Shown piece by piece: positions 1-64,000 of a DNA stretch of 64,000 nt (positions are counted from its first letter, which is position 1; each line of letters starts with the position of its first letter). A model generated the notes under the pieces. It did not search any database, was not told the DNA's origin, and saw nothing but the letters and a program-made list of their open reading frames with translations. The position numbers were made by a program, and so were the translations under genes. The stretch covers positions 21,820 through 85,819 of the forward strand of contig CBDCEW010000080.1 in the NCBI GenBank assembly GCA_965215885.1, given 5' to 3'. The stretch is from Candidatus Moanibacter sp. (GTDB lineage Bacteria; Verrucomicrobiota; Verrucomicrobiia; Opitutales; UBA2987).

Positions 1-839
1 ATTCGGTTTCAACCAGAATCTTCATTAGCTTGTACATATCCATGTAACCGTTGTCTAGGAACGTCTCGGTGAAGTTGGGCAACGGGGCATCGATGTTGCG
101 AAAGTGAACGATCCAAATCCTTCCCTGCTCGCTGCACCAGCGGATCCCCTCAAGAATGTTACCAAAGCCTTCGCTACCGCCTTCCAACCAGCAGCCGCAG
201 CAGAATTCCATGCCCAATTGAGGACTGTCGGCGATCTGAAATGCACGTTTGTAGCTTTCCAAGCTGTGAATGAGGCATGGCACGCCACCCAGCGAAGGCA
301 CCGGTGGATCGTTTGGATGTAAAGCCAGTCGGACTCCTGTTTCCTCAGCCACGGGAATGATCTGGCGCATAAAATACTCGAAGTTGTCCCAGATCTCCTC
401 TTCGGAGTACACACGCCCGTGGGTCAGCGGCCGAGCATCCAACTCCGCCATCTTCACCTGACGGGCAGATGCAAACCGAGATTCTGTGCGTTCCTGAGAA
501 CTCCAAACGCCCGCTTGTTCCCAAGTGAATGTGGTGGTGGTGATGCCGACCTTGTTCAGGTTCCTTAAGTAGGATTTGTAAGCTTCGATTTTCTCGTCCC
601 TGCCGGGAAGGTTGAGGATGATTTTATCGCATTTCCAAACCTCCGTATTAGAAACGTTGTTAAGGTTAAGCCCGGCGTCTTCCACTTTCCGCTTCAGATT
701 CTGCAGGGCCTCCACACTAGTCTGATTCTCCTTGACTGCGGTAAACACACATTCGACACCAAGCTGCCGGGCGAAAAGGAGATCGTCGTCTGTGGGGACC
801 GGCGGGATGTGGACGCACGGTATTTTGATTCTCGGAGCA

Positions 840-1271
840 TTAGGTGATGATATTGATGGCCTTATGTAAGTTAAAGACGAAATCATCACAGAGTGCGGGA
901 GTGGATTCAGCGCCCATGGAAGACTTGAGGCTGAGAACCAGTTGCCTGCATGCAGCAAGAATTCTGGCTGCGTTATGATTACGGATCATACATCGATCTT
1001 CATCGAAGAAGCGATCCCTGGGGTAATGATTTTTATTTTCGATCGAGCAATGGTTGCGAATTTTCGAGAGGAACTGTTGAGGGCTCAAATCGGCGGGATC
1101 GAGACTGCTTACGTAGTAAGAGCGTTCAGAGGAAGGTTCAGCTTTGTTTGGATAATGGAAGGTGCGTTGCACACAGGCGAACTGGCGGGCATGGGGCAGG
1201 CCGGCAGAGGGAGCGCTTAGAGAATGGGTTGCTATTTGACGTATTTCGAGTCGCCCCTGGTCATTGTCCAC
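840..1271 (-). CDS. ISAs1 transposase C-terminal part, in the -1 frame relative to the upstream ORF
   Basis: GRLEIR, YYVSSL, RNHCSIENKNHYPRDRFFDED match the ISAs1 C-terminal motif R.HW.IEN..H..RD..F.ED. Confidence 0.85.
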   Translation of the reverse strand: MDNDQGRLEIRQIATHSLSAPSAGLPHARQFACVQRTFHYPNKAEPSSERSYYVSSLDPADLSPQQFLSKIRNHCSIENKNHYPRDRFFDEDRCMIRNHNAARILAACRQLVLSLKSSMGAESTPALCDDFVFNLHKAINIIT

Positions 1272-2614
1272 GGTTTGGTGGAGAAAAAGGGGGTGGAGCT
1301 GAAGAGATTCTGAGCGTATTGATGCATGTTGGGCTGATTGTCTTTAATTTGAATAACATAGTCAGCACTGAGTTCTTCGACGACGATGTGGGCAGTTTCT
1401 TTTTGATTATGCATGGCGTCGAAGGTGAAGGTGGAGCCGTCCAAAATGGGCATCTTTCGCAAGAGAGTCTGGGCGGCGGTGATCTCGTTGGATTTATCGG
1501 CGGTAGCGACTTGGGCTAAGGTTTGAGCGCTTTGGTGATCGACTGCGGCCACCAGGTGCAGAGCCTTTGATTCTTCGGTGTTTGTGCCTTTGCGGGTCTT
1601 GCCGTCGACGGCAATATCGCGGGGCAAACAGCCGTCTTGTAAGCAGATGAATTCGGTGAGGGTTTTATCGAAGAGCTCGGCCTTTACGTTTTGCAAGACC
1701 CGATAGAAGACATCATAGCAAGGGGCCTTATAGCGGCCTGTTTTGGGGTTTTTCCAGGAGCGTAAGGCGCGCAATTGGGCTTGATTGAGATGATGGGCCA
1801 GGCGCACGATGCCCTTGAGGGTCTGTTTGCCGCACATCGTGCCGAGCACAATCATGCTCAGGACCGTGGCGAGCCGATATCTAAGGCCCGCTTTACGACG
1901 GAAGTCTTCTATCTGATTGAAGCGTTCCCACAGGCTGCTCATCTGTGCCACTTTGAGGCAGACCGCATGGGAGTTATCGGTTTCATTGAGCGCCTGGCTC
2001 TGTGCCGCGGGCAATGGCCCTGAAGCGCGCAAAAGCTCAAGGGCATTAGCCTTGAGGGGTTTGACCCAGATCTGCTTGGGACGCTCATGGCGTTGATAGA
2101 AATCTTCGCGTTGGCGGCCATATCCCGCGCTCAAGCCCAAGGGCGTCCACCCGCTCGCTTCGTAGCAAGTGCCCCGGTGAATCTGTGGGTCCACGAACGT
2201 TTCCGCTACTAAGGGACGATAGCCAAAAGCCTCCTGCCAGTGATCGGCTAAGACTCTCAGGCACATACCCAACGTCTTGGAGGCCAAATTTGCAAGATCC
2301 ACCCCGGGCAAAATCAGAAAACGCCGGTTCTGTACTACCAGTTTCAATCGTGCATGCCGTTGCGCCCCGTCCCACCCGATCCATTCGTCTCGATCCTTCA
2401 GCCGGTAGGATGCGGCCCCCCACAAGAGCAGGCCCATCCATTGCCCGTCGATCTGCGCCACATAGCGCAGGGTCTCTCCTGCGCTGCCCGCACTGTGTAA
2501 ATAATGATGTTGTTTCAATAGATCATTGAATCGCTCCTGCTCTTCGGGCAGGACCAGACGCAGAGTTAAACGATCTATCGAAGGATTCAGTTGGTAAGAT
2601 TTTTTGTCTTTCAT
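1232..2614 (-). CDS. ISAs1 transposase N-terminal ORF with a fused DUF4338 (DruA-like) domain
   Basis: HHYL..GETLRYVA, NRRFLILP, ETFVDP..GTCYEASGW (DUF4338-like), followed by IAVDGKT, NEITAA, FTFDAMH, DYVIQIKDNQP (ISAs1 DDE motifs). Confidence 0.85.
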   Translation of the reverse strand: MKDKKSYQLNPSIDRLTLRLVLPEEQERFNDLLKQHHYLHSAGSAGETLRYVAQIDGQWMGLLLWGAASYRLKDRDEWIGWDGAQRHARLKLVVQNRRFLILPGVDLANLASKTLGMCLRVLADHWQEAFGYRPLVAETFVDPQIHRGTCYEASGWTPLGLSAGYGRQREDFYQRHERPKQIWVKPLKANALELLRASGPLPAAQSQALNETDNSHAVCLKVAQMSSLWERFNQIEDFRRKAGLRYRLATVLSMIVLGTMCGKQTLKGIVRLAHHLNQAQLRALRSWKNPKTGRYKAPCYDVFYRVLQNVKAELFDKTLTEFICLQDGCLPRDIAVDGKTRKGTNTEESKALHLVAAVDHQSAQTLAQVATADKSNEITAAQTLLRKMPILDGSTFTFDAMHNQKETAHIVVEELSADYVIQIKDNQPNMHQYAQNLFSSTPFFSTKPWTMTRGDSKYVK

Positions 2615-2897
2615 CCCATCTTAACATGACTGATTCCCTCGGGTTTGTTTAGCTCTTTTTTTATCTTCTTGCTTATCAGCTAGTTGCTTCCTGGAATCCT
2701 TTTACCCTGGATGTGGACGGAGAAGTTGAGGTTCGCTCTTTTTTCTGGCATATGGATTCAATACACTGCGGAGATATGCGACAGCAAAGACAAAATGCGA
2801 TCCTGAGAGGGTTGCATGCTGAGGGTTGTCAGAAATTGGGGCTGTATGCGAGTCGTCCAGTTCCGATTAAGAGTTGATACGAGGTTTCGGGGTGAAT

Positions 2898-3030
2898 CTT
2901 CGTCGTCAAATATCTTCGTCGTCAGCTTCGTCGCAAACTTCGTCGCTTCAACCTCGAATTGAAATACTACTACCAAACTTAATCGTGAACTTCGTCGTAA
3001 ACTTGATCGAGAGAGGGACCGAATAAGACG
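2898..3030. repeat. Degenerate 12-bp-period repeat block (CTTCGTCGTAAG-like), BIME-like family
   Basis: cttcgtcgtcaa/cttcgtcgtcag/cttcgtcgcaaa/cttcgtcgtaaa; related blocks at about 3627-3690, 11115-11142, 14190-14345, 51035-51220. Confidence 0.7.
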
Positions 3031-3043
3031 ATCCCGCTTAGCG

Positions 3044-3616
3044 CATACGCGTTAATTTAGGATGCAAGACATTGAGCCACAGGCAGTAATACAATTGACA
3101 GAAGGCCTAACACGGCGAGTCGAGATTCGGGTTTTTCGCATTCGGAAATCCCCCGGCCTCGTGCCGGGGATTTTTAGGTTCCTGGCTACAATAACTGGGG
3201 CCTCCCTTAGGAGATCCTCCGGGCTTGACCCGGAGAGCCTCAGGTTTCCCGTTCGATCGCTCCCCGTTTTCCATAGGCTTAGCCATCGGTTGGAGTTCCT
3301 AAGCATCTTATGCTCAATAAGATGTGTTTGACTGAATGGTAGTAGCAAAGAAACCTAACAATCCCCGGCGCGAGGCCGGGGGATTCCTTAATGTACACTG
3401 TCAAATGGTGTAGCCCGAATCCTCAACTGACCCCACGGCAAGCGTGGGGGATGGAATACAACCACAATGGTGAACCGATGAGAACGGCCCTGCCAAGATT
3501 CTAGCCTGTTGCGTTTAAGGCGCATAGTAAGAGCGAAGACCGATTCACCGGTGGCATTAGTTATCATTCAACTAACTGAGTATAAGCATATTATGAAAGC
3601 TAGATTAACGCCAATG
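3044..3616. mobile_element. 573-bp non-autonomous MITE with IS4-type ends and internal REP hairpins
   Basis: TIRs CATACGCGTTAATTTAG / CATTGGCGTTAATCTAG (rc) resemble the ends of the IS4 copies at 23927 and 49226; flanked by CGCTTAGCG / CGCTCAGCG; diverged homolog at about 21320-21845. Confidence 0.75.
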
Positions 3617-3795
3617 CGCTCAGCGGGACTCGCGACGAAGCTGACGACGAAGTTTCCCCTACGGGGGGAGAAGCTCCCTCCAGCCCCCTTTGAGTTCGCG
3701 AACGAGGCATGCAAAATCCTTGCATTAGTCCGAAAATCTCACAGATTTTCGGACTCGCGCACCGCATGGATCGAACCATCAAAGAGGGAAATGAT

Positions 3796-4815
3796 ATGGC
3801 AAACTATCGGGGAGCAGTTATCGGGTGCGGACGGATTGGCAGCACCATTGATGATGAACAGGTTGGACGCCCACAGTTTCGCTATCCGTTTGCGCATGCA
3901 CCGGCGATAATCGAGGCCAAGGGCGTGGACTTGGTCGCCGCTTCTGATCTCTTCCCTGAACAGTTGCAAGACTTCAAACGGCGATGGGGTGTCACGGCGC
4001 TCTATTCCGACTATCGTGAGATGATCGCCAAGGAGAAGCCCGACATCGTCAGTGTCACGACCCGAGCTCAGGAGCGGGCGGAGGTGGTGATCGGTGTGGC
4101 TGAAGCAGGGGTGAGAGTCATCTACGCGACCAAACCGATGTGCCGCACATTGGCCGAAGCAGATGCCATGATTGAAACGTGTAAGAGAACCAACACCATT
4201 CTGGCCATCGCCTGTCACAAGAACTGGAGTCCGTGGTTTCAGGCCTGTCTGCAAGCCATTAACAATGGAGAGATCGGTGAGTTTTCTTCAATGGTCTGTA
4301 ACTACGATTGGACCCTTTCTCGCGGCCACAGCCATACGCTTTCGCTCTTCCGTCAGTTTGCAGGGGCACATGCGAAGTGGGTCTTCGGGCACATGAACAG
4401 CGATGAGGAGGCAGCGAGCGACGACGATCTGAGAGGAACGGGGATGATCTACTACGAAAATGGCATGCGAGGATTCCTCAACACGGGCGGCTGGTTGAAC
4501 ATCGATTTCGTAGGGAGCGACGGTTGGATCAGCGCGCGTAACGAGCACGCCGACTTCGAGATGTGGAGCCGCCTGCCGACAACCCGAGAGCCGGTCCGGC
4601 GCCAGTTCCCTAACCCGAAGCGGCCGCGAAGTTCTCAGCAAGCATCCATCGAGGGTCTGGTCGGGAACCTTGACCACGGCACAGAACCGCTGTGTCCTGG
4701 CGAATATGGACGCGAAGCCCTTGAGATCGCTATCGGCCTAAGGGAATCTCACCGGCGCGGCGGCGAGAAGATCGAACTCCCGCTTGAAGATCGAAGCCTG
4801 ACGATCGTGGCTTAA
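3796..4815 (+). CDS. Gfo/Idh/MocA family oxidoreductase
   Basis: GAVIGCGRIG Rossmann motif, YSDYREMI..EKPDIVSV, TKPM; ATG at 3796 after GAGGG. Confidence 0.9.
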   Translation: MANYRGAVIGCGRIGSTIDDEQVGRPQFRYPFAHAPAIIEAKGVDLVAASDLFPEQLQDFKRRWGVTALYSDYREMIAKEKPDIVSVTTRAQERAEVVIGVAEAGVRVIYATKPMCRTLAEADAMIETCKRTNTILAIACHKNWSPWFQACLQAINNGEIGEFSSMVCNYDWTLSRGHSHTLSLFRQFAGAHAKWVFGHMNSDEEAASDDDLRGTGMIYYENGMRGFLNTGGWLNIDFVGSDGWISARNEHADFEMWSRLPTTREPVRRQFPNPKRPRSSQQASIEGLVGNLDHGTEPLCPGEYGREALEIAIGLRESHRRGGEKIELPLEDRSLTIVA

Positions 4816-4906
4816 TTCCGCATAACATTGGCTTTTTTCAGGCAGATAAACTCGCTGCTTGCAATTCCATCTGTTTCATCTGATTTGGATAAAAAGGGAA
4901 GAAGGG

Positions 4907-5206
4907 ATGAAGACAGTCAGCGCCAATGAAGCGAAACAATCGCTGGGAAAAGTCATTGACGAAGTGCAACGAGAGCCGGTCGTCATACAACGGTACAACC
5001 GAGATGCGGCGGTGCTTCTCTGGGTCAGCGATTATGAAAAACTTGCCGCGCTCAACGTGAAAGAATTCCAACGGTTTTGCGACCGTGTCGGGAGGCGCGC
5101 GAAAAAGCGCGGACGGACCGAGCGGAAGCTTAAGCGCATTCTCGATGGAGCTGATTTCTCTGGGTGCGTCCCGAAGGCAGATTGGAAGTGTAATCGGTTC
5201 TCTTAG
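4907..5206 (+). CDS. Phd/YefM-family antitoxin (no cognate toxin seen)
   Basis: MKTVSANEAKQSLGKVIDEVQREPVVIQRYNRDAAVLL is a Phd-type N-terminus. Confidence 0.75.
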   Translation: MKTVSANEAKQSLGKVIDEVQREPVVIQRYNRDAAVLLWVSDYEKLAALNVKEFQRFCDRVGRRAKKRGRTERKLKRILDGADFSGCVPKADWKCNRFS

Positions 5207-5463
5207 CATCAAGAGTAAACGCACTACCGTCAAAACGCGAAAAGCGAGGCAAAGACAGCCCACTTAGTGGATTCTCTGACAGAACACAATGTAAAGGTAA
5301 TGCGGGCGGCGAGTCTCCAATTTCCAGCTCGTGGTCCTTCCCAAAGGCATGCTGGAAGGAATTCTTTCTTTTGCGCATGCAGGCGAGATCACCCTAGCTC
5401 CTTTATGGGGCAGGATGAGCTCTCAGGGGGGGGATTTAGTGAACGAACCCCGAAGCGAAAAGA

Positions 5464-5493
5464 TCCCCTCCTGGGAGAGGACAGGGGTGGGTT
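5464..5493. repeat. REP-like element TCCCCTCCTGGGAG.GG..AGGGGTGGGTT
   Basis: Near-identical copy at 57591-57619. Confidence 0.65.
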
Positions 5494-5676
5494 TCTTCTA
5501 AGACGGCTTCTATCTTCATTAAACGTTAGCGCATGGCCTTCGAACTCGGATGGAGAGTGAAGTATCAAGTCAGTTCGAGTTTGAAGACCGTTGCTCTATC
5601 CGGTGCTCGACTTCCTCCCGCCATTCAGCCACTCTACCTCTGTTATTTTGAGACAATCGCCCATTTCGAGCAAGTT

Positions 5677-5875
5677 CTTATCATGAAGTTGAAACAAACG
5701 TCCACGGACCCGCCTACGCTTTGCAGAGAATCCCGCTGGGCAGAGCTACGGCGTGGCAAGGGGGCCGCCCTGCCTCGGCGTAGTTGCGCTTGCGCTTCGA
5801 AGACGGGTTCCACCACTAATATTGTTGCTACTGGTGGATCGGGCGCTCCGCGCGCGATGAGAATACAGTCGAGTG
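5677..5875. repeat. About 200-bp dispersed REP-mosaic repeat, copy 1
   Basis: Reverse-complement homolog at about 39794-39990 (shared GAAGTTGAAACAAACG, CCCGCCTACGC, GCTACGGCGTGGCA, GAAGACGGGTTCCACCACTAA, TGCTACTGGTGGATCGG). Confidence 0.75.
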
Positions 5876-5936
5876 GGCGATCCCGCCCCGGGATGTCAGG
5901 CTGAGAAACTACCAGGTAAAAAAGGGAGTATTGAAA

Positions 5937-6926
5937 ATGAAAGTTAAACTCGCACAGTACGGAATTTCCCACGACCACGCGTCGGGCAAGGCGCGGGTCA
6001 TGCGAGAGAGCGATGAGATCGAGTTCTGCGGGGTCTTCGAGCCGTCCGCGGAAATACGCGAGAGGCTCGGCGCTAATCCGGTTTACGACGGCGTGCACTG
6101 GTTCGCCGAAAGGGAGGAGATCCTGGAGGACGAGTCCATCGTCTGCATTGCCGCCGAGGGTGGGGTGTCGCAGAACCTCGCCTTTGCGCGTCAGGCTCTG
6201 GAGCATGGCAAGCACGTCTGGCTCGACAAGCCGGCGGGCGATGACCTGGAGGAATTTCGCGCCGTGCTCGACATCGCCCGGGAGAAAGGGCTGCTCGTGC
6301 AACAGGGCTATATGTTCCGCTACAACGCGGGTTTTCAGTTTATTCTCGATTGGGCCAAAAGCGGCAAGTTGGGCGACATCTTCTCCGTCCGGGCGCGGAT
6401 TTCAACCGGTTTGTCCGATGAAGCGCATTGGCAGCGCTGGGATTCGCGCGGCGAGCATGAGGGCGGTATCATGTTTATCCTCGCCTGCCATCTGATCGAC
6501 ATCGTCGTCGCTCTGCTCGGCCGTCCCGACCGGGTTACGGCCTTTTCGCTGGCGCAAGACAAGGAATTTCCCTGGTATCGAGACAATACCGCCGCCATTT
6601 TCGAATATGCTGAGGCGATGGCGACGGTCGAGTCCGTTGCGAGGGAAGTGTCATCGGGGGAGTCGAGACGGCTGGAAGTCTACGGCACACGTGGCTCTGC
6701 CATCCTCGAGCCGCTTGAGCCGCCGGCACTGCGGCTTTGTCTGGACGAAGATCGAGACGGCTACGTAAAGGGCTGGCAGGATGTTCCCGTGGAAAAGCGA
6801 CCGCGCTACGTCGAGAGCTTGCGCGCCCTGGTGGCGGACATCCGCGGCGAGAAAACGCCGGATCGCTCACTCGACCACGAATTCGCCGTGCAGGAGACGG
6901 TTCTGCGGGCAGCGGGAATGATTTGA
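5937..6926 (+). CDS. Gfo/Idh/MocA family oxidoreductase
   Basis: AQYGISHDHA, GKHVWLDKPAG, GYMFRYN, HLIDIV motifs. Confidence 0.9.
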   Translation: MKVKLAQYGISHDHASGKARVMRESDEIEFCGVFEPSAEIRERLGANPVYDGVHWFAEREEILEDESIVCIAAEGGVSQNLAFARQALEHGKHVWLDKPAGDDLEEFRAVLDIAREKGLLVQQGYMFRYNAGFQFILDWAKSGKLGDIFSVRARISTGLSDEAHWQRWDSRGEHEGGIMFILACHLIDIVVALLGRPDRVTAFSLAQDKEFPWYRDNTAAIFEYAEAMATVESVAREVSSGESRRLEVYGTRGSAILEPLEPPALRLCLDEDRDGYVKGWQDVPVEKRPRYVESLRALVADIRGEKTPDRSLDHEFAVQETVLRAAGMI

Positions 6927-7231
6927 CCGCGGATGACGCGGATTTAAACGGATGAGAGAGCGGAGTTCGTTAACACTTCGCATCGTGAATCATAATCCAT
7001 TCGACGGTTCGTCGTGCTCATCACAGGCAGGCCTCAGGGCAGGAAAGAGAACGAAGAGAAATGAAGAGGGAGAGTTTCCCACGGATGGCTCCGCAGTACC
7101 ACGGATGGAAGAGTGGATTTCCCACAGTTTCGAGAAAACCGCGGGGCTGCCATACAGCAGACTCTGCGAGATTGACCTTTGAATAAGGAAAGCAGGAAAG
7201 CAGGAAGTTGGCCACACTATCAACCGAGGTA

Positions 7232-7409
7232 GGAGTCGATCCAGCTGAGCGGGACCTCTCTGCTGTAGGGCAGAGCATGAAACGCGAAGAAGGGCTTTCC
7301 CAAGAGCGCATCCGGACCATTAGCCTACTAATAGCGCTTTTGGGAAAGCCCTTCTTCGCGTTTCTCGACTCGCATAAGCGAGTTGGTCCCGCTCAGCTGG
7401 ATCGACTCC
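7232..7409. repeat. Cruciform palindromic element (nested inverted repeats)
   Basis: 25-bp perfect outer arms GGAGTCGATCCAGCTGAGCGGGACC; 30-bp inner arms 7280-7309/7334-7363; two side hairpins. Confidence 0.8.
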
Positions 7410-7878
7410 CTATTCTCCGTTCTGTGACTGCCAGATCTGAGGCCTCTCTCTATCCGCGCCATCCGTGAAATCCGCGGTCACTCTGATGCCGATCGACCTC
7501 ACGTCGTAAGATGTTTTGTAGTCTTCCCGGTCCTCCTGGCGAGCCGGGACCGGGAGGATTGCACGTTCAATGAATCCGCGGTTTTCCCTGGCTCGGCGCA
7601 TCCCGATCAGCGGGAGAAGACGGCTCGAATCCGTGGTCAATTCATCTTCATTTGCGTTAATTTGCGTGCATTTGCGGTTCTCTTCTTCTTTTTTGTTTGC
7701 CGCCGAAAGCTGCCTTAGAAAGCAATACCCCGGCTTGCCGGGGTGAGCCTGTTGAATCCGCCTAACATTCGCTTTGACTATGCTTCCACGGAAGTAATCT
7801 AATGTTGCGTAAGCGAGCACCTCCTTCTTTTCGAAACTAACACTCAAGAAACCTTGGTACTTAGCCACAGAATCAACG

Positions 7879-8961
7879 ATGAAGCATCCAACAGAAAAAA
7901 TCTACCGCGGCGCGGTCATAGGAACCGGGCGCATGGGCAGTAAGATTGACGACGAACAGAAGTACTACAACTTCCCCTATCCCTGGTCGCACGCGGGCGC
8001 GATGGTCGAATCGAAACGAGTCGAGCTGGTGGCCGGTTCCGACCTCATGCCGGAGCAGCGCGAGGACTTCAGAAACCGTTGGGGTGTCGATGCGGTTTAC
8101 GAGGATTTCCGCGAAATGCTGGCGAAGGAAGAGATCGAGATTGTGAGCATTACGACCAAACACGAGGAACGCGCGGATGTGATAATGGCCTGCGCTGAAG
8201 CCGGTGTAAAGATCATTTACCCTACCAAGCCATTATCCAACACCCTTGCCGAAGGCGACGCCATGATCCGTACGTGCCGGGAATCCGGATCGCTTTTGGC
8301 GGTCTCCTGCCACCAGAACTGGAGTCCCTGGTTCCATGCCTGTCGAAAGTCGATTCAGGACGGCGACATCGGCAAAGTCACGGCGATCATCAGCCAGAAG
8401 AGTCTTATCGACCACAACGCCGCTTTGATGCGCATGTTTGCCGAAGCGGCGCCCAAATGGGTCATGGCCGACGTCAATCGGGATGGACCTGCGGCCATCA
8501 TCGGATTCGAAAACGGTGTGCGCGGATTTCTCACGCCCGGCGGGTGGCAATACCTGCAGATCATAGGCACCGACGGCTGGATTGATGTGCGCGACGAATA
8601 CCGGGAATTCGAATTGTGGCGCCGCTTTCCTAACGGGTTCCCGCCCGAGATGGTGGAGGGTTTTCAGGCCTTCGGCGGCGGGGTGCGGAAAGATCCTCCG
8701 GCCCGCATGCTGTTTCCCAATCCGCGAATACCCATGAGTTCCCAAACCGCCAGTATCGATGCGCTGGTCAGCGACTACGAAAATGGAACGACCCCGGAGT
8801 GCCCGGGTGAGTGGGGTTTAGAAGCGATGGAAATGTATATCGGTGTCGCCGAATCATCGGATCAAGGGGGAAGTAAGCTCGAGATTCCACTCGCTGACCG
8901 AGGTCTGACGGTCAATCCCGCAAGCAACCGGGAACGGCGAGAGAGGCGCGGAGATCCCTAG
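7879..8961 (+). CDS. Gfo/Idh/MocA family oxidoreductase
   Basis: GAVIGTGRMGSKIDDE; clear paralog of 3796-4815. Confidence 0.9.
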   Translation: MKHPTEKIYRGAVIGTGRMGSKIDDEQKYYNFPYPWSHAGAMVESKRVELVAGSDLMPEQREDFRNRWGVDAVYEDFREMLAKEEIEIVSITTKHEERADVIMACAEAGVKIIYPTKPLSNTLAEGDAMIRTCRESGSLLAVSCHQNWSPWFHACRKSIQDGDIGKVTAIISQKSLIDHNAALMRMFAEAAPKWVMADVNRDGPAAIIGFENGVRGFLTPGGWQYLQIIGTDGWIDVRDEYREFELWRRFPNGFPPEMVEGFQAFGGGVRKDPPARMLFPNPRIPMSSQTASIDALVSDYENGTTPECPGEWGLEAMEMYIGVAESSDQGGSKLEIPLADRGLTVNPASNRERRERRGDP

Positions 8962-9212
8962 GGCAGCGTAGCCGCAACCAAATTGAGAGAAAAAGAGGAA
9001 CCGCGAATGCACGCGAATTAAGAAGATTTGACCGCGGATGACGCGGATTTACGCGGATGAGAGAGGGAGAAATTTTGGCAATGGAGGATCTTCTTTAGGA
9101 AACAAGGCTGAACAACAGATTCTGCCAGATTGAGAGTGAATAAGGAAAGCAGGAAAGCCCTTCGACTACGCTCAGGGCAGGCAGGAAATTGCCCATACTA
9201 TCAACCGAGGTA

Positions 9213-9538
9213 GGAGTCGATCCAGCTGAGCGGGACCTCTCTGCTGTAGGGCAGAGCCTGAAACGCGAAGAAGAGCTTTCCCAAGAGCGCGAATGCATTT
9301 TAGCCCACTAATAGCGCTTTTGGGAAAGCCCTTCTTTGCGTTTCTTCACTCGCATAAGCGAGTTGGTCCCGCTCAGCTGAGCGGGACCTCTCTGCTGTAG
9401 GGCAGAGCCTGAAACGCGAAGAAGAGCTTTCCCAAGAGCGCGAATGCATTTTAGCCCACTAATAGCGCTTTTGGGAAAGCCCTTCTTTGCGTTTCTTCAC
9501 TCGCATAAGCGAGTTGGTCCCGCTCAGCTGGATCGACT
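9213..9538. repeat. Tandem dimer (151-bp period) of the cruciform element
   Basis: Two identical units sharing GCTCAGCTGAGC at the junction; near-identical to 7232-7409. Confidence 0.8.
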
Positions 9539-9802
9539 GGCTATTCTCCATTCTGCGACTGCCAGAGCTAAGTCCTCTCTCTATCCGTGCCATCCGTGAA
9601 ATCCGCGGTCAAGCTGATCCCGATCGACCTCACGTCGAAAGATACTTCCTGGTCCTGGCGCGGCGGGAGGATTCGGCTTCTCTTCTTCGTTTCTCTCCGT
9701 TTCCTTCTATTCAATTCTCTTCCCTATTCGTTGCCCTTCATTCATTCGTTGCTAACTCATTCCTTTGGTTGCGGTAACGCTGCGCTAGGATACGACAGAT
9801 TG

Positions 9803-10546
9803 CTAACCCGGCGCCCGGAGGATCCGGTAATCGCGGTCCTTTCCCTGAGCGACGGTGGCTTCGTTGTAGGAGAGGATGAAAGCGCGGCGGTGATTGTCGC
9901 TGTGGTTGCCGAGGGAGGAGTGAAAGACCTTATTGCTGAAAAGGACGACGCTGCCGGCGGGAATCTCACAGTATACCGTATTGGGCAGATCCACCTCGCC
10001 CGGTAGGAAACTCAGGCGGCAAGCCCCGTGGTCGCGCGAAGAGCGAGGTTCATGGTCAAGGATGCCCTGCTGATGGGTGGCGGGCGCTACACGAAGACAG
10101 CCATTGCGCCTATCCGTGTCCAGGAGGGGGACCCACAGGGACATACGGCACCGGCTGAGCCCGGTCTTGTACCAGTAGGCTTCGTCCTGATGCCAATGGC
10201 ATACATTGTTTGGCTCATTGGGGCCTTTGGAGATGAGTTTGGCCGAGAACAGGGCGATCCCGGGGTGGACCAGATCCTCAATCAAAGCGAGAATGCGGGG
10301 ATCGGAAGCAAAGTTTTGCGAGCGCTCGGAATCGGCGCCGAGACTGTGGATATTATTGCGCTTCTCTTCAGTTTGAGCGATCTCGGGGTCCTTCAGTCGT
10401 TCCTGGAAGCGCTCCTCCAGTTCCGCATTGAGTTCATCGAGTTCCTCCCTGAGGAAAACGTGGTCGACGATCAAGTAGCCGTTTTCATGAAAGAAGGCCA
10501 GTTGCTCGCCGGAGAGCTTGCGGGCTTTGGGTTTGGACTTTTGCAT
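9803..10546 (-). CDS. Phytanoyl-CoA dioxygenase (PhyH) family Fe(II)/2OG dioxygenase
   Basis: QLAFFHENGYL, WHQDEAYW (HxD), NGCLRVAPATH, FHSSLGNHSDNHRR; start codon uncertain. Confidence 0.9.
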   Translation of the reverse strand: MQKSKPKARKLSGEQLAFFHENGYLIVDHVFLREELDELNAELEERFQERLKDPEIAQTEEKRNNIHSLGADSERSQNFASDPRILALIEDLVHPGIALFSAKLISKGPNEPNNVCHWHQDEAYWYKTGLSRCRMSLWVPLLDTDRRNGCLRVAPATHQQGILDHEPRSSRDHGACRLSFLPGEVDLPNTVYCEIPAGSVVLFSNKVFHSSLGNHSDNHRRAFILSYNEATVAQGKDRDYRILRAPG

Positions 10547-11216
10547 CTCCTTGGAATTTAGATCACGATGGAAAGTTCGAACAGACCTTTCTCTCATCCT
10601 GGCTCTCAATCGTGATCTTCCGTTTTCCTATTTATTGCGTGATTAAGATCCACTCGATTGTCGTCGTCGTAATCGTAGTCAATTGTCGGTAAGGCTCAAG
10701 TTTTGAGCCTTCGATTATGACGACGATTACGGAAAAAAGAGATTGAAAATCCATCAGCTTCCCGTCTCCCATTCTCCTCCTCTCCGCGTCTCCCATCGTG
10801 GCTCTCAATCGTGATCCGCAGTCGACCACCCCATGCTCCATTAACAATTCACAGATTCTACAGCTAGAAAAGGGAGAGATTTCTCACGCATAGATCCCGG
10901 CAAGCCGGGACAAAGGGGCAAAGAGAGGAGAGGAAGTCAGAATCATTTTGCACGATAATATAGGAGCGTTTTGGCAACGGATGAATGGAAGACGTAGATC
11001 CCCTTCAGCGGGATGAGAACGTGGAGGTATTTCAGCGGAATCTTTAACGGTAACTTACGTGGTTGTCTGGTTCAGGGTTAAATTCGGCAGTTGTCGGGAG
11101 CAGCTAACCGTGTATCGACAAAGCTGACGACGAAGACGAAGTTTAACCAGAAACCAGACACCCGAAACCTCGTGTCAACTTTTCATGCGGACTCCACATC
11201 TTCATTTCTCTCTAAC

Positions 11217-11266
11217 TGTGAACCGTGAACCTCTGAACCCCTGAACCCTTGAACCTCTGAACCTTG
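11217..11266. repeat. Degenerate 7-8-bp tandem repeat (TGAACCyY)
   Basis: tgaaccg-tgaacctc-tgaacccc-tgaaccct-tgaacctc-tgaacct. Confidence 0.7.
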
Positions 11267-11297
11267 ATCCCCGGGTGTCTCAGTAGCTTTTCGGGTT

Positions 11298-12143
11298 TCA
11301 CTTCCCGGACCGCTTGGGCGGAGTGGCCGAGACGCCCGTCAGGCCACCGCTGACGGTGAGCACCTCGCCGGTGATCCAGGAGGCGGCCGGACTGCAGAGA
11401 AAGGCGACGCTCCGTGCGATGTCGCCGGGCTCGCCCCAGCGGCCAAGGGGGATGGCGCCACGTACGCGTTCGATCATCTCCTCCTCGTCGATGTTGAGAC
11501 TCTGGCTGCGCTGTGCCATGTTGCGCCGATTGAACTCGGTGTAGACCGGGCCCGGGCACACGGCATTGACGCGCACGCCATAGGCAGCCAGTTCCAGGGC
11601 GAGGGTGCGGGTCAGACTGATGATGCCGGCCTTGGCTACGTTGTAGGCGGCGACGAGGGCGACCGGGCTCTGGCCGTTGATCGAGGAGATATTGACAATG
11701 CACCCCGACTCCTGCTCCTCCATGATGCGGCCGGCGACACGGCAACAGTAAAAAGCGCCGGTCAGGGTGGCGTCGAGGACCCGCGCCCACTCCTGGTCGC
11801 TCAGTTCGACGATGGGGGTTACATTTTGGCCGACACCGGCGTTGTTGACCAGGATGTCCAGGCGTTTGTGGGCGCCGATCAACTCTTCGAAGCGGGCGTT
11901 CACAGCGGCGCTGTCAGTGACGTCCAGGCGGGCGGCCTGAACCTTCAGGTCTTGTTCTTGAAGCAGTTGGGCTTCCGCCTGCGCCTTTTCCAGTTGCAGA
12001 TCGGCTATAGTCACCTCGGCGCCGTTGCGCGCCAGTTGTTCGACCATGGCCAACCCCAGGCCCTGGGCGGCGCCGGTCACCACCGCGACGGCCCCATCGA
12101 GTCTGTGGTCAGAGGTTCGCTCCGCGCTCATGCGAGTATCCAC
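11298..12143 (-). CDS. SDR family NAD(P)-dependent oxidoreductase
   Basis: [18 protein letters not shown] (YxxxK), VNAVCPG; start could be ATG 12131. Confidence 0.92.
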
Positions 12144-12224
12144 TATGGTTTGCTCGGACGTGATGGGTCAACAGATTTTGGTTCAAAGGGAGAAGCGGAG
12201 CCGGTATTGCTGTGAGGTGACGGG

Positions 12225-12497
12225 TTATGCTCTCTTATTAATCTCAGCCTCCAATTTCTCTGTGAGAAAGACCTTCATGAGTGATTGATAGGGAACATCC
12301 CTTTTGTTAGCGAGGGTCTTGTATCGCTCAATTAAGGATTCCGGAAGGCGAATCGAAATGGAGCGAAGAGAGGGCTTGAGGTTGGGAAACTTCGCCCTTC
12401 TCGATTGCGCCCAATCGATATAATCGGTGGTATCTTCTTCTGCCCAAAACTTCCGTTCTTCTTCTTCGGATTTAAACTTCGGAATTTGCTCTTTCAT
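12225..12497 (-). CDS. BrnA/CopG-like RHH antitoxin
   Basis: IPKFKSEEEERKFW...NLKPSLRSISIRLPESLI...VPYQSLMK. Confidence 0.8.
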   Translation of the reverse strand: MKEQIPKFKSEEEERKFWAEEDTTDYIDWAQSRRAKFPNLKPSLRSISIRLPESLIERYKTLANKRDVPYQSLMKVFLTEKLEAEINKRA

Positions 12498-12654
12498 ACT
12501 CGCGTCTCTCCTTCCTGCTCATGTCTCGGGCCGATTTGACTCTGACCATATTTTTCCGAACCGTGAATACCACTTGGAGCCGTCTCTCATGATCCGTCGT
12601 TCCGAGTAAATACCATCGCGATTCTTCGGTCGAGTGCTTGAGATCTTCATAGAT
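12472..12654 (-). pseudogene. C-terminal half of a BrnT-family toxin; N-terminus missing
   Basis: My translation: IYEDLKHSTEESRWYLLGTTDHERRLQVVFTVRKNMVRVKSARDMSRKERREYERANSEV*; abuts the sulfatase stop and has no start. Confidence 0.75.
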
Positions 12655-14108
12655 TAATACCGCCCAATCCGCCGTGGCCCTAGGTCAACCGAAAAGGCCA
12701 GCGAATCAAATGCTTTTCGAATGAGGCGTTCGCGGATCGAGAGGTGCTCTTCGCTCTCCCAGAGGTTGTTATGCTCCCAGGGATCACTCTCGAGATCATA
12801 GAGTTCTCCGCAGGCATGCCCATGGTAAACGGCGCATTTGTATCTGCGCTCACGGATCATGGTTCCATAGCTGCCGGCAAATTCGATATCGTAGCCGATC
12901 AGGTCGATGGTATTGTAGTATTCACTCCGTACAAAGTCACGATGGTGATCGGGCGATTTCTCACCTTCGAGAAGCGGCAAGAGGGAGCGGCCTTCCATGC
13001 GTTCAGGCAATGGGATACCGGCCAGTTCCAGAATCGTCGGCGCCACATCAACGAGTTCAACCAGAGCATTGCTTTGCAGACCGGTTTCAAAACGCCCTGG
13101 CAAACTCATGATCAGAGGCACGCGCACCATCCCTTCGTAGAAGCGGCAGCCGGAACCGGTCAGTCCGTGGTCACCCGATATCTCACCGTGATCACTCATG
13201 AAAATTACCAACGTATTCTCGCGCTGACCGGTTTCTTCGAGGAGCTTCAACAACCGGCCCACATTATGATCAATCAATTCGATCATGGCGTAATATGCCG
13301 CGTTCCTCTCTTTAATCTCCAGCTCGTCGATCTCTCGTGCCTTGTCTGAGAAATCGATTGCGCTCAAACGTTCTTCATTCTCTAGGTCGCTCTCTCTGAA
13401 ATGCGGTCCCGGCATAGCGTTGACCTCGTATCGCTCTTTATACTCGGGCGGCGGATCGAGAGGACCATGTGGATCCAACACATTGACGCTCATCAGCCAG
13501 GGCCGGTCGCGATTTTCGGTGATGAACCCGATGGCCTCATCCGTGCACCAGGTGGTTTGGTGGATCTCGGGCTTGATTGAAGTTTTATAGCCCGCGAATT
13601 CGGTGTCCGCGCCGGGCGGTTTCCGCTCGAAGACCGATGCGGGGTCGATCCCCTGGTCGAGCAGCCACTGCATATAGTGGTTCCCCTGGTCGAGCCGGGC
13701 AAACGGGGAGTGGCTATAGCGGAAGAAGCTGTAGCCGTCCTCGACCCGCTTTTCCGGACCCAGCCACGGTGAGGCGATGTGCAGCTTGCCGGACAGACCG
13801 CAGACATAGTCATGATCCGCCAGTAGCCTGGGAATCAGCGGCGCAGCATCGGAAAACGTCTCGTTGCCGTTGGTGCACGCCCGTATGCTGCTTGGATACA
13901 TTCCCGTGAGAAAGCTCGACCGGCTGGGCGTGCAAACCGCGTTCTGGCAATAGGCATGCGTAAAGGCCACACCTTCCCCGCACAGCCGGTCCAGGTTCGG
14001 CGTGTGGATATGTGGGTTGTTCAGACAATGAATCGTGTCGAACCGCTGCATATCGGAGGTGAACCATAGGATGTTAGGGGGTGTTTTCGGCATCTTTCCT
14101 TTCGTCAT
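12654..14108 (-). CDS. Sulfatase (formylglycine-dependent)
   Basis: PNILWFTSD, CTPSR (CxPxR), SGKLH, SDHGE. Confidence 0.93.
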   Translation of the reverse strand: MTKGKMPKTPPNILWFTSDMQRFDTIHCLNNPHIHTPNLDRLCGEGVAFTHAYCQNAVCTPSRSSFLTGMYPSSIRACTNGNETFSDAAPLIPRLLADHDYVCGLSGKLHIASPWLGPEKRVEDGYSFFRYSHSPFARLDQGNHYMQWLLDQGIDPASVFERKPPGADTEFAGYKTSIKPEIHQTTWCTDEAIGFITENRDRPWLMSVNVLDPHGPLDPPPEYKERYEVNAMPGPHFRESDLENEERLSAIDFSDKAREIDELEIKERNAAYYAMIELIDHNVGRLLKLLEETGQRENTLVIFMSDHGEISGDHGLTGSGCRFYEGMVRVPLIMSLPGRFETGLQSNALVELVDVAPTILELAGIPLPERMEGRSLLPLLEGEKSPDHHRDFVRSEYYNTIDLIGYDIEFAGSYGTMIRERRYKCAVYHGHACGELYDLESDPWEHNNLWESEEHLSIRERLIRKAFDSLAFSVDLGPRRIGRY

Positions 14109-14586
14109 GTTTTAAAGGTAGCTCGTCTGGTTGTATTGTTCAAGGGTTCACCGACAGACGGAGGTGTTTGAACTTCCTTCCATTCTTTTCGTAAGCTTCG
14201 TCGTAAGCTTGATCGACAGACAGACCAAAAAAGATGAGAAAGCTCGCGACAAAGTTTACGACGAAGCTTGCGACAAAGATTCCCTCACGGGGTGAAATGC
14301 TCCCAAACTTAATCGCAAGCTTCGTCGTCAACTTCATCGAGGAATCGATCATGTCGTTTCAGCTCGGTGCGCCCAGGGGCCATTCACGTTCAAGGTTTGA
14401 CTGAGCATCCTGAAAACACATTTCTAGATAGAGGCATCTCCACGTCACTTACTTCACCTACCACTGCAAACGGCCTCCAACCTTGGACTCTCTTGATTGA
14501 CCTCACCGGCAAATTAGCCCTCCTGTCATCGAAGCCGGCTGGATCGATCAAGGCAGCGACCCTATTGATTTTTAAAATAGTGAGCT

Positions 14587-15726
14587 ATGAAATATAAAGC
14601 AGCAGTAATCGGTCTCGGCCGCATGGGAAGTACCTTCGACGACGAAATGTGGCCGGGAACCACACTTCTCAGCCCCTATTGCCACGGCCCAACCTATCAC
14701 GCCCATCCTGCCGTCGACCTGGTCGCGGGCACAGATCCCCACGACGAGCAGCGTGCCATCTTTGGCCGGCGCTGGGGCATTTCTCCAGACCACCTCTACG
14801 CCGATTACAGGGAAATGCTGGCAAAGGAAGAACCCGATATCGTAAGTGTCTGTACTTCGGCCCGTTTACGTCCCCTCATTGTCCAGGACGTTGCCAGAGC
14901 CGGCGTGAAAATCATCTGGGCGGAGAAGCCTATTTCGATAAGCCTCGCCGAAGGCGACAGTATCGTCCGCGTTTGCCGGGAAGAGGGTACTACCCTGGCT
15001 ATCAACTGTGCCCGCCGGTGGTGGATCGGCTTCAGCGGGGTGCGCGATATCATCGACTCGGGTAAAATGGGCAAGGTCCTGCAAGTTACCGCGCACTTTC
15101 CCTGTGATTTGTCGCAAAACGGAAGCCACCTGATCGACGCCATCCGATTTTTGGCCGGCGGCGGCAACGTAGAATGGGTCTTCGGCGAAATCGAATCAGA
15201 CGAATCGGCCGCTGGTGAACTCGATGTCTCGGGCAACGGGTATTTCGCCTTTGATAACGGAATTCGCGCCTTCATTAGAACCATGCCTTGCGGCGACTCA
15301 GTTGGAAATATCTTTGAAGTAATCGGCGAACGGGGCCGAATTCACTGCGAAGAGCGGCCAGCTCACTTCGAATTCATTCGCTTTCAGAGCTTGACGGCAG
15401 TTGAAGACGGTCATCCCGCACCCCTGCCCAGAAGAGTACAACCAGCTGTAGCGCGCTATCAGATTCCCCTGCCTCCGAAGGTAGACGGGCTTGGAATCAC
15501 TGCCCTCAATGATATCATCGCAGCCCACGAAGAGGGACGCCCACCCCGCGTCTCAGGAGAGGACGGCCTCCAGGCTCTGGAAATCGCCATCGCCATGCGG
15601 GAGTCCCACCGCCGGGGAGGCGTCAAAGTGACCCTGCCTCTCGAAGATCGGTCCCAAGGATTGGTGGCCAACGAATCGACTCGGGATGATATTCCAGCAC
15701 GCGTTCGGCGGGCCATGCCTCGCTGA
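14587..15726 (+). CDS. Gfo/Idh/MocA family oxidoreductase
   Basis: AAVIGLGRMGSTFDDE, WAEKP; paralog of 3796 and 7879. Confidence 0.9.
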   Translation: MKYKAAVIGLGRMGSTFDDEMWPGTTLLSPYCHGPTYHAHPAVDLVAGTDPHDEQRAIFGRRWGISPDHLYADYREMLAKEEPDIVSVCTSARLRPLIVQDVARAGVKIIWAEKPISISLAEGDSIVRVCREEGTTLAINCARRWWIGFSGVRDIIDSGKMGKVLQVTAHFPCDLSQNGSHLIDAIRFLAGGGNVEWVFGEIESDESAAGELDVSGNGYFAFDNGIRAFIRTMPCGDSVGNIFEVIGERGRIHCEERPAHFEFIRFQSLTAVEDGHPAPLPRRVQPAVARYQIPLPPKVDGLGITALNDIIAAHEEGRPPRVSGEDGLQALEIAIAMRESHRRGGVKVTLPLEDRSQGLVANESTRDDIPARVRRAMPR

Positions 15727-15769
15727 CGCTGGTTTCAGTTGATACATTGCACAGCTGCGAACTCGCCCT

Positions 15770-15813
15770 GCCCCCTGAGAGACGCTCATGCCCTTGAGCG
15801 TCTCTCAGGGGGC
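15770..15813. terminator. Strong 19-bp hairpin between convergent genes (terminator or REP)
   Basis: GCCCCCTGAGAGACGCTCA-tgccct-TGAGCGTCTCTCAGGGGGC; no U-tract. Confidence 0.45.
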
Positions 15814-16028
15814 GGGGGATGGGAAGTATACCTCATCATCTAGCGTAAAATCCTAACAATCCCCGGCGCGAGACCGGGGGATTTCCAATCTCGCTAAAGG
15901 CTTGCCCCACTCTGCCGCTCGGCAGAGTGGCTAGGAAGATGTCGGTTGACGAACGCCCCGAAACTCGCGAACGCACCAAGAACGCTGATGAATCCCGCGA
16001 AGCTACGAAACTAAGTCCGACAGCTTCC

Positions 16029-18332
16029 TTAGAAGGTATAATCGACGGTCAAACCGTAGGCTCGGCTTTCACCCGGGGTCATGAGGAAGCGAGCAACGGA
16101 CGTCACGATGTATTCTTCGTCGTTCAGATTGTTGATCATGAGGTTAACCCGCCAGGGACCGCGCCGGTAACCAGCTATGAGCTTCCATAAATCATAACCG
16201 GGAACACGATAGGAGTCCGAAAAGTCGCCGGGCCGGTTATCAGTAATGTGTTTCAGGCCCAGGCCGGCGTAAAACCCTTGCAGGGGACCTCCCTGGAAGG
16301 TGTACTTCCCAAAGACAGAGTATTGGAATCCGGTTGGCACTCCCCGCTGTTTCTTGATTTCGCCCGTGTTCGCGTCCACTCTCCCGCTGTCGATATCCGT
16401 CAACCCGATCATGAAAGTCAAACCATTAATGGGCTCGATAACGAGATCGGCTTCCCAGCCATCCGTCACGGCCGTCCCCTCCTGGGTCGTGAGACTGATG
16501 AAGCCCTCCGTAGGGTGCAGGAAGTCCCTGCCTACCCTTTGATTCGTAAAGTCGATATTGAAATATGACCAGGTCATGGTGATGCGGTTATCCCAGAGGA
16601 ACAATTTCAATCCTACTTCATCCTGTATGCCCCACTGGTTATCAAACGGATCACCCAACTGATTTGTTCCGGACTGCGGAATGAATGTCTCCGAATGGTT
16701 GAAAAAGATGGAAACTCCCTCCCAAGGCTTACCCACAAAGCCGAATTTTGTTGTCAGGGCATCGTTGGATTCAGATCCCGACGTTGTTCCGTCGCCAAAA
16801 TTGCTGGTGCCTGTTCCGTAGTCGTAACGCAAGCCGGCCACAGCCAGAACGCGGTCTTCAAAGAAGCTTATACTGTCCTGGATCGCCCAGGCGAAGTTTT
16901 CAATGATTTGCTTACGCGGCTGGGTAGCATTGTCGTTTCTATAATTGGAAAGGACCTCAGCGGGATTTCGCGGTTGAATAGTAAAGACGCTCTGCTTCTC
17001 CGCATCCCAATTATGTCGGCGATTCAATGTGTGATGGCGAAGCGTTTCCCAATTAAGATAGGTGAAGACACGGTGCTTAGAGGGGCCGAGGGTGAATTCA
17101 GTATTCAGATCAACAGCCAGCACCCCCTGGTCGTAATTTTCCTGCCGGGTCCTGGAGATCGCGTTAGGGTAGACGATGATATCCACATCCTCGCCGGCCG
17201 CCTTCAATTGATTATACTTGGCGAACGTTGCAGTGGTATGGAATAGCTCCTCCTCGCCTGCCTCATTGAGGAGGACATTCCCCTGCGAATCCGCCAGGGC
17301 ATGATTAACAGTCAAGTAGATGCGGAATTGATGAGCATGGTCGCGGAAACGACCAACAATCCGGCCATGCCAGCGAGTGCCGAACATGTCGAAGGAATGC
17401 TTGAAATTGAGCTCGAAATCGTGCAGTTCCGACTGCCGACCGACTTCGGGATCAGCCAGGTTGGACATGGGAACATCATTCGGGATGACTCCAAAGGGCA
17501 AAACCTTGTCCGCATCGTGGAACCAGATGCCGCGCGCTTCGGCGAAATGGTAATCCTGGAAATGGTAGCGAAAAGTAAGACTGGTATTGTTCTCCTCATC
17601 GATCAAATAAGTAAACATGGGAGTAAGCGTGAACTCATAATCCTTGCCGCCATGGCGTGAATGGCCATCCTTGTAACCGCTAACAATTCGAGTAAGGAGC
17701 TTGTTATCGCTTCCCCATACTCGATTGGTATCGATGTAGCCGCCATACGTGTCATAGCTGCTGGATCTGAATCCGATCGAAGTTTTGTTCTCATTATGCG
17801 GGGCCTTCCACACCTGATTGATGAGACCGCCAATAACATGCGTTCCGAAGAGGACTCCCGCCGGCCCCTTGATTATTTCGAGCCGCTCGAGTACGAGGGG
17901 GTCTACATGGAAGGATGCGGGTCCTCCCGCCTCAATCCCGTCCCGAAAGGTCATGGTAGCGCTCGAGCTGAGGGCCTGACCCCTCATGATCATCTGATTG
18001 ACGCCGGGAGTGGAAGTCTTGTGGATACCACTGAACCATTCAGCAACCTCATTGAAATTGATCGGTGAAAGGTCATCGATGAATTCTTTGTTTGCTATCA
18101 GGACTGATACTGCAACCTTGTCCAGGGAGGTATTGATTCGCGTTGCCCCCAGCGTATAAAGCGAAGCCCAGCCACGGTCTTCGTCCTCTGTCACCTCAAA
18201 CGGGGTGAGAACGACAATTTCCTGTTCATCCTCAACTTCATCAGTCTGGGCGACCAGAAAAGCGGGTAGAATAAGTCCCAAGATTAGTCCCAATCTCAGG
18301 GTAATGTAATGTTGTTTATTTTGATTTTTCAT
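16029..18332 (-). CDS. TonB-dependent receptor
   Basis: Signal peptide, plug motif ERLEIIKGPAGVLFG, C-terminal NNLNDEEY...YGLTVDYTF. Confidence 0.92.
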   Translation of the reverse strand: MKNQNKQHYITLRLGLILGLILPAFLVAQTDEVEDEQEIVVLTPFEVTEDEDRGWASLYTLGATRINTSLDKVAVSVLIANKEFIDDLSPINFNEVAEWFSGIHKTSTPGVNQMIMRGQALSSSATMTFRDGIEAGGPASFHVDPLVLERLEIIKGPAGVLFGTHVIGGLINQVWKAPHNENKTSIGFRSSSYDTYGGYIDTNRVWGSDNKLLTRIVSGYKDGHSRHGGKDYEFTLTPMFTYLIDEENNTSLTFRYHFQDYHFAEARGIWFHDADKVLPFGVIPNDVPMSNLADPEVGRQSELHDFELNFKHSFDMFGTRWHGRIVGRFRDHAHQFRIYLTVNHALADSQGNVLLNEAGEEELFHTTATFAKYNQLKAAGEDVDIIVYPNAISRTRQENYDQGVLAVDLNTEFTLGPSKHRVFTYLNWETLRHHTLNRRHNWDAEKQSVFTIQPRNPAEVLSNYRNDNATQPRKQIIENFAWAIQDSISFFEDRVLAVAGLRYDYGTGTSNFGDGTTSGSESNDALTTKFGFVGKPWEGVSIFFNHSETFIPQSGTNQLGDPFDNQWGIQDEVGLKLFLWDNRITMTWSYFNIDFTNQRVGRDFLHPTEGFISLTTQEGTAVTDGWEADLVIEPINGLTFMIGLTDIDSGRVDANTGEIKKQRGVPTGFQYSVFGKYTFQGGPLQGFYAGLGLKHITDNRPGDFSDSYRVPGYDLWKLIAGYRRGPWRVNLMINNLNDEEYIVTSVARFLMTPGESRAYGLTVDYTF

Positions 18333-18619
18333 AACTTTTCAGGTTTTTGGTTAGTGTGTGATAATTTGATGGTTATAGGGTTCAGGGTTAGTTAGACAAT
18401 TCAATACAGGGCGTAAATCGCCAAAAGTTTGTATAGAGGCGGTGTTTTTATGCTGTCAAACCAATTCTTAGAAAAAATCGTCCGGTTCGATTGATAGGTT
18501 CTTCTGTTGCAAGGTGTCGAAATCCAGCATCAAAGCTGATCGAAATTGTGGATTGCTTCGTCGTTCCTCCTCGCAATGACAGAATCGGCCGCGCATTCTC
18601 GAAAATTCCGCGGGAGAGA

Positions 18620-18935
18620 GGAAACCGTTTCGCTCTTCCTGTCGTGATCATAATCGTAATCTAAAATCGAAAAAGGAAAAGATCGACGGGAGATCACGAT
18701 TGAGAGTCACGATGGGAGAGGGAGAACCATTTCGATCTTTCCGTCGTGATCATAATCGTAATCTAATTTCGAAAAGAGAAGATCGACTGGAGATCACGAT
18801 TGAGAGTCACGATGGGAGAGGGGAATGGCAGAGAAAGGGAGACACGGGGAAACGGAGAAGGGGAACGGCTACAACTTCTTGTCGTGATCATAATCGTGAT
18901 CTAAAATCGAAAAACGAGAAGAGCGACTGGAGAGC
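18620..18935. repeat. Three degenerate direct repeats of a roughly 100-bp unit built from ATCGTRATC-type microsatellites
   Basis: GTCGTGATCATAATCGTRATCTAA at 18641, 18743, 18881; reverse-complement relatives at 10590-10825. Confidence 0.75.
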
Positions 18936-18995
18936 ACGGCCCGGCATGAGCCCGCCGCGCCGGGATCTCGCTACGAAGTGTGTGAAATGTCCGGG

Positions 18996-20417
18996 CTACC
19001 TCGGCTTGCTTCTCGTGAAGGGCTTGCCTTCAATTCCCGAGGGAAGGCTCTGGAGGTTGGCGATGATACGCCGCAATAGCTTTTCCTTCATCATCCGCAA
19101 CGTGTCCTGATGAGAGGGATCACCCGCCAGATTTCGCGTTTCGTCGGCGTCTTCGACCAGATCGAACAGGCATACGGGGGCTCCCGAAGCCATCAGATCG
19201 TCGGGGCAATCATCAGGGATGGTGCTCCGGATACTACCGAAGAGGAGCTTATACCGGCCGTCGAAGAGCATCTTATGTGGACCCATTTCGGCAAAGCAGT
19301 CCTCCCGATGGCTCTGCTTCCGCCCTGACAATACCGGCTTTAGACTCCGACCTTGATCCAAATAGTGAGGTTCTACTCCCAAAAGATCAACCACCGTTCG
19401 GCCGACGTCGATTAATTCAGCGAGAGCGTCCGAAGTGTGGCCCACCGCGATACCGGGACCACATGCGATAAAAGGGACATGCACGCCGGGCTCGTGGAAA
19501 TCACCCTTTCCCCAATGCCCATGATCACCCGCATACTCACCGTGATCCGAAGTGTAGAGTATCACAGTATGGTCGAGCAGATCTCGCTCCTGGAGAGCTT
19601 CGATCACACTACCGATACCGCTGTCAACCTCGGTGATGCAAGCACAGTAAGCCCGCCACCACTCGGCTACTCTTCGCGTCGGGTCCGGGCCCAGCGCGAT
19701 CGGCGGAGATACCTCCGCGTAGTGAGTCCGGTATCGCTCATGGGCATCGAATTGAGGATGGGGCCCGACAAAGCCCAAGTGGAGATAGAACGGGCGATCG
19801 AGCGATACTGAACGCAGGTATTCGACCGCCTTACCAGCGATGAATCCGTCCTGTGAGTACTCCTCACTCCAGGGCCACGCCCGGGAGGGCATTACCCTGC
19901 TGTATTGCGAGAGTTCCTTTTCTATCCACTCCCGATAAGCGGCAAACAGTCCAATCTCTTCCAGAAACTCCGTAAATCGGCACCGAATGCGGTGGTGTCC
20001 CGCATTTATCTTCCCCGATGTCTCGGAGACATATTCGTATCCGAGACGGTGCAGATCCTCCTCGTGGGCGATAAAATCCGCAAAATCGTAGTTGGCATGA
20101 TTGTGGAACTTCCCAACTAGCGCTGTCGCGACGCCGCTCTCTTGCAGATTGCGGACGAAGGAGGGTACGTCCGGACCGGAAATGGGGTGGGCATTTCCAT
20201 AGCATCCCGTGTTCATGGGGTACCTTCCCGTCGTCCACGTAACGCGCTGGGGAACACAGACCGGAGTGGTGGAGTAGATCCGAGACAGTCGAGTGCCTCG
20301 TGCCGCCAGGCGGTCGAGGTTTGGCGTGTGCATGAAGCCGGCTCCGGCGCATCCGAGATAGTCCCACCTGTGGTGGTCGGATGAAATGAAGATAACATTC
20401 GGTCGGTCGTGTTTCAT
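18996..20417 (-). CDS. Sulfatase (formylglycine-dependent)
   Basis: RPNVIFISSD, CVPQR, VGKFH, TSDHGE; start set at MKHDRP. Confidence 0.9.
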   Translation of the reverse strand: MKHDRPNVIFISSDHHRWDYLGCAGAGFMHTPNLDRLAARGTRLSRIYSTTPVCVPQRVTWTTGRYPMNTGCYGNAHPISGPDVPSFVRNLQESGVATALVGKFHNHANYDFADFIAHEEDLHRLGYEYVSETSGKINAGHHRIRCRFTEFLEEIGLFAAYREWIEKELSQYSRVMPSRAWPWSEEYSQDGFIAGKAVEYLRSVSLDRPFYLHLGFVGPHPQFDAHERYRTHYAEVSPPIALGPDPTRRVAEWWRAYCACITEVDSGIGSVIEALQERDLLDHTVILYTSDHGEYAGDHGHWGKGDFHEPGVHVPFIACGPGIAVGHTSDALAELIDVGRTVVDLLGVEPHYLDQGRSLKPVLSGRKQSHREDCFAEMGPHKMLFDGRYKLLFGSIRSTIPDDCPDDLMASGAPVCLFDLVEDADETRNLAGDPSHQDTLRMMKEKLLRRIIANLQSLPSGIEGKPFTRSKPR

Positions 20418-20479
20418 AGCATTCGGCATGCCTTCGGGTCCTTGTAGTTCCCTCATCGCGGCGGGCCACACTTGCCGCC

Positions 20480-21004
20480 TCACTTTTCGCTCAAGTAAAG
20501 CCGTGCGAACAACTCCTCGCGCTTTTCCTCCGGAATGGGAAATCTCTCGAGCGCTCGCCGGTAACGTTCGGCATTACGGTCAACGGCAAAGTAGCTGCAC
20601 TCGGAAAAAAACTGAGGTCGCGGCGCAGCGAGTAGATTCCGAGGATAGTCACGGCATCGCCCGGGCCGTGAGTGGTAGGAGTCACAGAGTTTCGTGGCGG
20701 GATCATAATGGGTGCACCGAAACACCATATGTCTGTTTCTCAAGTCGATCTTCAACAATTCAAATCCATTGATCACTCGGTGCCAGGTGGTGAGCATCCA
20801 TCGATAGGACCGCAAGTAAAACAGGGGTGAGGGGCTTCTCACGACCGGAGACTCGCAACAAAGGCCGCAACTGTTGCAGCTCCCTCCGAGAATATACCGG
20901 CGCTCACCTTCCGTCCGACGGATAGCTCGCGTGACCTTGAGATCGATGGAGTACATACCCAAGGCGATGCGTTTCACGAATGTCCGTATAGGTCCGTCTT
21001 TCAT
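20480..21004 (-). CDS. YkgJ/CxxCxxCC cysteine-cluster protein
   Basis: CNSCGLCC...C...C..YHSRPGRCRDYP. Confidence 0.85.
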   Translation of the reverse strand: MKDGPIRTFVKRIALGMYSIDLKVTRAIRRTEGERRYILGGSCNSCGLCCESPVVRSPSPLFYLRSYRWMLTTWHRVINGFELLKIDLRNRHMVFRCTHYDPATKLCDSYHSRPGRCRDYPRNLLAAPRPQFFSECSYFAVDRNAERYRRALERFPIPEEKREELFARLYLSEK

Positions 21005-21093
21005 CCTAAATCTCAGGCATGATTTCTACGAAATAATGGAATTCTTCACGTCCTGTTCGCTTTGGGCAAGAGTCGATTTCCAATATCTCTGAA

Positions 21094-21275
21094 CTAGCCC
21101 GGACATTTCACACACTTCGTAGCGAGACTGCGTAGGTTGCTGCGTATCAAAGCCTTTACGCAGTCCGGCGGGCGACAGCGTGTTTTGACCCTCTGAGGTC
21201 GCCGGGCAAGGGAAGGCTTTGAGGCGCAGTGAGATCCGCAGTCGCAGCAGATGGTTTGTGAAATGTTCGGGCTAG
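21094..21275. mobile_element. 178-bp MITE with CTAG duplication, copy 1
   Basis: CTAG-CCCGGACATTTCACA...TGTGAAATGTTCGGG-CTAG; same-length homolog at 44597-44778; end fragment at 18966-18998. Confidence 0.85.
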
Positions 21276-21319
21276 CCCTCCCGCGACCGATTCTGGTTGT
21301 TTTCAACGAATGAGGTCCA

Positions 21320-21845
21320 TTGACCAAAGGCCCTAAACGGCGAATCTGGTTTCGGGCAATGCGGACGGAGTAATCCCCCGGCCTCGCGCCGGGGATTTTT
21401 AGGTTCCCGGCTACCCCAAAACTGCTCTTTACCTCTCAGATCCTCCGGGCTTGCACCGGAGAGTCTCAGGTTTTCCTGCTCCTTCGCTCCGTGTTCTCGA
21501 TAGGGTGCACTGTCGCTTGGAGTTCCTAAACAACGTATGGTCAATAAGATGTGCTTGGATGCCAGGCGCTAGCGGTGAAACCTAACGATCCCCGGGACAA
21601 GCCCGGGGGATTCGTTGATTTTCAAGCTCATTAGGTGTAGCTCGAATCCTCAACTTACCCCACGACAAGCGTGGGGGATGTATATTGTAACCACGAGCGG
21701 AAACCCTTGAAGCGGCCCCATCCCGATTGATCGCTTGGGGAAACTTAGGGGCACGCTGGGCCCGAGAGTCGAGTCCAAGGAGGTTTCACAATTCATTCAA
21801 CTAACTGAATATAAGTATATTACGAAACTTGAGGTGACTCCAATG
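21320..21845. mobile_element. Diverged, left-truncated copy of the 573-bp REP-bearing MITE
   Basis: Same ordered blocks as 3044-3616; right end ...CCAATG followed by CGCTGAGCA. Confidence 0.7.
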
Positions 21846-21885
21846 CGCTGAGCAGGACGAGCTCTGCCGTACGGCAGAGCGCTAT

Positions 21886-23226
21886 TCAGGTTCCCAGCTC
21901 CTCCTGCAATTCGGTGATTCCCTCATCCAAAATGCCGACGATTTCATCAATCTGCTCCCGAGTGATGATGAAGGGCGGCGCAAGGCGAATGTCATCGCCA
22001 CTTTTCCATTCCTTTGAAGAGCCAACGATAATACATGAGAGACCCTTTTCCATAAAGATTCGTTGAAGACGCTTATGCACTTCCGCTGATGCGGGGAGGG
22101 GCTCTTTTGTTACCCGGTCTTTGACCAACTCTAAACCAAACAGCAGACCCTTACCTCGCATCTCCCCAACGATCGGATGCTTCTTCAACTCTTCAGCACG
22201 CACAAACAGATAGTCGCCGGTTTCTGACACGTGCTCGATCAGGTTTTCTTCTTCCATGATATCCAGCACTTCAAGTCCGGCGCGAGCGGCAACGGGATTG
22301 TTGACGTAAGTAAAAATGTGGGGAAAGGCTTCCCCGGTTTCGGTCAGCGCATCGCGTATCTTTTCTCTGAATAGCACACCGCCGAGCGGACAGTAACCAC
22401 TGCTGGCGCCTTTCCCGAAGACAATCATGTCCGGCAGGACATCCCAGTGCTCGATAGCGAAAAACCTGCCGGTTCTTCCAAATCCGCTGATGACTTCATC
22501 GACGATGAAGAGGACGTCGTGCTTGTCACATATTTCGCGGATGCGCGGGTAATAGTCGGGTGGTGGCGTGGATGCGGCTACCCCGGCCATACCCACCGGC
22601 TCCGCAATGAACGCCGCTACGTTTTCCGGACCGGTTTCGAGGATGGTTCTCTCCAGGTCATCGGCGCAGGCCAGATTGCATTTGCCTTCGCAGCCTTGAA
22701 ACGTACATCGATAGGGATAGCAGGTGGCGATATGCGGAAAGGGCAGCAGCCACGAATCGAAGTTCCGCCGCAACCAGGGCATACCCGTGAGGGACAGGGC
22801 GCCGAGGGTGGCGCCGTGATAGCTCCGCCAGCGGGCGATAACCTGCCGCTTATTTGGATTTCCGCGCTGCTGATGATACTGCCGGACCATCTTGAGGGCG
22901 CTCTCATTTCCTTCCGAGCCGCCCGAAACAAAGTAAACATGATTCAGGTCGCCCGGTGCAATCGAAGCGATTCGGTCGGCCAGCTCAAGCGCCGGTTGAT
23001 TCGCGAATTGCGTCGAAAAGACGTAAGCGAGCGTTTCGGCCTGCTTTGCCATCGCTTCGGCGATGCGCCGGCTGCCGTGCCCCAGGATGACGTTCGTCGC
23101 TCCCGCGCTGCCATCGATGTAGCGCTTGCCCGCCTCATCATAAAGATAGATACCCTCACCCCGGACGATGACCGGATAATGGTAGGTCGGATCGCGATGC
23201 AGAAGTGCTGATTTTGCTTTCGACAT
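21886..23226 (-). CDS. Class III PLP-dependent aminotransferase
   Basis: RGEGIYLYD, SGGSEGNE, SYHG, FIVDEVISGFGRTG, FGKG. Confidence 0.92.
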   Translation of the reverse strand: MSKAKSALLHRDPTYHYPVIVRGEGIYLYDEAGKRYIDGSAGATNVILGHGSRRIAEAMAKQAETLAYVFSTQFANQPALELADRIASIAPGDLNHVYFVSGGSEGNESALKMVRQYHQQRGNPNKRQVIARWRSYHGATLGALSLTGMPWLRRNFDSWLLPFPHIATCYPYRCTFQGCEGKCNLACADDLERTILETGPENVAAFIAEPVGMAGVAASTPPPDYYPRIREICDKHDVLFIVDEVISGFGRTGRFFAIEHWDVLPDMIVFGKGASSGYCPLGGVLFREKIRDALTETGEAFPHIFTYVNNPVAARAGLEVLDIMEEENLIEHVSETGDYLFVRAEELKKHPIVGEMRGKGLLFGLELVKDRVTKEPLPASAEVHKRLQRIFMEKGLSCIIVGSSKEWKSGDDIRLAPPFIITREQIDEIVGILDEGITELQEELGT

Positions 23227-23592
23227 ATTTGATTCACACAAGCGTGATTACTCAGTACTCAGGTTCACGGTTCAACGATTCTTTGGTTTGTTCTTTTTGC
23301 GTTCCTCATATTTCTTCAGATATTTGATCTTCAAACCTTTCAATCTTCATTGTTCCCTAATGCGGCCTTCGGCCGCAACCAAATTGGAAGGCTGAAAAGA
23401 CAGAAGAGGGGTCACAGAGGGCCACAGAGAACCACAGAGGCACACAGAGGTGACTTGGGTGGAAAATTTCAGGGTGAATTTACGATCTTGCTTTGCTTCG
23501 GGAAGGTCGCCCAAGCCTTGGCGACACCCACTTCGCACTGACCGCTGCATCGATAACAATGGAGTAGAAGAATCTGAAGATTCCTGACGGGT

Positions 23593-23782
23593 TAGAAAAT
23601 TGGGAGGAGTCGACTTCGCCTTGCGCGGAGCGCGGTGCAAACGGTCAGGGAAGCATTTACGAGAGCGCAAACTGACTTTGAGCCAAGAGAAAACGCTCTC
23701 GTAAATGTTTCCCTGACCGTTTTGCACTCTGCCGTAGGGCAGAGCGGCAGAGCAGGCGAAGTCGACTCCTCCCAATTTTCTA
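23593..23782. repeat. Cruciform palindromic element, sequence-divergent relative of 7232-7409
   Basis: 29-bp perfect outer arms, 29-bp inner arms 23639-23667/23694-23722, side hairpin CTCTGCCGTAGGGCAGAG. Confidence 0.78.
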
Positions 23783-24204
23783 CCTTTCCAGGTAACATTC
23801 TCCGTGGTCCTCTGTGGTTCTCTGTATTACAATCCGGCCGAACCTTGTTTTTCTAGCAAGTTTTTGCGTCGAAGAGGTTGGTATTCAAAAAACTGCAGTC
23901 GAAAAGGTTTGGGATCCCGCTAAGCGCATACGCGTAAACCTTATTTTCGCAACTTAGTCAGATTCAAAGACTTGCGAGGTATTTTGCGGCGGAGTATGAG
24001 GGTGTCTCTATCCTCGAGGTTCCACTCCATTTGTTCGCCCTTTTCTATTTGCTTCGTTTCGACCACAGCGGTGAGGAAATTCGCAGTTGAGCGAGTGCAT
24101 TTTGGCCGGGTTATCTTCTCTACTTTTACCGTCTACCCCATTTTTTTTCACTTTGGCAGCATTTTATACTGTACATTCGTTCATATATAGGATTTATCCT
24201 TCGG

Positions 24205-25532
24205 ATGCAAAGTATAAAAAAAGCTGATTGTATCCGTCAAACCTTCCGTAAGTTGAACCTCACAGCCCTCGCTAAACAGAGTGGTTTTAGAGAGAGGAAA
24301 TCGCGCAAGATCTCCCCTCTGAACTTTGTTTTGGCTTTGCTGGCGATGGCTTCTAAGGGGGCCTTGTCCCTTGGCAAAGAAGCCGAGCTTATTGGATTCT
24401 TAGCCAACCGCACCATTTCCAGACAAGCGGTCCAAAAGTGCGCCAAAAAAGCCACCGCTTTTATGACCTTAGTGCTCCTGAGGCTTTTAGAACTTAAAGC
24501 TTATGGGCCTGTGGGCAGAGCTGTTCCAAATTGCATGAGGAGCTTTGAACGGGTTCTCATTGCCGACAGCACTTCGATTGGCTTGCCTAAGGTCCTGGCC
24601 CCCTTCTTCCCCGGAGCGTCCAATCAGACAGGCTCCAAACAGGCTCAACTGAAGATTCAGGCCTATTACGATCTGCGCAATGAATCCTTCGTTGACTTCA
24701 GCCTCAGTAGCTTCCGAAAAAACGATCAGGCTGCTTCCAAAGACATTCTCGCTCTCGCTCAACCCAACGACTTGATCCTGCGCGACTTAGGCTATTTTGT
24801 CCTCGATGTCTTTAAGCAACTCGATCAGCGCGGCTGCTTCTTTGTGAGTCGTTTGAAAACCGGCACTTGCCTTTTAGCCAACGAAGGCGATGAAGAGCTC
24901 GATCTACGCAAACTCCAAACAGGCTTTACGTGGCCAAAAGCTTCTCGATATGCCCGTTCGGGTGGGTAAAAAAGCCAAGCTTCCGGTTCGTCTGATCGCC
25001 GTCAAACTCCCTCAGAAGGTGGCCCATAAACGCCGCCGCGAGCATAGACAAAACCGCGACAATAGACTTCGATATACCAGCCGCACCAGCTTCCTTCTCG
25101 GTTTCCAAATCTTTATTACCAACCTCCATCAGAAAGACTTTAGCCCTAAGCAGATTCTGAGCTTTTACGGGCTTCGCTGGCGCATCGAAATTTTCTTTAA
25201 GGCCTTTAAGCAACATCTTAATCTCGGTCAGGTCAAAGAGACTACTCCCTACCAGGTTGAGCTTCTTATCTACGCCCGTCTCATCCTCATTACCCACTTA
25301 CTCAACTTCGTCTATGGTCCCCTTAGACACTATTCGAATACCAGTTTGTCCTCTCCTCTGAGTATCCTTAAATTCTCCTACTGGTTTGGCTTCTTTGCTC
25401 CCTACTTCTTCATCCTCTCTCACCTTCCCAAAGATCAGATCATCCCCCGATGGCTCAAACAAATCCCCAAACACTGCACCTATGAAAAGCGTTCTCGTCT
25501 TGATTTCCTCTCTTGTTTCTTCTCCTTAGGTT
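24205..25532 (+). pseudogene. IS4-family transposase, frameshifted by a 10-bp insertion at 24915-24924
   Basis: ADST, LRDLGYF, YGLRWRIEIFFKAFKQ; compared with the intact 49504-50823. Confidence 0.88.
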
Positions 25533-27906
25533 CAGAACTCGCTATCATGCGGGTTGGCGGGCAGGGGGCAATCGCAGATACAATTCCCGGCTTTTAAGAG
25601 CTAAAGAAAACGGTAGGCTTCATCTTCGAACCATCAAATTCGAAGAAAAATGGAGAAACCTACCGTCAAAGAAGAGACCTTCTTACAGTGCATCCTTGGA
25701 GTGGACAAGGGTAATCCCTCGATCACGGTCTATCGGGATCTGAGGGAAGGCAAACTGCACGTCTATTACGGGCATGAGCTTTTTGAAGTCGTAGAGGACG
25801 ATCGGGAGCAAGTTGAATTCAAGCTATTGGAGGGGCGCCTCTACAATGCGGGGTTGAAGAAAGGGCGCTTAGAGAAGCAATTTGAGGTTGACCCCAAAAC
25901 GATGAAGCGGTGGGGGGAGGCGCTTCAAAGCGGAGATGCCGAGACCTTAGCGCGAGTGCTGGCGGGACGCAGCGCTCATCGCAAATTGACGAGGGAAATC
26001 CGGAGTTTTGTGCGGGTGCGCTTCGGGCAGATCTATGGGGAGAGTCGGTATGGCTACAGCAAGAAGATACGGGGGGAGATCGAGGAGGTGTTCGGAGTTA
26101 ACCTCAGTGGGGAAACTTTGCGCCCTGTCTTTAAGGAGCTTAAAGAGGCCCGGGCAAAGGAGGCCGAAGCCGAGAGGGCGCAAAATCGGGAGACTCCCTG
26201 GGATTGCCCGGAGGACTCGGGGAGGGACGAACAGGAGCAAGAAGCAGAAAATAGCCCCGAAAGCGAAGGGGACAATCGCAAGGGGTCTCCCGATTTTTCG
26301 AGGGAGAGCTCCGAAGCGGTGCAATGGTATCGGCACCTGGGAGTACTTCTGTTCAGTGCCGCGCTCAGAGAAGTCGCTCAGATTGATCGCGAAGAGGGCT
26401 GGCTTTTGAAACAATGGGTGGCTTGCGGGTTGTTGGCCGCGGTCAATATCGAGCAGAGCAAACTGCTCGATCTCGAAGACCTGCAAAAACTCATCGGGCG
26501 AGTCCTGTATACCCCCTATCTGCAACGCCAAAGCCTTAGCGCCCTGGCCGATGAAGGGCTTTTAAGAGAGATCCTCAGAGTGAACGCGAGGGGCCTGAAT
26601 GCTTCGGATGAAGAGAGCTTTTATTATGATCCGCACACCAAACATTACACCGGAATGAGCAAGGTGCTGGCGGGATGGTGTCCGGGTATCCGTCTGGCCG
26701 ACAAAGCGCTCCACAGCGATTTTATTCATACCCTCAAGGGCTATCCGGTCTATTTTGCGAGCACCGACAACTATGAGGATATAAGGGAACGGTTTATCCC
26801 CAACTGCGAAGCGATGCTCGAGCTGGTGCAGCTGCCGGCTGATAAAAAGGTGAGTATTTACGTGGACCGGGCGATCGCCGCGGAGTGGTTTTACGAAGCC
26901 ATCGTGGAGCACCCTCAACTCGAAATCATTACCTGGGAAAAAGGTTACAAGGCCAGCGCCCAGCCCCTCCAACGGATCGACGGGCAGTTGCGCCTGCAGC
27001 GCGCGCGCAACCATGCCGAAGATCTCCAGGAGTATCATCTTCGCTATCAGCGGGGCCCCTGGAAGAAAAATCCTCAACTGGTGCAGTGGATCGTGGAGGC
27101 GACCAATCCAAAAAATCGAACCATTACCGTGAGCATCCTGGCGACCGATCAGCAGGCCCGAAATGAAGAGGTAATCAAAGGGATGTTCAGTCGCTGGATT
27201 CAGGAGAATGACTTCAAATACCTCGATAAGCACTTTGGGATTAATCAGATCACCTCTTATCGCACCGTCCACTACAAGCGATTAGCCCAACACCTTGAGG
27301 ACAAGCAGGAGAAAAGCGGTGCCGCCAAAGCCCTCCTGAAGCAAAAACAGCAATGCACCGAAGAATTGAAAAGACTGCTCCTGGCCGAGCATGCCCACCC
27401 GGGCAAAAGCGCCTCAAGGGGCGAAAAGATCCGTCGACTCGATCAGGCCCTCAAAGCCCTCCAACTCGAACTGGAGCAAATCGACACCGAATGCTCGAGG
27501 CTGCAGCGCCTCATTGATGAAAACTATGTCCGCCTGGACACCGCTAACAAGTCCCTCATGGATGCCTTGAAAATCTTCGCCCGTAACAGCTTCTACAAGC
27601 AGCTCGAACCCTTTAAAGCTCGCTACAACAACTATCGTGACGACCACGATCTGTTTCGCAATTTGACTCACAGTGACGGCGTTCTTATAGAGAGGGGCTG
27701 TGCGGTCGAAGCGCATTTATTCCCCACCGCAACTTATCCCCCTCGGGTGCAGGCGGTGGTGCTTGAGTATCTGCAAACTCTCAATCAGAAGCCCTTACTG
27801 ATGCCCGACGGTTCAGGCCGAAGAATCATCTTCCGACTGGGCAAAAAATCGGGATTTAAACTTGCGATTGCATAGTGCCTTTAGAGGGGCAATATAGTGA
27901 GGTCTG
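25533..27906 (+). mobile_element. Unclassified IS-like element of about 2.37 kb, inserted in the IS4 right end
   Basis: TIRs CAGAACTCGCTAT / CAGACCTCACTAT (rc); AGGTT duplicated at 25528-25532 and 27907-27911; empty site visible at 50817-50821. Confidence 0.85.
25650..27875 (+). CDS. Putative DDE transposase, 741 aa, with N-terminal HTH and coiled-coil insertion
   Basis: HTH-like LEKQFEVDPKTMKRW; YYDPH, YVDRA and RWIQENDFK as candidate D, D, E; fills the TIR-bounded element. Confidence 0.75.
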   Translation: MEKPTVKEETFLQCILGVDKGNPSITVYRDLREGKLHVYYGHELFEVVEDDREQVEFKLLEGRLYNAGLKKGRLEKQFEVDPKTMKRWGEALQSGDAETLARVLAGRSAHRKLTREIRSFVRVRFGQIYGESRYGYSKKIRGEIEEVFGVNLSGETLRPVFKELKEARAKEAEAERAQNRETPWDCPEDSGRDEQEQEAENSPESEGDNRKGSPDFSRESSEAVQWYRHLGVLLFSAALREVAQIDREEGWLLKQWVACGLLAAVNIEQSKLLDLEDLQKLIGRVLYTPYLQRQSLSALADEGLLREILRVNARGLNASDEESFYYDPHTKHYTGMSKVLAGWCPGIRLADKALHSDFIHTLKGYPVYFASTDNYEDIRERFIPNCEAMLELVQLPADKKVSIYVDRAIAAEWFYEAIVEHPQLEIITWEKGYKASAQPLQRIDGQLRLQRARNHAEDLQEYHLRYQRGPWKKNPQLVQWIVEATNPKNRTITVSILATDQQARNEEVIKGMFSRWIQENDFKYLDKHFGINQITSYRTVHYKRLAQHLEDKQEKSGAAKALLKQKQQCTEELKRLLLAEHAHPGKSASRGEKIRRLDQALKALQLELEQIDTECSRLQRLIDENYVRLDTANKSLMDALKIFARNSFYKQLEPFKARYNNYRDDHDLFRNLTHSDGVLIERGCAVEAHLFPTATYPPRVQAVVLEYLQTLNQKPLLMPDGSGRRIIFRLGKKSGFKLAIA

Positions 27907-27960
27907 AGGTTAACGCAAATGCGCTGAGGCGGGATCGGTAGTGAGAAGAGCGGGCTGCTG

Positions 27961-28344
27961 ATGGGCTGCGAAACAAAGCGGCTCTGGCGCCTGCTTTCGG
28001 AATACGAAAAGCTAATCGCGGAAGAGAAGCTCGCCTGGCGAAAGAAGGACCTTCAATACGCGGAGGATCTCCTCGAGCAGAAAGAGGCTCTTATAAAGCC
28101 CTTGGGGGATGTGGCCCGGGCGTTGGAGATTAGTGGACGCTCATCGCCGGAAATCCGCATTCGTCTGCGAGGATTGCAGGAGGAGCAACGAGAGAATCTC
28201 AGCCTCATCAACCTGCAAGTTGAGACGACAAAGAACGAACTGAAGTCGATCGAAAGTGGAAGAGTGAGGATTCAACAGTTCAAAAATACCTACGTCGCCG
28301 CGGGTCGGTCCGACGAACCTCCCCTCTCCCGATTCAAAGCATGA
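27961..28344 (+). CDS. FlgN-like flagellar export chaperone (tentative)
   Basis: Helical 127-aa protein with the pattern LL..E..A...DL....LL.QKE.L...ENL.L; flagellar genes elsewhere in the window. Confidence 0.5.
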   Translation: MGCETKRLWRLLSEYEKLIAEEKLAWRKKDLQYAEDLLEQKEALIKPLGDVARALEISGRSSPEIRIRLRGLQEEQRENLSLINLQVETTKNELKSIESGRVRIQQFKNTYVAAGRSDEPPLSRFKA

Positions 28345-28488
28345 AACGCAGCGGTTCCTGTTGCCTGCGAAATCCACACCTATTGCGGATTTGCTTGTGC
28401 CTGCGCTACCTCGGTGCTTAAGCCCGATGGACTGCCTGCAGCCGGCCACCGGCCGCGAGGCATCTCTGGAATTGGTTAGAAAAGCAGG

Positions 28489-28761
28489 TTAATAATTATC
28501 TCTCCGTGGCGGACGCTCATCTCTCGGTCGCGCTTGATTGACCTTGATGCTTCTTCCGCTCACTGAACTACCATCCAGGGACTTGATCGCTTCTTCCGCT
28601 TGTGCTTGGTCTGGCATCTCAACAAAGCCAAACCCTTTTGAACGGCCGGTGTATCGATCCGTAATTATGGATACGGTTGATACTTCACCATATTCGGTGA
28701 AGATATCTTTCATTCCGTCCTCTGTCGTATCATAGGGCAAGTTGCCAACATATATATTCAT
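28489..28761 (-). CDS. RRM (RNP) RNA-binding protein
   Basis: RNP2 IYVGNL and RNP1 KGFGFVEM. Confidence 0.95.
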   Translation of the reverse strand: MNIYVGNLPYDTTEDGMKDIFTEYGEVSTVSIITDRYTGRSKGFGFVEMPDQAQAEEAIKSLDGSSVSGRSIKVNQARPRDERPPRRDNY

Positions 28762-28973
28762 CTTATTTTTTCTCTAATCTGTACTTTTGTCTGAGATAGC
28801 ATGGTATCGACCAGTTCAAAGCGTAATCAACCCTAAATTTTTGAGCGTATTTCCACAACTGATGCTTCCATTAAATAAAGAGGCTAGATACAAATTCCGG
28901 TATTGTAAAATATGTTTTATACAATCTACCGTGATCGGGACATCAGCTCGCCTTTCGAACTCTGTCGCTGTAA

Positions 28974-29768
28974 TTAACTGCTTGCCACCGCTCTTTCCAG
29001 AGAAAGCGACTTGAGTTTTTCAACCCATTCGAATGTTCCCGATTTCCCATCGCATGCGGCCATCCTAACGACCTCACCGACAACCACGGTGGCGGGAGGC
29101 TGCAAGCCTTCAACTCGTTTCCGGATATTGCCGAGGCAACCCAGGAAAACTTTTTGCTCGCTCGTAGTGGCATTCTCCACGACTGCAACGGGAGTCTCCG
29201 GTGACCGCCCGTATTGCAGGAGCTTCTCGACAATCACATGCACCCGGCGTGCACCCATTAGAAAGACAGCCGTTGGAATCCTCACAGCAAGCTCCCAATC
29301 GACTCCCGCACCACTTCCATCAAAGGCCGCGTGGGCAGAAAAGACGGCAAAAGACGAGGCTGAACCACGCAGTGTAAGGGGAATACCGGCGCTGGCCGGG
29401 GCTGCATAAGATGCGCTCACACCTGGAATGACCTCATATTCGATCCGTGCCTTCCGAAGTGCGAGCACCTCTTCGCCGCCGCGACCGAAGACAAAGGGGT
29501 CGCCGCCCTTCAAACGAACCACTAGCAGTCCTCGACGCGCATAGGCAACCATCATCCGTTCGATTCGACGCTGCTCATCGAAAGGCGTGGAATTGCTCCG
29601 TTTTCCGACATAGACTCGAAACGCGGATAGGGCATGATCGAGCAATTCAGTATTTACGAGCCGGTCATATAACACGACGTCTGCCCCGCGCAGCGTTTGA
29701 ACGGCTTTCAAAGTGATAAGGGCGGGATCACCGGGACCTGCCCCCACAATATATACTTTTCCGATCAT
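28974..29768 (-). CDS. cobA: Uroporphyrinogen-III C-methyltransferase
   Basis: VYIVGAGPGDP, RLKGGDPFVFGRGGEE. Confidence 0.93.
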   Translation of the reverse strand: MIGKVYIVGAGPGDPALITLKAVQTLRGADVVLYDRLVNTELLDHALSAFRVYVGKRSNSTPFDEQRRIERMMVAYARRGLLVVRLKGGDPFVFGRGGEEVLALRKARIEYEVIPGVSASYAAPASAGIPLTLRGSASSFAVFSAHAAFDGSGAGVDWELAVRIPTAVFLMGARRVHVIVEKLLQYGRSPETPVAVVENATTSEQKVFLGCLGNIRKRVEGLQPPATVVVGEVVRMAACDGKSGTFEWVEKLKSLSLERAVASS

Positions 29769-30454
29769 ACCGCCATCGTCAAAGGGGAATCCGAATTCTC
29801 ATTTCGATCCTTCTCCTCTGCTCTGAGCTGCCTCAGCAACTTACCAAATTCTTCATCAGCCGCGGGATCGCCATCCCGCAGCAGATCAGAAATCCGTGAA
29901 TCCACGACTGCATTCCAAAATTCTCTGCGCAGCGCAAACGTCGGGAGTCTCTCCTTGACCAGGCCCCGCCTCTCTTCAATGAAATCCGCAAGAGCTTCCG
30001 AGCCTCCCGACAGGATCTCCTCCCGAATTCGATCCCTGAGGCGGACCGCCAGGGCAGGGCTCTTGCCAGCCGTCGAAACAGCGACTTGAACGGAACCGCT
30101 TCGCGCCACAGCAGGATAGATGAAGTTGCACCGCGGACCGTCGTCATGCACGTTCACAAGCCGATTCTCTCCATCGATCTGTTCAAATATCTGTTCATTG
30201 ATCCCCCTATTCTCGAGAGTAGAGACTACGAGAAAAGCGCCCTTCCCATCCTTCGCCTGGTACTCTCGATCCAGCCACTCAATCTGCGACTGCTCATTTA
30301 GGTGACGGATCTCGTTCTCAACCTGCGGCGCCACCACCTCAACCTCCGCACCTGCTTGAAGAAGTCCCTTCACTTTCGTCACTGCGGTTGGTCCTCCTCC
30401 TACTACAAGGCAGCGCTTACCGGTGAGGTTTAAATATACGGGAAAGTAACTCAT
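29765..30454 (-). CDS. Precorrin-2 dehydrogenase/sirohydrochlorin ferrochelatase (CysG N-terminal/SirC)
   Basis: YFPVYLNL.GKRCLVVGGG, CNFIYPAV, VSTAGKSPALA. Confidence 0.9.
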   Translation of the reverse strand: MSYFPVYLNLTGKRCLVVGGGPTAVTKVKGLLQAGAEVEVVAPQVENEIRHLNEQSQIEWLDREYQAKDGKGAFLVVSTLENRGINEQIFEQIDGENRLVNVHDDGPRCNFIYPAVARSGSVQVAVSTAGKSPALAVRLRDRIREEILSGGSEALADFIEERRGLVKERLPTFALRREFWNAVVDSRISDLLRDGDPAADEEFGKLLRQLRAEEKDRNENSDSPLTMAV

Positions 30455-30471
30455 CGATGTTCTCGTCCTCC

Positions 30472-32334
30472 TCAGGCGAGGGTGACGGCGCGAATTTCTG
30501 TATTTTCATCTGTCTTTCGTTCCATCGAAGTCCGCAAAGGCTCGGGCTTCATCAGATCCGAAGTCACCGGATTTTCAGACAAAACGCTTATGATTCTCTC
30601 CAATCCAATCCTTCGGTGGAAGGCGCCCAGGTCCTCTCCGTCTCTCCGACCGGCCTCGTAGTATCTGAAAAGCTCCGCGATTACAGCGGCCACTTTTTCA
30701 CGTGGGATCTTCCTGAGGTAGAGCCTCCCGCCATCCTCAGAGATCAAGGGCACTCCTTGAAATCGGGCACTCTCCGCGCCCATCAGTTTAAGTTGATAGG
30801 TATTGCGACCCGATCCGATGAGCCCGATCGATTTTGTAGCCGGTCGGAAACACTGACGCTCGCAACCGGTTACACCGATTGACTCGGCCATTTCGCCCCA
30901 TCCGAGCCGATCCAACTCATCAATCAGGACCGGCTCCATTTTCTCCGACTCGGTGTAGGACATCCGGCAGGTATCGAGACCTACGCATGCGCCTGAGAGG
31001 AGACGTAACCGAGAATAGGATTTTCCGTTCCTGCTTCCGAAACCAAATTCACGCAAGTCGGCTTGAAATTCTTCCCTGCACTCGAGCGGAATCTCCGAGA
31101 AAATGAGATCCTGATTGGGCGTAAAGCGCAGATTGATCGGATACTTCTCCATGACGTATCCCACCATGCTCTTGAGGCGCCCGTTTGGGGATTCGTCGGT
31201 AATCTGTCCATTCTCGATGAAGGCGCCGAAATGCGTTGATCCGCTGGAAAGATGATCGAGCCAGCCATGGTGCAAGAATCGATTTCCGAAGTCGTGCTCG
31301 GGATCCGGGTCCTCGAGGCGCAAACCGGTGAACTCTTCAACCTGCCGCCGGTACCAGGGTATTCCCATGGCCTTGACAACGTACTTCAGCCGGGCCCAGT
31401 GACGATTCTGCCGATCTCCCCACTCCTGATGGACCGCAACAATCGCATCCAGCACCGAAAGGAGATCCTGCTCACCAACTCGGGCAAAGGGTAGAGCATG
31501 GGCCGACATCGTCGGCTTCCCATTTTTCTCGCCCTGACCACCGCCGATATATACCTGAAACCCCTCCAGCCGTTCCTTTCTCACGATTGGAGCCACTCCC
31601 ATATCGTTGGTCAGCAATTCCACACAATTGTCGGGCACGAGAGCCCAGCTCCGGGCGTCTCGTATCACCGCTGAAATGGCCACTTTGAATTTTCGGTTCA
31701 GCAGAGCATGGCCATAATTGAAGGACTTGCCTTCCTCGCGCACCGCATTCGGATCGACCGCGAATATCTGCACAAATGGCGCTGCTGAGATCCGAAAATA
31801 ATTGGCTAACTCCCTCGCCAGTTTATTGCCGTTGAAAACATCGGAGTAATCCGAAAGCGGACAGGCCATGATGTTGCGAACGTTGTCGCCGCACCCATTC
31901 ACGCTATAGAGCCCGCGTTCGGCCAGCAAACGCACGATCTCTATGAGGTGCTCCTTTCTCACCCAATGAAACTGGAGATTCTGGCGGGTAGTAATTCTCA
32001 GTGAAGGAGCAGTTCCCTCATGCCCGGTATACTTCTCAGAAAGTTCATCGAGCACCCGCCATTGCTCCCGGTCAATCGGTCCTCCCCCCGGAATGCTGAT
32101 GCGAACCATGTAAATCCATTCCTTCTCCGAACCGGTTTTCGCCCGGTTAAACTCGAGGTAGATTCCATGCGATTTGGCCAACTGCTCGGTCTCCCAGCAA
32201 ACGTCCGGCGCATCGCTGCGAAAGTCCTCATAGAGATTCCCACGCATTCCCCGGGAAGCGGCCTTGTTCTTATCCTCGCGGCTGAATTCTTCCTCTGGGG
32301 TTAGGAAATTCGGATCAAAATAATTCTTCTTCAT
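30472..32334 (-). CDS. cysI: Assimilatory sulfite (or nitrite) reductase hemoprotein
   Basis: RITTRQNLQFH, GCGDNVRN, ACVGLDTC, GVTGCERQC siroheme/4Fe-4S motifs; adjacent siroheme genes. Confidence 0.85.
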   Translation of the reverse strand: MKKNYFDPNFLTPEEEFSREDKNKAASRGMRGNLYEDFRSDAPDVCWETEQLAKSHGIYLEFNRAKTGSEKEWIYMVRISIPGGGPIDREQWRVLDELSEKYTGHEGTAPSLRITTRQNLQFHWVRKEHLIEIVRLLAERGLYSVNGCGDNVRNIMACPLSDYSDVFNGNKLARELANYFRISAAPFVQIFAVDPNAVREEGKSFNYGHALLNRKFKVAISAVIRDARSWALVPDNCVELLTNDMGVAPIVRKERLEGFQVYIGGGQGEKNGKPTMSAHALPFARVGEQDLLSVLDAIVAVHQEWGDRQNRHWARLKYVVKAMGIPWYRRQVEEFTGLRLEDPDPEHDFGNRFLHHGWLDHLSSGSTHFGAFIENGQITDESPNGRLKSMVGYVMEKYPINLRFTPNQDLIFSEIPLECREEFQADLREFGFGSRNGKSYSRLRLLSGACVGLDTCRMSYTESEKMEPVLIDELDRLGWGEMAESIGVTGCERQCFRPATKSIGLIGSGRNTYQLKLMGAESARFQGVPLISEDGGRLYLRKIPREKVAAVIAELFRYYEAGRRDGEDLGAFHRRIGLERIISVLSENPVTSDLMKPEPLRTSMERKTDENTEIRAVTLA

Positions 32335-32418
32335 AGGTTCATACTGCGCTGACGTGTGCTTCTCTTTCCGATCTCTTCACTTCGATTCACAAATCCGCTT
32401 TCGAGCTCATCATTCCCA

Positions 32419-32564
32419 CTACCTCAGTGTGGCAAGGATGGCGTCGCGTCGCCTTCGCGCCTCCTCCAGAGATCTGGTTCCCAGAGTACGGCGGATCCGC
32501 TCCTTGGTGTGAGGCGTCGGGTGAATCGTGTAATGGATAAACCAGGTTCCATTGTTATTCCAAA
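32419..32564 (-). pseudogene. 5'-truncated small basic protein resembling an integrase arm-type DNA-binding domain
   Basis: My translation: WNNNGTWFIHYTIHPTPHTKERIRRTLGTRSLEEARRRRDAILATLR*; cut by the IS66 left end. Confidence 0.6.
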
Positions 32565-32623
32565 GTAAGCGACCGGGCAACGACCTTGTAGCGCAAAGAT
32601 GCCGACCGTGATATGATTATGGG

Positions 32624-32989
32624 ATGGGAGAAAAAACGAGAGGGCGGACACGGTCGAAGCGAATCGTTCGACGAAGTCGGCAGGAGCGCAGGCGACTGAT
32701 AAGCGCATACCGTCGCAGCAATCAGACGCAGAGGGCGTTTGCCCAGCGGCACGGTATCAAGTATATGACCTTTATGGGATGGCTGCGCAAGGACCGGGCC
32801 GGGCACAGAAGCAGCGGGGTAAAATCGGCGGGGGCGCGGTTTGCCGAAGTTACGGTGCAGAGCAGCGCGGTCACGGAGGATCGGATCGAGATCGTCTTAG
32901 GGGACCCGATACGGGTGGAGGTGGACTGCGGTGTTGCGGTGGAACAAGTGGCGAGTCTGGTGAAGGCGTTGAGGGAATCGGGATGCTGA
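32624..32989 (+). CDS. tnpA: IS66 accessory protein TnpA
   Basis: HTH TQRAFAQRHGIKYMTFMGW, FAEV, IEIVLG. Confidence 0.85.
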   Translation: MGEKTRGRTRSKRIVRRSRQERRRLISAYRRSNQTQRAFAQRHGIKYMTFMGWLRKDRAGHRSSGVKSAGARFAEVTVQSSAVTEDRIEIVLGDPIRVEVDCGVAVEQVASLVKALRESGC

Positions 32990-33333
32990 GCTTACCGGGA
33001 ACGATGAAGGTTTTCCTGGCCGTGGGAGTAACGGATCTGCGAAAGAGCTTTAATGGTCTCTACGCCCTGGCGGCCAATCAGCTCAAGGAAGACCCGTTGA
33101 GCGGAGCGGTCTTTGTCTTCTGCAATCGCAGCCGGGACCGGGTCAAGATTCTGTATTGGGACGGCACGGGGTTATGGGTTTTCGCAAAGCGATTAGAGAA
33201 GGGTCGGTTCAGCTGGCCGCAGGGAGTGGACTTGAAAGATCAGAAGCTTCCATTGCGCCCTGAAGCGTTGAGCATGCTCTTGAACGGGATCGACCTGAGG
33301 GAGGGGAAGATGCGGCCCTGGTATCAGCGTTAG
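32983..33333 (+). CDS. tnpB: IS66 accessory protein TnpB
   Basis: TDLRKSFNGL, FVFCNRSRDRVKILYWDGTG, KRLEKGRF. Confidence 0.93.
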   Translation: MLSLPGTMKVFLAVGVTDLRKSFNGLYALAANQLKEDPLSGAVFVFCNRSRDRVKILYWDGTGLWVFAKRLEKGRFSWPQGVDLKDQKLPLRPEALSMLLNGIDLREGKMRPWYQR

Positions 33334-33400
33334 GTCAAAAAAAGTGATTTTTTTGAAAAAGTATTGCTTTTCTTATTACCGTTAGTTTAGTATTGTTTTC

Positions 33401-34903
33401 ATGCCTGAAGTCGAGGTTTTGCAAACAGAGCTGGAGCAACTCCGAGAGGAGAATCGGCTTTTACGTCAGAAGATCGGCTGGCTCATTAAGCGCTACTTTG
33501 GAGGCAACCAAAGCGAGCGGATCGATCCGGGACAGCTGGAATTGCTCCTGGCCGGGCTGGAGCAGGCCGAGGAAAACAAACCCGCTGAGCAAACGGCAGA
33601 GCCACCACCCGAGCCGAAGGCGCGCAAAGGAGCTGGGGCGAGGCGACAGCGTCTGCCCGAGCACCTGGAAGTCGAAGAGATCGTAATCGAACCCGAAGCG
33701 GTGAAGGTTGAACCGCAAAAGTGGCGGTTGATCGGTGAGGAAGTCACTGAAGAGTTAGATTTGCTCCCGGCCCGATTTATCAGGCGGCGCTATATACGGC
33801 GCAAATATGTATCTCGCGAAAAGCCCCAGGAACCTCCCGTGCTGGCGCCATTACCATCGCGGCTGATTGAAAAAGGGATCCCTGGAGTGGGGCTTTTGGT
33901 GCACATATTACTGAGCAAATACGTCGATCACCTGCCGTTGTATCGGCAGGAGAAGATTTTCCGGGAACGCTACGGAGTAAGGGTGGCGCGCCAGAGCATG
34001 CTCGATTGGATCCACCAGGTAGCGCAATGGCTAAAACCCATCTACAACTACATGTGCTTACAATTGTTCGAGGGCGGTTACATCCAGGCGGACGAAACGC
34101 CCATCCGCTACCTGGATCCGGACGCAGGCAAGAAAGAGGGCTGCAGGAAAGGATACCTGTGGGTCTACGGGCGACCCGGCGGCGAGGTGCTCTACGACTG
34201 GCACACAGGCCGTGGGGTAAAATGTCTCGAGCAGTTCCTCAACGGATACGAAGGGTTGCTCCAACCCGACGGTTACGCAGCCTATGGCAGTTTCGCCCGG
34301 GAGCATAACGGGATTACCCTGTTTGGGTGCTGGGCACACCTGCGACGCAAATTTGTGGAGGCGATGGATGAGAATCCGAAGCTGGCCGGCTGGGTGGTGC
34401 GGCAGATCCACAATCTCTACAGAGACGAGCGCCATCTGCGCGAACAGCGGGCCGGTCCCGCCTTGCGCGAAGCCTACCGGAAAAGCCATGGTCGGATGAT
34501 CGTGGAACGCTTGGGCAAAGCCTTGCCTATACTCAAACGGCGGGCCTTGCCGCGGAGCAAAATGGGTGAAGCCGTTGAGTATGCTCTGAACCAGTGGGAA
34601 TCACTCAAGCGCTACCTCGAGCATGGCAAGGTTGAAATCGACAATAACCTCATTGAGAATGCTATCCGGCCGACCGCCCTGGGAAAGAAAAACTGGATGT
34701 TCATCGGCCACCCCAAGGCCGGTTGGAGAAGCGCCGTAATTTACTCGATCATTGAGAGTTGCCGGCGGCACGCAATTGAACCATCCGCTTACCTCACTGA
34801 CGTCCTCAAAAGATTGCCGGACATGAACATCACCGAGATCGCCGAACTCGCTCCGGCGAATTGGAAGCCGACCCGAACAGGCGAACCGCTCGCAGCCTCT
34901 TGA
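33401..34903 (+). CDS. tnpC: IS66 transposase TnpC
   Basis: KYVDHLPLYRQ, QADETP, DGYAAY, CWAHLRRKF, IDNNLIENAIRP. Confidence 0.95.
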   Translation: MPEVEVLQTELEQLREENRLLRQKIGWLIKRYFGGNQSERIDPGQLELLLAGLEQAEENKPAEQTAEPPPEPKARKGAGARRQRLPEHLEVEEIVIEPEAVKVEPQKWRLIGEEVTEELDLLPARFIRRRYIRRKYVSREKPQEPPVLAPLPSRLIEKGIPGVGLLVHILLSKYVDHLPLYRQEKIFRERYGVRVARQSMLDWIHQVAQWLKPIYNYMCLQLFEGGYIQADETPIRYLDPDAGKKEGCRKGYLWVYGRPGGEVLYDWHTGRGVKCLEQFLNGYEGLLQPDGYAAYGSFAREHNGITLFGCWAHLRRKFVEAMDENPKLAGWVVRQIHNLYRDERHLREQRAGPALREAYRKSHGRMIVERLGKALPILKRRALPRSKMGEAVEYALNQWESLKRYLEHGKVEIDNNLIENAIRPTALGKKNWMFIGHPKAGWRSAVIYSIIESCRRHAIEPSAYLTDVLKRLPDMNITEIAELAPANWKPTRTGEPLAAS

Positions 34904-34967
34904 ACCCGGACACTGCCAGGATCCTCGCGCATGCCGCGATCCATAGGGCAGTTCACCGGTCGTTTAC

Positions 34968-35689
34968 GTTCAGTCGCTGGATTCAGGAGAATGACTTCAA
35001 ATACCTCGATAAGCACTTTGGGATTAATCAGATCACCTCTTATCGCACCGTCCACTACAAGCGATTAGCCCAACACCTTGAGGACAAGCAGGAGAAAAGC
35101 GGTGCCGCCAAAGCCCTCCTGAAGCAAAAACAGCAATGCACCGAAGAATTGAAAAGACTGCTCCTGGCCGAGCATGCCCACCCGGGCAAAAGCGCCTCAA
35201 GGGGCGAAAAGATCCGTCGACTCGATCAGGCCCTCAAAGCCCTCCAACTCGAACTGGAGCAAATCGACACCGAATGCTCGAGGCTGCAGCGCCTCATTGA
35301 TGAAAACTATGTCCGCCTGGACACCGCTAACAAGTCCCTCATGGATGCCTTGAAAATCTTCGCCCGTAACAGCTTCTACAAGCAGCTCGAACCCTTTAAA
35401 GCTCGCTACAACAACTATCGTGACGACCACGATCTGTTTCGCAATTTGACTCACAGTGACGGCGTTCTTATAGAGAGGGGCTGTGCGGTCGAAGCGCATT
35501 TATTCCCCACCGCAACTTATCCCCCTCGGGTGCAGGCGGTGGTGCTTGAGTATCTGCAAACTCTCAATCAGAAGCCCTTACTGATGCCCGACGGTTCAGG
35601 CCGAAGAATCATCTTCCGACTGGGCAAAAAATCGGGATTTAAACTTGCGATTGCATAGTGCCTTTAGAGGGGCAATATAGTGAGGTCTG
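34968..35689 (+). pseudogene. 3' 722 bp of a second copy of the 741-aa transposase element, including its right TIR
   Basis: Matches 27185-27906; begins exactly at the IS66 right end. Confidence 0.9.
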
Positions 35690-35765
35690 AAGTTTAGTGT
35701 GTCATAAGAATGACCCCGATAGGAATCCGTCGGACTTTGTGTCCGTCAGGCTCCCAGGCGGCAAT

Positions 35766-36110
35766 TTAACAGGTACCGGCCCCTTCCTTTCCAGGTAAGA
35801 CTTCGATATCCTCTATCGTGATGAGTCTCTCCGGGACCATTTCGCGAATCTTCGGAAGAACAAAATCGATTTTTTCCCTGGAATCGACGAATTGCACGAC
35901 CAGCGGTAGCTTTCCAGTCGTGTCAACTAACGAAATCGTATGAATTCCGGCGCCGGCCGTAAAACCTGCGATCGCCCGAAGTACTGTTCCCCCTGACAGC
36001 CCTTCTCGTTCAAGCAGCTTGAGGATCTCCAGATGCATCGGTCTGCTGTGCCATTTGTCGCCCTCGTTTACGTAGACGCAGACTCTCTTTTGCTGTCCAA
36101 TCCCCATCAT
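35766..36110 (-). CDS. DUF190 (PII-like) protein associated with CrcB
   Basis: VYVNEGDKWHSRPMH, GGTVLRAIAGF, LPLVVQFVDS; directly follows crcB. Confidence 0.85.
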   Translation of the reverse strand: MMGIGQQKRVCVYVNEGDKWHSRPMHLEILKLLEREGLSGGTVLRAIAGFTAGAGIHTISLVDTTGKLPLVVQFVDSREKIDFVLPKIREMVPERLITIEDIEVLPGKEGAGTC

Positions 36111-36499
36111 ACTCCTCTGACAACGGCATAGAGCCAATTAACCAGGACGATACCCGCGACGACTGCCAGGAATGAGAGCAGATTATTTGCGAGGAAATTC
36201 TCTATCGCCAGTTTGTAATTATTCTCCCGAATAAGGCCAACCGTTTGCCAGGAGTAGGAGGACACAGTTGTGTAAGCGCCGCAAAAGCCTATCGCTACAA
36301 GATGCTTGTAGGGATATTCGCCAATCAGGCCGTTGGCAATCATGGTATAGAATGCGCCGATAAGAAGACTTCCCGTCACATTGACGGTCAAGGTGCCCCA
36401 TGCGAAAGAGGGGTCGATACTCTCCATCCAGTTCGACACGAGATTGCGCGCAATCGCGCCAACGAACGCCCCAATTCCAATCAGAATGGATTCTTTCAT
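36107..36499 (-). CDS. crcB: Fluoride efflux channel Fluc/CrcB
   Basis: GAFVGAIAR, WGTLTVNVTGS, GFCGAYTT.S. Confidence 0.9.
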   Translation of the reverse strand: MKESILIGIGAFVGAIARNLVSNWMESIDPSFAWGTLTVNVTGSLLIGAFYTMIANGLIGEYPYKHLVAIGFCGAYTTVSSYSWQTVGLIRENNYKLAIENFLANNLLSFLAVVAGIVLVNWLYAVVRGV

Positions 36500-36518
36500 T
36501 CGTGCTTTCTTACCGGAA

Positions 36519-36929
36519 TCATATATCGCTTAGACTGAGATGATCCCAAATCCGCAGTCCCCCGATCTGCCGAAAATGGTTGTCGAATGTCACCAGGACA
36601 CTGCCCAACTCAAGACACGAAGCGGCGATCCATACATCATTTATCGGTATCGGCCTGCCCTTCCTCTTCAATTGATCTTTGACGTTTCCAAATAGTTCGG
36701 CCGTATCTTCAGTCGGCCGGTGGAGAGAAACTGTCGGTTTAGTCAGAAACTTCCGTAGGTCCATACGATTCTCTTGCTCTCGCACTCCTCCCTTGAATCC
36801 GAAATACAACTCGCCAAGGACGAAGAGCGGCATGAACACCTCTTCCGCTCCTGCCAAGGCGTCCAATACGCGACTGTCGCCCACTCGGTAGGCGGAATAT
36901 GCGTTCGTATCCAGGACAATCCGGAGCAT
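36519..36929 (-). CDS. vapC: VapC PIN-domain toxin
   Basis: LDTNAY, LGELYFG, IPINDVWIAA, TFDNHF. Confidence 0.9.
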   Translation of the reverse strand: MLRIVLDTNAYSAYRVGDSRVLDALAGAEEVFMPLFVLGELYFGFKGGVREQENRMDLRKFLTKPTVSLHRPTEDTAELFGNVKDQLKRKGRPIPINDVWIAASCLELGSVLVTFDNHFRQIGGLRIWDHLSLSDI

Positions 36930-36944
36930 GCGAAACCAAATGTT

Positions 36945-37208
36945 TCAGACGGTCTTCCAATCCGCCTCGTCAACTTGCTCCAGCTCAGAAACTCGATCAT
37001 TGAAATCAGACGCCTCTTTCTCGGTCCACGTCCCATACTGATCGAGAAATTCCTCCCTATGGTCCACTGGCGCCCTTGGCTTCAACCCCAAAGATGAACG
37101 GAGCAAGCTCTTTACTGTTCGGTTCAGCGAGGTCCCAGCTTGGCGTGCCTTACTGCTCAGCACTCTCGCCAGCTCGTCATCGATCTTGTGAATTGTGATT
37201 GATTTCAT
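36945..37208 (-). CDS. RHH antitoxin (VapB/FitA-like)
   Basis: MKSITIHKIDDEL..L..KA...GTSLN; directly upstream of vapC. Confidence 0.82.
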   Translation of the reverse strand: MKSITIHKIDDELARVLSSKARQAGTSLNRTVKSLLRSSLGLKPRAPVDHREEFLDQYGTWTEKEASDFNDRVSELEQVDEADWKTV

Positions 37209-37213
37209 AGTTC

Positions 37214-37242
37214 ATTATGGTTCAAGAAATGAACCATGTCAA
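37214..37242 (-). promoter_or_regulatory. Sigma70 promoter of vapBC with an overlapping palindromic operator
   Basis: TTGACA-17 bp-CATAAT, 5 nt before the ATG; ATGGTTCA-N5-TGAACCAT palindrome in the spacer. Confidence 0.75.
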
Positions 37243-37282
37243 GTGGGTAACCAATCGAATAATCACCTCTGCGATCGCTCTC

Positions 37283-37636
37283 CTACGATGCTGCTAGCCG
37301 TTTCTGCATCTCCAGCAAACACAGATCGGCCAGATCACTGCCCAGGGGGTCGTCTATTTCCAGGGCATAGCGTTTGAGTAATTGAGCCAATTCGGCAATG
37401 ACTTCCGTGTATGGCGGGAAATGAAGATACTCGTTCTGCCCGTTCTTCCGGGGCGTCTCGTAGACGTTCAATTCCTCTTCGGGATCGTTGACTAAATGGT
37501 ACAACTCATGGTCGCCCGTATAGTTGCGCAAACCTCTGACCGGCCGAGTCAAGATTAGTTTCCATTCACTGGTGCGAATACAACGCTGATCGATGGGAGT
37601 ATCGCGAGTTATGTTCTCAGTGTAGTAGGCAATCAC
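37283..37636 (-). pseudogene. Sulfatase C-terminal fragment
   Basis: RCIRTSEWKLI...ELYHLVNDPEEELNVY; no catalytic N-terminus. Confidence 0.6.
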
Positions 37637-39264
37637 TTTCTGACCAGCCCCGCTGCGTGGCGGTGGGTCTCCGGGTCGCCAGCAGCATAGAACACTCCAC
37701 TATCTTGATCGATAGTGAGCATGACGGGTGAAGCAATCGGAGATGCCTTTACGTCGCGCTTGTGTCCACGCCGGGAAAGCTCTTCCTGTACACTGTCGCT
37801 CACCCGATCGCTGATCGTCAACGACCCTGGCCCTATGAAAGTTTGCATGCGGGCGTGATTGGGATCGAACGAGTCCTGGTGATGTGCAGTGGCGAAGCGT
37901 GGCGCGGTTACGGCTGCTTCAGGGAGCATGTCAAACTCGATTACATCGAGAAGCAGATTCAGTGTCACCTGATCCTGTAGGTCACCACCGGCGACACTGA
38001 TCGCCATGATGGGTTTGCCATCTTTAAGAACCAGCGTAGGAGTAAGCGTGATACGGGGACGTTTCCCAGGCTGAATACAGTTCGGATGTCCCGGAGTCGT
38101 GTTGAGACTGCGCAGGCGATTGCCAAAGGTAACGCCGGCTTTACCACCATCGCGTGGCTCTTTTGGGACATTGGCACTGGGCGTGGCTGAAACCACATTA
38201 CCCCAGCGGTCCGCCACCACACAAGTCGTTGTACCTCCCACCCCAGGTCGAAGGACACCACGACCCTTAAGCGGTTTCATCTCGTATGGATCCCCTGGGC
38301 GAGCTTCCATCGATGCCATTTGCATGTCGATCAACGGGCAGCGGATTTCGGTGTAGGCATCAGAGAGCAGAGCTTGCAACGGGACGTCAACAAAGTCTGG
38401 ATCGCCGTAATACTCATCACGATCCGCCATGGCCAGCTTGAGGGCTTCTGTAACAACATGTATGTAGTCAGCCGAGAGATGACCCATGGCCCTCAGGTCA
38501 AAGCCCTCCAACAACCTCAGAGCCTGGCAGAGAAAGGGGCCTTGAGTCCAGGGACCGCACTTACAGATCGTATATCCTCGGTACTCCACCGTTACCGGAT
38601 CTTCGATCATGGTTCCGTGGGCAGCAAGATCGGTTTTGCGGAGGAAGCCACCTTTTTCGATGTAATAAGCTTCCAGGTCATCTGCGATATCGTTCCTATA
38701 TTTGTTTCGTCCGTAGAAACGGTCGACTGCCGCTTGGAGTTTCTCTTCACGGCTTCCGGGAGCAAGGTGCTCTTCTTCAACCATTCTGCGAAGGGTGACC
38801 GCGAGTTTCGGATGCCAAACTTCCGTTTCCGCATCCAGGAGAGCAAGGGTGGGTGCCACGGCATCTTTCAGCGTCCGTGTGCCATAACGCTGGAGCGTGG
38901 TGATGCACAAGTCTACAACTGAGGGAACAGGGGCCATCTTGATGTCTCCCTCGCCAGGGATTCCGTGCTTCATGTACCAATCGACTGCTTCCTGCGATAG
39001 CGGCGCACGCCCTTGACCACTGAGTGCTTTCACCTCTTTATGCTGCGCGTCATAAATGAGAAGTGGAACCTCTCCTCCAATAGAGCATGCGCCGTGATCT
39101 GTAACATTGAGAGCAAAGATTGTGGCAACGGCAGCATCTGCGGCGTTTCCACCATCATCCAGTATCCTAATCCCTGCGGCGACTGCGTCGGCGCTGCCTG
39201 CGGCAACGACACCCGTAGTGCTGGTCCCCTTCCACCCTATCTGCTGTTTACTTGTGGTGGACAT
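37633..39264 (-). CDS. Gamma-glutamyltransferase family protein
   Basis: GGNAADAAVA, GTTTCVVADRWGN (nucleophile Thr), PGKRPRITLTP, GGDLQDQ. Confidence 0.9.
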   Translation of the reverse strand: MSTTSKQQIGWKGTSTTGVVAAGSADAVAAGIRILDDGGNAADAAVATIFALNVTDHGACSIGGEVPLLIYDAQHKEVKALSGQGRAPLSQEAVDWYMKHGIPGEGDIKMAPVPSVVDLCITTLQRYGTRTLKDAVAPTLALLDAETEVWHPKLAVTLRRMVEEEHLAPGSREEKLQAAVDRFYGRNKYRNDIADDLEAYYIEKGGFLRKTDLAAHGTMIEDPVTVEYRGYTICKCGPWTQGPFLCQALRLLEGFDLRAMGHLSADYIHVVTEALKLAMADRDEYYGDPDFVDVPLQALLSDAYTEIRCPLIDMQMASMEARPGDPYEMKPLKGRGVLRPGVGGTTTCVVADRWGNVVSATPSANVPKEPRDGGKAGVTFGNRLRSLNTTPGHPNCIQPGKRPRITLTPTLVLKDGKPIMAISVAGGDLQDQVTLNLLLDVIEFDMLPEAAVTAPRFATAHHQDSFDPNHARMQTFIGPGSLTISDRVSDSVQEELSRRGHKRDVKASPIASPVMLTIDQDSGVFYAAGDPETHRHAAGLVRK

Positions 39265-39483
39265 TCCTGTTTAGAGTCCCCATTCGTTTCCAGGCTCCGG
39301 TTGCTGATCAATTCTACCGCGCGGAAGCGTTCCAGATGGCTCTTGGTTTGCCGGTAGGCTGGATCTGATCGTTACCCTTAGCCGTAGCAAGGGAACGCAT
39401 GTGCGCCGTCAGCCGTTACCTGCCGCGATTTCTTGGCTGAAGCATCTATTTGCGAGTTCTTCATTCGTTTGAGGCGATTCCAG

Positions 39484-39705
39484 TCAGTCCGCGATTCTCT
39501 TATAAAACTCGGTTTCTCCTACTCCCGACTCTGGATGCTTTCGCCAGGCCTGATACCGTTCCTCGGCCAACTTCAGCCAACCTTCATCGATTTCATCTAA
39601 TTCCTGATTATTAACACTTTGAAGAAGGTGAGTGGCCAATAATTCCCGATCCTCAGCGGATAGCCGAAGAGCCTTTTCCTCTATTTCCTCTAATTCTTGA
39701 GACAT
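39484..39705 (-). CDS. Putative addiction module antitoxin component
   Basis: IEEKALRLSAEDRELLATHLLQS...IDEGWLKLAEERY. Confidence 0.75.
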   Translation of the reverse strand: MSQELEEIEEKALRLSAEDRELLATHLLQSVNNQELDEIDEGWLKLAEERYQAWRKHPESGVGETEFYKRIAD

Positions 39706-39793
39706 GATTAAAGCTTGGGGCACGTCACCTTTTGAGTCAATGTTGGTTTAACTTGGTAATTCCCCGTCCCGGCTTGCCGGGACGGGGTCGCTG

Positions 39794-39990
39794 ACTTGAC
39801 TCTATTGTCATCGTTCGCTGAGCCCCCGATCCACCAGTAGCAAGGATGTTAGTGGTGGAACCCGTCTTCGTTGCGCGAGCGCAACTACGCCGAGGCGGGC
39901 GGCCCCCATGCCACGCCGTAGCAATTCGCAGCGGGAAATGGACCGCTGCGTAGGCGGGTCCGGGAACGTTTGTTTCAACTTCGTAATGAG
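39794..39990. repeat. About 200-bp dispersed REP-mosaic repeat, copy 2 (inverted)
   Basis: Homolog of 5677-5875. Confidence 0.75.
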
Positions 39991-40056
39991 CAAAGGCAGT
40001 TACGGACTTATTGGCGAAAGAGTTAGATACCCCGCAGCTTGCTGCGGGGAGTGTTC

Positions 40057-40176
40057 GTTAAACACACCTTTTCCCACGTATCCGGAGAAATCGACATCGC
40101 CTTCCAACCCGTCTGAGAATCGCAGCCGAGCGATGTAATTTTCCTTGATTTTGACACTTTCCAGCGAAGATTTCAT
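40057..40176 (-). pseudogene. DUF2442-like N-terminal fragment truncated by a REP
   Basis: MKSSLESVKIKENYIARLRFSDGLEGDVDFSGYVGKGVF, then the palindrome CCCCGCAGCAAGCTGCGGGG. Confidence 0.55.
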
Positions 40177-40221
40177 TTTCTCAGCCTAAGACCTATACGT
40201 TATTTATCCAATATATTCTTC

Positions 40222-40283
40222 GTCCAACGCTAGCCTCACACAAGAGGCCGCAAGGCCGAATTGTGTGTAGGCAATGGTTCGAG
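40222..40283 (-). other. Integron attC site
   Basis: CTCGAAC...GTTGGAC on the minus strand; stem GCCTCACACAA/TTGTGTG(T)AGGC with an extrahelical base; R'' matches the cassette 5' box at 40945-40951. Confidence 0.8.
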
Positions 40284-40295
40284 ATTCTCGCTGAT

Positions 40296-40598
40296 TCAGG
40301 TAACAGCGATCTGCTTGACTTCCCTCTTGATCCGGGCTGCCGCCTCGTCTTCTGCCAAGTCCAGATCGTAATCCATCTGAAGACCAAGCCAGAACTGAGC
40401 CGAGTTACCGTAATAGCGGGATAAACGCAATGCCGTGTCCGCCGTGATCCTGCGTTTGCCCTGAATGATTTCATTGATGCGACGTGGCGAGACCCTTAGG
40501 TTGCGGCCCAGTTGGTTCTGGCTCATGCCCATCGGGTTCAGAAACTCCTCCAAGAGCACTTCACCAGGATGCAGGGGCGGTATATGCTTTTTCCTCAT
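40296..40598 (-). CDS. higA: HigA antitoxin (XRE HTH)
   Basis: HPGEVLLEEFL, RINEIIQGKRRITADTALRL, FWLGLQ. Confidence 0.93.
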   Translation of the reverse strand: MRKKHIPPLHPGEVLLEEFLNPMGMSQNQLGRNLRVSPRRINEIIQGKRRITADTALRLSRYYGNSAQFWLGLQMDYDLDLAEDEAAARIKREVKQIAVT

Positions 40599-40607
40599 TC
40601 TTTCACC

Positions 40608-40889
40608 TCAGTGGTAGTCCGCGATTTCAACGTTTTGCGCGTGATTATCGAACCATTCGAAACAGATGCGCCAGCGGTCATTGATACGAATGCTGTGTTG
40701 TCCTTTCCGATCGCCGGAAGGCCGCTCCAGACGATTCGCGGGTGGAATACGAAGATCCTGCAAGTTCGCACTTCGATTGAGCATCCGTAGCTTCCTGAAC
40801 GCCGCCTTCTGAATATCTTGTGGAAGTTTCCTGGAGTACTGGCGATTGAATAGCTTCTCCGCTTCTTTATCCCGGAAACTTTGAATCAT
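40608..40889 (-). CDS. higB: HigB/RelE-ParE family toxin
   Basis: MIQSFRDKE, DLRIPPANRLE, SIRINDRWRICF, EIADYH. Confidence 0.92.
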   Translation of the reverse strand: MIQSFRDKEAEKLFNRQYSRKLPQDIQKAAFRKLRMLNRSANLQDLRIPPANRLERPSGDRKGQHSIRINDRWRICFEWFDNHAQNVEIADYH

Positions 40890-40898
40890 GCCAGGATT

Positions 40899-40923
40899 TA
40901 TAACGCATAGCGTTATATGTAAA
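40899..40923 (-). promoter_or_regulatory. higBA promoter/operator
   Basis: Palindrome TATAACGC-ATA-GCGTTATA next to a TTTACA -35 box. Confidence 0.6.
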
Positions 40924-40944
40924 GAACAATTCGCTCGTTCTTAT

Positions 40945-41290
40945 CTCGAACGTTTGAGGACAGGTGCGCGATTTATCGCGTAACCTGGTCCGATCTGTTA
41001 TGCGCCGGGCAGATCCGACTGCTCGATGGTAATGTTAACGTCAGAAAGGAAATGACACATGAAGTAAACAAAGTCCAGACCCAGCCCGATGGAGGCGAAG
41101 GGTAGCCGATGGCAAGAGTATCGCAGCGATGAGGGCTCGGAGGAAGCCGGAGGCAAAGACGCGTGCTGACGGTTTGGAAGCAGTGGAAGAACCGCCACTT
41201 ACGGCATGCCACGGCGAAGCCCTTTAGGGCGAAGACGGGACCCGTACGAGTGGTGGTGTGGGAGGGGGGGGCGTCCCTATCCCGATCTGC
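40945..41290 (-). other. Integron attC site interrupted in its R'' box by the intron
   Basis: CTCGAAC...GGACAGGTGCGCGAT-tt-ATCGCGTAACCTGGTCC...GTT|intron|CTGC. Confidence 0.75.
41000..41286 (+). mobile_element. Internally deleted group IIC-attC intron remnant (287 nt, no ORF)
   Basis: 5' ATGCGCCGGGCA (GTGCG-like); domain 5 GAACCGCC...GTACGAGTGGTGGTG with CGC triad; domain 6 ending CCCTATCCCGAT; IEP remnant WKQWK; antisense to the cassettes, after GTT. Confidence 0.78.
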
Positions 41291-41468
41291 AGGTTTGTTG
41301 TTCCGGTTCATCTTGAATTCCATCGATATTGTCCTTCCGTCCAATAGAGAGCGGCCTGCCTCACTAGCCGCAGCGTCACGATGCAAATCAGCTGACAGCT
41401 CGTATCGCGCACTCATTTCATGGGATACCAAGTCGACAAATTCGTTCCGATTTGTCTGCGTGTCTGTA

Positions 41469-42383
41469 TCATGCTTCGCCCCCCCCTCGGGCGCTGTGCC
41501 GTGAGTCGACATGACCGCTTCCCGGACGGTGGATCGGACCGCGGTTCTTCACCATCCTGACGAACCAGGCGATGGCAATAGCCGCCGACAGGTGTTTCAG
41601 GGTATGTCCGCTTACGATCCCTCCGGTTCCGGCGAAAATAGCCTCGTCTTTGGACTCAAGTTGCTTGGCAAGAATGTAGAAGACGATAACGAGCAGCAGG
41701 TTGATCGATCCTGTATAGCGGGCTGGAAACAGGACCATCATCGCCGCAACGGCAAAGATTGGGTACGACTGAACAAAGGCGTAAGGTCTGAGATCCCCTC
41801 TCCCCTGAGATTCTGTCCAGGACCAGTAAAAAACGGTAGCCGCACCAATGATCAAAGCAGGCATCAAGGCCAGCAATCCAACCTTGATGCTGATCCGCTC
41901 CATGATCACCGAGATGAAGAAGGCGACAAATCCAATCGTCATGGGCAAGCGGTCCCAAACCAATGTTCCATTATTTGGAGAGAGATGATAGTAGGCCGAC
42001 CCGACACTCACCAGGGTCGTCCCTGCGAAAAACACGAGATAGGGAATCTTCTCCAATGGATCCAGAAACCGCCTTTCCTGCCCCTCTTTATTCAGGACGA
42101 TCACGAGGCCCCAGATTCCAACGATGAGAAAGGCCAAGTTCGAGAGGACATCCAATCCGTTGGTGATCGCGAGGATCCGCCTCTGGTCTGCAAAATTGTG
42201 GTAGCTCAGGTCCTGTGGCAGCGGAGACTTGGATCCCCACCACCAAGCGACGGCCAGGGTAATCAAGCCGAGGAGGATGTAGCGAGTTCTTTGACTAGTA
42301 TACAGCACAAGCGTTACGTTTTTTTCTGTATTCACTCTCGTGTTGCAGACCATGGTTCGAAGTCTTCTTGTTCGATTCGGCAA
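41469..42383 (-). CDS. Ceramidase-like (alkaline phytoceramidase) membrane protein
   Basis: PQDLSYHNFADQR, SNLAF, GSAYYH, WDRLPM, GDLRPY, SGHTLKH; start uncertain. Confidence 0.8.
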   Translation of the reverse strand: MPNRTRRLRTMVCNTRVNTEKNVTLVLYTSQRTRYILLGLITLAVAWWWGSKSPLPQDLSYHNFADQRRILAITNGLDVLSNLAFLIVGIWGLVIVLNKEGQERRFLDPLEKIPYLVFFAGTTLVSVGSAYYHLSPNNGTLVWDRLPMTIGFVAFFISVIMERISIKVGLLALMPALIIGAATVFYWSWTESQGRGDLRPYAFVQSYPIFAVAAMMVLFPARYTGSINLLLVIVFYILAKQLESKDEAIFAGTGGIVSGHTLKHLSAAIAIAWFVRMVKNRGPIHRPGSGHVDSRHSARGGGEA

Positions 42384-42597
42384 TGTTAAAATGGCAACGG
42401 ATGAAAGGACGGCAACGGATGGGGATCAAGGATTCCCACACCCGAAGCGGTTTCGTCTCCGCTTTCTGGCGGCTTAGATCGGTCTTCCAAAAATATCCGC
42501 TGCCATCCTTTCATCCGTTGCAAAATCCTCTTTCTACTTTCCGGGTTTCCGGGACTGCGAGTCTTTCTCTAGACGGAACTCAAAACCTTGTAAGTTT

Positions 42598-44080
42598 GCC
42601 TCGTCAGCAGAATCTGTGGGTTATTTCGGGTTCAGGCAAGTCGCCCATGGTATGAAATAGGGCGATCTTAAGCACTTCGAAGCTCTTAAAGCCGTATGCT
42701 TTTCTGATAGTGAGATTTATATTGCGGTTAAAGCCCTCCACAATGCCGCAGGAAAAGGCCTTTTTGGCCCGAAACCAGTTGAGGATGAGCGGCTCGTGTT
42801 TGCGCACCGAGCGCACGAACCTTTTGATCGGTTTGAGGCGCGAACGCATGGCGCGCGTGCACCATTTTTTCAGATACCATTGGGCCCAGTAGGGACTTTT
42901 ATAATGCCACAAGAGCTGAAAGCTCTCCTTTAGTAGATAGGCCCGCACGCTCTTCAGATCGTATTGGAGCACCTCCTTGAGGCGGATCTGTTGGGTGGGG
43001 GTGAGATTTTGCGGATTTTTCAAGAAACAGTATTTGCTTTTGACCAGCACGTTGATGTAGCCGTCCCGTTGCAATCGCCTGGCTTCCGCAGCACGAATCT
43101 CATTGAGGGCCTTGTTCAGGTTGGCTACCAAGTGGAAGCGATCGAGGATGTGCAGCGCCTGGGGTGCCTTTTTCTTGATCACTTTGAGGTAAGGCTTCCA
43201 CAGATCCGAGCAGACGTAGAGGATCTGGCTGCTCTTTTGCGCTCCCAATTCCCAGAAAAAACGCAAGAGCGATTTTACGTTGCGCTTATTGAATACGCCC
43301 AATAGCCGCCGCCGCCCCTCGTCAAGCTGGTAGACCACGGTGAGATAGTGATGGCCTCGATGATACTGCACCTCATCGACTCCGATCGCCTCAATCCCGC
43401 TCATATCGCGCCGTTTGAGCCCCCAACGCACCATCGCCTCGACCGACTCGAAGACGTTGCGCCAGTTCGTGCGAAAAACCCTTGCCGTCTCTTCCCAGCT
43501 CAAGCGCCTCGCCCACTGGGCCAGAAACCATTGCATTGGCCAACTCAGATGACTCTTGCCCTTGGCCCAGGGCACCTCTTCGACCTTCACCCCGCACCGC
43601 CGGCAATTGACCCGCCGCATGCGGTAACGAAAATACACCTTCATCCCCCACAAGGGCACAAATTCAAAATGCCTCGCCTCGCTCATGTGGTCGTAGCCGC
43701 TGGCCGTCCGGCCACACCCCGAACAGCACACCCGACTATTCTTGCGCGGCTCAATCTGCACCACAATCGCCTCCACCGATTTCACCATTTCCATACTCGC
43801 CTTTGCGTAAACAAAGCTCTTGAGCCAATAGCACCGATTCAGTAGCGTTTTGATGAGCACTGGGTCCTCCGTGTTCAGGATGTATTTTCGGTACTACTTT
43901 CATCCTCGGAACGGCCCGGTGCTTCAACCTTTCAATCCCATATGCAAAGAAAACACCGACCAGCCCCTCCGGCTGTGGAGGAGCGGGATTCAGGGCAGCG
44001 CCCTGACTTCTCCTTGTGCTCACCGACTCTATTTCCTCTTGTAAGCGACGTTACCCACCCACAGATTCTGCTGTAGACCC
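42598..44080 (-). mobile_element. ISL3-family element
   Basis: TIRs sharing CAGCAGAATCTGTGGG; 8-bp duplication GTAAGTTT at 42590-42597 and 44081-44088. Confidence 0.93.
42604..43860 (-). CDS. ISL3 transposase
   Basis: Zn finger CSGC...CRRC, IGVDE, CSDLW, LDRFH, VEGFN. Confidence 0.93.
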   Translation of the reverse strand: MLIKTLLNRCYWLKSFVYAKASMEMVKSVEAIVVQIEPRKNSRVCCSGCGRTASGYDHMSEARHFEFVPLWGMKVYFRYRMRRVNCRRCGVKVEEVPWAKGKSHLSWPMQWFLAQWARRLSWEETARVFRTNWRNVFESVEAMVRWGLKRRDMSGIEAIGVDEVQYHRGHHYLTVVYQLDEGRRRLLGVFNKRNVKSLLRFFWELGAQKSSQILYVCSDLWKPYLKVIKKKAPQALHILDRFHLVANLNKALNEIRAAEARRLQRDGYINVLVKSKYCFLKNPQNLTPTQQIRLKEVLQYDLKSVRAYLLKESFQLLWHYKSPYWAQWYLKKWCTRAMRSRLKPIKRFVRSVRKHEPLILNWFRAKKAFSCGIVEGFNRNINLTIRKAYGFKSFEVLKIALFHTMGDLPEPEITHRFC

Positions 44081-44120
44081 GTAAGTTTTAGTATGTAAGG
44101 GGTCATTCCGGGCTCATTTC

Positions 44121-44211
44121 TTCGAACGCTAAAGCGGAGGCATGCCGGGCCAATCGGAATCACTTAAACCCGGGCGGATAAACCGGCATTGCCTCCCGCG
44201 AATTGTTGGGC
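44121..44211 (-). other. Integron attC site (91 bp)
   Basis: GCCCAAC...GTTCGAA on the minus strand; homologous to 45603-45693 and 45986-46075. Confidence 0.8.
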
Positions 44212-44221
44212 GATTGAAGTT

Positions 44222-44443
44222 TCAAGCGTAGGCCAGTTTTCCTCTCGGCTTCGGAACTTCCCGACCCAGTTCTTTCGCTGTTTCAATCCATTCGGAGATG
44301 ACCTTCTCAGCATTCTCCACCGCCTCGACGTAACTTTGCCCGTCAGCCATACATCCTGGCAGTTCCGGCACCTCGACCACATATGCCTCGTCCTTATCGC
44401 TCCAGTAAATGATCAATTCGTATCTACTTTTCATCTTCTTCAA
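44222..44443 (-). CDS. hicB: HicB antitoxin
   Basis: YELIIYWSDKDEAYVVEVPELPGCMADG...EWIETAKELGREVPKP. Confidence 0.9.
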   Translation of the reverse strand: MKKMKSRYELIIYWSDKDEAYVVEVPELPGCMADGQSYVEAVENAEKVISEWIETAKELGREVPKPRGKLAYA

Positions 44444-44862
44444 CCAGTCCGTATTTGGCTATCAGTGCCCTTACTTGCTTAACCTGATAGGCTTTGGCCT
44501 TTCCAGCTTTTGGCTGCAGATTCAGGATTTCGTCGATTCCTTCTTTGAAGAATATGTGATGGCTTCCATTGATTCGCAACGAAAATCCAAGTTTCACTAG
44601 CCCGCATATTTCACACACTTCGTAGCGAGACTGCGGAGGTTGTCGCGGATCAAGGGCTTACCAAAGTCCGGCGGGTGACGGCGTGTTGGAATACGTGGAA
44701 GTCGGCGGACGAAGGAAGTCCTTGAGGCGCTGTGGCATCCGCAGTTGGAGCAGATGGCTTGTGAAATTTGCGGGCTAGGATCCGTCGCACATCCCGGAAT
44801 GCGATATTCTGATCCGAAGATCCCGACAAGATCATTCTGATGGTGCGGTCAACCTTGGCCAC
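44424..44862 (-). pseudogene. hicA: HicA toxin disrupted by the 178-bp MITE
   Basis: MAKVDRTIRMILSGSSDQNIAFRDVRRIL|VKLGFSLRINGSHHIF...KAYQVKQV rejoins in frame when the MITE is removed. Confidence 0.85.
44597..44778. mobile_element. 178-bp MITE with CTAG duplication, copy 2
   Basis: CTAG-CCCGCATATTTCACA...TGTGAAATTTGCGGG-CTAG. Confidence 0.88.
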
Positions 44863-44919
44863 GAATCAGAATCGTAATTGTCCACGCCGATCAGATCGAG
44901 GATTTTCTAATCCGTGGCC

Positions 44920-44977
44920 GCCCAACATCCTAGGTCACCGGCGCTAGACGCGTCCGGTGCACCCTTTATTGTTATGC
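44920..44977 (-). other. Integron attC site (58 bp)
   Basis: GCATAAC (contains the upstream stop codon)...GGTGCACCGG/CCGGTGACC...GTTGGGC. Confidence 0.82.
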
Positions 44978-45352
44978 CACGATTTGCCTTTGATCGTCGA
45001 TCATGTCTTCAGGCTGATAGATGCCGAAACCTCCGCCTGCATCCACCAGAAGCCATCCGGTGTCAGGCATCAAAGCATCGTATCCATCATCCATCGAGAA
45101 TTCAGCGCCGCCGAAACCTCTGCTCTCGGAAAACGAGTACGCTGGTTGGCCTCTCTGAGCATCACTCACGGATGTGTTGGGAAGCCCCGTGCGAAAACAA
45201 TCACCAAACGCGTGATAAAGATCCCCAAGAAATCGCTTCTGGCCTTTGGGGCGTAAAATGAGATCACAATACCTCGCTGCCCTACGCGGATCGAGCGTCT
45301 GACGCAGAAATCTATCGAGAACTTCGATCGCGTTCATCTGCCAACACAACAA
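44972..45352 (-). CDS. Hypothetical cassette protein
   Basis: ORF whose stop lies inside the attC R'' box. Confidence 0.6.
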   Translation of the reverse strand: MLCWQMNAIEVLDRFLRQTLDPRRAARYCDLILRPKGQKRFLGDLYHAFGDCFRTGLPNTSVSDAQRGQPAYSFSESRGFGGAEFSMDDGYDALMPDTGWLLVDAGGGFGIYQPEDMIDDQRQIVA

Positions 45353-45355
45353 GGT

Positions 45356-45586
45356 TCAAGCTTTGGCAAACTCATCCTGTAATCCCTCGAGAAACCGATT
45401 GTAGTCACCAATCGAACAAAGGTGTGACTCGTAAAGACACTGTTTCGAATTACGATCGAAGACCTGAACATACGATGATGTGTCGAAATAAACTTCTAAA
45501 TCACGCTTCGTGAACGATGCGGGGCTTTCTTTCGCCCAACCGCAATCCAACAGAACGCTGATCGCCTTATTGTAGAGGGTCGCCAT
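45356..45586 (-). CDS. Hypothetical cassette protein
   Basis: ATG 17 nt after the attC R' box. Confidence 0.6.
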   Translation of the reverse strand: MATLYNKAISVLLDCGWAKESPASFTKRDLEVYFDTSSYVQVFDRNSKQCLYESHLCSIGDYNRFLEGLQDEFAKA

Positions 45587-45602
45587 TCGTTAGTTTTTCA
45601 GG

Positions 45603-45693
45603 GCATAACGTCGGAACGGAGGCATGTCGGGCCAAGCTAAATATATTGAAACGGGCGGCGTAAACCGGAATTGCTTCTCGCGGTTTGTTCGAA
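45603..45693 (-). other. Integron attC site (91 bp)
   Basis: TTCGAAC...GTTATGC; R' equals the box at 44971-44977. Confidence 0.8.
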
Positions 45694-45985
45694 GTTCTCG
45701 ATTTGGATACGGCAAAGATTTGATTGCAACGGATCTAAGCACGGCAACGGATAGGGATCAAGGCTTCCTCTGCCCCACTACGGTTTCCCCAAATCTCTAT
45801 CGTCGCCATGGGCACCTTCTAAAGAATTCCGCTGCTGTCCTTTCATCCGTTGCACTATCTCTTACTGTTTTTCCCGGAATCGAGAACCTTACGAACTATA
45901 TTACGTAGAGTTTCATCTTTCTGCCCGTCATATTCTTGCCATCTCTCTACGATCTCCCCCTGCTCTCCGATTAAGTCTTTGGCTC

Positions 45986-46075
45986 TTCGAATGCTCAAGT
46001 CCAGCGATGTCGGCCCAATGGCTCTGCTTTGAAACTGCGGGGCAAACCGGCATTCGCTGGGAGGCCTGGTTCGGG
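45986..46075 (-). other. Integron attC site with degenerate R' (ATT instead of GTT)
   Basis: CCCGAAC...CCAGCGAATG/CATCGCTGG...ATTCGAA. Confidence 0.68.
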
Positions 46076-46078
46076 GCC

Positions 46079-46258
46079 TTATCTATTTTGCAATTTCTTG
46101 ATGATTCTGCGCGCGAGCCACTCGTTGATTTCCGAGTGTCTCGGAACGGCCTGGGCAACCTTCGTCTCCGGATTCTGATACCAGTCGTGATTTCCGCCAT
46201 GGCGAATGAAGACCGCACCCGATTCCGTGATTCTACGGATCAGCGCACGTCGCTTCAT
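46079..46258 (-). CDS. hicA: HicA toxin (59 aa, absent from the ORF track)
   Basis: MKRRALIRRITESGAVFIRHGGNHDWYQNPETKVAQAVPRHSEINEWLARRIIKKLQNR*; ATGA overlap with the upstream antitoxin. Confidence 0.85.
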   Translation of the reverse strand: MKRRALIRRITESGAVFIRHGGNHDWYQNPETKVAQAVPRHSEINEWLARRIIKKLQNR

Positions 46259-46446
46259 CCAACCTCAAGCTCGGCATGCCGCCTGACATTGGGAATCATT
46301 CCAGAGACCAAATCCTTGTGTAAATCCGAAAGATGCTCCTTCAAATCCTCAAGACTCGTTCCTTGGGTAACGTAATCCGGAAACTCGTCCAGATAACCCA
46401 GCCAGAAGCCTTCGTCCTGCCAGTAGGTAAACCCGGTAGTTTTCAT
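46255..46446 (-). CDS. hicB: Short HicB-like antitoxin
   Basis: YWQDEGFWLGYLDEFPDYVTQGTSLEDLKEHL; promoter TTGACG-17-CAAAAT at 46456-46484. Confidence 0.8.
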   Translation of the reverse strand: MKTTGFTYWQDEGFWLGYLDEFPDYVTQGTSLEDLKEHLSDLHKDLVSGMIPNVRRHAELEVG

Positions 46447-46503
46447 AGTTGCGCCATTTTGTCACCCCGGCGGTATGACGTCAATCGTCGTTTCATTCCA
46501 GGC

Positions 46504-46568
46504 CTCGAACGTCATGTATCATGATTTTGGCGTGCCAGCGACAAATACCATGCATGCAATTGTTCGCA
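46504..46568 (-). other. Integron attC site (65 bp)
   Basis: TGCGAAC...CATG/CATG stem...GTTCGAG, 3 nt after the stop of 46572-47090. Confidence 0.75.
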
Positions 46569-46571
46569 ATC

Positions 46572-47090
46572 TTAGTCTTCCACAGGTTGCCGTTTCCACT
46601 TCATGAACTCACTCATGGATGGGGCAACTGTTTCAATTTCTCCCGTTTCGTGGTCATGCCACAAAACAGGTGGGTCTATAACTTTTGGATCTATCAATAA
46701 TTCGTTTCCACCGCCATCGTCTGCAAAGGCGAAATACTTCCCACAGCCCGGCCACGGACTGTGAAGATTCCCTGCATCCGCAGGATTGTAGAAACAGATA
46801 TAAATAGGGTCATTTCCGTTAGGTGGCAAAACCTCAATGTCAGATAGTGCAAGTTCTTCTGTGTTGCTGTAGAGATCGCGCAATGCATGAGGAAGTGTGC
46901 AGTCAAAATGTTTTGCGACAGCACCGAGATCGGGAGATGAAATTCGTTTCTGAAAATGTCTGCCATATGCTTTGGCTTCTTCAGGAGATGGAGAGCGATA
47001 GAGAAGTTTGTCTCGAATCCACAAAATCAGAAACGGCAAGACGATAAAGATTACGACTAGCGCAACGACTGTTATGAATGTGTCTCTCAT
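46572..47090 (-). CDS. SMI1/KNR4 (SUKH) family protein with an N-terminal TM helix; first cassette
   Basis: LPHALRDLY...FAFADDGGGNELLID...VLWHDHETGEIETVAPSMSEFM. Confidence 0.75.
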   Translation of the reverse strand: MRDTFITVVALVVIFIVLPFLILWIRDKLLYRSPSPEEAKAYGRHFQKRISSPDLGAVAKHFDCTLPHALRDLYSNTEELALSDIEVLPPNGNDPIYICFYNPADAGNLHSPWPGCGKYFAFADDGGGNELLIDPKVIDPPVLWHDHETGEIETVAPSMSEFMKWKRQPVED

Positions 47091-47098
47091 GTTCTTTC

Positions 47099-47270
47099 AG
47101 CGAACATACAATCGTACACCAGTTGCTGTTTACTTAACTGCTGATAGCCCCGATATGTTGTAGGCTTTTGGTTGTTTGATGGTTAACTCGGTTGAAACAG
47201 CGTTTAACGTCCGGTAATATGCAACCTGTCGTCAATATTGTAATATGCGACAGGTCGCATATTCCTGGAA
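47099..47270 (-). promoter_or_regulatory. attI-like site and upstream AT-rich control region
   Basis: GTTCGCT core (matches the first cassette R'' TGCGAAC at 6/7) with no attC stem upstream; 16-bp inverted repeat AATATGCRACCTGTCG at 47216-47263. Confidence 0.5.
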
Positions 47271-47340
47271 TATCGGGAAAAAGCAACAGTAAAGGCTTGC
47301 AATTTGAGTAAGATAGTGGACATTTGTTCACTTAGTTGTC

Positions 47341-47585
47341 GAAGGTCGAAGGTCGAAGGTCGAAGGTCGAAGGTCGAAGGTCGAAGGTCGAAGGTCGAAG
47401 GTCGAAGGTCGAAGGTCGAAGGTCGAAGGTCGAAGGTCGAAGGTCGAAGGTCGAAGGTCGAAGGTCGAAGGTCGAAGGTCGAAGGTCGAAGGTCGAAGGT
47501 CGAAGGTCGAAGGTCGAAGGTCGAAGGTCGAAGGTCGAAGGTCGAAGGTCGAAGGTCGAAGGTCGAAGGTCGAAGGTCGAAGGTC
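47341..47585. repeat. Perfect heptamer microsatellite (GAAGGTC)x35
   Basis: 35 uninterrupted copies counted by hand. Confidence 0.97.
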
Positions 47586-47893
47586 GAGCGCCTGATCCCT
47601 GCTCGTCGGGAAAATTCCAACGTCGAAACTGACAGGGGCCAACCACGATGAATTTCCTCAGCGAGGTGAAGCGTAATGGCTGGTGGATTTCTGGTTCAGT
47701 GGAGACTTAATTGGCGCCAAAAAGGGGCGTAGATAGCGGAGGGGAGGACTGTACCCTTTTGGCTGAGGAATTTCTGGAGCAACGGAACGGCAAGGAGAAG
47801 TGCTACGGTTCAGAATCGAGGACGAGAACGGGAACGAGGACGATTCTGACGCCTGACGAAGAAGGTCGGGGGTTGTTCTGTCTGGATAGTAGA

Positions 47894-49222
47894 ATGAACA
47901 AAGCGATACCGTATGCCCGCCAGTGGATCGACGAAGATGATATCGTGGCGGTGACGGAGGTATTGCGGTCGGACACTGTCACTCAGGGGAGCGCGTTGGG
48001 TCGATTCGAGGCCGGGCTGGCGAGGGCGACGGGGGCGGCCCATGCGGTAGCGGTGTCGAACGGGACGGCTGCGCTGCACCTGGCCTGTGCGGTATTGGGG
48101 CTTAAGAGGGGGGCGACGGGAGTGACATCGCCGATCACTTTTGCGGCGAGCGCGAACTGTATGCGTTATTGTGGAGCGGAAGTGGAGTTTGCCGATGTCG
48201 ATCCGGTGACGGGTCTGATGGATCCGGAGAGTCTCGATGGAGTCTTGTGGCGGTTGCGGGGGAGCGGGCAGCCGCCCGGGGTAGTCGTAGCGGTGTCGCT
48301 GGCGGGAAGGCCAATGCATCTTGTCGAGATTCGCGAAGTGACCGATCGCTTCGGATTCCGGTTGATCGAAGACGCGGCGCACAGCTTGGGCGCGTTCACT
48401 GGGAACGGGAAAGGGAGAATTGCAAGTGGGTCGTGCCGGCAGAGTGATGCCGCTATCCTGAGTTTTCATCCCGTAAAGCAAATCTGCTGTGGGGAGGGTG
48501 GGGCACTCTTGACGAATAGCCGGGAGGATGCGGAACGCGCCCGCCGCTTGCGGAGCCATGGGATACAGTTGGAGGCCTCCCAATCGCTTCCTTTAGGCTC
48601 GGAGATGCCCTCCTGGATTCGGGAGCAGGTCGAATTGGGTTGGAATTATCGTATGCCCGATATCCAGGCCACTCTGGGGCTATCGCAGTTAAACCGGCTG
48701 GCCGGATTCCTGCGCCGACGCCGGGAGCTGGCAGAGAGGTATCGGAAAGTTCTTAGCCGGGAACCTTTCACGGGATTTATTCGGCTACCTCCGGTCGAGG
48801 AGGGTCATGCCTACCATCTGTTTGTTATTCATTTTCCGAGCGAAAAGGCGCGGAATGAGGCGCACGATTACCTGAAAGCGAAGGGCATAGCGACTCAGGT
48901 GCACTATTTACCGGTGTACCGGCATCCCTACTACAGGAATCGCATGGGAAGGCTGCGCATGCCCGGGGCGGAGACATATTTTCGCGGCTGTCTCAGTATT
49001 CCCCTATACCCAATGCTGACGGATGATGAACAGGATCGGGTGATCGAGGCGCTAAGTGAGTTCGTACAGAAGAGGGGATTTTTACAGGAGGAAACCCCTT
49101 CGATGGGGCTCCCGCCTTCGCATAAAACTTCGGCGAGGCACGGCAGGGTAGGAGAGAGAATTGAGGGGAAGAGTTGCAGAGTGTGCAGTGAACCCATCCA
49201 AGCCGGGACTTCGTCCCGCTGA
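47894..49222 (+). CDS. pseC: UDP-4-amino-4,6-dideoxy-N-acetyl-beta-L-altrosamine transaminase
   Basis: IPYARQWIDEDDI, VSNGTAALH, IEDAAHSLG, SFHPVKQI, GWNYRM; pse context. Confidence 0.88.
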   Translation: MNKAIPYARQWIDEDDIVAVTEVLRSDTVTQGSALGRFEAGLARATGAAHAVAVSNGTAALHLACAVLGLKRGATGVTSPITFAASANCMRYCGAEVEFADVDPVTGLMDPESLDGVLWRLRGSGQPPGVVVAVSLAGRPMHLVEIREVTDRFGFRLIEDAAHSLGAFTGNGKGRIASGSCRQSDAAILSFHPVKQICCGEGGALLTNSREDAERARRLRSHGIQLEASQSLPLGSEMPSWIREQVELGWNYRMPDIQATLGLSQLNRLAGFLRRRRELAERYRKVLSREPFTGFIRLPPVEEGHAYHLFVIHFPSEKARNEAHDYLKAKGIATQVHYLPVYRHPYYRNRMGRLRMPGAETYFRGCLSIPLYPMLTDDEQDRVIEALSEFVQKRGFLQEETPSMGLPPSHKTSARHGRVGERIEGKSCRVCSEPIQAGTSSR

Positions 49223-49225
49223 GCG

Positions 49226-50831
49226 CATACGCGTAAACCTTATTTTCGCAACTTAGTCAGATTCAAAGACTTGCGAGGTATTTTGCGGCGGAGTATGAGG
49301 GTGTCTCTATCCTCGAGGTTCCACTCCATTTGTTCGCCCTTTTCTATTTGCTTCGTTTCGACCACAGCGGTGAGGAAATTCGCAGTTGAGCGAGTGCATT
49401 TTGGCCGGGTTATCTTCTCTACTTTTACCGGCTACCCCATTTTTTTTCACTTTGGCAGCATTTTATACTGTACATTCGTTCACATATAGGATTTATCCTT
49501 CGGATGCAAAGTATAAAAAAAGCTGATTGTATCCGTCAAACCTTCCGTAAGTTGAACCTCACAGCCCTCGCTAAACAGAGTGGTTTTAGAGAGAGGAAAT
49601 CGCGCAAGATCTCCCCTCTGAACTTTGTTTTGGCTTTGCTGGCGATGGCTTCTAAGGGGGCCTTGTCCCTTGGCAAAGAAGCCGAGCTTATTGGATTCTT
49701 AGCCAACCGCACCATTTCCAGACAAGCGGTCCAAAAGTGCGCCAAAAAAGCCACCGCTTTTATGACCTTAGTGCTCCTGAGGCTTTTAGAACTTAAAGCT
49801 TATGGGCCTGTGGGCAGAGCTGTTCCAAATTGCATGAGGAGCTTTGAACGGGTTCTCATTGCCGACAGCACTTCGATTGGCTTGCCTAAGGTCCTGGCCC
49901 CCTTCTTCCCCGGAGCGTCCAATCAGACAGGCTCCAAACAGGCTCAACTGAAGATTCAGGCCTATTACGATCTGCGCAATGAATCCTTCGTTGACTTCAG
50001 CCTCAGTAGCTTCCGAAAAAACGATCAGGCTGCTTCCAAAGACATTCTCGCTCTCGCTCAACCCAACGACTTGATCCTGCGCGACTTAGGCTATTTTGTC
50101 CTCGATGTCTTTAAGCAACTCGATCAGCGCGGCTGCTTCTTTGTGAGTCGTTTGAAAACCGGCACTTGCCTTTTAGCCAACGAAGGCGATGAAGAGCTCG
50201 ATCTACGCAAACTTTTACGTGGCCAAAAGCTTCTCGATATGCCCGTTCGGGTGGGTAAAAAAGCCAAGCTTCCGGTTCGTCTGATCGCCGTCAAACTCCC
50301 TCAGAAGGTGGCCCATAAACGCCGCCGCGAGCATAGACAAAACCGCGACAATAGACTTCGATATACCAGCCGCACCAGCTTCCTTCTCGGTTTCCAAATC
50401 TTTATTACAAACCTCCATCAGAAAGACTTTAGCCCTAAGCAGATTCTGAGCTTTTACGGGCTTCGCTGGCGCATCGAAATTTTCTTTAAGGCCTTTAAGC
50501 AACATCTTAATCTCGGTCAGGCCAAAGAGACTACTCCCTACCAGGTTGAGCTTCTTATCTACGCCCGTCTCATCCTCATTACCCACTTACTCAACTTCGT
50601 CTATGGTCCCCTTAGACACTATTCGAATACCAGTTTGTCCTCTCCTCTGAGTATCCTTAAATTCTCCTACTGGTTTGGCTTCTTTGCTCCCTACTTCTTC
50701 ATCCTCTCTCACATTCCCAAAGATCAGATCATCCCCCGATGGCTCAAACAAATCCCCAAACACTGCACCTATGAAAAGCGTTCTCGACTTGATTTCCTCT
50801 CTTGTTTCTTCTCCTTAGGTTAACGCAAATG
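49226..50831 (+). mobile_element. IS4-family element copy 2, intact (1606 bp)
   Basis: TIRs CATACGCGTAAACCT / CATTTGCGTTAACCT (rc); flanks CGCTGAGCG / CGCTTAGCG. Confidence 0.92.
49504..50823 (+). CDS. IS4-family transposase
   Basis: DST, DLGY, Y..RW.IE..FK (YREK) motifs. Confidence 0.92.
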   Translation: MQSIKKADCIRQTFRKLNLTALAKQSGFRERKSRKISPLNFVLALLAMASKGALSLGKEAELIGFLANRTISRQAVQKCAKKATAFMTLVLLRLLELKAYGPVGRAVPNCMRSFERVLIADSTSIGLPKVLAPFFPGASNQTGSKQAQLKIQAYYDLRNESFVDFSLSSFRKNDQAASKDILALAQPNDLILRDLGYFVLDVFKQLDQRGCFFVSRLKTGTCLLANEGDEELDLRKLLRGQKLLDMPVRVGKKAKLPVRLIAVKLPQKVAHKRRREHRQNRDNRLRYTSRTSFLLGFQIFITNLHQKDFSPKQILSFYGLRWRIEIFFKAFKQHLNLGQAKETTPYQVELLIYARLILITHLLNFVYGPLRHYSNTSLSSPLSILKFSYWFGFFAPYFFILSHIPKDQIIPRWLKQIPKHCTYEKRSRLDFLSCFFSLG

Positions 50832-51358
50832 CGCTTAGCGGGATCAGCAATGAATAGTGAGTGACAGAGTTTCAGAGTGGAAGATCAAAATGAAAAGCTT
50901 CCGTCCCGCCGAGCGGGACTAAGATCCGGATCGAAGGGTGTAGCGGAAAGCGGAAGTTTTTCTCGGAAGATGCTGGTGCTCAAAGTATTGCGATCTAAGC
51001 TTTAATTGTGGAAGAACCTTATTTTCGCCTCCCAAACTTCATCGTAAGCCTCGTCGTAAGCTTCATCGAGAGAGCGACCGAATTCCACGACAAAGCTCAC
51101 GACAAGGCTCGCGACAAAGATACCCTGACGGGAGAGAAGCTTCCTCTATCCTTCATCGTAAACCTCCTCGAGAGAACAACCTGAAATGGCGACCAAGTTG
51201 ACGACGAAGCTTACGACAAAGGTTCGGTTGCGTCTCGGCGTCTCCCCCTCTCCCCGTCACCGTTTCTCCCTCTCTCTCTTTTGGTTGCGGCTACGCTGCG
51301 CCAGGTTTAATGGCGTCCATTCGCGGTTCAAGACTTTCTGTAGAGAACTGAGCGTGAT

Positions 51359-52558
51359 ATGAAATCGAGAGGCTCGATCGTCTTCTGGTGTGATCTGGGT
51401 GCGATGGAGGGGTGGGGGCATGTGGCGCGTTGCAGCGCGCTGGCGGAGGCGGCACGGGAGCATGACTTCGAATCGATTCTGCTTACGCCGGGCACCATTG
51501 CAGACTTGCCGGTCGACCTGTTGGACCCCTTTCAGCATATTGTCGAAGGGTGGGTGGATCCGGGCTCCGAGGAGGGATGGCTGGAAGCGGTGGATGAAAT
51601 GCAGCCGATTAGTGCTGTGGTCATCGACAGCTACCTTTTCGGAGAAGGGGATCTTGCGGCTCTGAGAACCGCCTTCAATGCTGGATACGGGAAAGTGGTT
51701 CTTCTTGATGATTATAGAGGAGAACCACAAGGTGAGGTCGATTTGATGGTGAATCCGGGATTGGGTGCCTACTCGACAGACTACGGCGTGGGGAATCGGG
51801 TCCTGGCCGGTCCCGAATACGCATTAATCAGGAAATGCTTTCGTTCGCGGAGCTGGGCCGCACCGGCGGAATCAGAATCTGTCGCCAGTGTTATAATTTT
51901 GCTCGGTGGATCGGATTGTCGGAATCTCACTTTGAAGATCCTCACTTACCTCTTCGAGATCACGGGCGGCGGAGTGGAACCGGTTCTGATAGGAGGGAAA
52001 AGGGGAGATGATCGTATCTATATTGAGGAAGCCATGGGTCGTTTTCATCGAGGGTTATGGTTGGAAAGTGTAGATGGTTTTGAACTGGCGGATTTGTTCG
52101 GGCGATGTCGGTGGGGTATAACGACATGCAGTGTGACAGCTTATGAGATGGCAACCTGTCGACTACCGTTTCTGGGTCTGGTCGTTGCAAAGAATCAGGA
52201 AGCGATGGGGGAGGCTATTGCGAAGCAGTGGGGGATGCCTGTTTTGAAGAGTGAGGAGCTGACGATCGACCGTTTCCGGAGTTCGTGGAGTCGAATGAAT
52301 GAAAAGTTTTCCTCAAGATCGGCTGAGGAGCGGTTTGACTATGGAGGGATCGATGGAAAGGGGGCCGGGCGGGTGATTTCGGAAATTCTGGATATAGTGC
52401 GGGGTTCGGAATTGAATCCCGGCGAGCCGGGAGAAACGGAGATGAAGAGGACAGAATTCTCATCCCGGCAAGCCGGGACAAAGACGCAAAGGGGAGAGTG
52501 GCTTCTTAAGGAAACAAACCCTGTCGAGTTAGCGGCACAGAGCAACCAAAACAGATAG
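51359..52558 (+). CDS. pseG: PseG/SpsG family UDP-sugar hydrolase
   Basis: GWGHVARC.ALA, VIDSY, GPEYALIR..F, LGGSD, NQ, IDGKGAGRV. Confidence 0.8.
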   Translation: MKSRGSIVFWCDLGAMEGWGHVARCSALAEAAREHDFESILLTPGTIADLPVDLLDPFQHIVEGWVDPGSEEGWLEAVDEMQPISAVVIDSYLFGEGDLAALRTAFNAGYGKVVLLDDYRGEPQGEVDLMVNPGLGAYSTDYGVGNRVLAGPEYALIRKCFRSRSWAAPAESESVASVIILLGGSDCRNLTLKILTYLFEITGGGVEPVLIGGKRGDDRIYIEEAMGRFHRGLWLESVDGFELADLFGRCRWGITTCSVTAYEMATCRLPFLGLVVAKNQEAMGEAIAKQWGMPVLKSEELTIDRFRSSWSRMNEKFSSRSAEERFDYGGIDGKGAGRVISEILDIVRGSELNPGEPGETEMKRTEFSSRQAGTKTQRGEWLLKETNPVELAAQSNQNR

Positions 52559-52660
52559 AGGGAGCCTCTCTCACCGTCAGGCAGTCGCGTTCGTCGTGAG
52601 CTTTGTCGCGGAATTACTACGGCGAATATGTCTGGATCGTAGGGAATGTAGGACAGATAC

Positions 52661-53716
52661 CTAGAACACCACATGCTCTTTGCGGAGGGGGGTTCCGAGG
52701 GGCAAATCGCAGGCGGACTTTCTGCCCAGGACGCTGTCCCATAGGATTGGCGCCATGCCGTCGGCCGGTCTCACTATTCTCAAATTAGCGGCGTCGAACT
52801 CTTCTCCCTTCAAGATTGAATCGGCGACGAAAATGGAGCGGCGAAATCGCAGTTCGGATTTTTCCTGGGAGACCGGTTCGAGCTTCTTCTGGCCAAGTGC
52901 GTCGTGAAGCGTCTCAATAGATTTCGACATCTCACGAAATTCTTCCGGTTCGAGTGAGAACACACTGTCCACAGCGCCACTTTCTCGACTCAAAGTCAGA
53001 TGCTTTTCAATGACCGAAGCACCTAGAGCGACCGCGCCGAGGGCAATCTCGTTACCGAGATAATGATCGGAGAGACCTACCTGAGTGTCGAAAATGCTCT
53101 GGAGGGTTGAGAGCGATCTCAAGTTAAAGTCCTTGGGATCGGCCGGGTAGTTGCTGATACATTTCAGCAGAACGATATCCCCGCAGCCCGCGGATTGCAG
53201 TGTCAGACAAGCCGTCCGTATCTCCCTTGCCGTGGCCATACCCGTGCTGAGAAAGACGGGTTTGCCGGTCTCACCTACTCGGCGGAGAAGCGGTATATGG
53301 TTTAGCTCAAATGAGGAGACTTTGTAGATGGGGGGAGCCACTTCCTTCTCCAGAAAATCCACCGCACTTTCGTCGAAGGGGGTGCTGAACAGAATAAGCC
53401 CCAGTTTATGGGCAAAGTCGGCAAGCTCTCCGTGCCATTCCCAGGGAGTCATCGCCTTTCCGTAGAGTTGGTGAAGGAATTGGCCCGCCCACAATCCACT
53501 CTGGATCTGGAAAGGGACCGTCCTGCTTTTCAGAGTTATTGTATCCGGTGTATAGGTCTGAAGTTTCACGGCGTCGGCACCGGCCCAGGCAGCCTTTTCG
53601 ATCAGCTGCTTAGCCAGATCGAGCTGCTGCTGATGATTCCCCGAAAGCTCCGCCACCAGGAATGGCGGGTAATTCGAGCCAATTGTGCGACCTGAAATCG
53701 TGATACCCTTAGGCAT
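52661..53716 (-). CDS. pseI: Pseudaminic acid synthase
   Basis: AELSGNH, KLQTYTPDTIT, FSTPFD, GLSDH, IEKH, FSLEP, RRSIF. Confidence 0.92.
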   Translation of the reverse strand: MPKGITISGRTIGSNYPPFLVAELSGNHQQQLDLAKQLIEKAAWAGADAVKLQTYTPDTITLKSRTVPFQIQSGLWAGQFLHQLYGKAMTPWEWHGELADFAHKLGLILFSTPFDESAVDFLEKEVAPPIYKVSSFELNHIPLLRRVGETGKPVFLSTGMATAREIRTACLTLQSAGCGDIVLLKCISNYPADPKDFNLRSLSTLQSIFDTQVGLSDHYLGNEIALGAVALGASVIEKHLTLSRESGAVDSVFSLEPEEFREMSKSIETLHDALGQKKLEPVSQEKSELRFRRSIFVADSILKGEEFDAANLRIVRPADGMAPILWDSVLGRKSACDLPLGTPLRKEHVVF

Positions 53717-53724
53717 AATTATAG

Positions 53725-54780
53725 TTAAAAAGCCACGACTTGTCGGCCGTTTCTGATGGTCTGGGGGGAATGGCTGAGATCGACATCAATTCCCAGTTCA
53801 TGAGCGATATTCTGGCAGATGTCTCTGATTTCTGTAATGGAATAGCGGATCGGGTTAGTGTTGCTGGCATAGGAAAAACCTTGAGGACAGGAATTGCCGG
53901 ATGTGTTCCTTTTGCGGTCCCGCCAAAAAGGGAGAACCGGCTGGATGACATAGTAATCTGGATACTCCAGGGAAAGGTGCGCTTCATCGACCGGAATGAG
54001 GGTTTCATGCATCTTCTCTCCCGGGCGTGTCCCGATTATCTTCTGGTAGCATTCCGGCGCTATCGCCTTGACGAGGGCGGCAACTGTGCAGCTCGGAATT
54101 TTGGGAACGAAGAGTTCTCCACCGGCCATGAGCTCCAGAGAACTCAGGACGAAATCGACTCCCTGTTTGAGAGGGAGGAAGAATCTTGTCATGCGGGGAT
54201 CGGTCACCGTGATGACGCCCTCGGATTTCTGGCGCAAAAAACTCGGAACCACGCTGCCTCGGCTGCCTATTACGTTTCCGTAGCGCACAATTGAAAATCG
54301 AGTAGGGCTTCTCCCACTGTAGCTGTTGGCGGCGATGAATATCTTGTCGGAGCAGAGTTTCGTGGCGCCGTAAAGGTTGATCGGGTTTACCGCTTTGTCG
54401 GTGCTGAGGGCAATTACTTTGGCGACTCCGGTAGTGAGGGCGGCGTCGACGATGTTGGTCGCTCCATTGATATTCGTCTTAATGAATTCATGGGGATTAT
54501 ATTCAGCGGCCGGCACTTGCTTGAGGGCAGCGGCGTGCACGACAAAGTCCACACCGGACATGGCTCGAATGAGGCGTTCTTTGTCGCGGACATCACCTAA
54601 AAAGAAACGGGTACTGGGGTGTTGGAAACACGGATCGGATGACATCTCAGACTGTTTGAGCTCGTCTCGGGAGTAGATTATGAGTCTTTCCGGCCTGAAC
54701 AGGCGGAGAACCTCCCGGCAACACATGCGGCCAAACGAGCCGGTGGCTCCAGTGATGAGAATTGATTTTCCGTTGAGCAT
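53725..54780 (-). CDS. pseB: UDP-N-acetylglucosamine 4,6-dehydratase (inverting)
   Basis: ITGATGSFG, SRDELKQ, HAAALKQVPAAEYNP, NLYGATKL, RYGNVIGSRGSVVP. Confidence 0.95.
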   Translation of the reverse strand: MLNGKSILITGATGSFGRMCCREVLRLFRPERLIIYSRDELKQSEMSSDPCFQHPSTRFFLGDVRDKERLIRAMSGVDFVVHAAALKQVPAAEYNPHEFIKTNINGATNIVDAALTTGVAKVIALSTDKAVNPINLYGATKLCSDKIFIAANSYSGRSPTRFSIVRYGNVIGSRGSVVPSFLRQKSEGVITVTDPRMTRFFLPLKQGVDFVLSSLELMAGGELFVPKIPSCTVAALVKAIAPECYQKIIGTRPGEKMHETLIPVDEAHLSLEYPDYYVIQPVLPFWRDRKRNTSGNSCPQGFSYASNTNPIRYSITEIRDICQNIAHELGIDVDLSHSPQTIRNGRQVVAF

Positions 54781-54877
54781 CGGGAAGTCCCCGCGAAGAT
54801 TCCTCCCCCTGGGGATGGCAAATCGCTGCTATAAAGCAGAGTAACGGCTGTCGGTGAGGAAAATTAACCCGGATCGC

Positions 54878-55492
54878 TCAGGAGTCTGGCCCGCGACGGT
54901 ACGAGTCGTTGTTTCCTTGAAAGAATCGGTCGAGACATGAGGGCCAGTTTTTGACGTGGGCGGCATTGAGGGAATGATTGACGCTCGCTTCGCGATCTGC
55001 CGGTTTCGCGTCGGATTCTTCGGCCTCAGCGGTCGCCTCACGATTCTCTCTCTGGAGTTCCCTGAATGCCTCATTTTCCATCTTTGAAGCCGCCGTAGCC
55101 ACTTTAAAATCCTGTGTCGATGGCGCCGCGGGAGCCAGTGCAGCGGCACGAATCTGCTTCGCTTTGGCAATCGTTTCCCGCGCATTGGTTCCCTTGGAAG
55201 TGTCGATACTCACTTCTCCTCCTGTTGCATAGAGGCGGCCGTCCGGGCCGCGCTGCAGAGTGTAAGAGGGGCCGCTGGATGCGAGTCCTCCGGCGGCTGA
55301 GAGATGGGCCGCTTCGTGCGATCGAATTTCCCGGTCTCGCGACTGCAGGTCTCGAATCAGAGCAGATTCTTCGACAGGGCGATGATGAGAATCCCGCTTA
55401 TCGGTCTCCTTTTCAGTCTCCGCCGCTTCCTGAGCGGGAAACTGAAACCGCAGTGGTCCGAGAAATCCACTGCTCTGTAATTCACCTACCAC
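54878..55492 (-). CDS. SprA-related (CJM1_0395-like) protein
   Basis: RDREIRSHEAAH..A.G....GPSY...GPDGRLYATGGEVSID...AALAPAAPS.QD.KVA. Confidence 0.8.
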   Translation of the reverse strand: MVGELQSSGFLGPLRFQFPAQEAAETEKETDKRDSHHRPVEESALIRDLQSRDREIRSHEAAHLSAAGGLASSGPSYTLQRGPDGRLYATGGEVSIDTSKGTNARETIAKAKQIRAAALAPAAPSTQDFKVATAASKMENEAFRELQRENREATAEAEESDAKPADREASVNHSLNAAHVKNWPSCLDRFFQGNNDSYRRGPDS

Positions 55493-55923
55493 ACACTGAA
55501 AATCGGGCGGGAGGGAGGATTCTTTAGCAATTCAATTCTTTTCAGAGAGGAAGGACCTACCAGTTTGGTTGCCCGTTCGGCAGGCTCAGGGCCCTGAGCC
55601 CGCTCAGCGGGACGAAGGGCGGCTTCGCTTGCGCCAGGCAATCTCCGGGTCAGAGATCTTGGGTTCCTCGATAGGGTCGGGATCTGAGTGATGATGGACA
55701 ATCAGTGAGCCGGCACATTTGAACTTAAAAAACCATTAGGGTTTCCGATACATGTAAACCTACGCGGGCTTCTTCCGCAATAGAACTGCCTACCGACGAA
55801 ATAACTTTCAGCACTCTTTAAGATACGCAACCAAACCGACGAGTGTCGTTCCAGATGTTGTGAGGTCGGGCTGACTGTACTTTAGAACCTTCTCCCTCTT
55901 CCATCGCGACAAGCAATTACCTG

Positions 55924-57378
55924 ATGGCCTTCGATAAGATTCTTCTCGTGGATGATTCCTTGATCATTCGCAAGACACTTGAAACGCATCTCCGAAAAAA
56001 GCAGTTTTCAGTAGCTACGGCGAGTTCCCTGAGCGAGGCCGAGAGGCTTCTGGGTCGGTGCATATTCGATCTCGTGTTCATCGAAATCGAATTACCGGAT
56101 GGGGACGGCACTCAGCTGCTGGAACGGTTTACGGCTGAATTAGGGGGTCCCCTGGCGATTGTCATTACCGCCAATGGTTCAATCGAGTCTGCCGTCAGGT
56201 GTATGCAGCTGGGGGCGCTGGATTATGTGATCAAGCCGTGTTCGTTAGAGCAGATTGACGAGGTACTTGGAAAAGTGCGCAAAGTGGGATTGGAATCGCG
56301 GAATAGAGCGGGCTCGAATGGAAGAGGCAATCGAGACGGTGAGATAATCGGTCGCAGTATGGCGATTCGAAAGATTCGCAAAATGATCAAGAAGGTGGCG
56401 GCGACTGAAGCAACTGTCCTTATATCGGGTGAAAACGGTACCGGCAAGGAAGTCGTCGCGAGCGAACTCCACCGATTGAGTCCGTTGGCGAAGCAGGCTT
56501 ATGTGCGAGTAAATTGTGCCGCGATTTCAGAAACTCTCATAGAAAGTGAATTTTTCGGACACGAAAAAGGGTCCTTTACAGGAGCGCTTCAGCGAAGATT
56601 AGGACGTTTCGAACTGGCTCATAACGGTACTATCCTCCTTGATGAAATTGGAGAGATCTCTCCATGCATCCAAGTAAAACTTCTGCGCGTATTGCAGGAA
56701 CAAGAGTTCGAACGGGTAGGAGGTAATAGACCATTGCGTGTGAGTGTTCGGGTGCTCGCTACTACAAATCGTGATCTGAAAAAGGCGGTGGAGAGAGGTG
56801 AGTTTCGAGAAGATCTCTACTACCGGTTGAATGTTTTTCCAATAACGGTTCCGCCGCTTCGTGAACGAAAGGAGGACATCGTCCTTCTTGCGGATGATTT
56901 TTTGGGGCGCTACTCGAAAAAGCACGGAGTAAGAATCGATGGATTTTCCAGGAGAGCTACCGACTTGATGATGAACCATGACTGGCCCGGAAACGTTCGC
57001 GAGCTTCAGAACAGTATCGAACGCGGAGTAATTCTGACGGAGAATGGGAAGCTCATACAGGATCACGTCCTGGGGTTACACCACTCCGGGCGAAGCTCGT
57101 CTTCGTTGCTTTCCCCCGTCCCGTTACATCTCCAAGAAGAAGAATCGAGGGGTTCCCTCGGTGCATCGAGAGATGACTTCGTCATTGTTTCTAACAATAC
57201 GGAAGTTCCGGAAAATAGAATAAAGTCACTGGAGCAGTTGGAGAAAGAGCACATTTTCAGGGTTCTTAGCACCACGGAAGGTAATCGAACACGGGCGGCC
57301 TCCATCTTGAAGATCACCACCAGAACGCTGCGCAACAAGCTGAACCAATATCGCCTCCAAGGTGATTGCGTATTTTGA
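55924..57378 (+). CDS. Sigma54-dependent Fis-family response regulator (flagellar activator-like)
   Basis: REC domain, Walker A GENGTGKE, ESEFFGHEKGSFTGA, LLDEIGE, C-terminal HTH. Confidence 0.92.
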   Translation: MAFDKILLVDDSLIIRKTLETHLRKKQFSVATASSLSEAERLLGRCIFDLVFIEIELPDGDGTQLLERFTAELGGPLAIVITANGSIESAVRCMQLGALDYVIKPCSLEQIDEVLGKVRKVGLESRNRAGSNGRGNRDGEIIGRSMAIRKIRKMIKKVAATEATVLISGENGTGKEVVASELHRLSPLAKQAYVRVNCAAISETLIESEFFGHEKGSFTGALQRRLGRFELAHNGTILLDEIGEISPCIQVKLLRVLQEQEFERVGGNRPLRVSVRVLATTNRDLKKAVERGEFREDLYYRLNVFPITVPPLRERKEDIVLLADDFLGRYSKKHGVRIDGFSRRATDLMMNHDWPGNVRELQNSIERGVILTENGKLIQDHVLGLHHSGRSSSSLLSPVPLHLQEEESRGSLGASRDDFVIVSNNTEVPENRIKSLEQLEKEHIFRVLSTTEGNRTRAASILKITTRTLRNKLNQYRLQGDCVF

Positions 57379-57431
57379 TGTTTGCGCCAGCGGGTGGGCC
57401 ACGGTTTCGGTAGCAGGGCCTGAGGAATGTG

Positions 57432-57508
57432 GAAGATCGAAAAGCTGCCGCTTTCCGCTACGTTCGGGAAAGCAACATGTAGCGGAAAGCGGCAGCTTTT
57501 CGATCTTC
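57432..57508. repeat. Perfect 30-bp inverted repeat
   Basis: GAAGATCGAAAAGCTGCCGCTTTCCGCTAC and its reverse complement, separated by a 17-nt loop. Confidence 0.85.
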
Positions 57509-58031
57509 GCCCGAATGTTTATCTCGGGCATCCCAACCAGGAGGGCCGCTCAAGAGGGGATCTTTTTACTTCGGCGCTGGTTGATCAAGTTCCCCTCCTG
57601 GGAGGGGCAGGGGTGGGTTATCCCTAAGACACTTTTTCCCCTGAGGTCGCCTTAGCCATCCGCCTGAAGTTTTTTTGGGAAATTTTTACCCTTCCAGGTA
57701 GGAAGGTTGAGGGCTCGAAAAGGGGAGTGCGGGAAAAATCCTCCCTGGGAATCTGTCGGACTTAGCATTCCTAATATTTCCGTGGTGCATATTTCATGCT
57801 GACAGCTCGACATTCCGATCCAGATAGGACCGACAGATTCCTTTCTAGTCCCGGCAGGCCGGGACCAGCCCGCTTTTCTCTCTGATACTTGAGGCCTCAC
57901 GAACAACAGAACGATTCCGTGGACGCTATCAAACTGCATACCGGCGACGAAAAGCGGGCTGGCATATCAGCTTAAAGCAGAGGGGGGGACGGCGCCTTTC
58001 GAGAAGGAAAATTCGGGGAGGTCGAATTTTC

Positions 58032-58047
58032 TGGCACAAGGAGTGCT
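58032..58047 (+). promoter_or_regulatory. Sigma54 -24/-12 promoter upstream of fliA
   Basis: TGGCAC-AAGGA-GTGCT (GG-N10-GC). Confidence 0.55.
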
Positions 58048-58154
58048 GAAGGAACGCTATGCTGCAAAGTGGGCCGGAACAGGAACAAGAGGTATTGACA
58101 GTAGAGCCCGGGGAGTCGAAGGACCCGGTAGAGAGTAATAGAAAGGGGGAATAC

Positions 58155-58847
58155 ATGAGTACAATGCTGGAAAAGCATCTCCCCCTGGTGAAGGTAATTG
58201 TGGCCAGGATTAGACCAACTTTGCCCACCTGTGCCGATCTTGAAGAGCTGCACAGCGCTGGGGTGGTGGGTCTCATATCGGCTATTGATAGGTATGACCC
58301 GTCGCGTGGTTACTGTTTTGAAACGTATGCTTCCATTCGAGTGCGGGGTTCGATTCTCGACGAGTTGCGCAAACTAGACCTCATGCCACGTTCCGCTCGC
58401 AGCAAATACCGTAAACTGAATCGTGTCGTGGAGAGCCTGGAGCAGAAACTAGGGCGGTCGCCGTCGGATCGGGAAATCTGTGATGAGCTGAATATGAGTA
58501 TGGGCAGGTATCTGAAGCTTAGGGCGGATGCGCAACCATTGAATCTCCTCTTCCTCGATCGAAACCAGAATATGGAGGTGTTGAATCAGCACGACATGGT
58601 TCCGGACGAACGCCAGATACCCTGTTTTGAGAAATTGGAGAGGGAGGAGCTTACGGATCTCGTAAAGGAGAAAATTGAAGATTTACCGCGGCGCCAACGT
58701 CTTGTTCTCGCACTTTACTATTATGAAGGAATGCGGTTGGCCGAGATCGGAGAGATCTTGGGTGTTAGTGAAGCTCGCATTTCTCAGATACGCGCACAGG
58801 CCCTCAAGACTCTGCGTCTCTATGTGAATCGAATGGTCAATTATTAG
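58155..58847 (+). CDS. fliA: FliA/WhiG sigma28 factor
   Basis: GVVGLISAIDRYDPSRG..FETYASIRVRGSILDELRKLD..PRS; region 4 LGVSEARISQIR; start may be 58059. Confidence 0.9.
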   Translation: MSTMLEKHLPLVKVIVARIRPTLPTCADLEELHSAGVVGLISAIDRYDPSRGYCFETYASIRVRGSILDELRKLDLMPRSARSKYRKLNRVVESLEQKLGRSPSDREICDELNMSMGRYLKLRADAQPLNLLFLDRNQNMEVLNQHDMVPDERQIPCFEKLEREELTDLVKEKIEDLPRRQRLVLALYYYEGMRLAEIGEILGVSEARISQIRAQALKTLRLYVNRMVNY

Positions 58848-58982
58848 CCCGCATTTTTCACCGCCTTGGCGCAAACGGAGTTAAGTAGATAGTGAAGAAT
58901 TGGTTGCGAATTTGAGAAGAAAACAAGCATGTGTTCACTCGAGTTTGCGCCAAAGCTTACATCCACAAGCGCGGCGAGGCTG

Positions 58983-61298
58983 CTAGGAGGGGATCAGTTC
59001 GCCGTCTAGTATCTCCCGTACCTTTGTGAGAATGGAATTGAGGGAGAATGGCTTCTTGAGGACGATCGCCTCCAACCCGAGTGAAAATTCGGTATCGAGT
59101 TTATCGTCATATCCCGTCATAAAGAGCACCTTGATCCGCGGGTTGACTTCCAGCAGTTGAGTCGCCAGCTCCCGACCAGACATTCTCGGAAGAACGATAT
59201 CCGAGATAAGAAGCCTGATTTCACGGGCGTATTCGGCGTATTTTTGGAGGACTTCGGCGCCATCGCTTGCGGTATATACTTCGTAACCATGCAATTTGAG
59301 GAGACCTCCAATGCAGTCCGCGAAAGTCTCGTCATCTTCGACAACGAGGACTTTCTCGGTCCCGTTGGAAAAGGAGTTCACTTCTTTCTCACGGTTGGGC
59401 TGAAAGGTCGGCTTTGTAACTGCAGGTAGATAGATTTCAAAACGCGTACCTTCATCCGGCGCGGAAATGACTTCGATGTGTCCACCGGATTGCCTGACAA
59501 TGCCGTATACGGTAGAGAGTCCAAGACCGGTCCCTTTGCCGACCTCTTTGGTGGTGAAGAAAGGATCGAAGATATGCTTTTTGGTTTCATTGTTCATGCC
59601 GCAACCAGTGTCTTCCACGGTGAGCACGACATAGCTGCCTGGGCGGAAACCGGGAAAGTGTGACAGATCGACCTCCTCCATGGTACGGTTGGACACGCGG
59701 ATAACGATCTTCCCGCCATCGGGCATAGCATCCCGCGCGTTGACGCAGAGATTCATGAGAACCTGCTCCATCTGTCCCCGGTCGGCCTTAATAAATTGAA
59801 TGTCCGGTTCGAAAACTGTCTCCAACTCGATATCTTCCCGTATCACACGATGAAGCATACTTTTGATTTCCTCGGTGACAGATGCGAGATCGATATCACT
59901 CTGGGAAGGTGTCTCCCGGCGGCTGAAGGTCATCAGCTTGGAGACAAGATCGGCACCCCGCAGACCGGCCGCCTTAATTTGTTTAACGTATTTCATCGAG
60001 GTTTCGGAGTCGTCCAGCTTAATGGTGAGTAGATCCGAATAGGAGTTGATCACGGAAAGAAGGTTGTTGAAGTCGTGTGCGATACCTCCGGCGAGGCGGC
60101 CCATCGCTTCAATCTTCTGCGAATCTCTGATATTCTCTTCAAGACGACGAATATGTGAAATGTCGCGCATAATAAATACCAGCTGACTGATCTCGCCCTC
60201 AGGATGGCGCACCGCACATATGTTCCATTCACAGAGTATATCTTCTCCATGTTTGGCGTAGGTTTGCCGTTCCCCGTGATAATCGCGTCCTGTCTCGATC
60301 GTTTCGGCAAGGATGACGTCGAGGGGAAGCTCGTTACTTGCACTGTCGAGTATATTTATCGATTTTCCTATAATTTCCCACTTTACCCAGCCTGTCATTT
60401 TCTCGAAGCGATCGTTTGCGTAACAGACAACGGGCCCCTCGCAGGCTCTGTCGGGACTGACATCCGTGATGAGAACGGAATCGTGAAGGCTTGCCATGGC
60501 CGTGGCCATCATGCGAATGCGGTCTTGTGCCTTGAATTGCTCAGTGATATCGTGAAGGACAATGACATAACCATGAGAAAGGCCGCAGGGTTCGCGTGTT
60601 TCGGATACTGCAACATCAACGAAACGTTGCTCCTCTGAAGGTGAAAGGAGGAGATAGGGTGAACCGTTCCGAATATCCCCCTTTTTTTCGCCTAAGAGGG
60701 CAGCGAGAGGACCGATTTTTTCGTGCGACAGGCGGTTGTGAAGATGGACAATATCATCGACTGGTTTTCCCTCCGCCCGCTCGAATATCGTTTCGGCAAA
60801 TATCTCCGCAATGGGATTCATGTACTGGATAATGCCCCGTTTATCCGTCGCGATGATGGCGTTGGAAATATTGTTGAGGAGATTGGAGAGCCGGTATTCG
60901 CTCTCCTTCAATTTTTGGTCTGCCTGGCTTTTGTAGAGCGCCATCTGAATTGTGACGGCTAACTCCTTCTTTGAGAATGGCTTCAGAAGGAACGCCAAAG
61001 GGGTCGTTTTTTTGGCGCGTTCCACAGTTTTGCTATCCGAATAGCCCGTAAGGTAGACGATGGGAATATCATTGTTTTTCTGAATCTGCCGCGCCGTCTC
61101 GACTCCATCAATGTCGCCCTCGATGCTGATATCCATAAGGATTATATCTGGCAGAGTGCTCAGGGTGAGGGCGATCGCTTCAGCGCCCGATTTCGCTTGG
61201 CCGGCAACGGTATAGCCTTCTGCGACCAACATCTGACGAATTGTAAAGACAGAGCCGGCGTCGTCTTCAACGATGAGCACGTTGATCTTTTCGGTCAT
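58983..61298 (-). CDS. Hybrid sensor histidine kinase (REC-PAS-PAS-HisKA-HATPase-REC)
   Basis: LAGGIAHDFNNLL, NARDAM, FFTTKEVGKGTGLGL, two receiver domains. Confidence 0.93.
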   Translation of the reverse strand: MTEKINVLIVEDDAGSVFTIRQMLVAEGYTVAGQAKSGAEAIALTLSTLPDIILMDISIEGDIDGVETARQIQKNNDIPIVYLTGYSDSKTVERAKKTTPLAFLLKPFSKKELAVTIQMALYKSQADQKLKESEYRLSNLLNNISNAIIATDKRGIIQYMNPIAEIFAETIFERAEGKPVDDIVHLHNRLSHEKIGPLAALLGEKKGDIRNGSPYLLLSPSEEQRFVDVAVSETREPCGLSHGYVIVLHDITEQFKAQDRIRMMATAMASLHDSVLITDVSPDRACEGPVVCYANDRFEKMTGWVKWEIIGKSINILDSASNELPLDVILAETIETGRDYHGERQTYAKHGEDILCEWNICAVRHPEGEISQLVFIMRDISHIRRLEENIRDSQKIEAMGRLAGGIAHDFNNLLSVINSYSDLLTIKLDDSETSMKYVKQIKAAGLRGADLVSKLMTFSRRETPSQSDIDLASVTEEIKSMLHRVIREDIELETVFEPDIQFIKADRGQMEQVLMNLCVNARDAMPDGGKIVIRVSNRTMEEVDLSHFPGFRPGSYVVLTVEDTGCGMNNETKKHIFDPFFTTKEVGKGTGLGLSTVYGIVRQSGGHIEVISAPDEGTRFEIYLPAVTKPTFQPNREKEVNSFSNGTEKVLVVEDDETFADCIGGLLKLHGYEVYTASDGAEVLQKYAEYAREIRLLISDIVLPRMSGRELATQLLEVNPRIKVLFMTGYDDKLDTEFSLGLEAIVLKKPFSLNSILTKVREILDGELIPS

Positions 61299-61629
61299 AG
61301 TCGGGTTTTGTTTCTTTTACTGGGCCACCTGATCGATTACCTGCCATAAAAGTCGGAAATCCTGAGCGAAAGGTAAGGAAATTGTGCGCGAAGGCTTGAT
61401 TCTCGTCTCGGCAAGCCGGGATCGGAATGAAACCGAGTGGATCCTTCGAAAGAGGAATGAAGTCCCACAGTTTCCCAGGTCGCTTAATGCCGTCCAGAAG
61501 TGTCGTAGTATATGAGGAAGTATTCGGCTAAGAGCCTGTCGGCAAAGTCCCACGGACTCCTGGGAGACCATCCGCAATGTCCGACAGGCTCTTAGCTGGC
61601 CAGACTGACCAGAAATCCACGGACCATCC

Positions 61630-62043
61630 ATGAGCAGATTTCATTGGGCCCTGTCAGGAGATTCGTTTCTCGATAACGGGCTTTCGGGTTGGCGCACCCT
61701 CATTGATGCGTTTGCCAGCGAGAGCGCTTCCACTCTCTACATTCCAGGCGGTCTCAGCGAAAGCGAACGGCTCCTTATAGAGAAGGGATGCGGTGCTTGC
61801 GCGCCGCTTCTGCTGGGCAAGGGGTACTCCGGCGGGCTGTGCCATGCTGATAGGCACGATTGTGCAGGCATTATAAGCTTCGCTCCTGCTCGATCGCTTA
61901 CATTTCCCAGTTCATATGGCGGCAAGAGGGTAGCAGCTGTAGGAGGCATGGATCCCTGCGATTGGAGTAGACAGATCGAGGCATCACGGAATTACGGTGT
62001 GGATCTTCTTCTAAGTGAACTACTCCCGGATGAGATAGCTGGG
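61630..62043 (+). pseudogene. Hypothetical ORF apparently interrupted by ISAs1 copy 2
   Basis: The ORF reads into the IS end; no family recognised. Confidence 0.3.
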
Positions 62044-63138
62044 CACGGTATTTTGATTCTCGGAGCATTAGGTGATGATATTGATGGCCTTATGTAAGTT
62101 AAAGACGAAATCATCACAGAGTGCGGGAGTGGATTCAGCGCCCATGGAAGACTTGAGGCTGAGAACCAGTTGCCTGCATGCAGCAAGAATTCTGGCTGCG
62201 TTATGATTACGGATCATACATCGATCTTCATCGAAGAAGCGATCCCTGGGGTAATGATTTTTATTTTCGATCGAGCAATGGTTGCGAATTTTCGAGAGGA
62301 ACTGTTGAGGGCTCAAATCGGCGGGATCGAGACTGCTTACGTAGTAAGAGCGTTCAGAGGAAGGTTCAGCTTTGTTTGGATAATGGAAGGTGCGTTGCAC
62401 ACAGGCGAACTGGCGGGCATGGGGCAGGCCGGCAGAGGGAGCGCTTAGAGAATGGGTTGCTATTTGACGTATTTCGAGTCGCCCATGGTCATTGTCCACG
62501 GTTTGGTGGAGAAAAAGGGGGTGGAGCTGAAGAGATTCTGAGCGTATTGATGCATGTTGGGCTGATTGTCTTTAATTTGAATAACATAGTCAGCACTGAG
62601 TTCTTCGACGACGATGTGGGCAGTTTCTTTTTGATTATGCATGGCGTCGAAGGTGAAGGTGGAGCCGTCCAAAATGGGCATCTTTCGCAAGAGAGTCTGG
62701 GCGGCGGTGATCTCGTTGGATTTATCGGCGGTAGCGACTTGGGCTAAGGTTTGAGCGCTTTGGTGATCGACTGCGGCCACCAGGTGCAGAGCCTTTGATT
62801 CTTCGGTGTTTGTGCCTTTGAGGGTCTTGCCGTCGACGGCAATATCGCGGGGCAAACAGCCGTCTTGTAAGCAGATGAATTCGGTGAGGGTTTTATCGAA
62901 GAGCTCGGCCTTTACGTTTTGCAAGACCCGATAGAAGACATCATAGCAAGGGGCCTTATAGCGGCCTGTTTTGGGGTTTTTCCAGGAGCGTAAGGCGCGC
63001 AATTGGGCTTGATTGAGATGATGGGCCAGGCGCACGATGCCCTTGAGGGTCTGTTTGCCGCACATCGTGCCGAGCACAATCATGCTCAGGACCGTGGCGA
63101 GCCGATATCTAAGGCCCGCTTTACGACGGAAGTCTTCT
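62044..63138 (-). mobile_element. ISAs1 copy 2, interrupted at 63138 by IS4
   Basis: Near-identical to 816-1910; contains ORFs 62068-62499 and 62460-63083. Confidence 0.92.
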
Positions 63139-64000
63139 CAGTACTGTCCGGTTATAAGTCAAACAACTCCAACTGTTTAGGAATGCGGTGTTCATTGAAA
63201 GTGTAATCGGTTTCTGTAAGTAGTTCAGTCATAGGAGTTTTCTCAAATAGGGTGAAGCTGAGAATCTGTAGGATTTTGTGCAAACTGATCTCCAGGCGAA
63301 GGCGTTTGCGGATGATGGCGATGAGCACATAGACGCTGACGGCAATCCAGATTTGAGTCTTCACAGCATTCTCGGAGGTGCCGAAAAAGCTCTTGCTGCG
63401 CAAGTGCTGTTTGATCCATTTGAAGAACAATTCGATCTGCCAGCGTAAACGGTAAATCTGGGTGATGATTATGGCTGGGAGGGCAAACTGGTTGGTGAGA
63501 AACACGAAGCGCTCGGAACTGTCGGGGTCGAGGTAAGTGATACGCCGGAGTCTTTCGGGGTAGGCCTTGGCAGGATAGAAGCTGACCAGGGCAACGGTCT
63601 GGTCCGAACGCAGACCGGTTGATTTGTCGACCTTTTGAGAGTAGAGGCGGCGAAACTGAAAGCCGCGGCGGGCGCGTGTGACGAAGAAAGAACCGCATTG
63701 TGCGATCCGATAGAGGCGCTCGTAATGCAGATAGGCTCGGTCCATTACATAGTAAGCACCGGCCTCGGGGATGATGAGATCCAGAATGTTTACGTCGTGA
63801 ACTTTTCCATCGGTAATCTCGATAAAATAAGGGATAGAGCCTCTGAGATCGAGAAGCGTATGGACCTTCACCGCCCCCTTGTGCTTGCGGAAACGTGCCC
63901 ACGGGAAGAGTGATAGACATAGATCGATCGTGGTGGAGTCCAGAGCGTAGAGCGTATTGTCCAGGTCGATGCCCAGATCCTCGTTTGAATACAAAGGACG
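63139..64000 (-). mobile_element. IS4-family element (partial) with transposase 63152 to >64000
   Basis: End CAGTACTGTCCGG; LDSTTIDL, MDRAY, YRLRWQIELFFKWIKQHL. Confidence 0.9.

Follow-up and report, generated by a model that had tools for sequence, protein, structure and literature searches.

The minus strand of the window (the whole 64,000-nucleotide stretch of DNA analysed here) carries, at 39385-47332, an array of eight cassettes and a decayed tail, with an attC site closing each. As one whole, the region is very probably best explained as the remnant of a chromosomal integron which has lost its integrase gene (intI), is headed by a leader that used to be its attI and is still eroding. 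With attC cassettes present and intI absent from both the window and the whole of contig C80, the array fits what Cury et al. 2016 (PMC4889954, in the part available to us) define as a CALIN. On C80 the TIGR02249 profile gives no match and the best tblastn hit with the IntI of contig C100 has an E-value of 0.11. The initial annotation had described an integron cassette array on the minus strand with no integrase in the window, a CALIN; the array is borne out by a covariance model (R2), by covariation and by the match between each cassette's own boxes, and the lack of intI extends to all of C80.

R2 is a home-made attC covariance model whose 15 training sites lie next to integron-integrase genes outside C80, on C100 and C105; they were themselves selected by means of a model derived from window sites, and the R2 E-values are rough. 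The scan covered all 64,000 bases on both strands with filters off. There are 14 matches, of which the best eight are all on the minus strand within 7.2 kb (39385-46568), and at six of these, all within 40222-46075, E is 0.0053 or lower. Outside the array's eight sites there is no match with E < 1 on either strand of the 64 kb. R1, a model trained on window sites, in turn detects the arrays near intI elsewhere in the genome. The eight sites are:

46504-46568, minus strand: attC1, 12.9 bits, E 0.82 for the window and 0.11 locally (weak); bottom-strand fold -10.4 kcal, z -3.1
45986-46075, minus strand: attC2, 90 nt, 34.7 bits, E 3e-6; R' starts with A instead of G
45603-45693, minus strand: attC3, 91 nt, 35.2 bits; four mismatched stem pairs
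44920-44977, minus strand: attC4, 21.7 bits, E 0.0053
44121-44211, minus strand: attC5, 91 nt, the top-scoring site, 58.5 bits, E 3.6e-12
40945-41003, minus strand: attC closing cassette 7, 37.9 bits, E 4.9e-7
40222-40283, minus strand: attC7, 29.5 bits, E 6e-5
39385-39438, minus strand: degenerate tail attC, newly recognised here, 16.6 bits, E 0.095 for the window and 0.012 locally

The three sites of 90-91 nt (attC2, attC3 and attC5) are homologous, as had been noticed initially, with a mean column identity of 78%. Seven attC-like hairpins had been counted on this strand. Besides the degenerate tail site, seven sites are scored by R2, but the sixth of those hairpins, closing at 42361-42355, is in the window an R''/L'' half-site only (3.1 bits) and is not scored as an attC. 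At 41003-40945 the R' box had been used but the R'' box (GCATAAC) was missed, and with it the ceramidase-like cassette that this attC closes.

Cargo was called with Pfam and NCBIfam profiles against their curated cut-offs. The cassettes and the elements inserted into them are:

46504-47104, minus strand: cassette 1, SMI1/KNR4 (SUKH) protein at 46572-47090 (PF09346, E 3.5e-10), closed by attC1
45986-46509, minus strand: cassette 2, a 63-aa ORF at 46255-46446, then a HicA toxin at 46079-46258 (HicA_toxin, 38.5 bits), closed by attC2
45603-45991, minus strand: cassette 3, probably gene-less, with a REP-like hairpin of 130 nt at 45725-45854 (inverted repeat I4), an ORF of 47 aa that may well not be real, and attC3
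44920-45608, minus strand: cassette 4, a 76-aa ORF at 45356-45586 and a 121-aa ORF at 44972-45337, closed by attC4
44121-44925, minus strand: cassette 5, hicA at 44424-44618, then hicB at 44222-44443, closed by attC5
44597-44780: MITE-like 184-bp repeat in cassette 5, overlapping the 5' end of hicA, with terminal inverted repeats (I6)
42350-44126, minus strand: cassette 6, gene-less and broken, with an IS, a hairpin of 130 nt (42391-42522) and, at 42355-42361, an orphan R''/L'' half-site
42598-44080: ISL3-family IS in cassette 6 (DDE_Tnp_ISL3, E 1.4e-69)
40945-42349, minus strand: cassette 7, ceramidase-like membrane protein at 41469-42351 (Pfam Ceramidase, 32.5 bits, equal to the cut-off)
40222-40950, minus strand: cassette 8, higB at 40608-40889 (HigB-like_toxin, 75.5 bits) and higA at 40296-40598 (TIGR02607, 108.7 bits), closed by attC7
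39385-40227, minus strand: decayed tail, with a DUF2442-like remnant at 40000-40176, a MITE-like repeat, an antitoxin-like ORF and the degenerate attC

The 63-aa partner of the cassette 2 HicA matches no family at E <= 0.01, its one hit being DUF1902 at E 0.035, and is possibly HicB-like. In cassette 5, HicA scores 21.5 bits, under its cut-off of 27, and HicB_lk_antitox scores 46.5 bits, over its cut-off. The DUF2442-like remnant (18.4 bits) is likewise under its cut-off of 23.9, and the addiction-module antitoxin-like ORF of the tail (39484-39723; Unstab_antitox, 28.9 bits) has no toxin partner. Of the cargo listed initially, therefore, SMI1_KNR4, the first HicA, HicB-like, HigB and HigA stand above their cut-offs but the second HicA and DUF2442 do not, and the ceramidase-like cassette, the ISL3 insertion, the two MITE-like repeats and the two gene-less hairpin cassettes had been missed. 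The two ORFs of cassette 4 had been put forward as defence candidates, which is not supported: PADLOC, Pfam and NCBIfam give no match to either. There is a single homologue cluster for the 76-aa ORF. For the 121-aa ORF (listed as 126 aa when taken from the TTG at 45352) there are 76 representative homologue clusters of about 120 aa, the alignment starting at query residue 6, and none of 40 members has a Pfam match. The AF2 model of this protein (pLDDT 95.6) has CdiI chain 5t86_I as its best solved match, and this predicted likeness to a CdiI immunity protein is a weak lead (Z 4.9) and its sole structural one.

The boxes suggest how the cassettes arrived. Between each opening box and the box of the cassette's own closing site, 26 of 28 distal positions agree across cassettes, a value reached in 4 of 5040 box permutations; pairing boxes within the same site gives 9/28. 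Cassette 8, with higBA, agrees at all seven positions. Every box string quoted in the initial annotation was recovered in its place. Each cassette came in as a circle, recombining between the G and TT of a recombination site, which explains why its six opening bases are complementary to the R'' box in its closing attC.

The array is decaying, as had been proposed. There are an ISL3 insertion flanked by an 8-bp target duplication, AAACTTAC, at 44081-44088 and 42590-42597, two MITE-like repeats (44597-44780, with about 140-177 copies in the genome, and about 39750-40040 in the tail, with roughly 45-50), a deleted attC, another attC in which four pairs are broken, and a tail that is truncated and degenerate. 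Cassette 6 is about 70% identical to cassette 3 across 184 nt, and the arm of the cassette 3 hairpin is dispersed across the genome. Apart from the half-site, the cassette 6 attC was lost in a 40-nt deletion; the complete 63-nt site is present in contigs of public run X3, where cassette 7 opens with GTTCTGC, matching the reverse complement of its own closing R'' at 6/7 positions. In run X6 the whole cassette 6 unit is missing, the R' box of attC5 running straight into the ceramidase cassette with 1773 bases skipped; attC7 is joined to 39370 (contig joint 40233/39370), skipping 862 bases of tail; and the higBA cassette stands ahead of a hairpin cassette. Judged from these run contigs, the differences between the window and related populations lie at cassette borders or within a few bases of them; on each side of a joint the support spans 31-71 letters with 90% likeness, and paralogous cassettes elsewhere may be the source of some joints.

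At the head of the array there is a leader, and its surroundings are arranged as follows:

47099-47105, minus strand: first R'-type box, GTTCGCT, at the junction of leader and cassette 1, agreeing at 6/7 positions with the reverse complement of the attC1 R''
47102-47332, minus strand: array leader, candidate attI, about 200-230 bp, ending exactly at the first crossover box
47332-47643: tandem repeat of a 7-nt unit in about 44 copies (family D1), adjoining the upstream edge of the leader, between the array and the DegT-type gene
47711-49222, plus strand: divergent DegT-type aminotransferase gene (Pfam DegT_DnrJ_EryC1, E 9.4e-91)

R2 does not recognise the leader as an attC. The leader contains a GTYGYATRTT-like 10-mer in three direct copies and one inverted copy, the last direct copy overlapping the crossover GTT. 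The distance from its repeats to the crossover is 110-150 nt; in attI1 it is shorter. There are five copies of the leader in the genome (on C80, C98, C104, C69 and C105), that on C98 being 92% identical over 231 bp, and in all five the homology stops at the GTT, with a cassette and one attC match following on the same strand. At the four other loci (78,988 bases) R2 gives four matches only, each 260-1080 nt downstream of the leader. Distal box positions behind the leaders match at 4/4 on C98 (with the unusual GATCTAC), at 4/4 on C105 and, if attC7 sets the register, at 4/4 on C104 and C69; in the window 3/4 match. About 110 nt upstream of the C98 leader, on the opposite strand, there is a C-terminal remnant of IntI (residues 293-315, 65% identity, E 5.6e-5). 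The C104 copy comes immediately after the stop codon of a gene of housekeeping type. The leader does not resemble the sequence upstream of the C100 intI, the C105 intI or the intI genes of three relatives, and a search outside this genome did not find it. We infer that it is a former attI. Since this conserved leader still heads the array, loss of intI is favoured over a stray fragment.

It is possible, if rather unlikely, that the leader is instead a mobile or regulatory repeat (MITE-like, or a promoter module) or a secondary target of an integrase acting in trans. MITE-like repeats abound in the genome, one of five copies stands right behind a gene's stop codon, the 23-residue intI remnant accompanies one copy and not the other four, and there is a report of integrase-driven cassette insertion at places other than att sites (bioRxiv 10.1101/2022.09.11.507474, in the part available). 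However, in every copy the homology runs no further than the crossover GTT, the cassettes behind the leaders keep to the own-box rule, even with the odd GATCTAC pair, the C98 remnant is in the classical divergent position, and the alignment of copies reveals neither target duplication nor terminal inverted repeats. These points speak against that reading.

The search of the genome for intI proposed in the initial annotation found a complete gene on C100 (128287-129216; 432 bits against the TIGR02249 cut-off of 265), divergent from an attC array on the opposite strand, partial genes on other contigs and none on C80. Eleven contigs carry attC-type matches at E <= 0.01, at least 39 in total, of which 14 are training sites of the model, and several of the clusters are at contig ends. 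With so many integron parts present, and rearrangement being one CALIN origin in the available text of Cury et al. 2016 (PMC4889954), the array could be a piece of the C100 or C105 integron cut off from its intI by rearrangement or draft assembly, never having had a platform of its own. This is improbable: the array lies in the interior of an 85.8-kb contig with ordinary genes on either side, R2 detects no attC upstream of the leader, and the leader heads this array and four other cassette units but is lacking from the C100 and C105 integrons. Overall, the initial interpretation holds for the CALIN, the toxin-antitoxin cargo and the decay but not for the defence candidates, and it had missed the leader, the C100 intI and the other attC clusters.

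Lack of covariance-model matches and lack of bottom-strand folding had been named as outcomes that would speak against attC sites. R2 gives matches, and bottom strands fold better than shuffles at five of seven sites (z -2.8 to -3.7) but no better at attC2 and attC3 (z -0.5 and -0.3). Stem positions pair in 85.1% of alignment cells, against 28.8-34.5% with the partner slid, and 12 of 18 stem pairs have compensatory (both-sided) changes, in an alignment that is fitted to the model and takes in one weak plus-strand row. There are two single-base bulges on the R''/L'' arm, the arm that yields extrahelical bases on the bottom strand. Hairpin repeats are abundant in this genome and a rule-based AAC...GTT hairpin scan is unspecific (2274 collapsed hits in 6.36 Mb), but that the sites are terminators or REP-type repeats with boxes agreeing by chance is barely credible given one-strand scores down to E 3.6e-12 from a model trained beside intI, the stem covariation, the box agreement with its rare permutation equals, and population differences that fall at cassette borders.

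Elements of the CALIN kind are already well known, and so much work exists on toxin-antitoxin cassettes within integron arrays that these too count as well studied. Like the CALINs of Cury et al. 2016 (PMC4889954, available part), the array has two attC sites or more on one strand, no intI nearby, an IntI encoded elsewhere in the genome, an IS, and cargo mostly of unknown function without resistance genes. Like sedentary chromosomal integrons such as the Vibrio cholerae superintegron (Sci Adv 2024, PMC13108822; PLoS Genet 2024, PMC11023631, available parts), it has type II toxin-antitoxin cassettes, gene-less cassettes and homologous attC sites. In contrast with that superintegron, it has no adjacent integrase, is small (about 8-10 cassettes) and eroding, and has at least two attC types (58-65 nt and 90-91 nt) rather than one uniform repeat. 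The leader resembles class 1-3 attI in being a non-hairpin site at the array head with a GTT crossover end, short repeats upstream and, beside one copy, a divergent intI remnant; it differs in having no sequence likeness to anything searched and in that its cognate integrase gene is gone.

Recombination between attC sites by the complete C100 IntI acting in trans could probably still excise or shuffle cassettes. The toxin-antitoxin genes of the higBA cassette, and possibly those of the hic pairs, would penalise loss of the region. Promoter-like sites are in no excess over shuffles (6 found, mean 6.0), and because no Pc promoter can be named, the higBA and perhaps hic cassettes would, by analogy with published work on Vibrio arrays, carry their own expression signals. 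In the available part of Cury et al. 2016 (PMC4889954), loss of intI is, with rearrangement, among the possible origins of CALINs, and attI sites outside the known classes were not searched for, their sequences being unknown. Unlike the CALINs described there, this array keeps a conserved five-copy head element that, from its sequence context, would act like a primary integration site. The leader as a conserved array head is new here, and may be an attI.

The minus-strand array (39385-47332) of the window, which spans C80:21820-85819, carries attC-type sites with cassette borders and has no integrase gene (intI) on its contig, C80; intI is present elsewhere in the genome, the array is eroded, and its borders differ between populations. 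It consists of eight cassettes and a decayed tail, which are arranged as follows.

Cassettes of the array, in minus-strand order
cassette 1: SMI1/KNR4
cassette 2: 63-aa ORF and HicA
cassette 3: probably gene-less, with a 130-nt hairpin
cassette 4: two ORFs of unknown function, 76 aa and 121 aa
cassette 5: HicA and HicB
cassette 6: gene-less, about 70% like cassette 3 over 184 nt, split by an ISL3 element
cassette 7: ceramidase-like membrane protein
cassette 8: higB and higA, both well above cut-offs
tail: DUF2442-like remnant, lone antitoxin-like ORF and, at the end, a degenerate attC

An attC site is an imperfect palindrome of 57-141 nt with an R'' box (ending in AAC), an R' box (beginning with GTT), an L''/L' stem and a variable centre. 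There are seven candidate sites in the window (58-91 nt each), and the box strings that the initial annotation had read from them are all present. An Rfam scan of the window gave 0 gathering hits and no family matching attC. A rule-based scan of the genome for AAC...GTT hairpins was dropped as unspecific (2423 raw and 2274 collapsed hits, alike on the two strands) and replaced by covariance models. MAFFT alignment of all seven sites misplaced the short ones, and the first model (R1) was built only from the three sites of 90-91 nt, which are mutually homologous as had been proposed (mean column identity 78%). R1 gave at least 19 matches in its own genome at E ≤ 1 (150 of 256 candidates scored). 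These include minus-strand matches at C105:319971-322117, near a partial intI gene at C105:327378-327905 (+), and at C100:106300 and 122123, near a complete intI gene at C100:128287-129216 (+). Within 80 kb around the intI genes of these two contigs there are 15 sites (E ≤ 0.31, filters off), all on the minus strand and divergent from intI. Their boxes include GCCTAAC, GTCTAAC, GTTAGGC and GTTATGC, which we take to be canonical attC boxes.

A second model (R2) was made from those 15 non-window sites and run over both strands of the whole window with filters off. There were 14 matches at E ≤ 10, of which the best eight all lie within 39385-46568 on the minus strand and the remaining six have E values of 1.4 to 9.

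Best eight R2 matches: the seven candidate sites and one new site
46504-46568, minus strand: attC1, 12.9 bits, E 0.82
45986-46075, minus strand: attC2, 34.7 bits, E 3e-6
45603-45693, minus strand: attC3, 35.2 bits, E 2.3e-6
44920-44977, minus strand: attC4, 21.7 bits, E 0.0053
44121-44211, minus strand: attC5, 58.5 bits, E 3.6e-12
40945-41003, minus strand: 37.9 bits, E 4.9e-7
40222-40283, minus strand: attC7, 29.5 bits, E 6e-5
39385-39438, minus strand: new and degenerate, 16.6 bits, E 0.095

R2 thus gives E ≤ 0.0053 for six of the seven sites and 0.82 for one, in a test that is only partly independent because its training sites were chosen with the window-derived R1; the independent element is that the training sites sit in arrays beside intI genes. 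In a model-fitted alignment of nine local matches, one of them a weak plus-strand match, 85.1% of cells pair, whereas shuffles give 64.5 +/- 2.5% and slid partners 28.8-34.5%. Compensatory changes on both sides occur in 12 of 18 pairs, all three AAC/GTT pairs are kept in seven of the nine rows, and two of the pairs are kept in every row. When the seven bottom strands were folded as single-stranded DNA and compared with 100 mononucleotide shuffles, five proved more stable (z -2.8 to -3.7); attC2 (z -0.5) and attC3 (z -0.3) did not. The extrahelical bases of a folded bottom strand come from the R''/L'' arm. In the model they appear as two one-base bulges on that arm (5' on the top strand), where the window sites align, and in bottom-strand folds of four minus-strand sites the 3' arm has 2 more unpaired bases than the 5' arm.

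A cassette is inserted as a circle, so that the bases following the crossover between G and TT are complementary to R'' of the cassette's own attC. For seven cassettes the opening box agrees with its own R'' at 26 of the 28 distal positions. When the partners are permuted, no more than 4 of 5040 arrangements do as well, and R'' and R' of the same site agree at only 9/28. The matching of boxes described in the initial annotation is therefore correct and not due to chance. The same rule is obeyed by neighbouring sites among the 15 beside the C100 and C105 intI genes.

The array was said to have no integrase in the window, and this holds for the whole contig: there is no match to TIGR02249 anywhere on C80, and the best tblastn match of the C100 IntI protein to C80 has an E value of only 0.11. 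No intI adjoins the array, where the divergent neighbour is a DegT-type aminotransferase gene. A search of the genome with TIGR02249 gave 10 matches. One is above the cut-off, and this is the complete gene on C100 (432 bits against a cut-off of 265), whose product has what are presumably the characteristic stretch of integron integrases and, at the C-terminus, the YTHV motif. In a set of 31 genomes from the order, which includes this one, four have an intI gene above the cut-off. By the definition of Cury et al. 2016 (PMC4889954), the window array is a CALIN, a cluster of attC sites without an integrase, and the genome has a complete integron as well. The genome-wide R2 search yields at least 39 sites (E ≤ 0.01) on 11 contigs (150 of 2101 candidates scored), 14 of which are its own training sites, with clusters on C4, C47, C49, C91, C100, C105 and C80; those on C4, C49 and C91 are located at the ends of their contigs.

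There are further intI fragments in the genome. One, at C100:115001-115303, lies inside the C100 array and covers residues 5-105 with 90% identity to the complete gene; the partial gene on C105 covers residues 142-317 with 45% identity. No fewer than three types of integrase have therefore been present in the genome. The complete intI is separated from its cassette array by a 1.7-kb IS (C100:126290-128080, with a 460-aa ORF), which is located some 200 bp upstream of the gene and may have disrupted the attI or promoter region of the only complete integron.

The array had been described as decaying, and we find IS and MITE insertions, a microdeletion in an attC and a degenerate site in the tail. 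The ISL3 element in cassette 6 is 1483 bp long with an 8-bp target duplication. Inside it, upstream of the transposase, a 45-80-nt stretch at 43930-44010 has many matches of 83-93% identity, often at contig ends, in five related genomes of another genus; it probably represents a conserved terminus shared by related IS elements. The second hicA shares its first codons with a 184-bp MITE-like element at 44597-44780, which has 19-nt terminal inverted repeats and occurs on 71 contigs in about 140-177 copies; a 70-aa ORF inside this element (44650-44862) is probably not a gene. The DUF2442-like ORF is cut off by a second MITE-like repeat at about 39750-40040, which has about 45-50 genome copies as well as shorter deletion forms; contigs from two public sequencing runs (X5 and X9) are without 110-155 bases here. 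Just upstream of R'' in cassettes 6 and 3 there are near-perfect 130-nt hairpins (42391-42522 and 45725-45854), with folding energies of about -36 to -40 kcal as DNA. Copies of the 30-nt hairpin arm are dispersed over more than 20 contigs of the genome; the hairpin is a REP-like element with no specificity for integrons. Outside the array, an IS4-type transposase gene (DDE_Tnp_1) at 49504-50823 belongs to a 1.63-kb element with at least eight further copies in the genome at 99-100% identity.

The sixth hairpin of the initial annotation is absent from the window: the sequence that follows the R'' box at 42361-42355 has no attC score (3.1 bits). We compared 39300-47330 with Logan contigs of four public runs, counting a stretch without cover in a single run as absent only if a contig bridges it. 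Run X3, from another study, has long pieces nearly identical to the window, and one X3 contig has 40 extra bases at this half-site. The reconstructed X3 site is a complete 63-nt attC with the R' box GTTCTGC, which folds like its paralogue attC7 (bottom strand -15.7 kcal). A stretch of 40 nt between two short direct repeats has thus been lost from the window copy. On the evidence of its boxes the ceramidase-like gene is a separate cassette, the eighth to be compared, with an opening box that matches R'' of its closing site, in the form seen in X3, at 6/7.

Run X6, also from another study, is a few percent divergent from the window. One X6 contig joins 44123, inside R' of attC5, to 42349, so that cassette 6 and its IS (1773 bases) are missing. 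Another joint links 40233 to 39370, with the tail (862 bases) missing, and in a third the higBA cassette lies ahead of a hairpin cassette, across 35 other letters with a GTTCGAA box. The sides of such joints are 31-71 letters long at 90% likeness, and there are paralogous cassettes elsewhere, so each single joint is moderate evidence. Taken together, the joints place differences between related populations at cassette borders or no more than a few bases away. A synteny search with 17 kb of DNA against 31 genomes, among which there is no other member of the genus, gave matches to IS elements and repeats only and no conserved locus.

The cargo was listed in the initial annotation without the ceramidase-like cassette 7; the higBA pair on that list is borne out. 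HigBA systems consist of a gene for the HigB toxin, which has a RelE fold, followed by a gene for the HTH antitoxin HigA. The two genes here are adjacent and their predicted products both score above cut-offs (PF05015, 75.5 bits; TIGR02607, 108.7 bits). The two hic pairs are each supported in one half. In the first, HicA is above its cut-off but the partner is not shown to be HicB, with only a DUF1902 match at E 0.035; in the second, HicB is above its cut-off but HicA is below that of Pfam, and its 5' end is overlapped by the MITE-like repeat. RNA-library contigs of X9 span higA, higB, the second hicAB pair and the leader that heads the array, in libraries of a kind that may contain DNA. A promoter and terminator scan gave counts equal to those of shuffles. 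A further toxin-antitoxin pair, a VapC-like PIN toxin with a FitA-like RHH antitoxin, lies outside the array at 36519-37208, just past a gamma-glutamyltranspeptidase gene, and R2 finds no attC there.

Cassette 4 carries a confidently folded protein family without a Pfam family or a clear solved fold. Its second ORF begins at the sixth codon, giving a protein of 121 aa, and the family has 76 representative clusters of about 120 aa; no Pfam family was found in any of 40 aligned members. The AlphaFold2 model has a pLDDT of 95.6 and a pTM of 0.89, and Foldseek against the PDB gave nothing at E ≤ 0.001. In a wider structural search the best match, below the level of trust given by the guide of the tool, was 5t86_I, the immunity chain of a contact-dependent inhibition (CDI) complex (Z 4.9, rmsd 3.5 over 90 residues), and the next had a Z of 2.9. 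For the 76-aa protein there is a single homologue cluster (96% identity). Neither ORF has a match in Pfam, NCBIfam or PADLOC, nor a usable match in a protein atlas. The initial annotation had put them forward as defence candidates; since there is no family and PADLOC gives 0 families for all seven cassette proteins searched (E ≤ 0.01), this is not supported. As a weak lead from the structural model, an immunity-type role for the 121-aa protein would fit beside the SUKH-family protein of cassette 1, which we assume to belong to the immunity proteins of polymorphic toxin systems.

The array is headed by a leader of 230 bases upstream of the first box, and this element is repeated in the genome.

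Leader copies and the boxes behind them
47102-47332 of the window, minus strand: GTTCGCT, 6/7 against R'' of the following attC
C98:40883-41113: 92% over 231 bp; GATCTAC, 7/7 against R'' of the following attC
C105:289898-290086: GTTCGAA, 7/7 against R'' of the following attC
C104:161587-161781: GTTCGCC; R'' GGCGCAC, 6/7 (distal 4/4) in the attC7 register
C69:19168-19362, duplicate of the C104 locus: GTTCGCC; R'' GGCGCAC, 6/7 (distal 4/4) in the attC7 register

In an alignment of the copies, homology stops at the GTT of the first box and differing genes lie beyond it. R2 does not score the leader as an attC. Over the 78,988 bases of the four remaining loci R2 (filters off, E ≤ 1) gives a total of four matches, and every one of them follows a leader on its own strand at a distance of 260-1080 nt. 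The core of the GATCTAC box is unusual, so its match on C98 is unlikely to arise by chance; for C104 and C69, R2's own register, four bases off, gives no box match. The leader has three direct copies and one inverted copy of the 10-mer GTYGYATRTT, and the last direct copy includes the crossover. The C98 leader is preceded, at a distance of about 110 nt and on the other strand, by a remnant of 23 codons that matches the C-terminus of IntI, with 65% identity to residues 293-315 of the C100 protein (E 5.6e-5); no such remnant was found at the other copies. Between the window leader and the DegT-type gene there are about 44 tandem copies of a 7-nt unit (47332-47643), which abut the upstream edge of the leader and start exactly where homology to the C98 copy ends. 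The 1.7-kb IS of C100 also abuts the leader copy on C69.

An attI, the site of primary integration, lies between intI and the first cassette and is recombined by the cognate IntI. On these comparisons we lean towards the leader being a candidate attI of a third integron type, whose integrase would have been lost at each of the five loci. Other results speak against this. The leader resembles no DNA close to intI in this genome (C100, C105) or in three relatives, with no nhmmer match at E ≤ 10 and no copy of the 10-mer. No likeness to it was found outside the genome: a 28-nt leader pattern had 0 hits in genome_contigs, a 23-nt pattern had one, in apparent coding DNA without further likeness or intI, and a 19-nt pattern had 25 in metagenome_contigs, none of which matches the whole leader by nhmmer (three match over about 55 nt only and have no IntI match). 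There is only one short IntI remnant, and the C104 leader directly follows a housekeeping-type gene. A more doubtful reading is that the leaders are a family of non-autonomous platforms, with at least five integrase-less copies in one genome that would be working attI-type sites, each capturing cassettes by means of an integrase in trans. The sites would then be built from the four 10-mers, and the window array would, just as tentatively, be the largest satellite integron and not a dead remnant.

The array probably began as an integron from which intI was deleted; loss of intI is origin (iii) of CALINs in Cury et al. 2016 (PMC4889954). The cassettes are probably still excisable by the C100 IntI in trans. 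By analogy, the intact higBA pair, and perhaps the hic pairs, could select against loss of the region, as toxin-antitoxin cassettes are described as doing in Vibrio arrays (PMC13108822, PMC11023631).

CALINs are common (279 in the genome set of Cury et al. 2016, PMC4889954), and toxin-antitoxin cassettes in integron arrays are already well studied (PMC13108822, PMC11023631). A CALIN with such cassettes is a known kind of array, and only the multi-copy attI-like leader might be new. As a CALIN the array adds little; its use is as a well-resolved example of integron death, in which the integrase is lost with the head site retained, IS and MITE elements invade and an attC suffers a microdeletion, its intact form surviving in a sister population. 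Should the leader be an attI that can still be used by an integrase in trans, integrase-less arrays would be active capture platforms and not just reservoirs. To our knowledge the attI sites of environmental integrons are almost unknown, and the leader, if this reading is true, would therefore offer a way to recognise attI sites by comparison inside one genome.

Follow-up and report, generated by a model that had tools for sequence, protein, structure and literature searches.

The 287-nt element at positions 41000-41286 on the plus strand of the window (the whole 64,000-nt stretch of DNA analyzed here) is, by its homology, a copy of a group IIC-attC-type intron that carries no ORF. With a probability of about 0.9 it is an inactive fossil of such an intron, a loss of activity that we infer from the structures missing from its sequence. 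It is an ordinary example, as fragmented group II introns in cassette arrays have already been described, and it belongs to a multi-copy family. Besides the window element (W), 11 further degenerate copies were mapped, of which A-D lie in a cassette array on contig C105 and E lies on contig C2 of the same genome, and F-K lie in a related genome of another genus (G006).

The element opens with ATGCGCC at 41000 (ATGCGCCGGGCAG) and closes with CCCTATCCCGAT at 41275-41286; GTT (40997-40999) lies directly before it, and CTGC (41287-41290), the start of CTGCAGG, directly after. In BLAST and pairwise comparisons, similarity to family copies began at base 1 or 2 of the element and ended at the final T of ...CCCGAT. 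Because the similarity starts and stops precisely there, the boundaries are exact and leave no room for a chance reading. When the 287 nt were compared by BLAST with the genome of the window (G000; 105 contigs, 90.3% complete), the single full-length match was the element itself, and all other matches were partial. Nucleotides 2-172 were 94-95% identical to two places in C105, nt 190-287 were 88-90% identical to C105 and C2, and nt 172-197 were 100% identical to the C2 copy over 26 nt. Pairwise comparison with copy C gave 94% identity over nt 2-171. The first base is A, as the initial annotation had pointed out, so that the 5' end reads AUGCG versus GUGYG for group II introns; G1 and the GUG start are kept in all 10 sister copies that retain a 5' end.

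IIC-attC introns are described in PMC3001079 and PMC7923331 as inserting into the attC bottom strand, at the R'' position and antisense to the cassettes, and the window element was found in this position and orientation. Along the plus strand, the complement of the R' box (TCGAAC, 40946-40951; top strand GTTCGA) is followed by the attC bottom-strand hairpin (40958-40991; DNA fold -11 kcal/mol), a stem-loop of the kind targeted by IIC introns, which lies just upstream of the insertion. The spacer GATCTGTT (40992-40999), as read from the sequence, ends with the GTT of the 5' exon (IBS1-like CUGUU), and ...KGTT likewise precedes each of the 9 other copies whose 5' junction is clean. The first bases of the 3' exon, CTGC (41287-41290), are the remainder of the R'' box (top strand GCAG/AAC, with the slash here and below marking a junction), and GAAC of R' pairs with GTTC across the insertion. 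The layout of the interrupted attC is the same as that of intact attCs at 44125-44215 and in locus L121. Uninterrupted homologues of this attC type were identified in two related genomes (G005 and G008; loci L121 and L119). The empty-site junctions read ...GATTTGTT/AGGC in L121 and ...GACTGGTT/CGAT in L119, and the uninterrupted attCs read ...CGATTTGTTAGGC and ...CGACTGGTTCGAT, respectively. Together with the limits of similarity, these homologues bear out the proposal of the initial annotation that both termini are kept and that the intron sits exactly after GTT of R''. Within G000, the core of this attC occurs three times, each time holding an intron copy (W, A, and E share the attC type).

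Neighboring genes all lie on the minus strand, which confirms the proposed antisense orientation of the plus-strand element relative to the cassettes. The downstream cassette encodes a HigB-like toxin (40608-40889, minus strand; Pfam PF05015, 4.8e-21) and an HTH antitoxin (40296-40598, minus strand; PF01381, 7.4e-11). The upstream cassette, to which the interrupted attC belongs, carries an ORF for a ceramidase-like membrane protein (41469-42383, minus strand), and other minus-strand cassette cargo around the element includes PIN/FitA, Unstab_antitox, and DUF2442. Intact attCs with their bottom strand on the plus strand were found nearby, via repeats and direct reading, at 44125-44215 (...GAATTGTTGGGC) and ~45605-45695; a scan of the window for RYYYAAC...GTTRRRY gave few sites (3 per strand) and was not discriminating. 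The gene intI is absent from the contig of the window. One intact integron integrase is encoded on contig C100 of G000 (432 bits, TIGR02249), and a second, degenerate integrase lies beside the C105 array.

A deletion map of the element was drawn against copy C, whose ribozyme looks complete, and against copy J of G006, which has the longest IEP. Intron nt 1-172 (41000-41171) are the 5' half of domain 1 with G1 changed to A; they correspond to D1 nt 1-171 of copy C at 94% identity, with local hairpins kept, and they are all that remains of a domain that the initial annotation had rightly described as shortened. Nucleotides 172-287 correspond to nt 1413-1539 of copy J and comprise IEP codons (nt 172-197), D5 (nt 193-257), and J5/6, D6, and the 3' end (nt 258-287). 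A consensus D1 fold built from six relatives contains 92 pairs, 19 of them with compensatory changes. Its three long-range helices (consensus columns 6-10/394-398, 18-26/371-379, and 187-197/356-367) are represented in the window element by their 5' strands only, as the 3' strands are deleted, and the distal arm of D1 that bears a conserved GCAACACA loop is missing. AACA of this loop complements UGUU of the 5' exon, and from IIC structures we take the loop to be EBS1. The window element thus has no complete D1 with closing helices and an exon-binding site. D2, D3, and D4 are absent, with D1 nt 172 leading through 18-26 nt of IEP coding sequence directly into D5.

The coding remnant between the two deletion junctions, VWKQWKNR (41171-41196), is 100% identical to the C2 copy over its 26 nt. 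The IEP had been described as reduced to about RVLTVWKQWK; VWKQWK, extended to VWKQWKNR, is indeed IEP-derived, whereas RVLT is domain-1 RNA sequence read in the frame of the peptide. GCTG..G microhomology is present at the 5' deletion junction (D1 nt 172 to the end of the IEP), and the 3' junction falls at an 8-nt direct repeat, GAACCGCC, with the C2 copy retaining 183 nt between both repeats. The fusion of the IEP to D5 is also found in copy J. Domain 5 (41192-41256) consists of strands CCGCCACTTACGG and ACCCGTACGAGTGGTGG with the CGC triad, the G-U pair, and a 2-nt CG bulge, and its loop is interrupted by 35 nt (41205-41239). It is followed by J5/6 (TGT), domain 6, and the 3' end GAT (41257-41286). 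The distal stem of D6 has a 10-nt deletion, and an unpaired A of the branch-site type is located at 41279, 8 nt from the end, which agrees with the branch A of group II introns lying 7-8 nt before an AY 3' terminus.

Searches of the whole window with Rfam covariance models gave no match at gathering score. At a permissive threshold, RF02001 (group-II-D1D4-3) matched 41120-41173 with 17.4 bits, compared to a cut-off of 32, and RF00029 (the D5-D6 model) matched none of the family copies at E-values up to 1. The initial annotation had stated that the lack of a group II model match would count against an intron. Technically no such match was obtained, but this is overridden by homology to copies that do match, as RF02001 scored 59.3 bits for copy C (L021 13444-14358, 915 nt) and 34 bits for copy B. 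The silence of RF00029 is a property of the model rather than a sign that D5 is absent, since every family copy was missed and an unrelated intron on contig C92 was found (55.6 bits). The 3' 95 nt of the window element are laid out as CCGCC...GGTGG-TGT-GGGAGG...CCTAT-CCCGAT, and 22 distinct public sequences show the same layout behind the 3' end of related IEP genes. Alignment of these 22 relatives revealed compensatory changes in 14 of the 25 predicted D5/D6 pairs, with the G-U of the CGC triad invariant. Covariation among the relatives and the conservation of the strands, the A, and GAT in the window copy indicate that its D6 is real and that a D5 with an interrupted loop is probably retained.

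The C105 copies lie in a second cassette array (L021, G000:C105:309000-328000; array at 6752-14900), and split or degenerate integron integrase remnants are present at 18126-18939 of the same locus. Copy A is much decayed (~260 nt), copy B (2585 nt) contains an opposite-strand DDE_Tnp_1 transposase ORF, and copy C (915 nt) is directly followed, head-to-tail, by copy D (542 nt). A tandem junction was also seen in L056 and public run X4. In-frame RT remnants were identified in copies B, C, and D (MNSLQQ...RYVDDCVIFVRSE), with RYVDD present in the RT remnants. The C2 copy retains the last ~75 codons of an RT/maturase (...RRRLRALVWKQWKNRRTRVKELRKR...), and its ORF ends ~55 codons past WKQWK and ~40 nt before D5, apparently leaving no room for an endonuclease domain, as would fit an En-minus IEP (RT and X domains only). 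Two G006 copies have long IEP reading frames with a GIIM domain (62.8 and 69.5 bits; copy J is among the GIIM carriers). None of the 11 mapped sister copies has an intact IEP.

All six IEP-deleted copies (B, C, D, F, G, and H) have the same IEP deletion junctions (...GCGCGCTGCA/CTTTGCC... and ...GGTGATGGAA/TTTCC...) within unrelated flanks. Two junctions shared by six copies whose flanks are unrelated suggest that an IEP-less form of ~0.9 kb multiplied after the IEP was lost. This form, with two fixed IEP deletions and a complete-looking ribozyme, occupies at least five unrelated attC sites and one tandem position; it was found at unrelated attC sites in two genera at ~89% identity (L021 13444-14358; L025 1501-2381; L031, minus strand; L035, minus strand). 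A deletion of D1 from nt 119 to ~470 is common to copies D, H, and J at three sites, and its occurrence both with and without the IEP deletion points to recombination among copies or recurrent deletion. Among copies C, F, and G, the ribozyme was no better conserved than the IEP remnant (91-94% identity in both), and only the pre-ORF D4 segment stands higher (97.6-100%).

The hairpin-like D5-loop insertion (35-36 nt) was identified in seven copies, four in G000 (W, A, B, and E) and three in G006 (H, J, and K) (e.g., window 41205-41239; L021 10393-10427; L022, minus strand), but in none of the 22 public relatives. Its sequence is similar to a motif, GCCWCGGCGWAGC...GCGAAGACGG, for which a pattern search found 14 occurrences in the genome, three of them in introns, and which often lies within larger inverted repeats. 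Matches of 39 nt to window element nt 205-243 on many contigs were considered as D5s of other introns and rejected, as there were no group II matches at these loci; they are copies of a short genome-wide repeat. Among public sequences, introns with the closest IEPs (70-74% identical; L057, L073, L092, and L096) also sit after ...GTT in attC-like hairpins, and relatives with IEPs ~50% identical lie directly after T-rich terminator hairpins. The target type splits cleanly with IEP distance (public MAG loci L066-L075, L085, and L087), an indirect hint that the family IEP may belong to the monophyletic IIC-attC clade. In a plasmid search with the family IEP, the best matches were less than 60% identical, and the one context inspected, on an Aeromonas plasmid, was no integron.

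The 287-nt form itself was assessed through its deletion junction, which has one copy in its own genome (BLAST). A 24-mer across the junction had no matches in metagenome_contigs. A 20-mer found four loci in genome_contigs, all in unrelated taxa; they were judged unrelated to the mini form because the match extends over 23-24 nt only and nothing adjoining matches the element. Guessing from LTVWKQWK, which they encode, these loci may belong to IEP genes. The identical mini copies that the initial annotation had suggested looking for were thus found neither in the genome nor in genome_contigs or metagenome_contigs, and the window form does not recur as several copies with the same internal deletion at different sites. 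Contigs of public run X1, possibly the sample of origin, cover the mini form and its junction, and run X4 contains both flanks of the element at ~98-99% identity. No public-run contig joins 40999 to 41287, although contigs cannot show the absence of a spliced or empty form.

The search for a full-length parent, also suggested initially, likewise returned none with an intact IEP among the mapped sister copies. The sole GIIM match in the 90%-complete genome is the IEP on C92, which is 36% identical and whose intron has a canonical AGC D5. No related functional IEP was found in G000, and the family IEPs of G006 are frameshifted or truncated. With an assembly that is 90% complete, the unassembled DNA could still contain a cognate IEP or another copy of the mini form. 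The C92 intron (G000:C92:55888-59103; L023) is a full-length intron of another class with an open IEP of 444 aa, the only maturase-bearing IEP found.

Three other explanations for the window element were weighed. The proposal that it is no intron at all, but a chance resemblance or another type of repeat, draws on the empty Rfam result at gathering score and on the folding energy of the 287 nt, which is unremarkable (MFE z-score of just -1.1). It is refuted by the 94-95% identity over 171 nt and 88-90% identity over 108 nt to copies that match RF02001 and contain RT remnants (RYVDD), as well as by the D5/D6 architecture common to 22 relatives, and is left with practically no probability. It is also very unlikely that the remnant has been kept for a host function, such as promoting outward transcription (Pout) or supplying RNA antisense to HigBA, as in S.ma.I2. 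According to PMC3001079, the outward promoters of full-length IIC-attC introns lie in the stretch from the 5' end to the start of the IEP, a region that the window element retains at 94% identity, and an RNA-library contig spans the HigB region, although it does not locate a transcription start. However, a sigma-70 consensus scan of 40500-41700 identified no promoter-like sites on either strand (0.8 expected), the window copy is conserved as a unit nowhere else in the collections searched, and its point mutations and small deletions look like neutral decay. The exact termini of W, also seen in the internally deleted copies A, E, and I, might be taken to mean that the ends are under selection, but copies without one end also exist (G, I, and K), so selection need not be invoked.

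The initial annotation had offered two readings of the element, a relic or a minimal non-autonomous retroelement. In the latter case, the termini and D5/D6 would suffice for mobilization into attC sites by a related IEP and ribozyme acting in trans. In line with this, the copy still has both of its exact termini, the strands of D5, D6, and an A of the branch type, a related IEP-less form has multiplied (six copies with two shared junctions in two genomes), and copies without D1 nt 119-470 occur at three sites (D, H, and J). Conversely, the junction of the window copy occurs once in the genome and has no true match in genome_contigs or metagenome_contigs, G1 is A, the D5 loop is interrupted, no cognate IEP was found in the genome, D2-D4 are absent, and D1 has neither its closing helices nor an EBS1-type loop. 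Reverse splicing requires the intron's own folded D1 and EBS1. A non-autonomous retroelement is accordingly an extremely improbable description of this copy, and the relic alternative has held up, as most of the ribozyme and the protein gene are lost and the junction is single-copy.

For an inactive fossil, the sequence is consistent with the following course of events. A full-length intron (ribozyme and RT/maturase gene) would have reverse-spliced into the attC bottom strand after GTT of R''. Its middle would then have been lost by at least two deletions, one reaching from D1 nt 172 as far as the last part of the IEP gene and another removing the 183 nt between the GAACCGCC repeats, which would have fused the IEP codons VWKQWKNR to D5. 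The copy would also have acquired the 10-nt D6 deletion and the G1-to-A change, and the 35-nt insertion in the D5 loop would have been inherited from its sub-lineage. The remainder, with no fold of a group II catalytic core, no exon-binding loop, and no protein, would neither splice nor move. The element separates the RRRY part of R'' from the remaining attC by 287 nt, which probably disables IntI recombination at this site; the suggestion of the initial annotation that this attC is blocked is thus reasonable, and a blocked attC would lock the ceramidase-like cassette to the HigBA cassette. The local consequence is one split attC and two cassettes that are probably frozen together, and the present-day effect of the element is likely only passive.

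Taken alone, the window element matters little, as degenerate group II fragments are common and the IIC-attC lineage has been described. The family-level pattern, with tandem insertions, IEP-less copies in two genera, and one D5-loop insertion common to seven copies, is of greater interest, and shows the decay of IIC-attC introns in environmental bacteria, within cassette arrays that are chromosomal and rich in TA cassettes. A tentative reading, which we consider possible but would not favor, is that the IEP-less derivatives are themselves retroelements that spread in trans, with W as a dead member of the family. This would mean that an attC-targeting IIC ribozyme tolerates an extension of the D5 loop, in a sub-lineage at seven sites, and that the copies can be spread in trans by an IEP that these genomes have lost or that has yet to be found in them. 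The internally deleted copies W, A, E, and I would then be by-products of template switching and not later DNA deletions. If the IEP-less form were indeed trans-mobilized, it would represent a rare bacterial family of non-autonomous group II introns, and trans-mobilization would be a further route for introns to reshuffle or immobilize cassettes.

Other repeats were observed in the window. A tandem array of a 14-nt unit (~27 units, with perfect central copies) is located at 47268-47643. An ISL3-family transposase gene (42604-43860) and an intact attC lie between two related 132-nt imperfect palindromes (42392-42523 and 45724-45855; arms GCAACGGATGAAAGGACGGCAACGGAT and complement), which could represent either a second type of attC or some other repeat. 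Several short, G+C-rich hairpins built alike (e.g., CCCCGG...CCGGGG, CCCCGGGACAAGCCCGGGGG, CCCCACGACAAGCGTGGGGG), read as DNA only, are present at 21340-21680. A possible 3' intron end at 21727, proposed by a loose motif search, was rejected as nothing intron-like was seen on reading.

IIC-attC introns such as S.ma.I2 of Serratia marcescens were reportedly described by Leon, Quiroga, Centron and Roy. The window copy resembles them in having D5 strands of the IIC type, with the CGC triad and a short helix, and an IEP remnant of the RT/maturase type. As given for them in PMC3001079 and PMC7923331, it occupies the R'' box on the bottom strand of an attC, behind the hairpin and antisense to the cassettes. 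The published insertion consensus is written TTGT/T in PMC7923331, whereas the window site reads ...CTGTT/C and the sisters and closest public relatives follow TTGTT or KGTT, placing the junction (...TGTT/) one base off; this is a difference in notation or in site. In contrast to IIC-attC introns, the window copy has no IEP, no D2-D4, half a D1, a D5-loop insertion, and A for G1. The setting is not a clinical class 1 integron but an environmental genome, with TA cassettes of the chromosomal type, and the contig lacks intI.

In bacteria, group II introns that lack an ORF and share a genome with related introns encoding an IEP were reportedly described by Simon et al. 2008. Like these, sister copies B, C, F, and G have no IEP; they combine a complete-looking ribozyme with IEP remnants and have multiplied, as expected if they were trans-mobilized. 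The window copy itself is not an ORF-less intron in the functional sense, because its ribozyme core is missing. According to PMC4424553, bacterial ORF-less introns are known but rare and are nearly always accompanied by a related functional IEP in the genome; for the present family, no intact cognate IEP was found in either genome searched. Further counterparts of the window copy are the degenerate introns UHB.F1, H.ha.F1, and H.ha.F2, which likewise occur in arrays of the integron or CALIN type (Sonbol and Siam 2021, PMC7923331), a source which reports fragmented group II introns to be commoner than full-length ones in bacteria. Those three introns are described there as 5'-truncated, whereas the window copy has both exact ends and an internal deletion.
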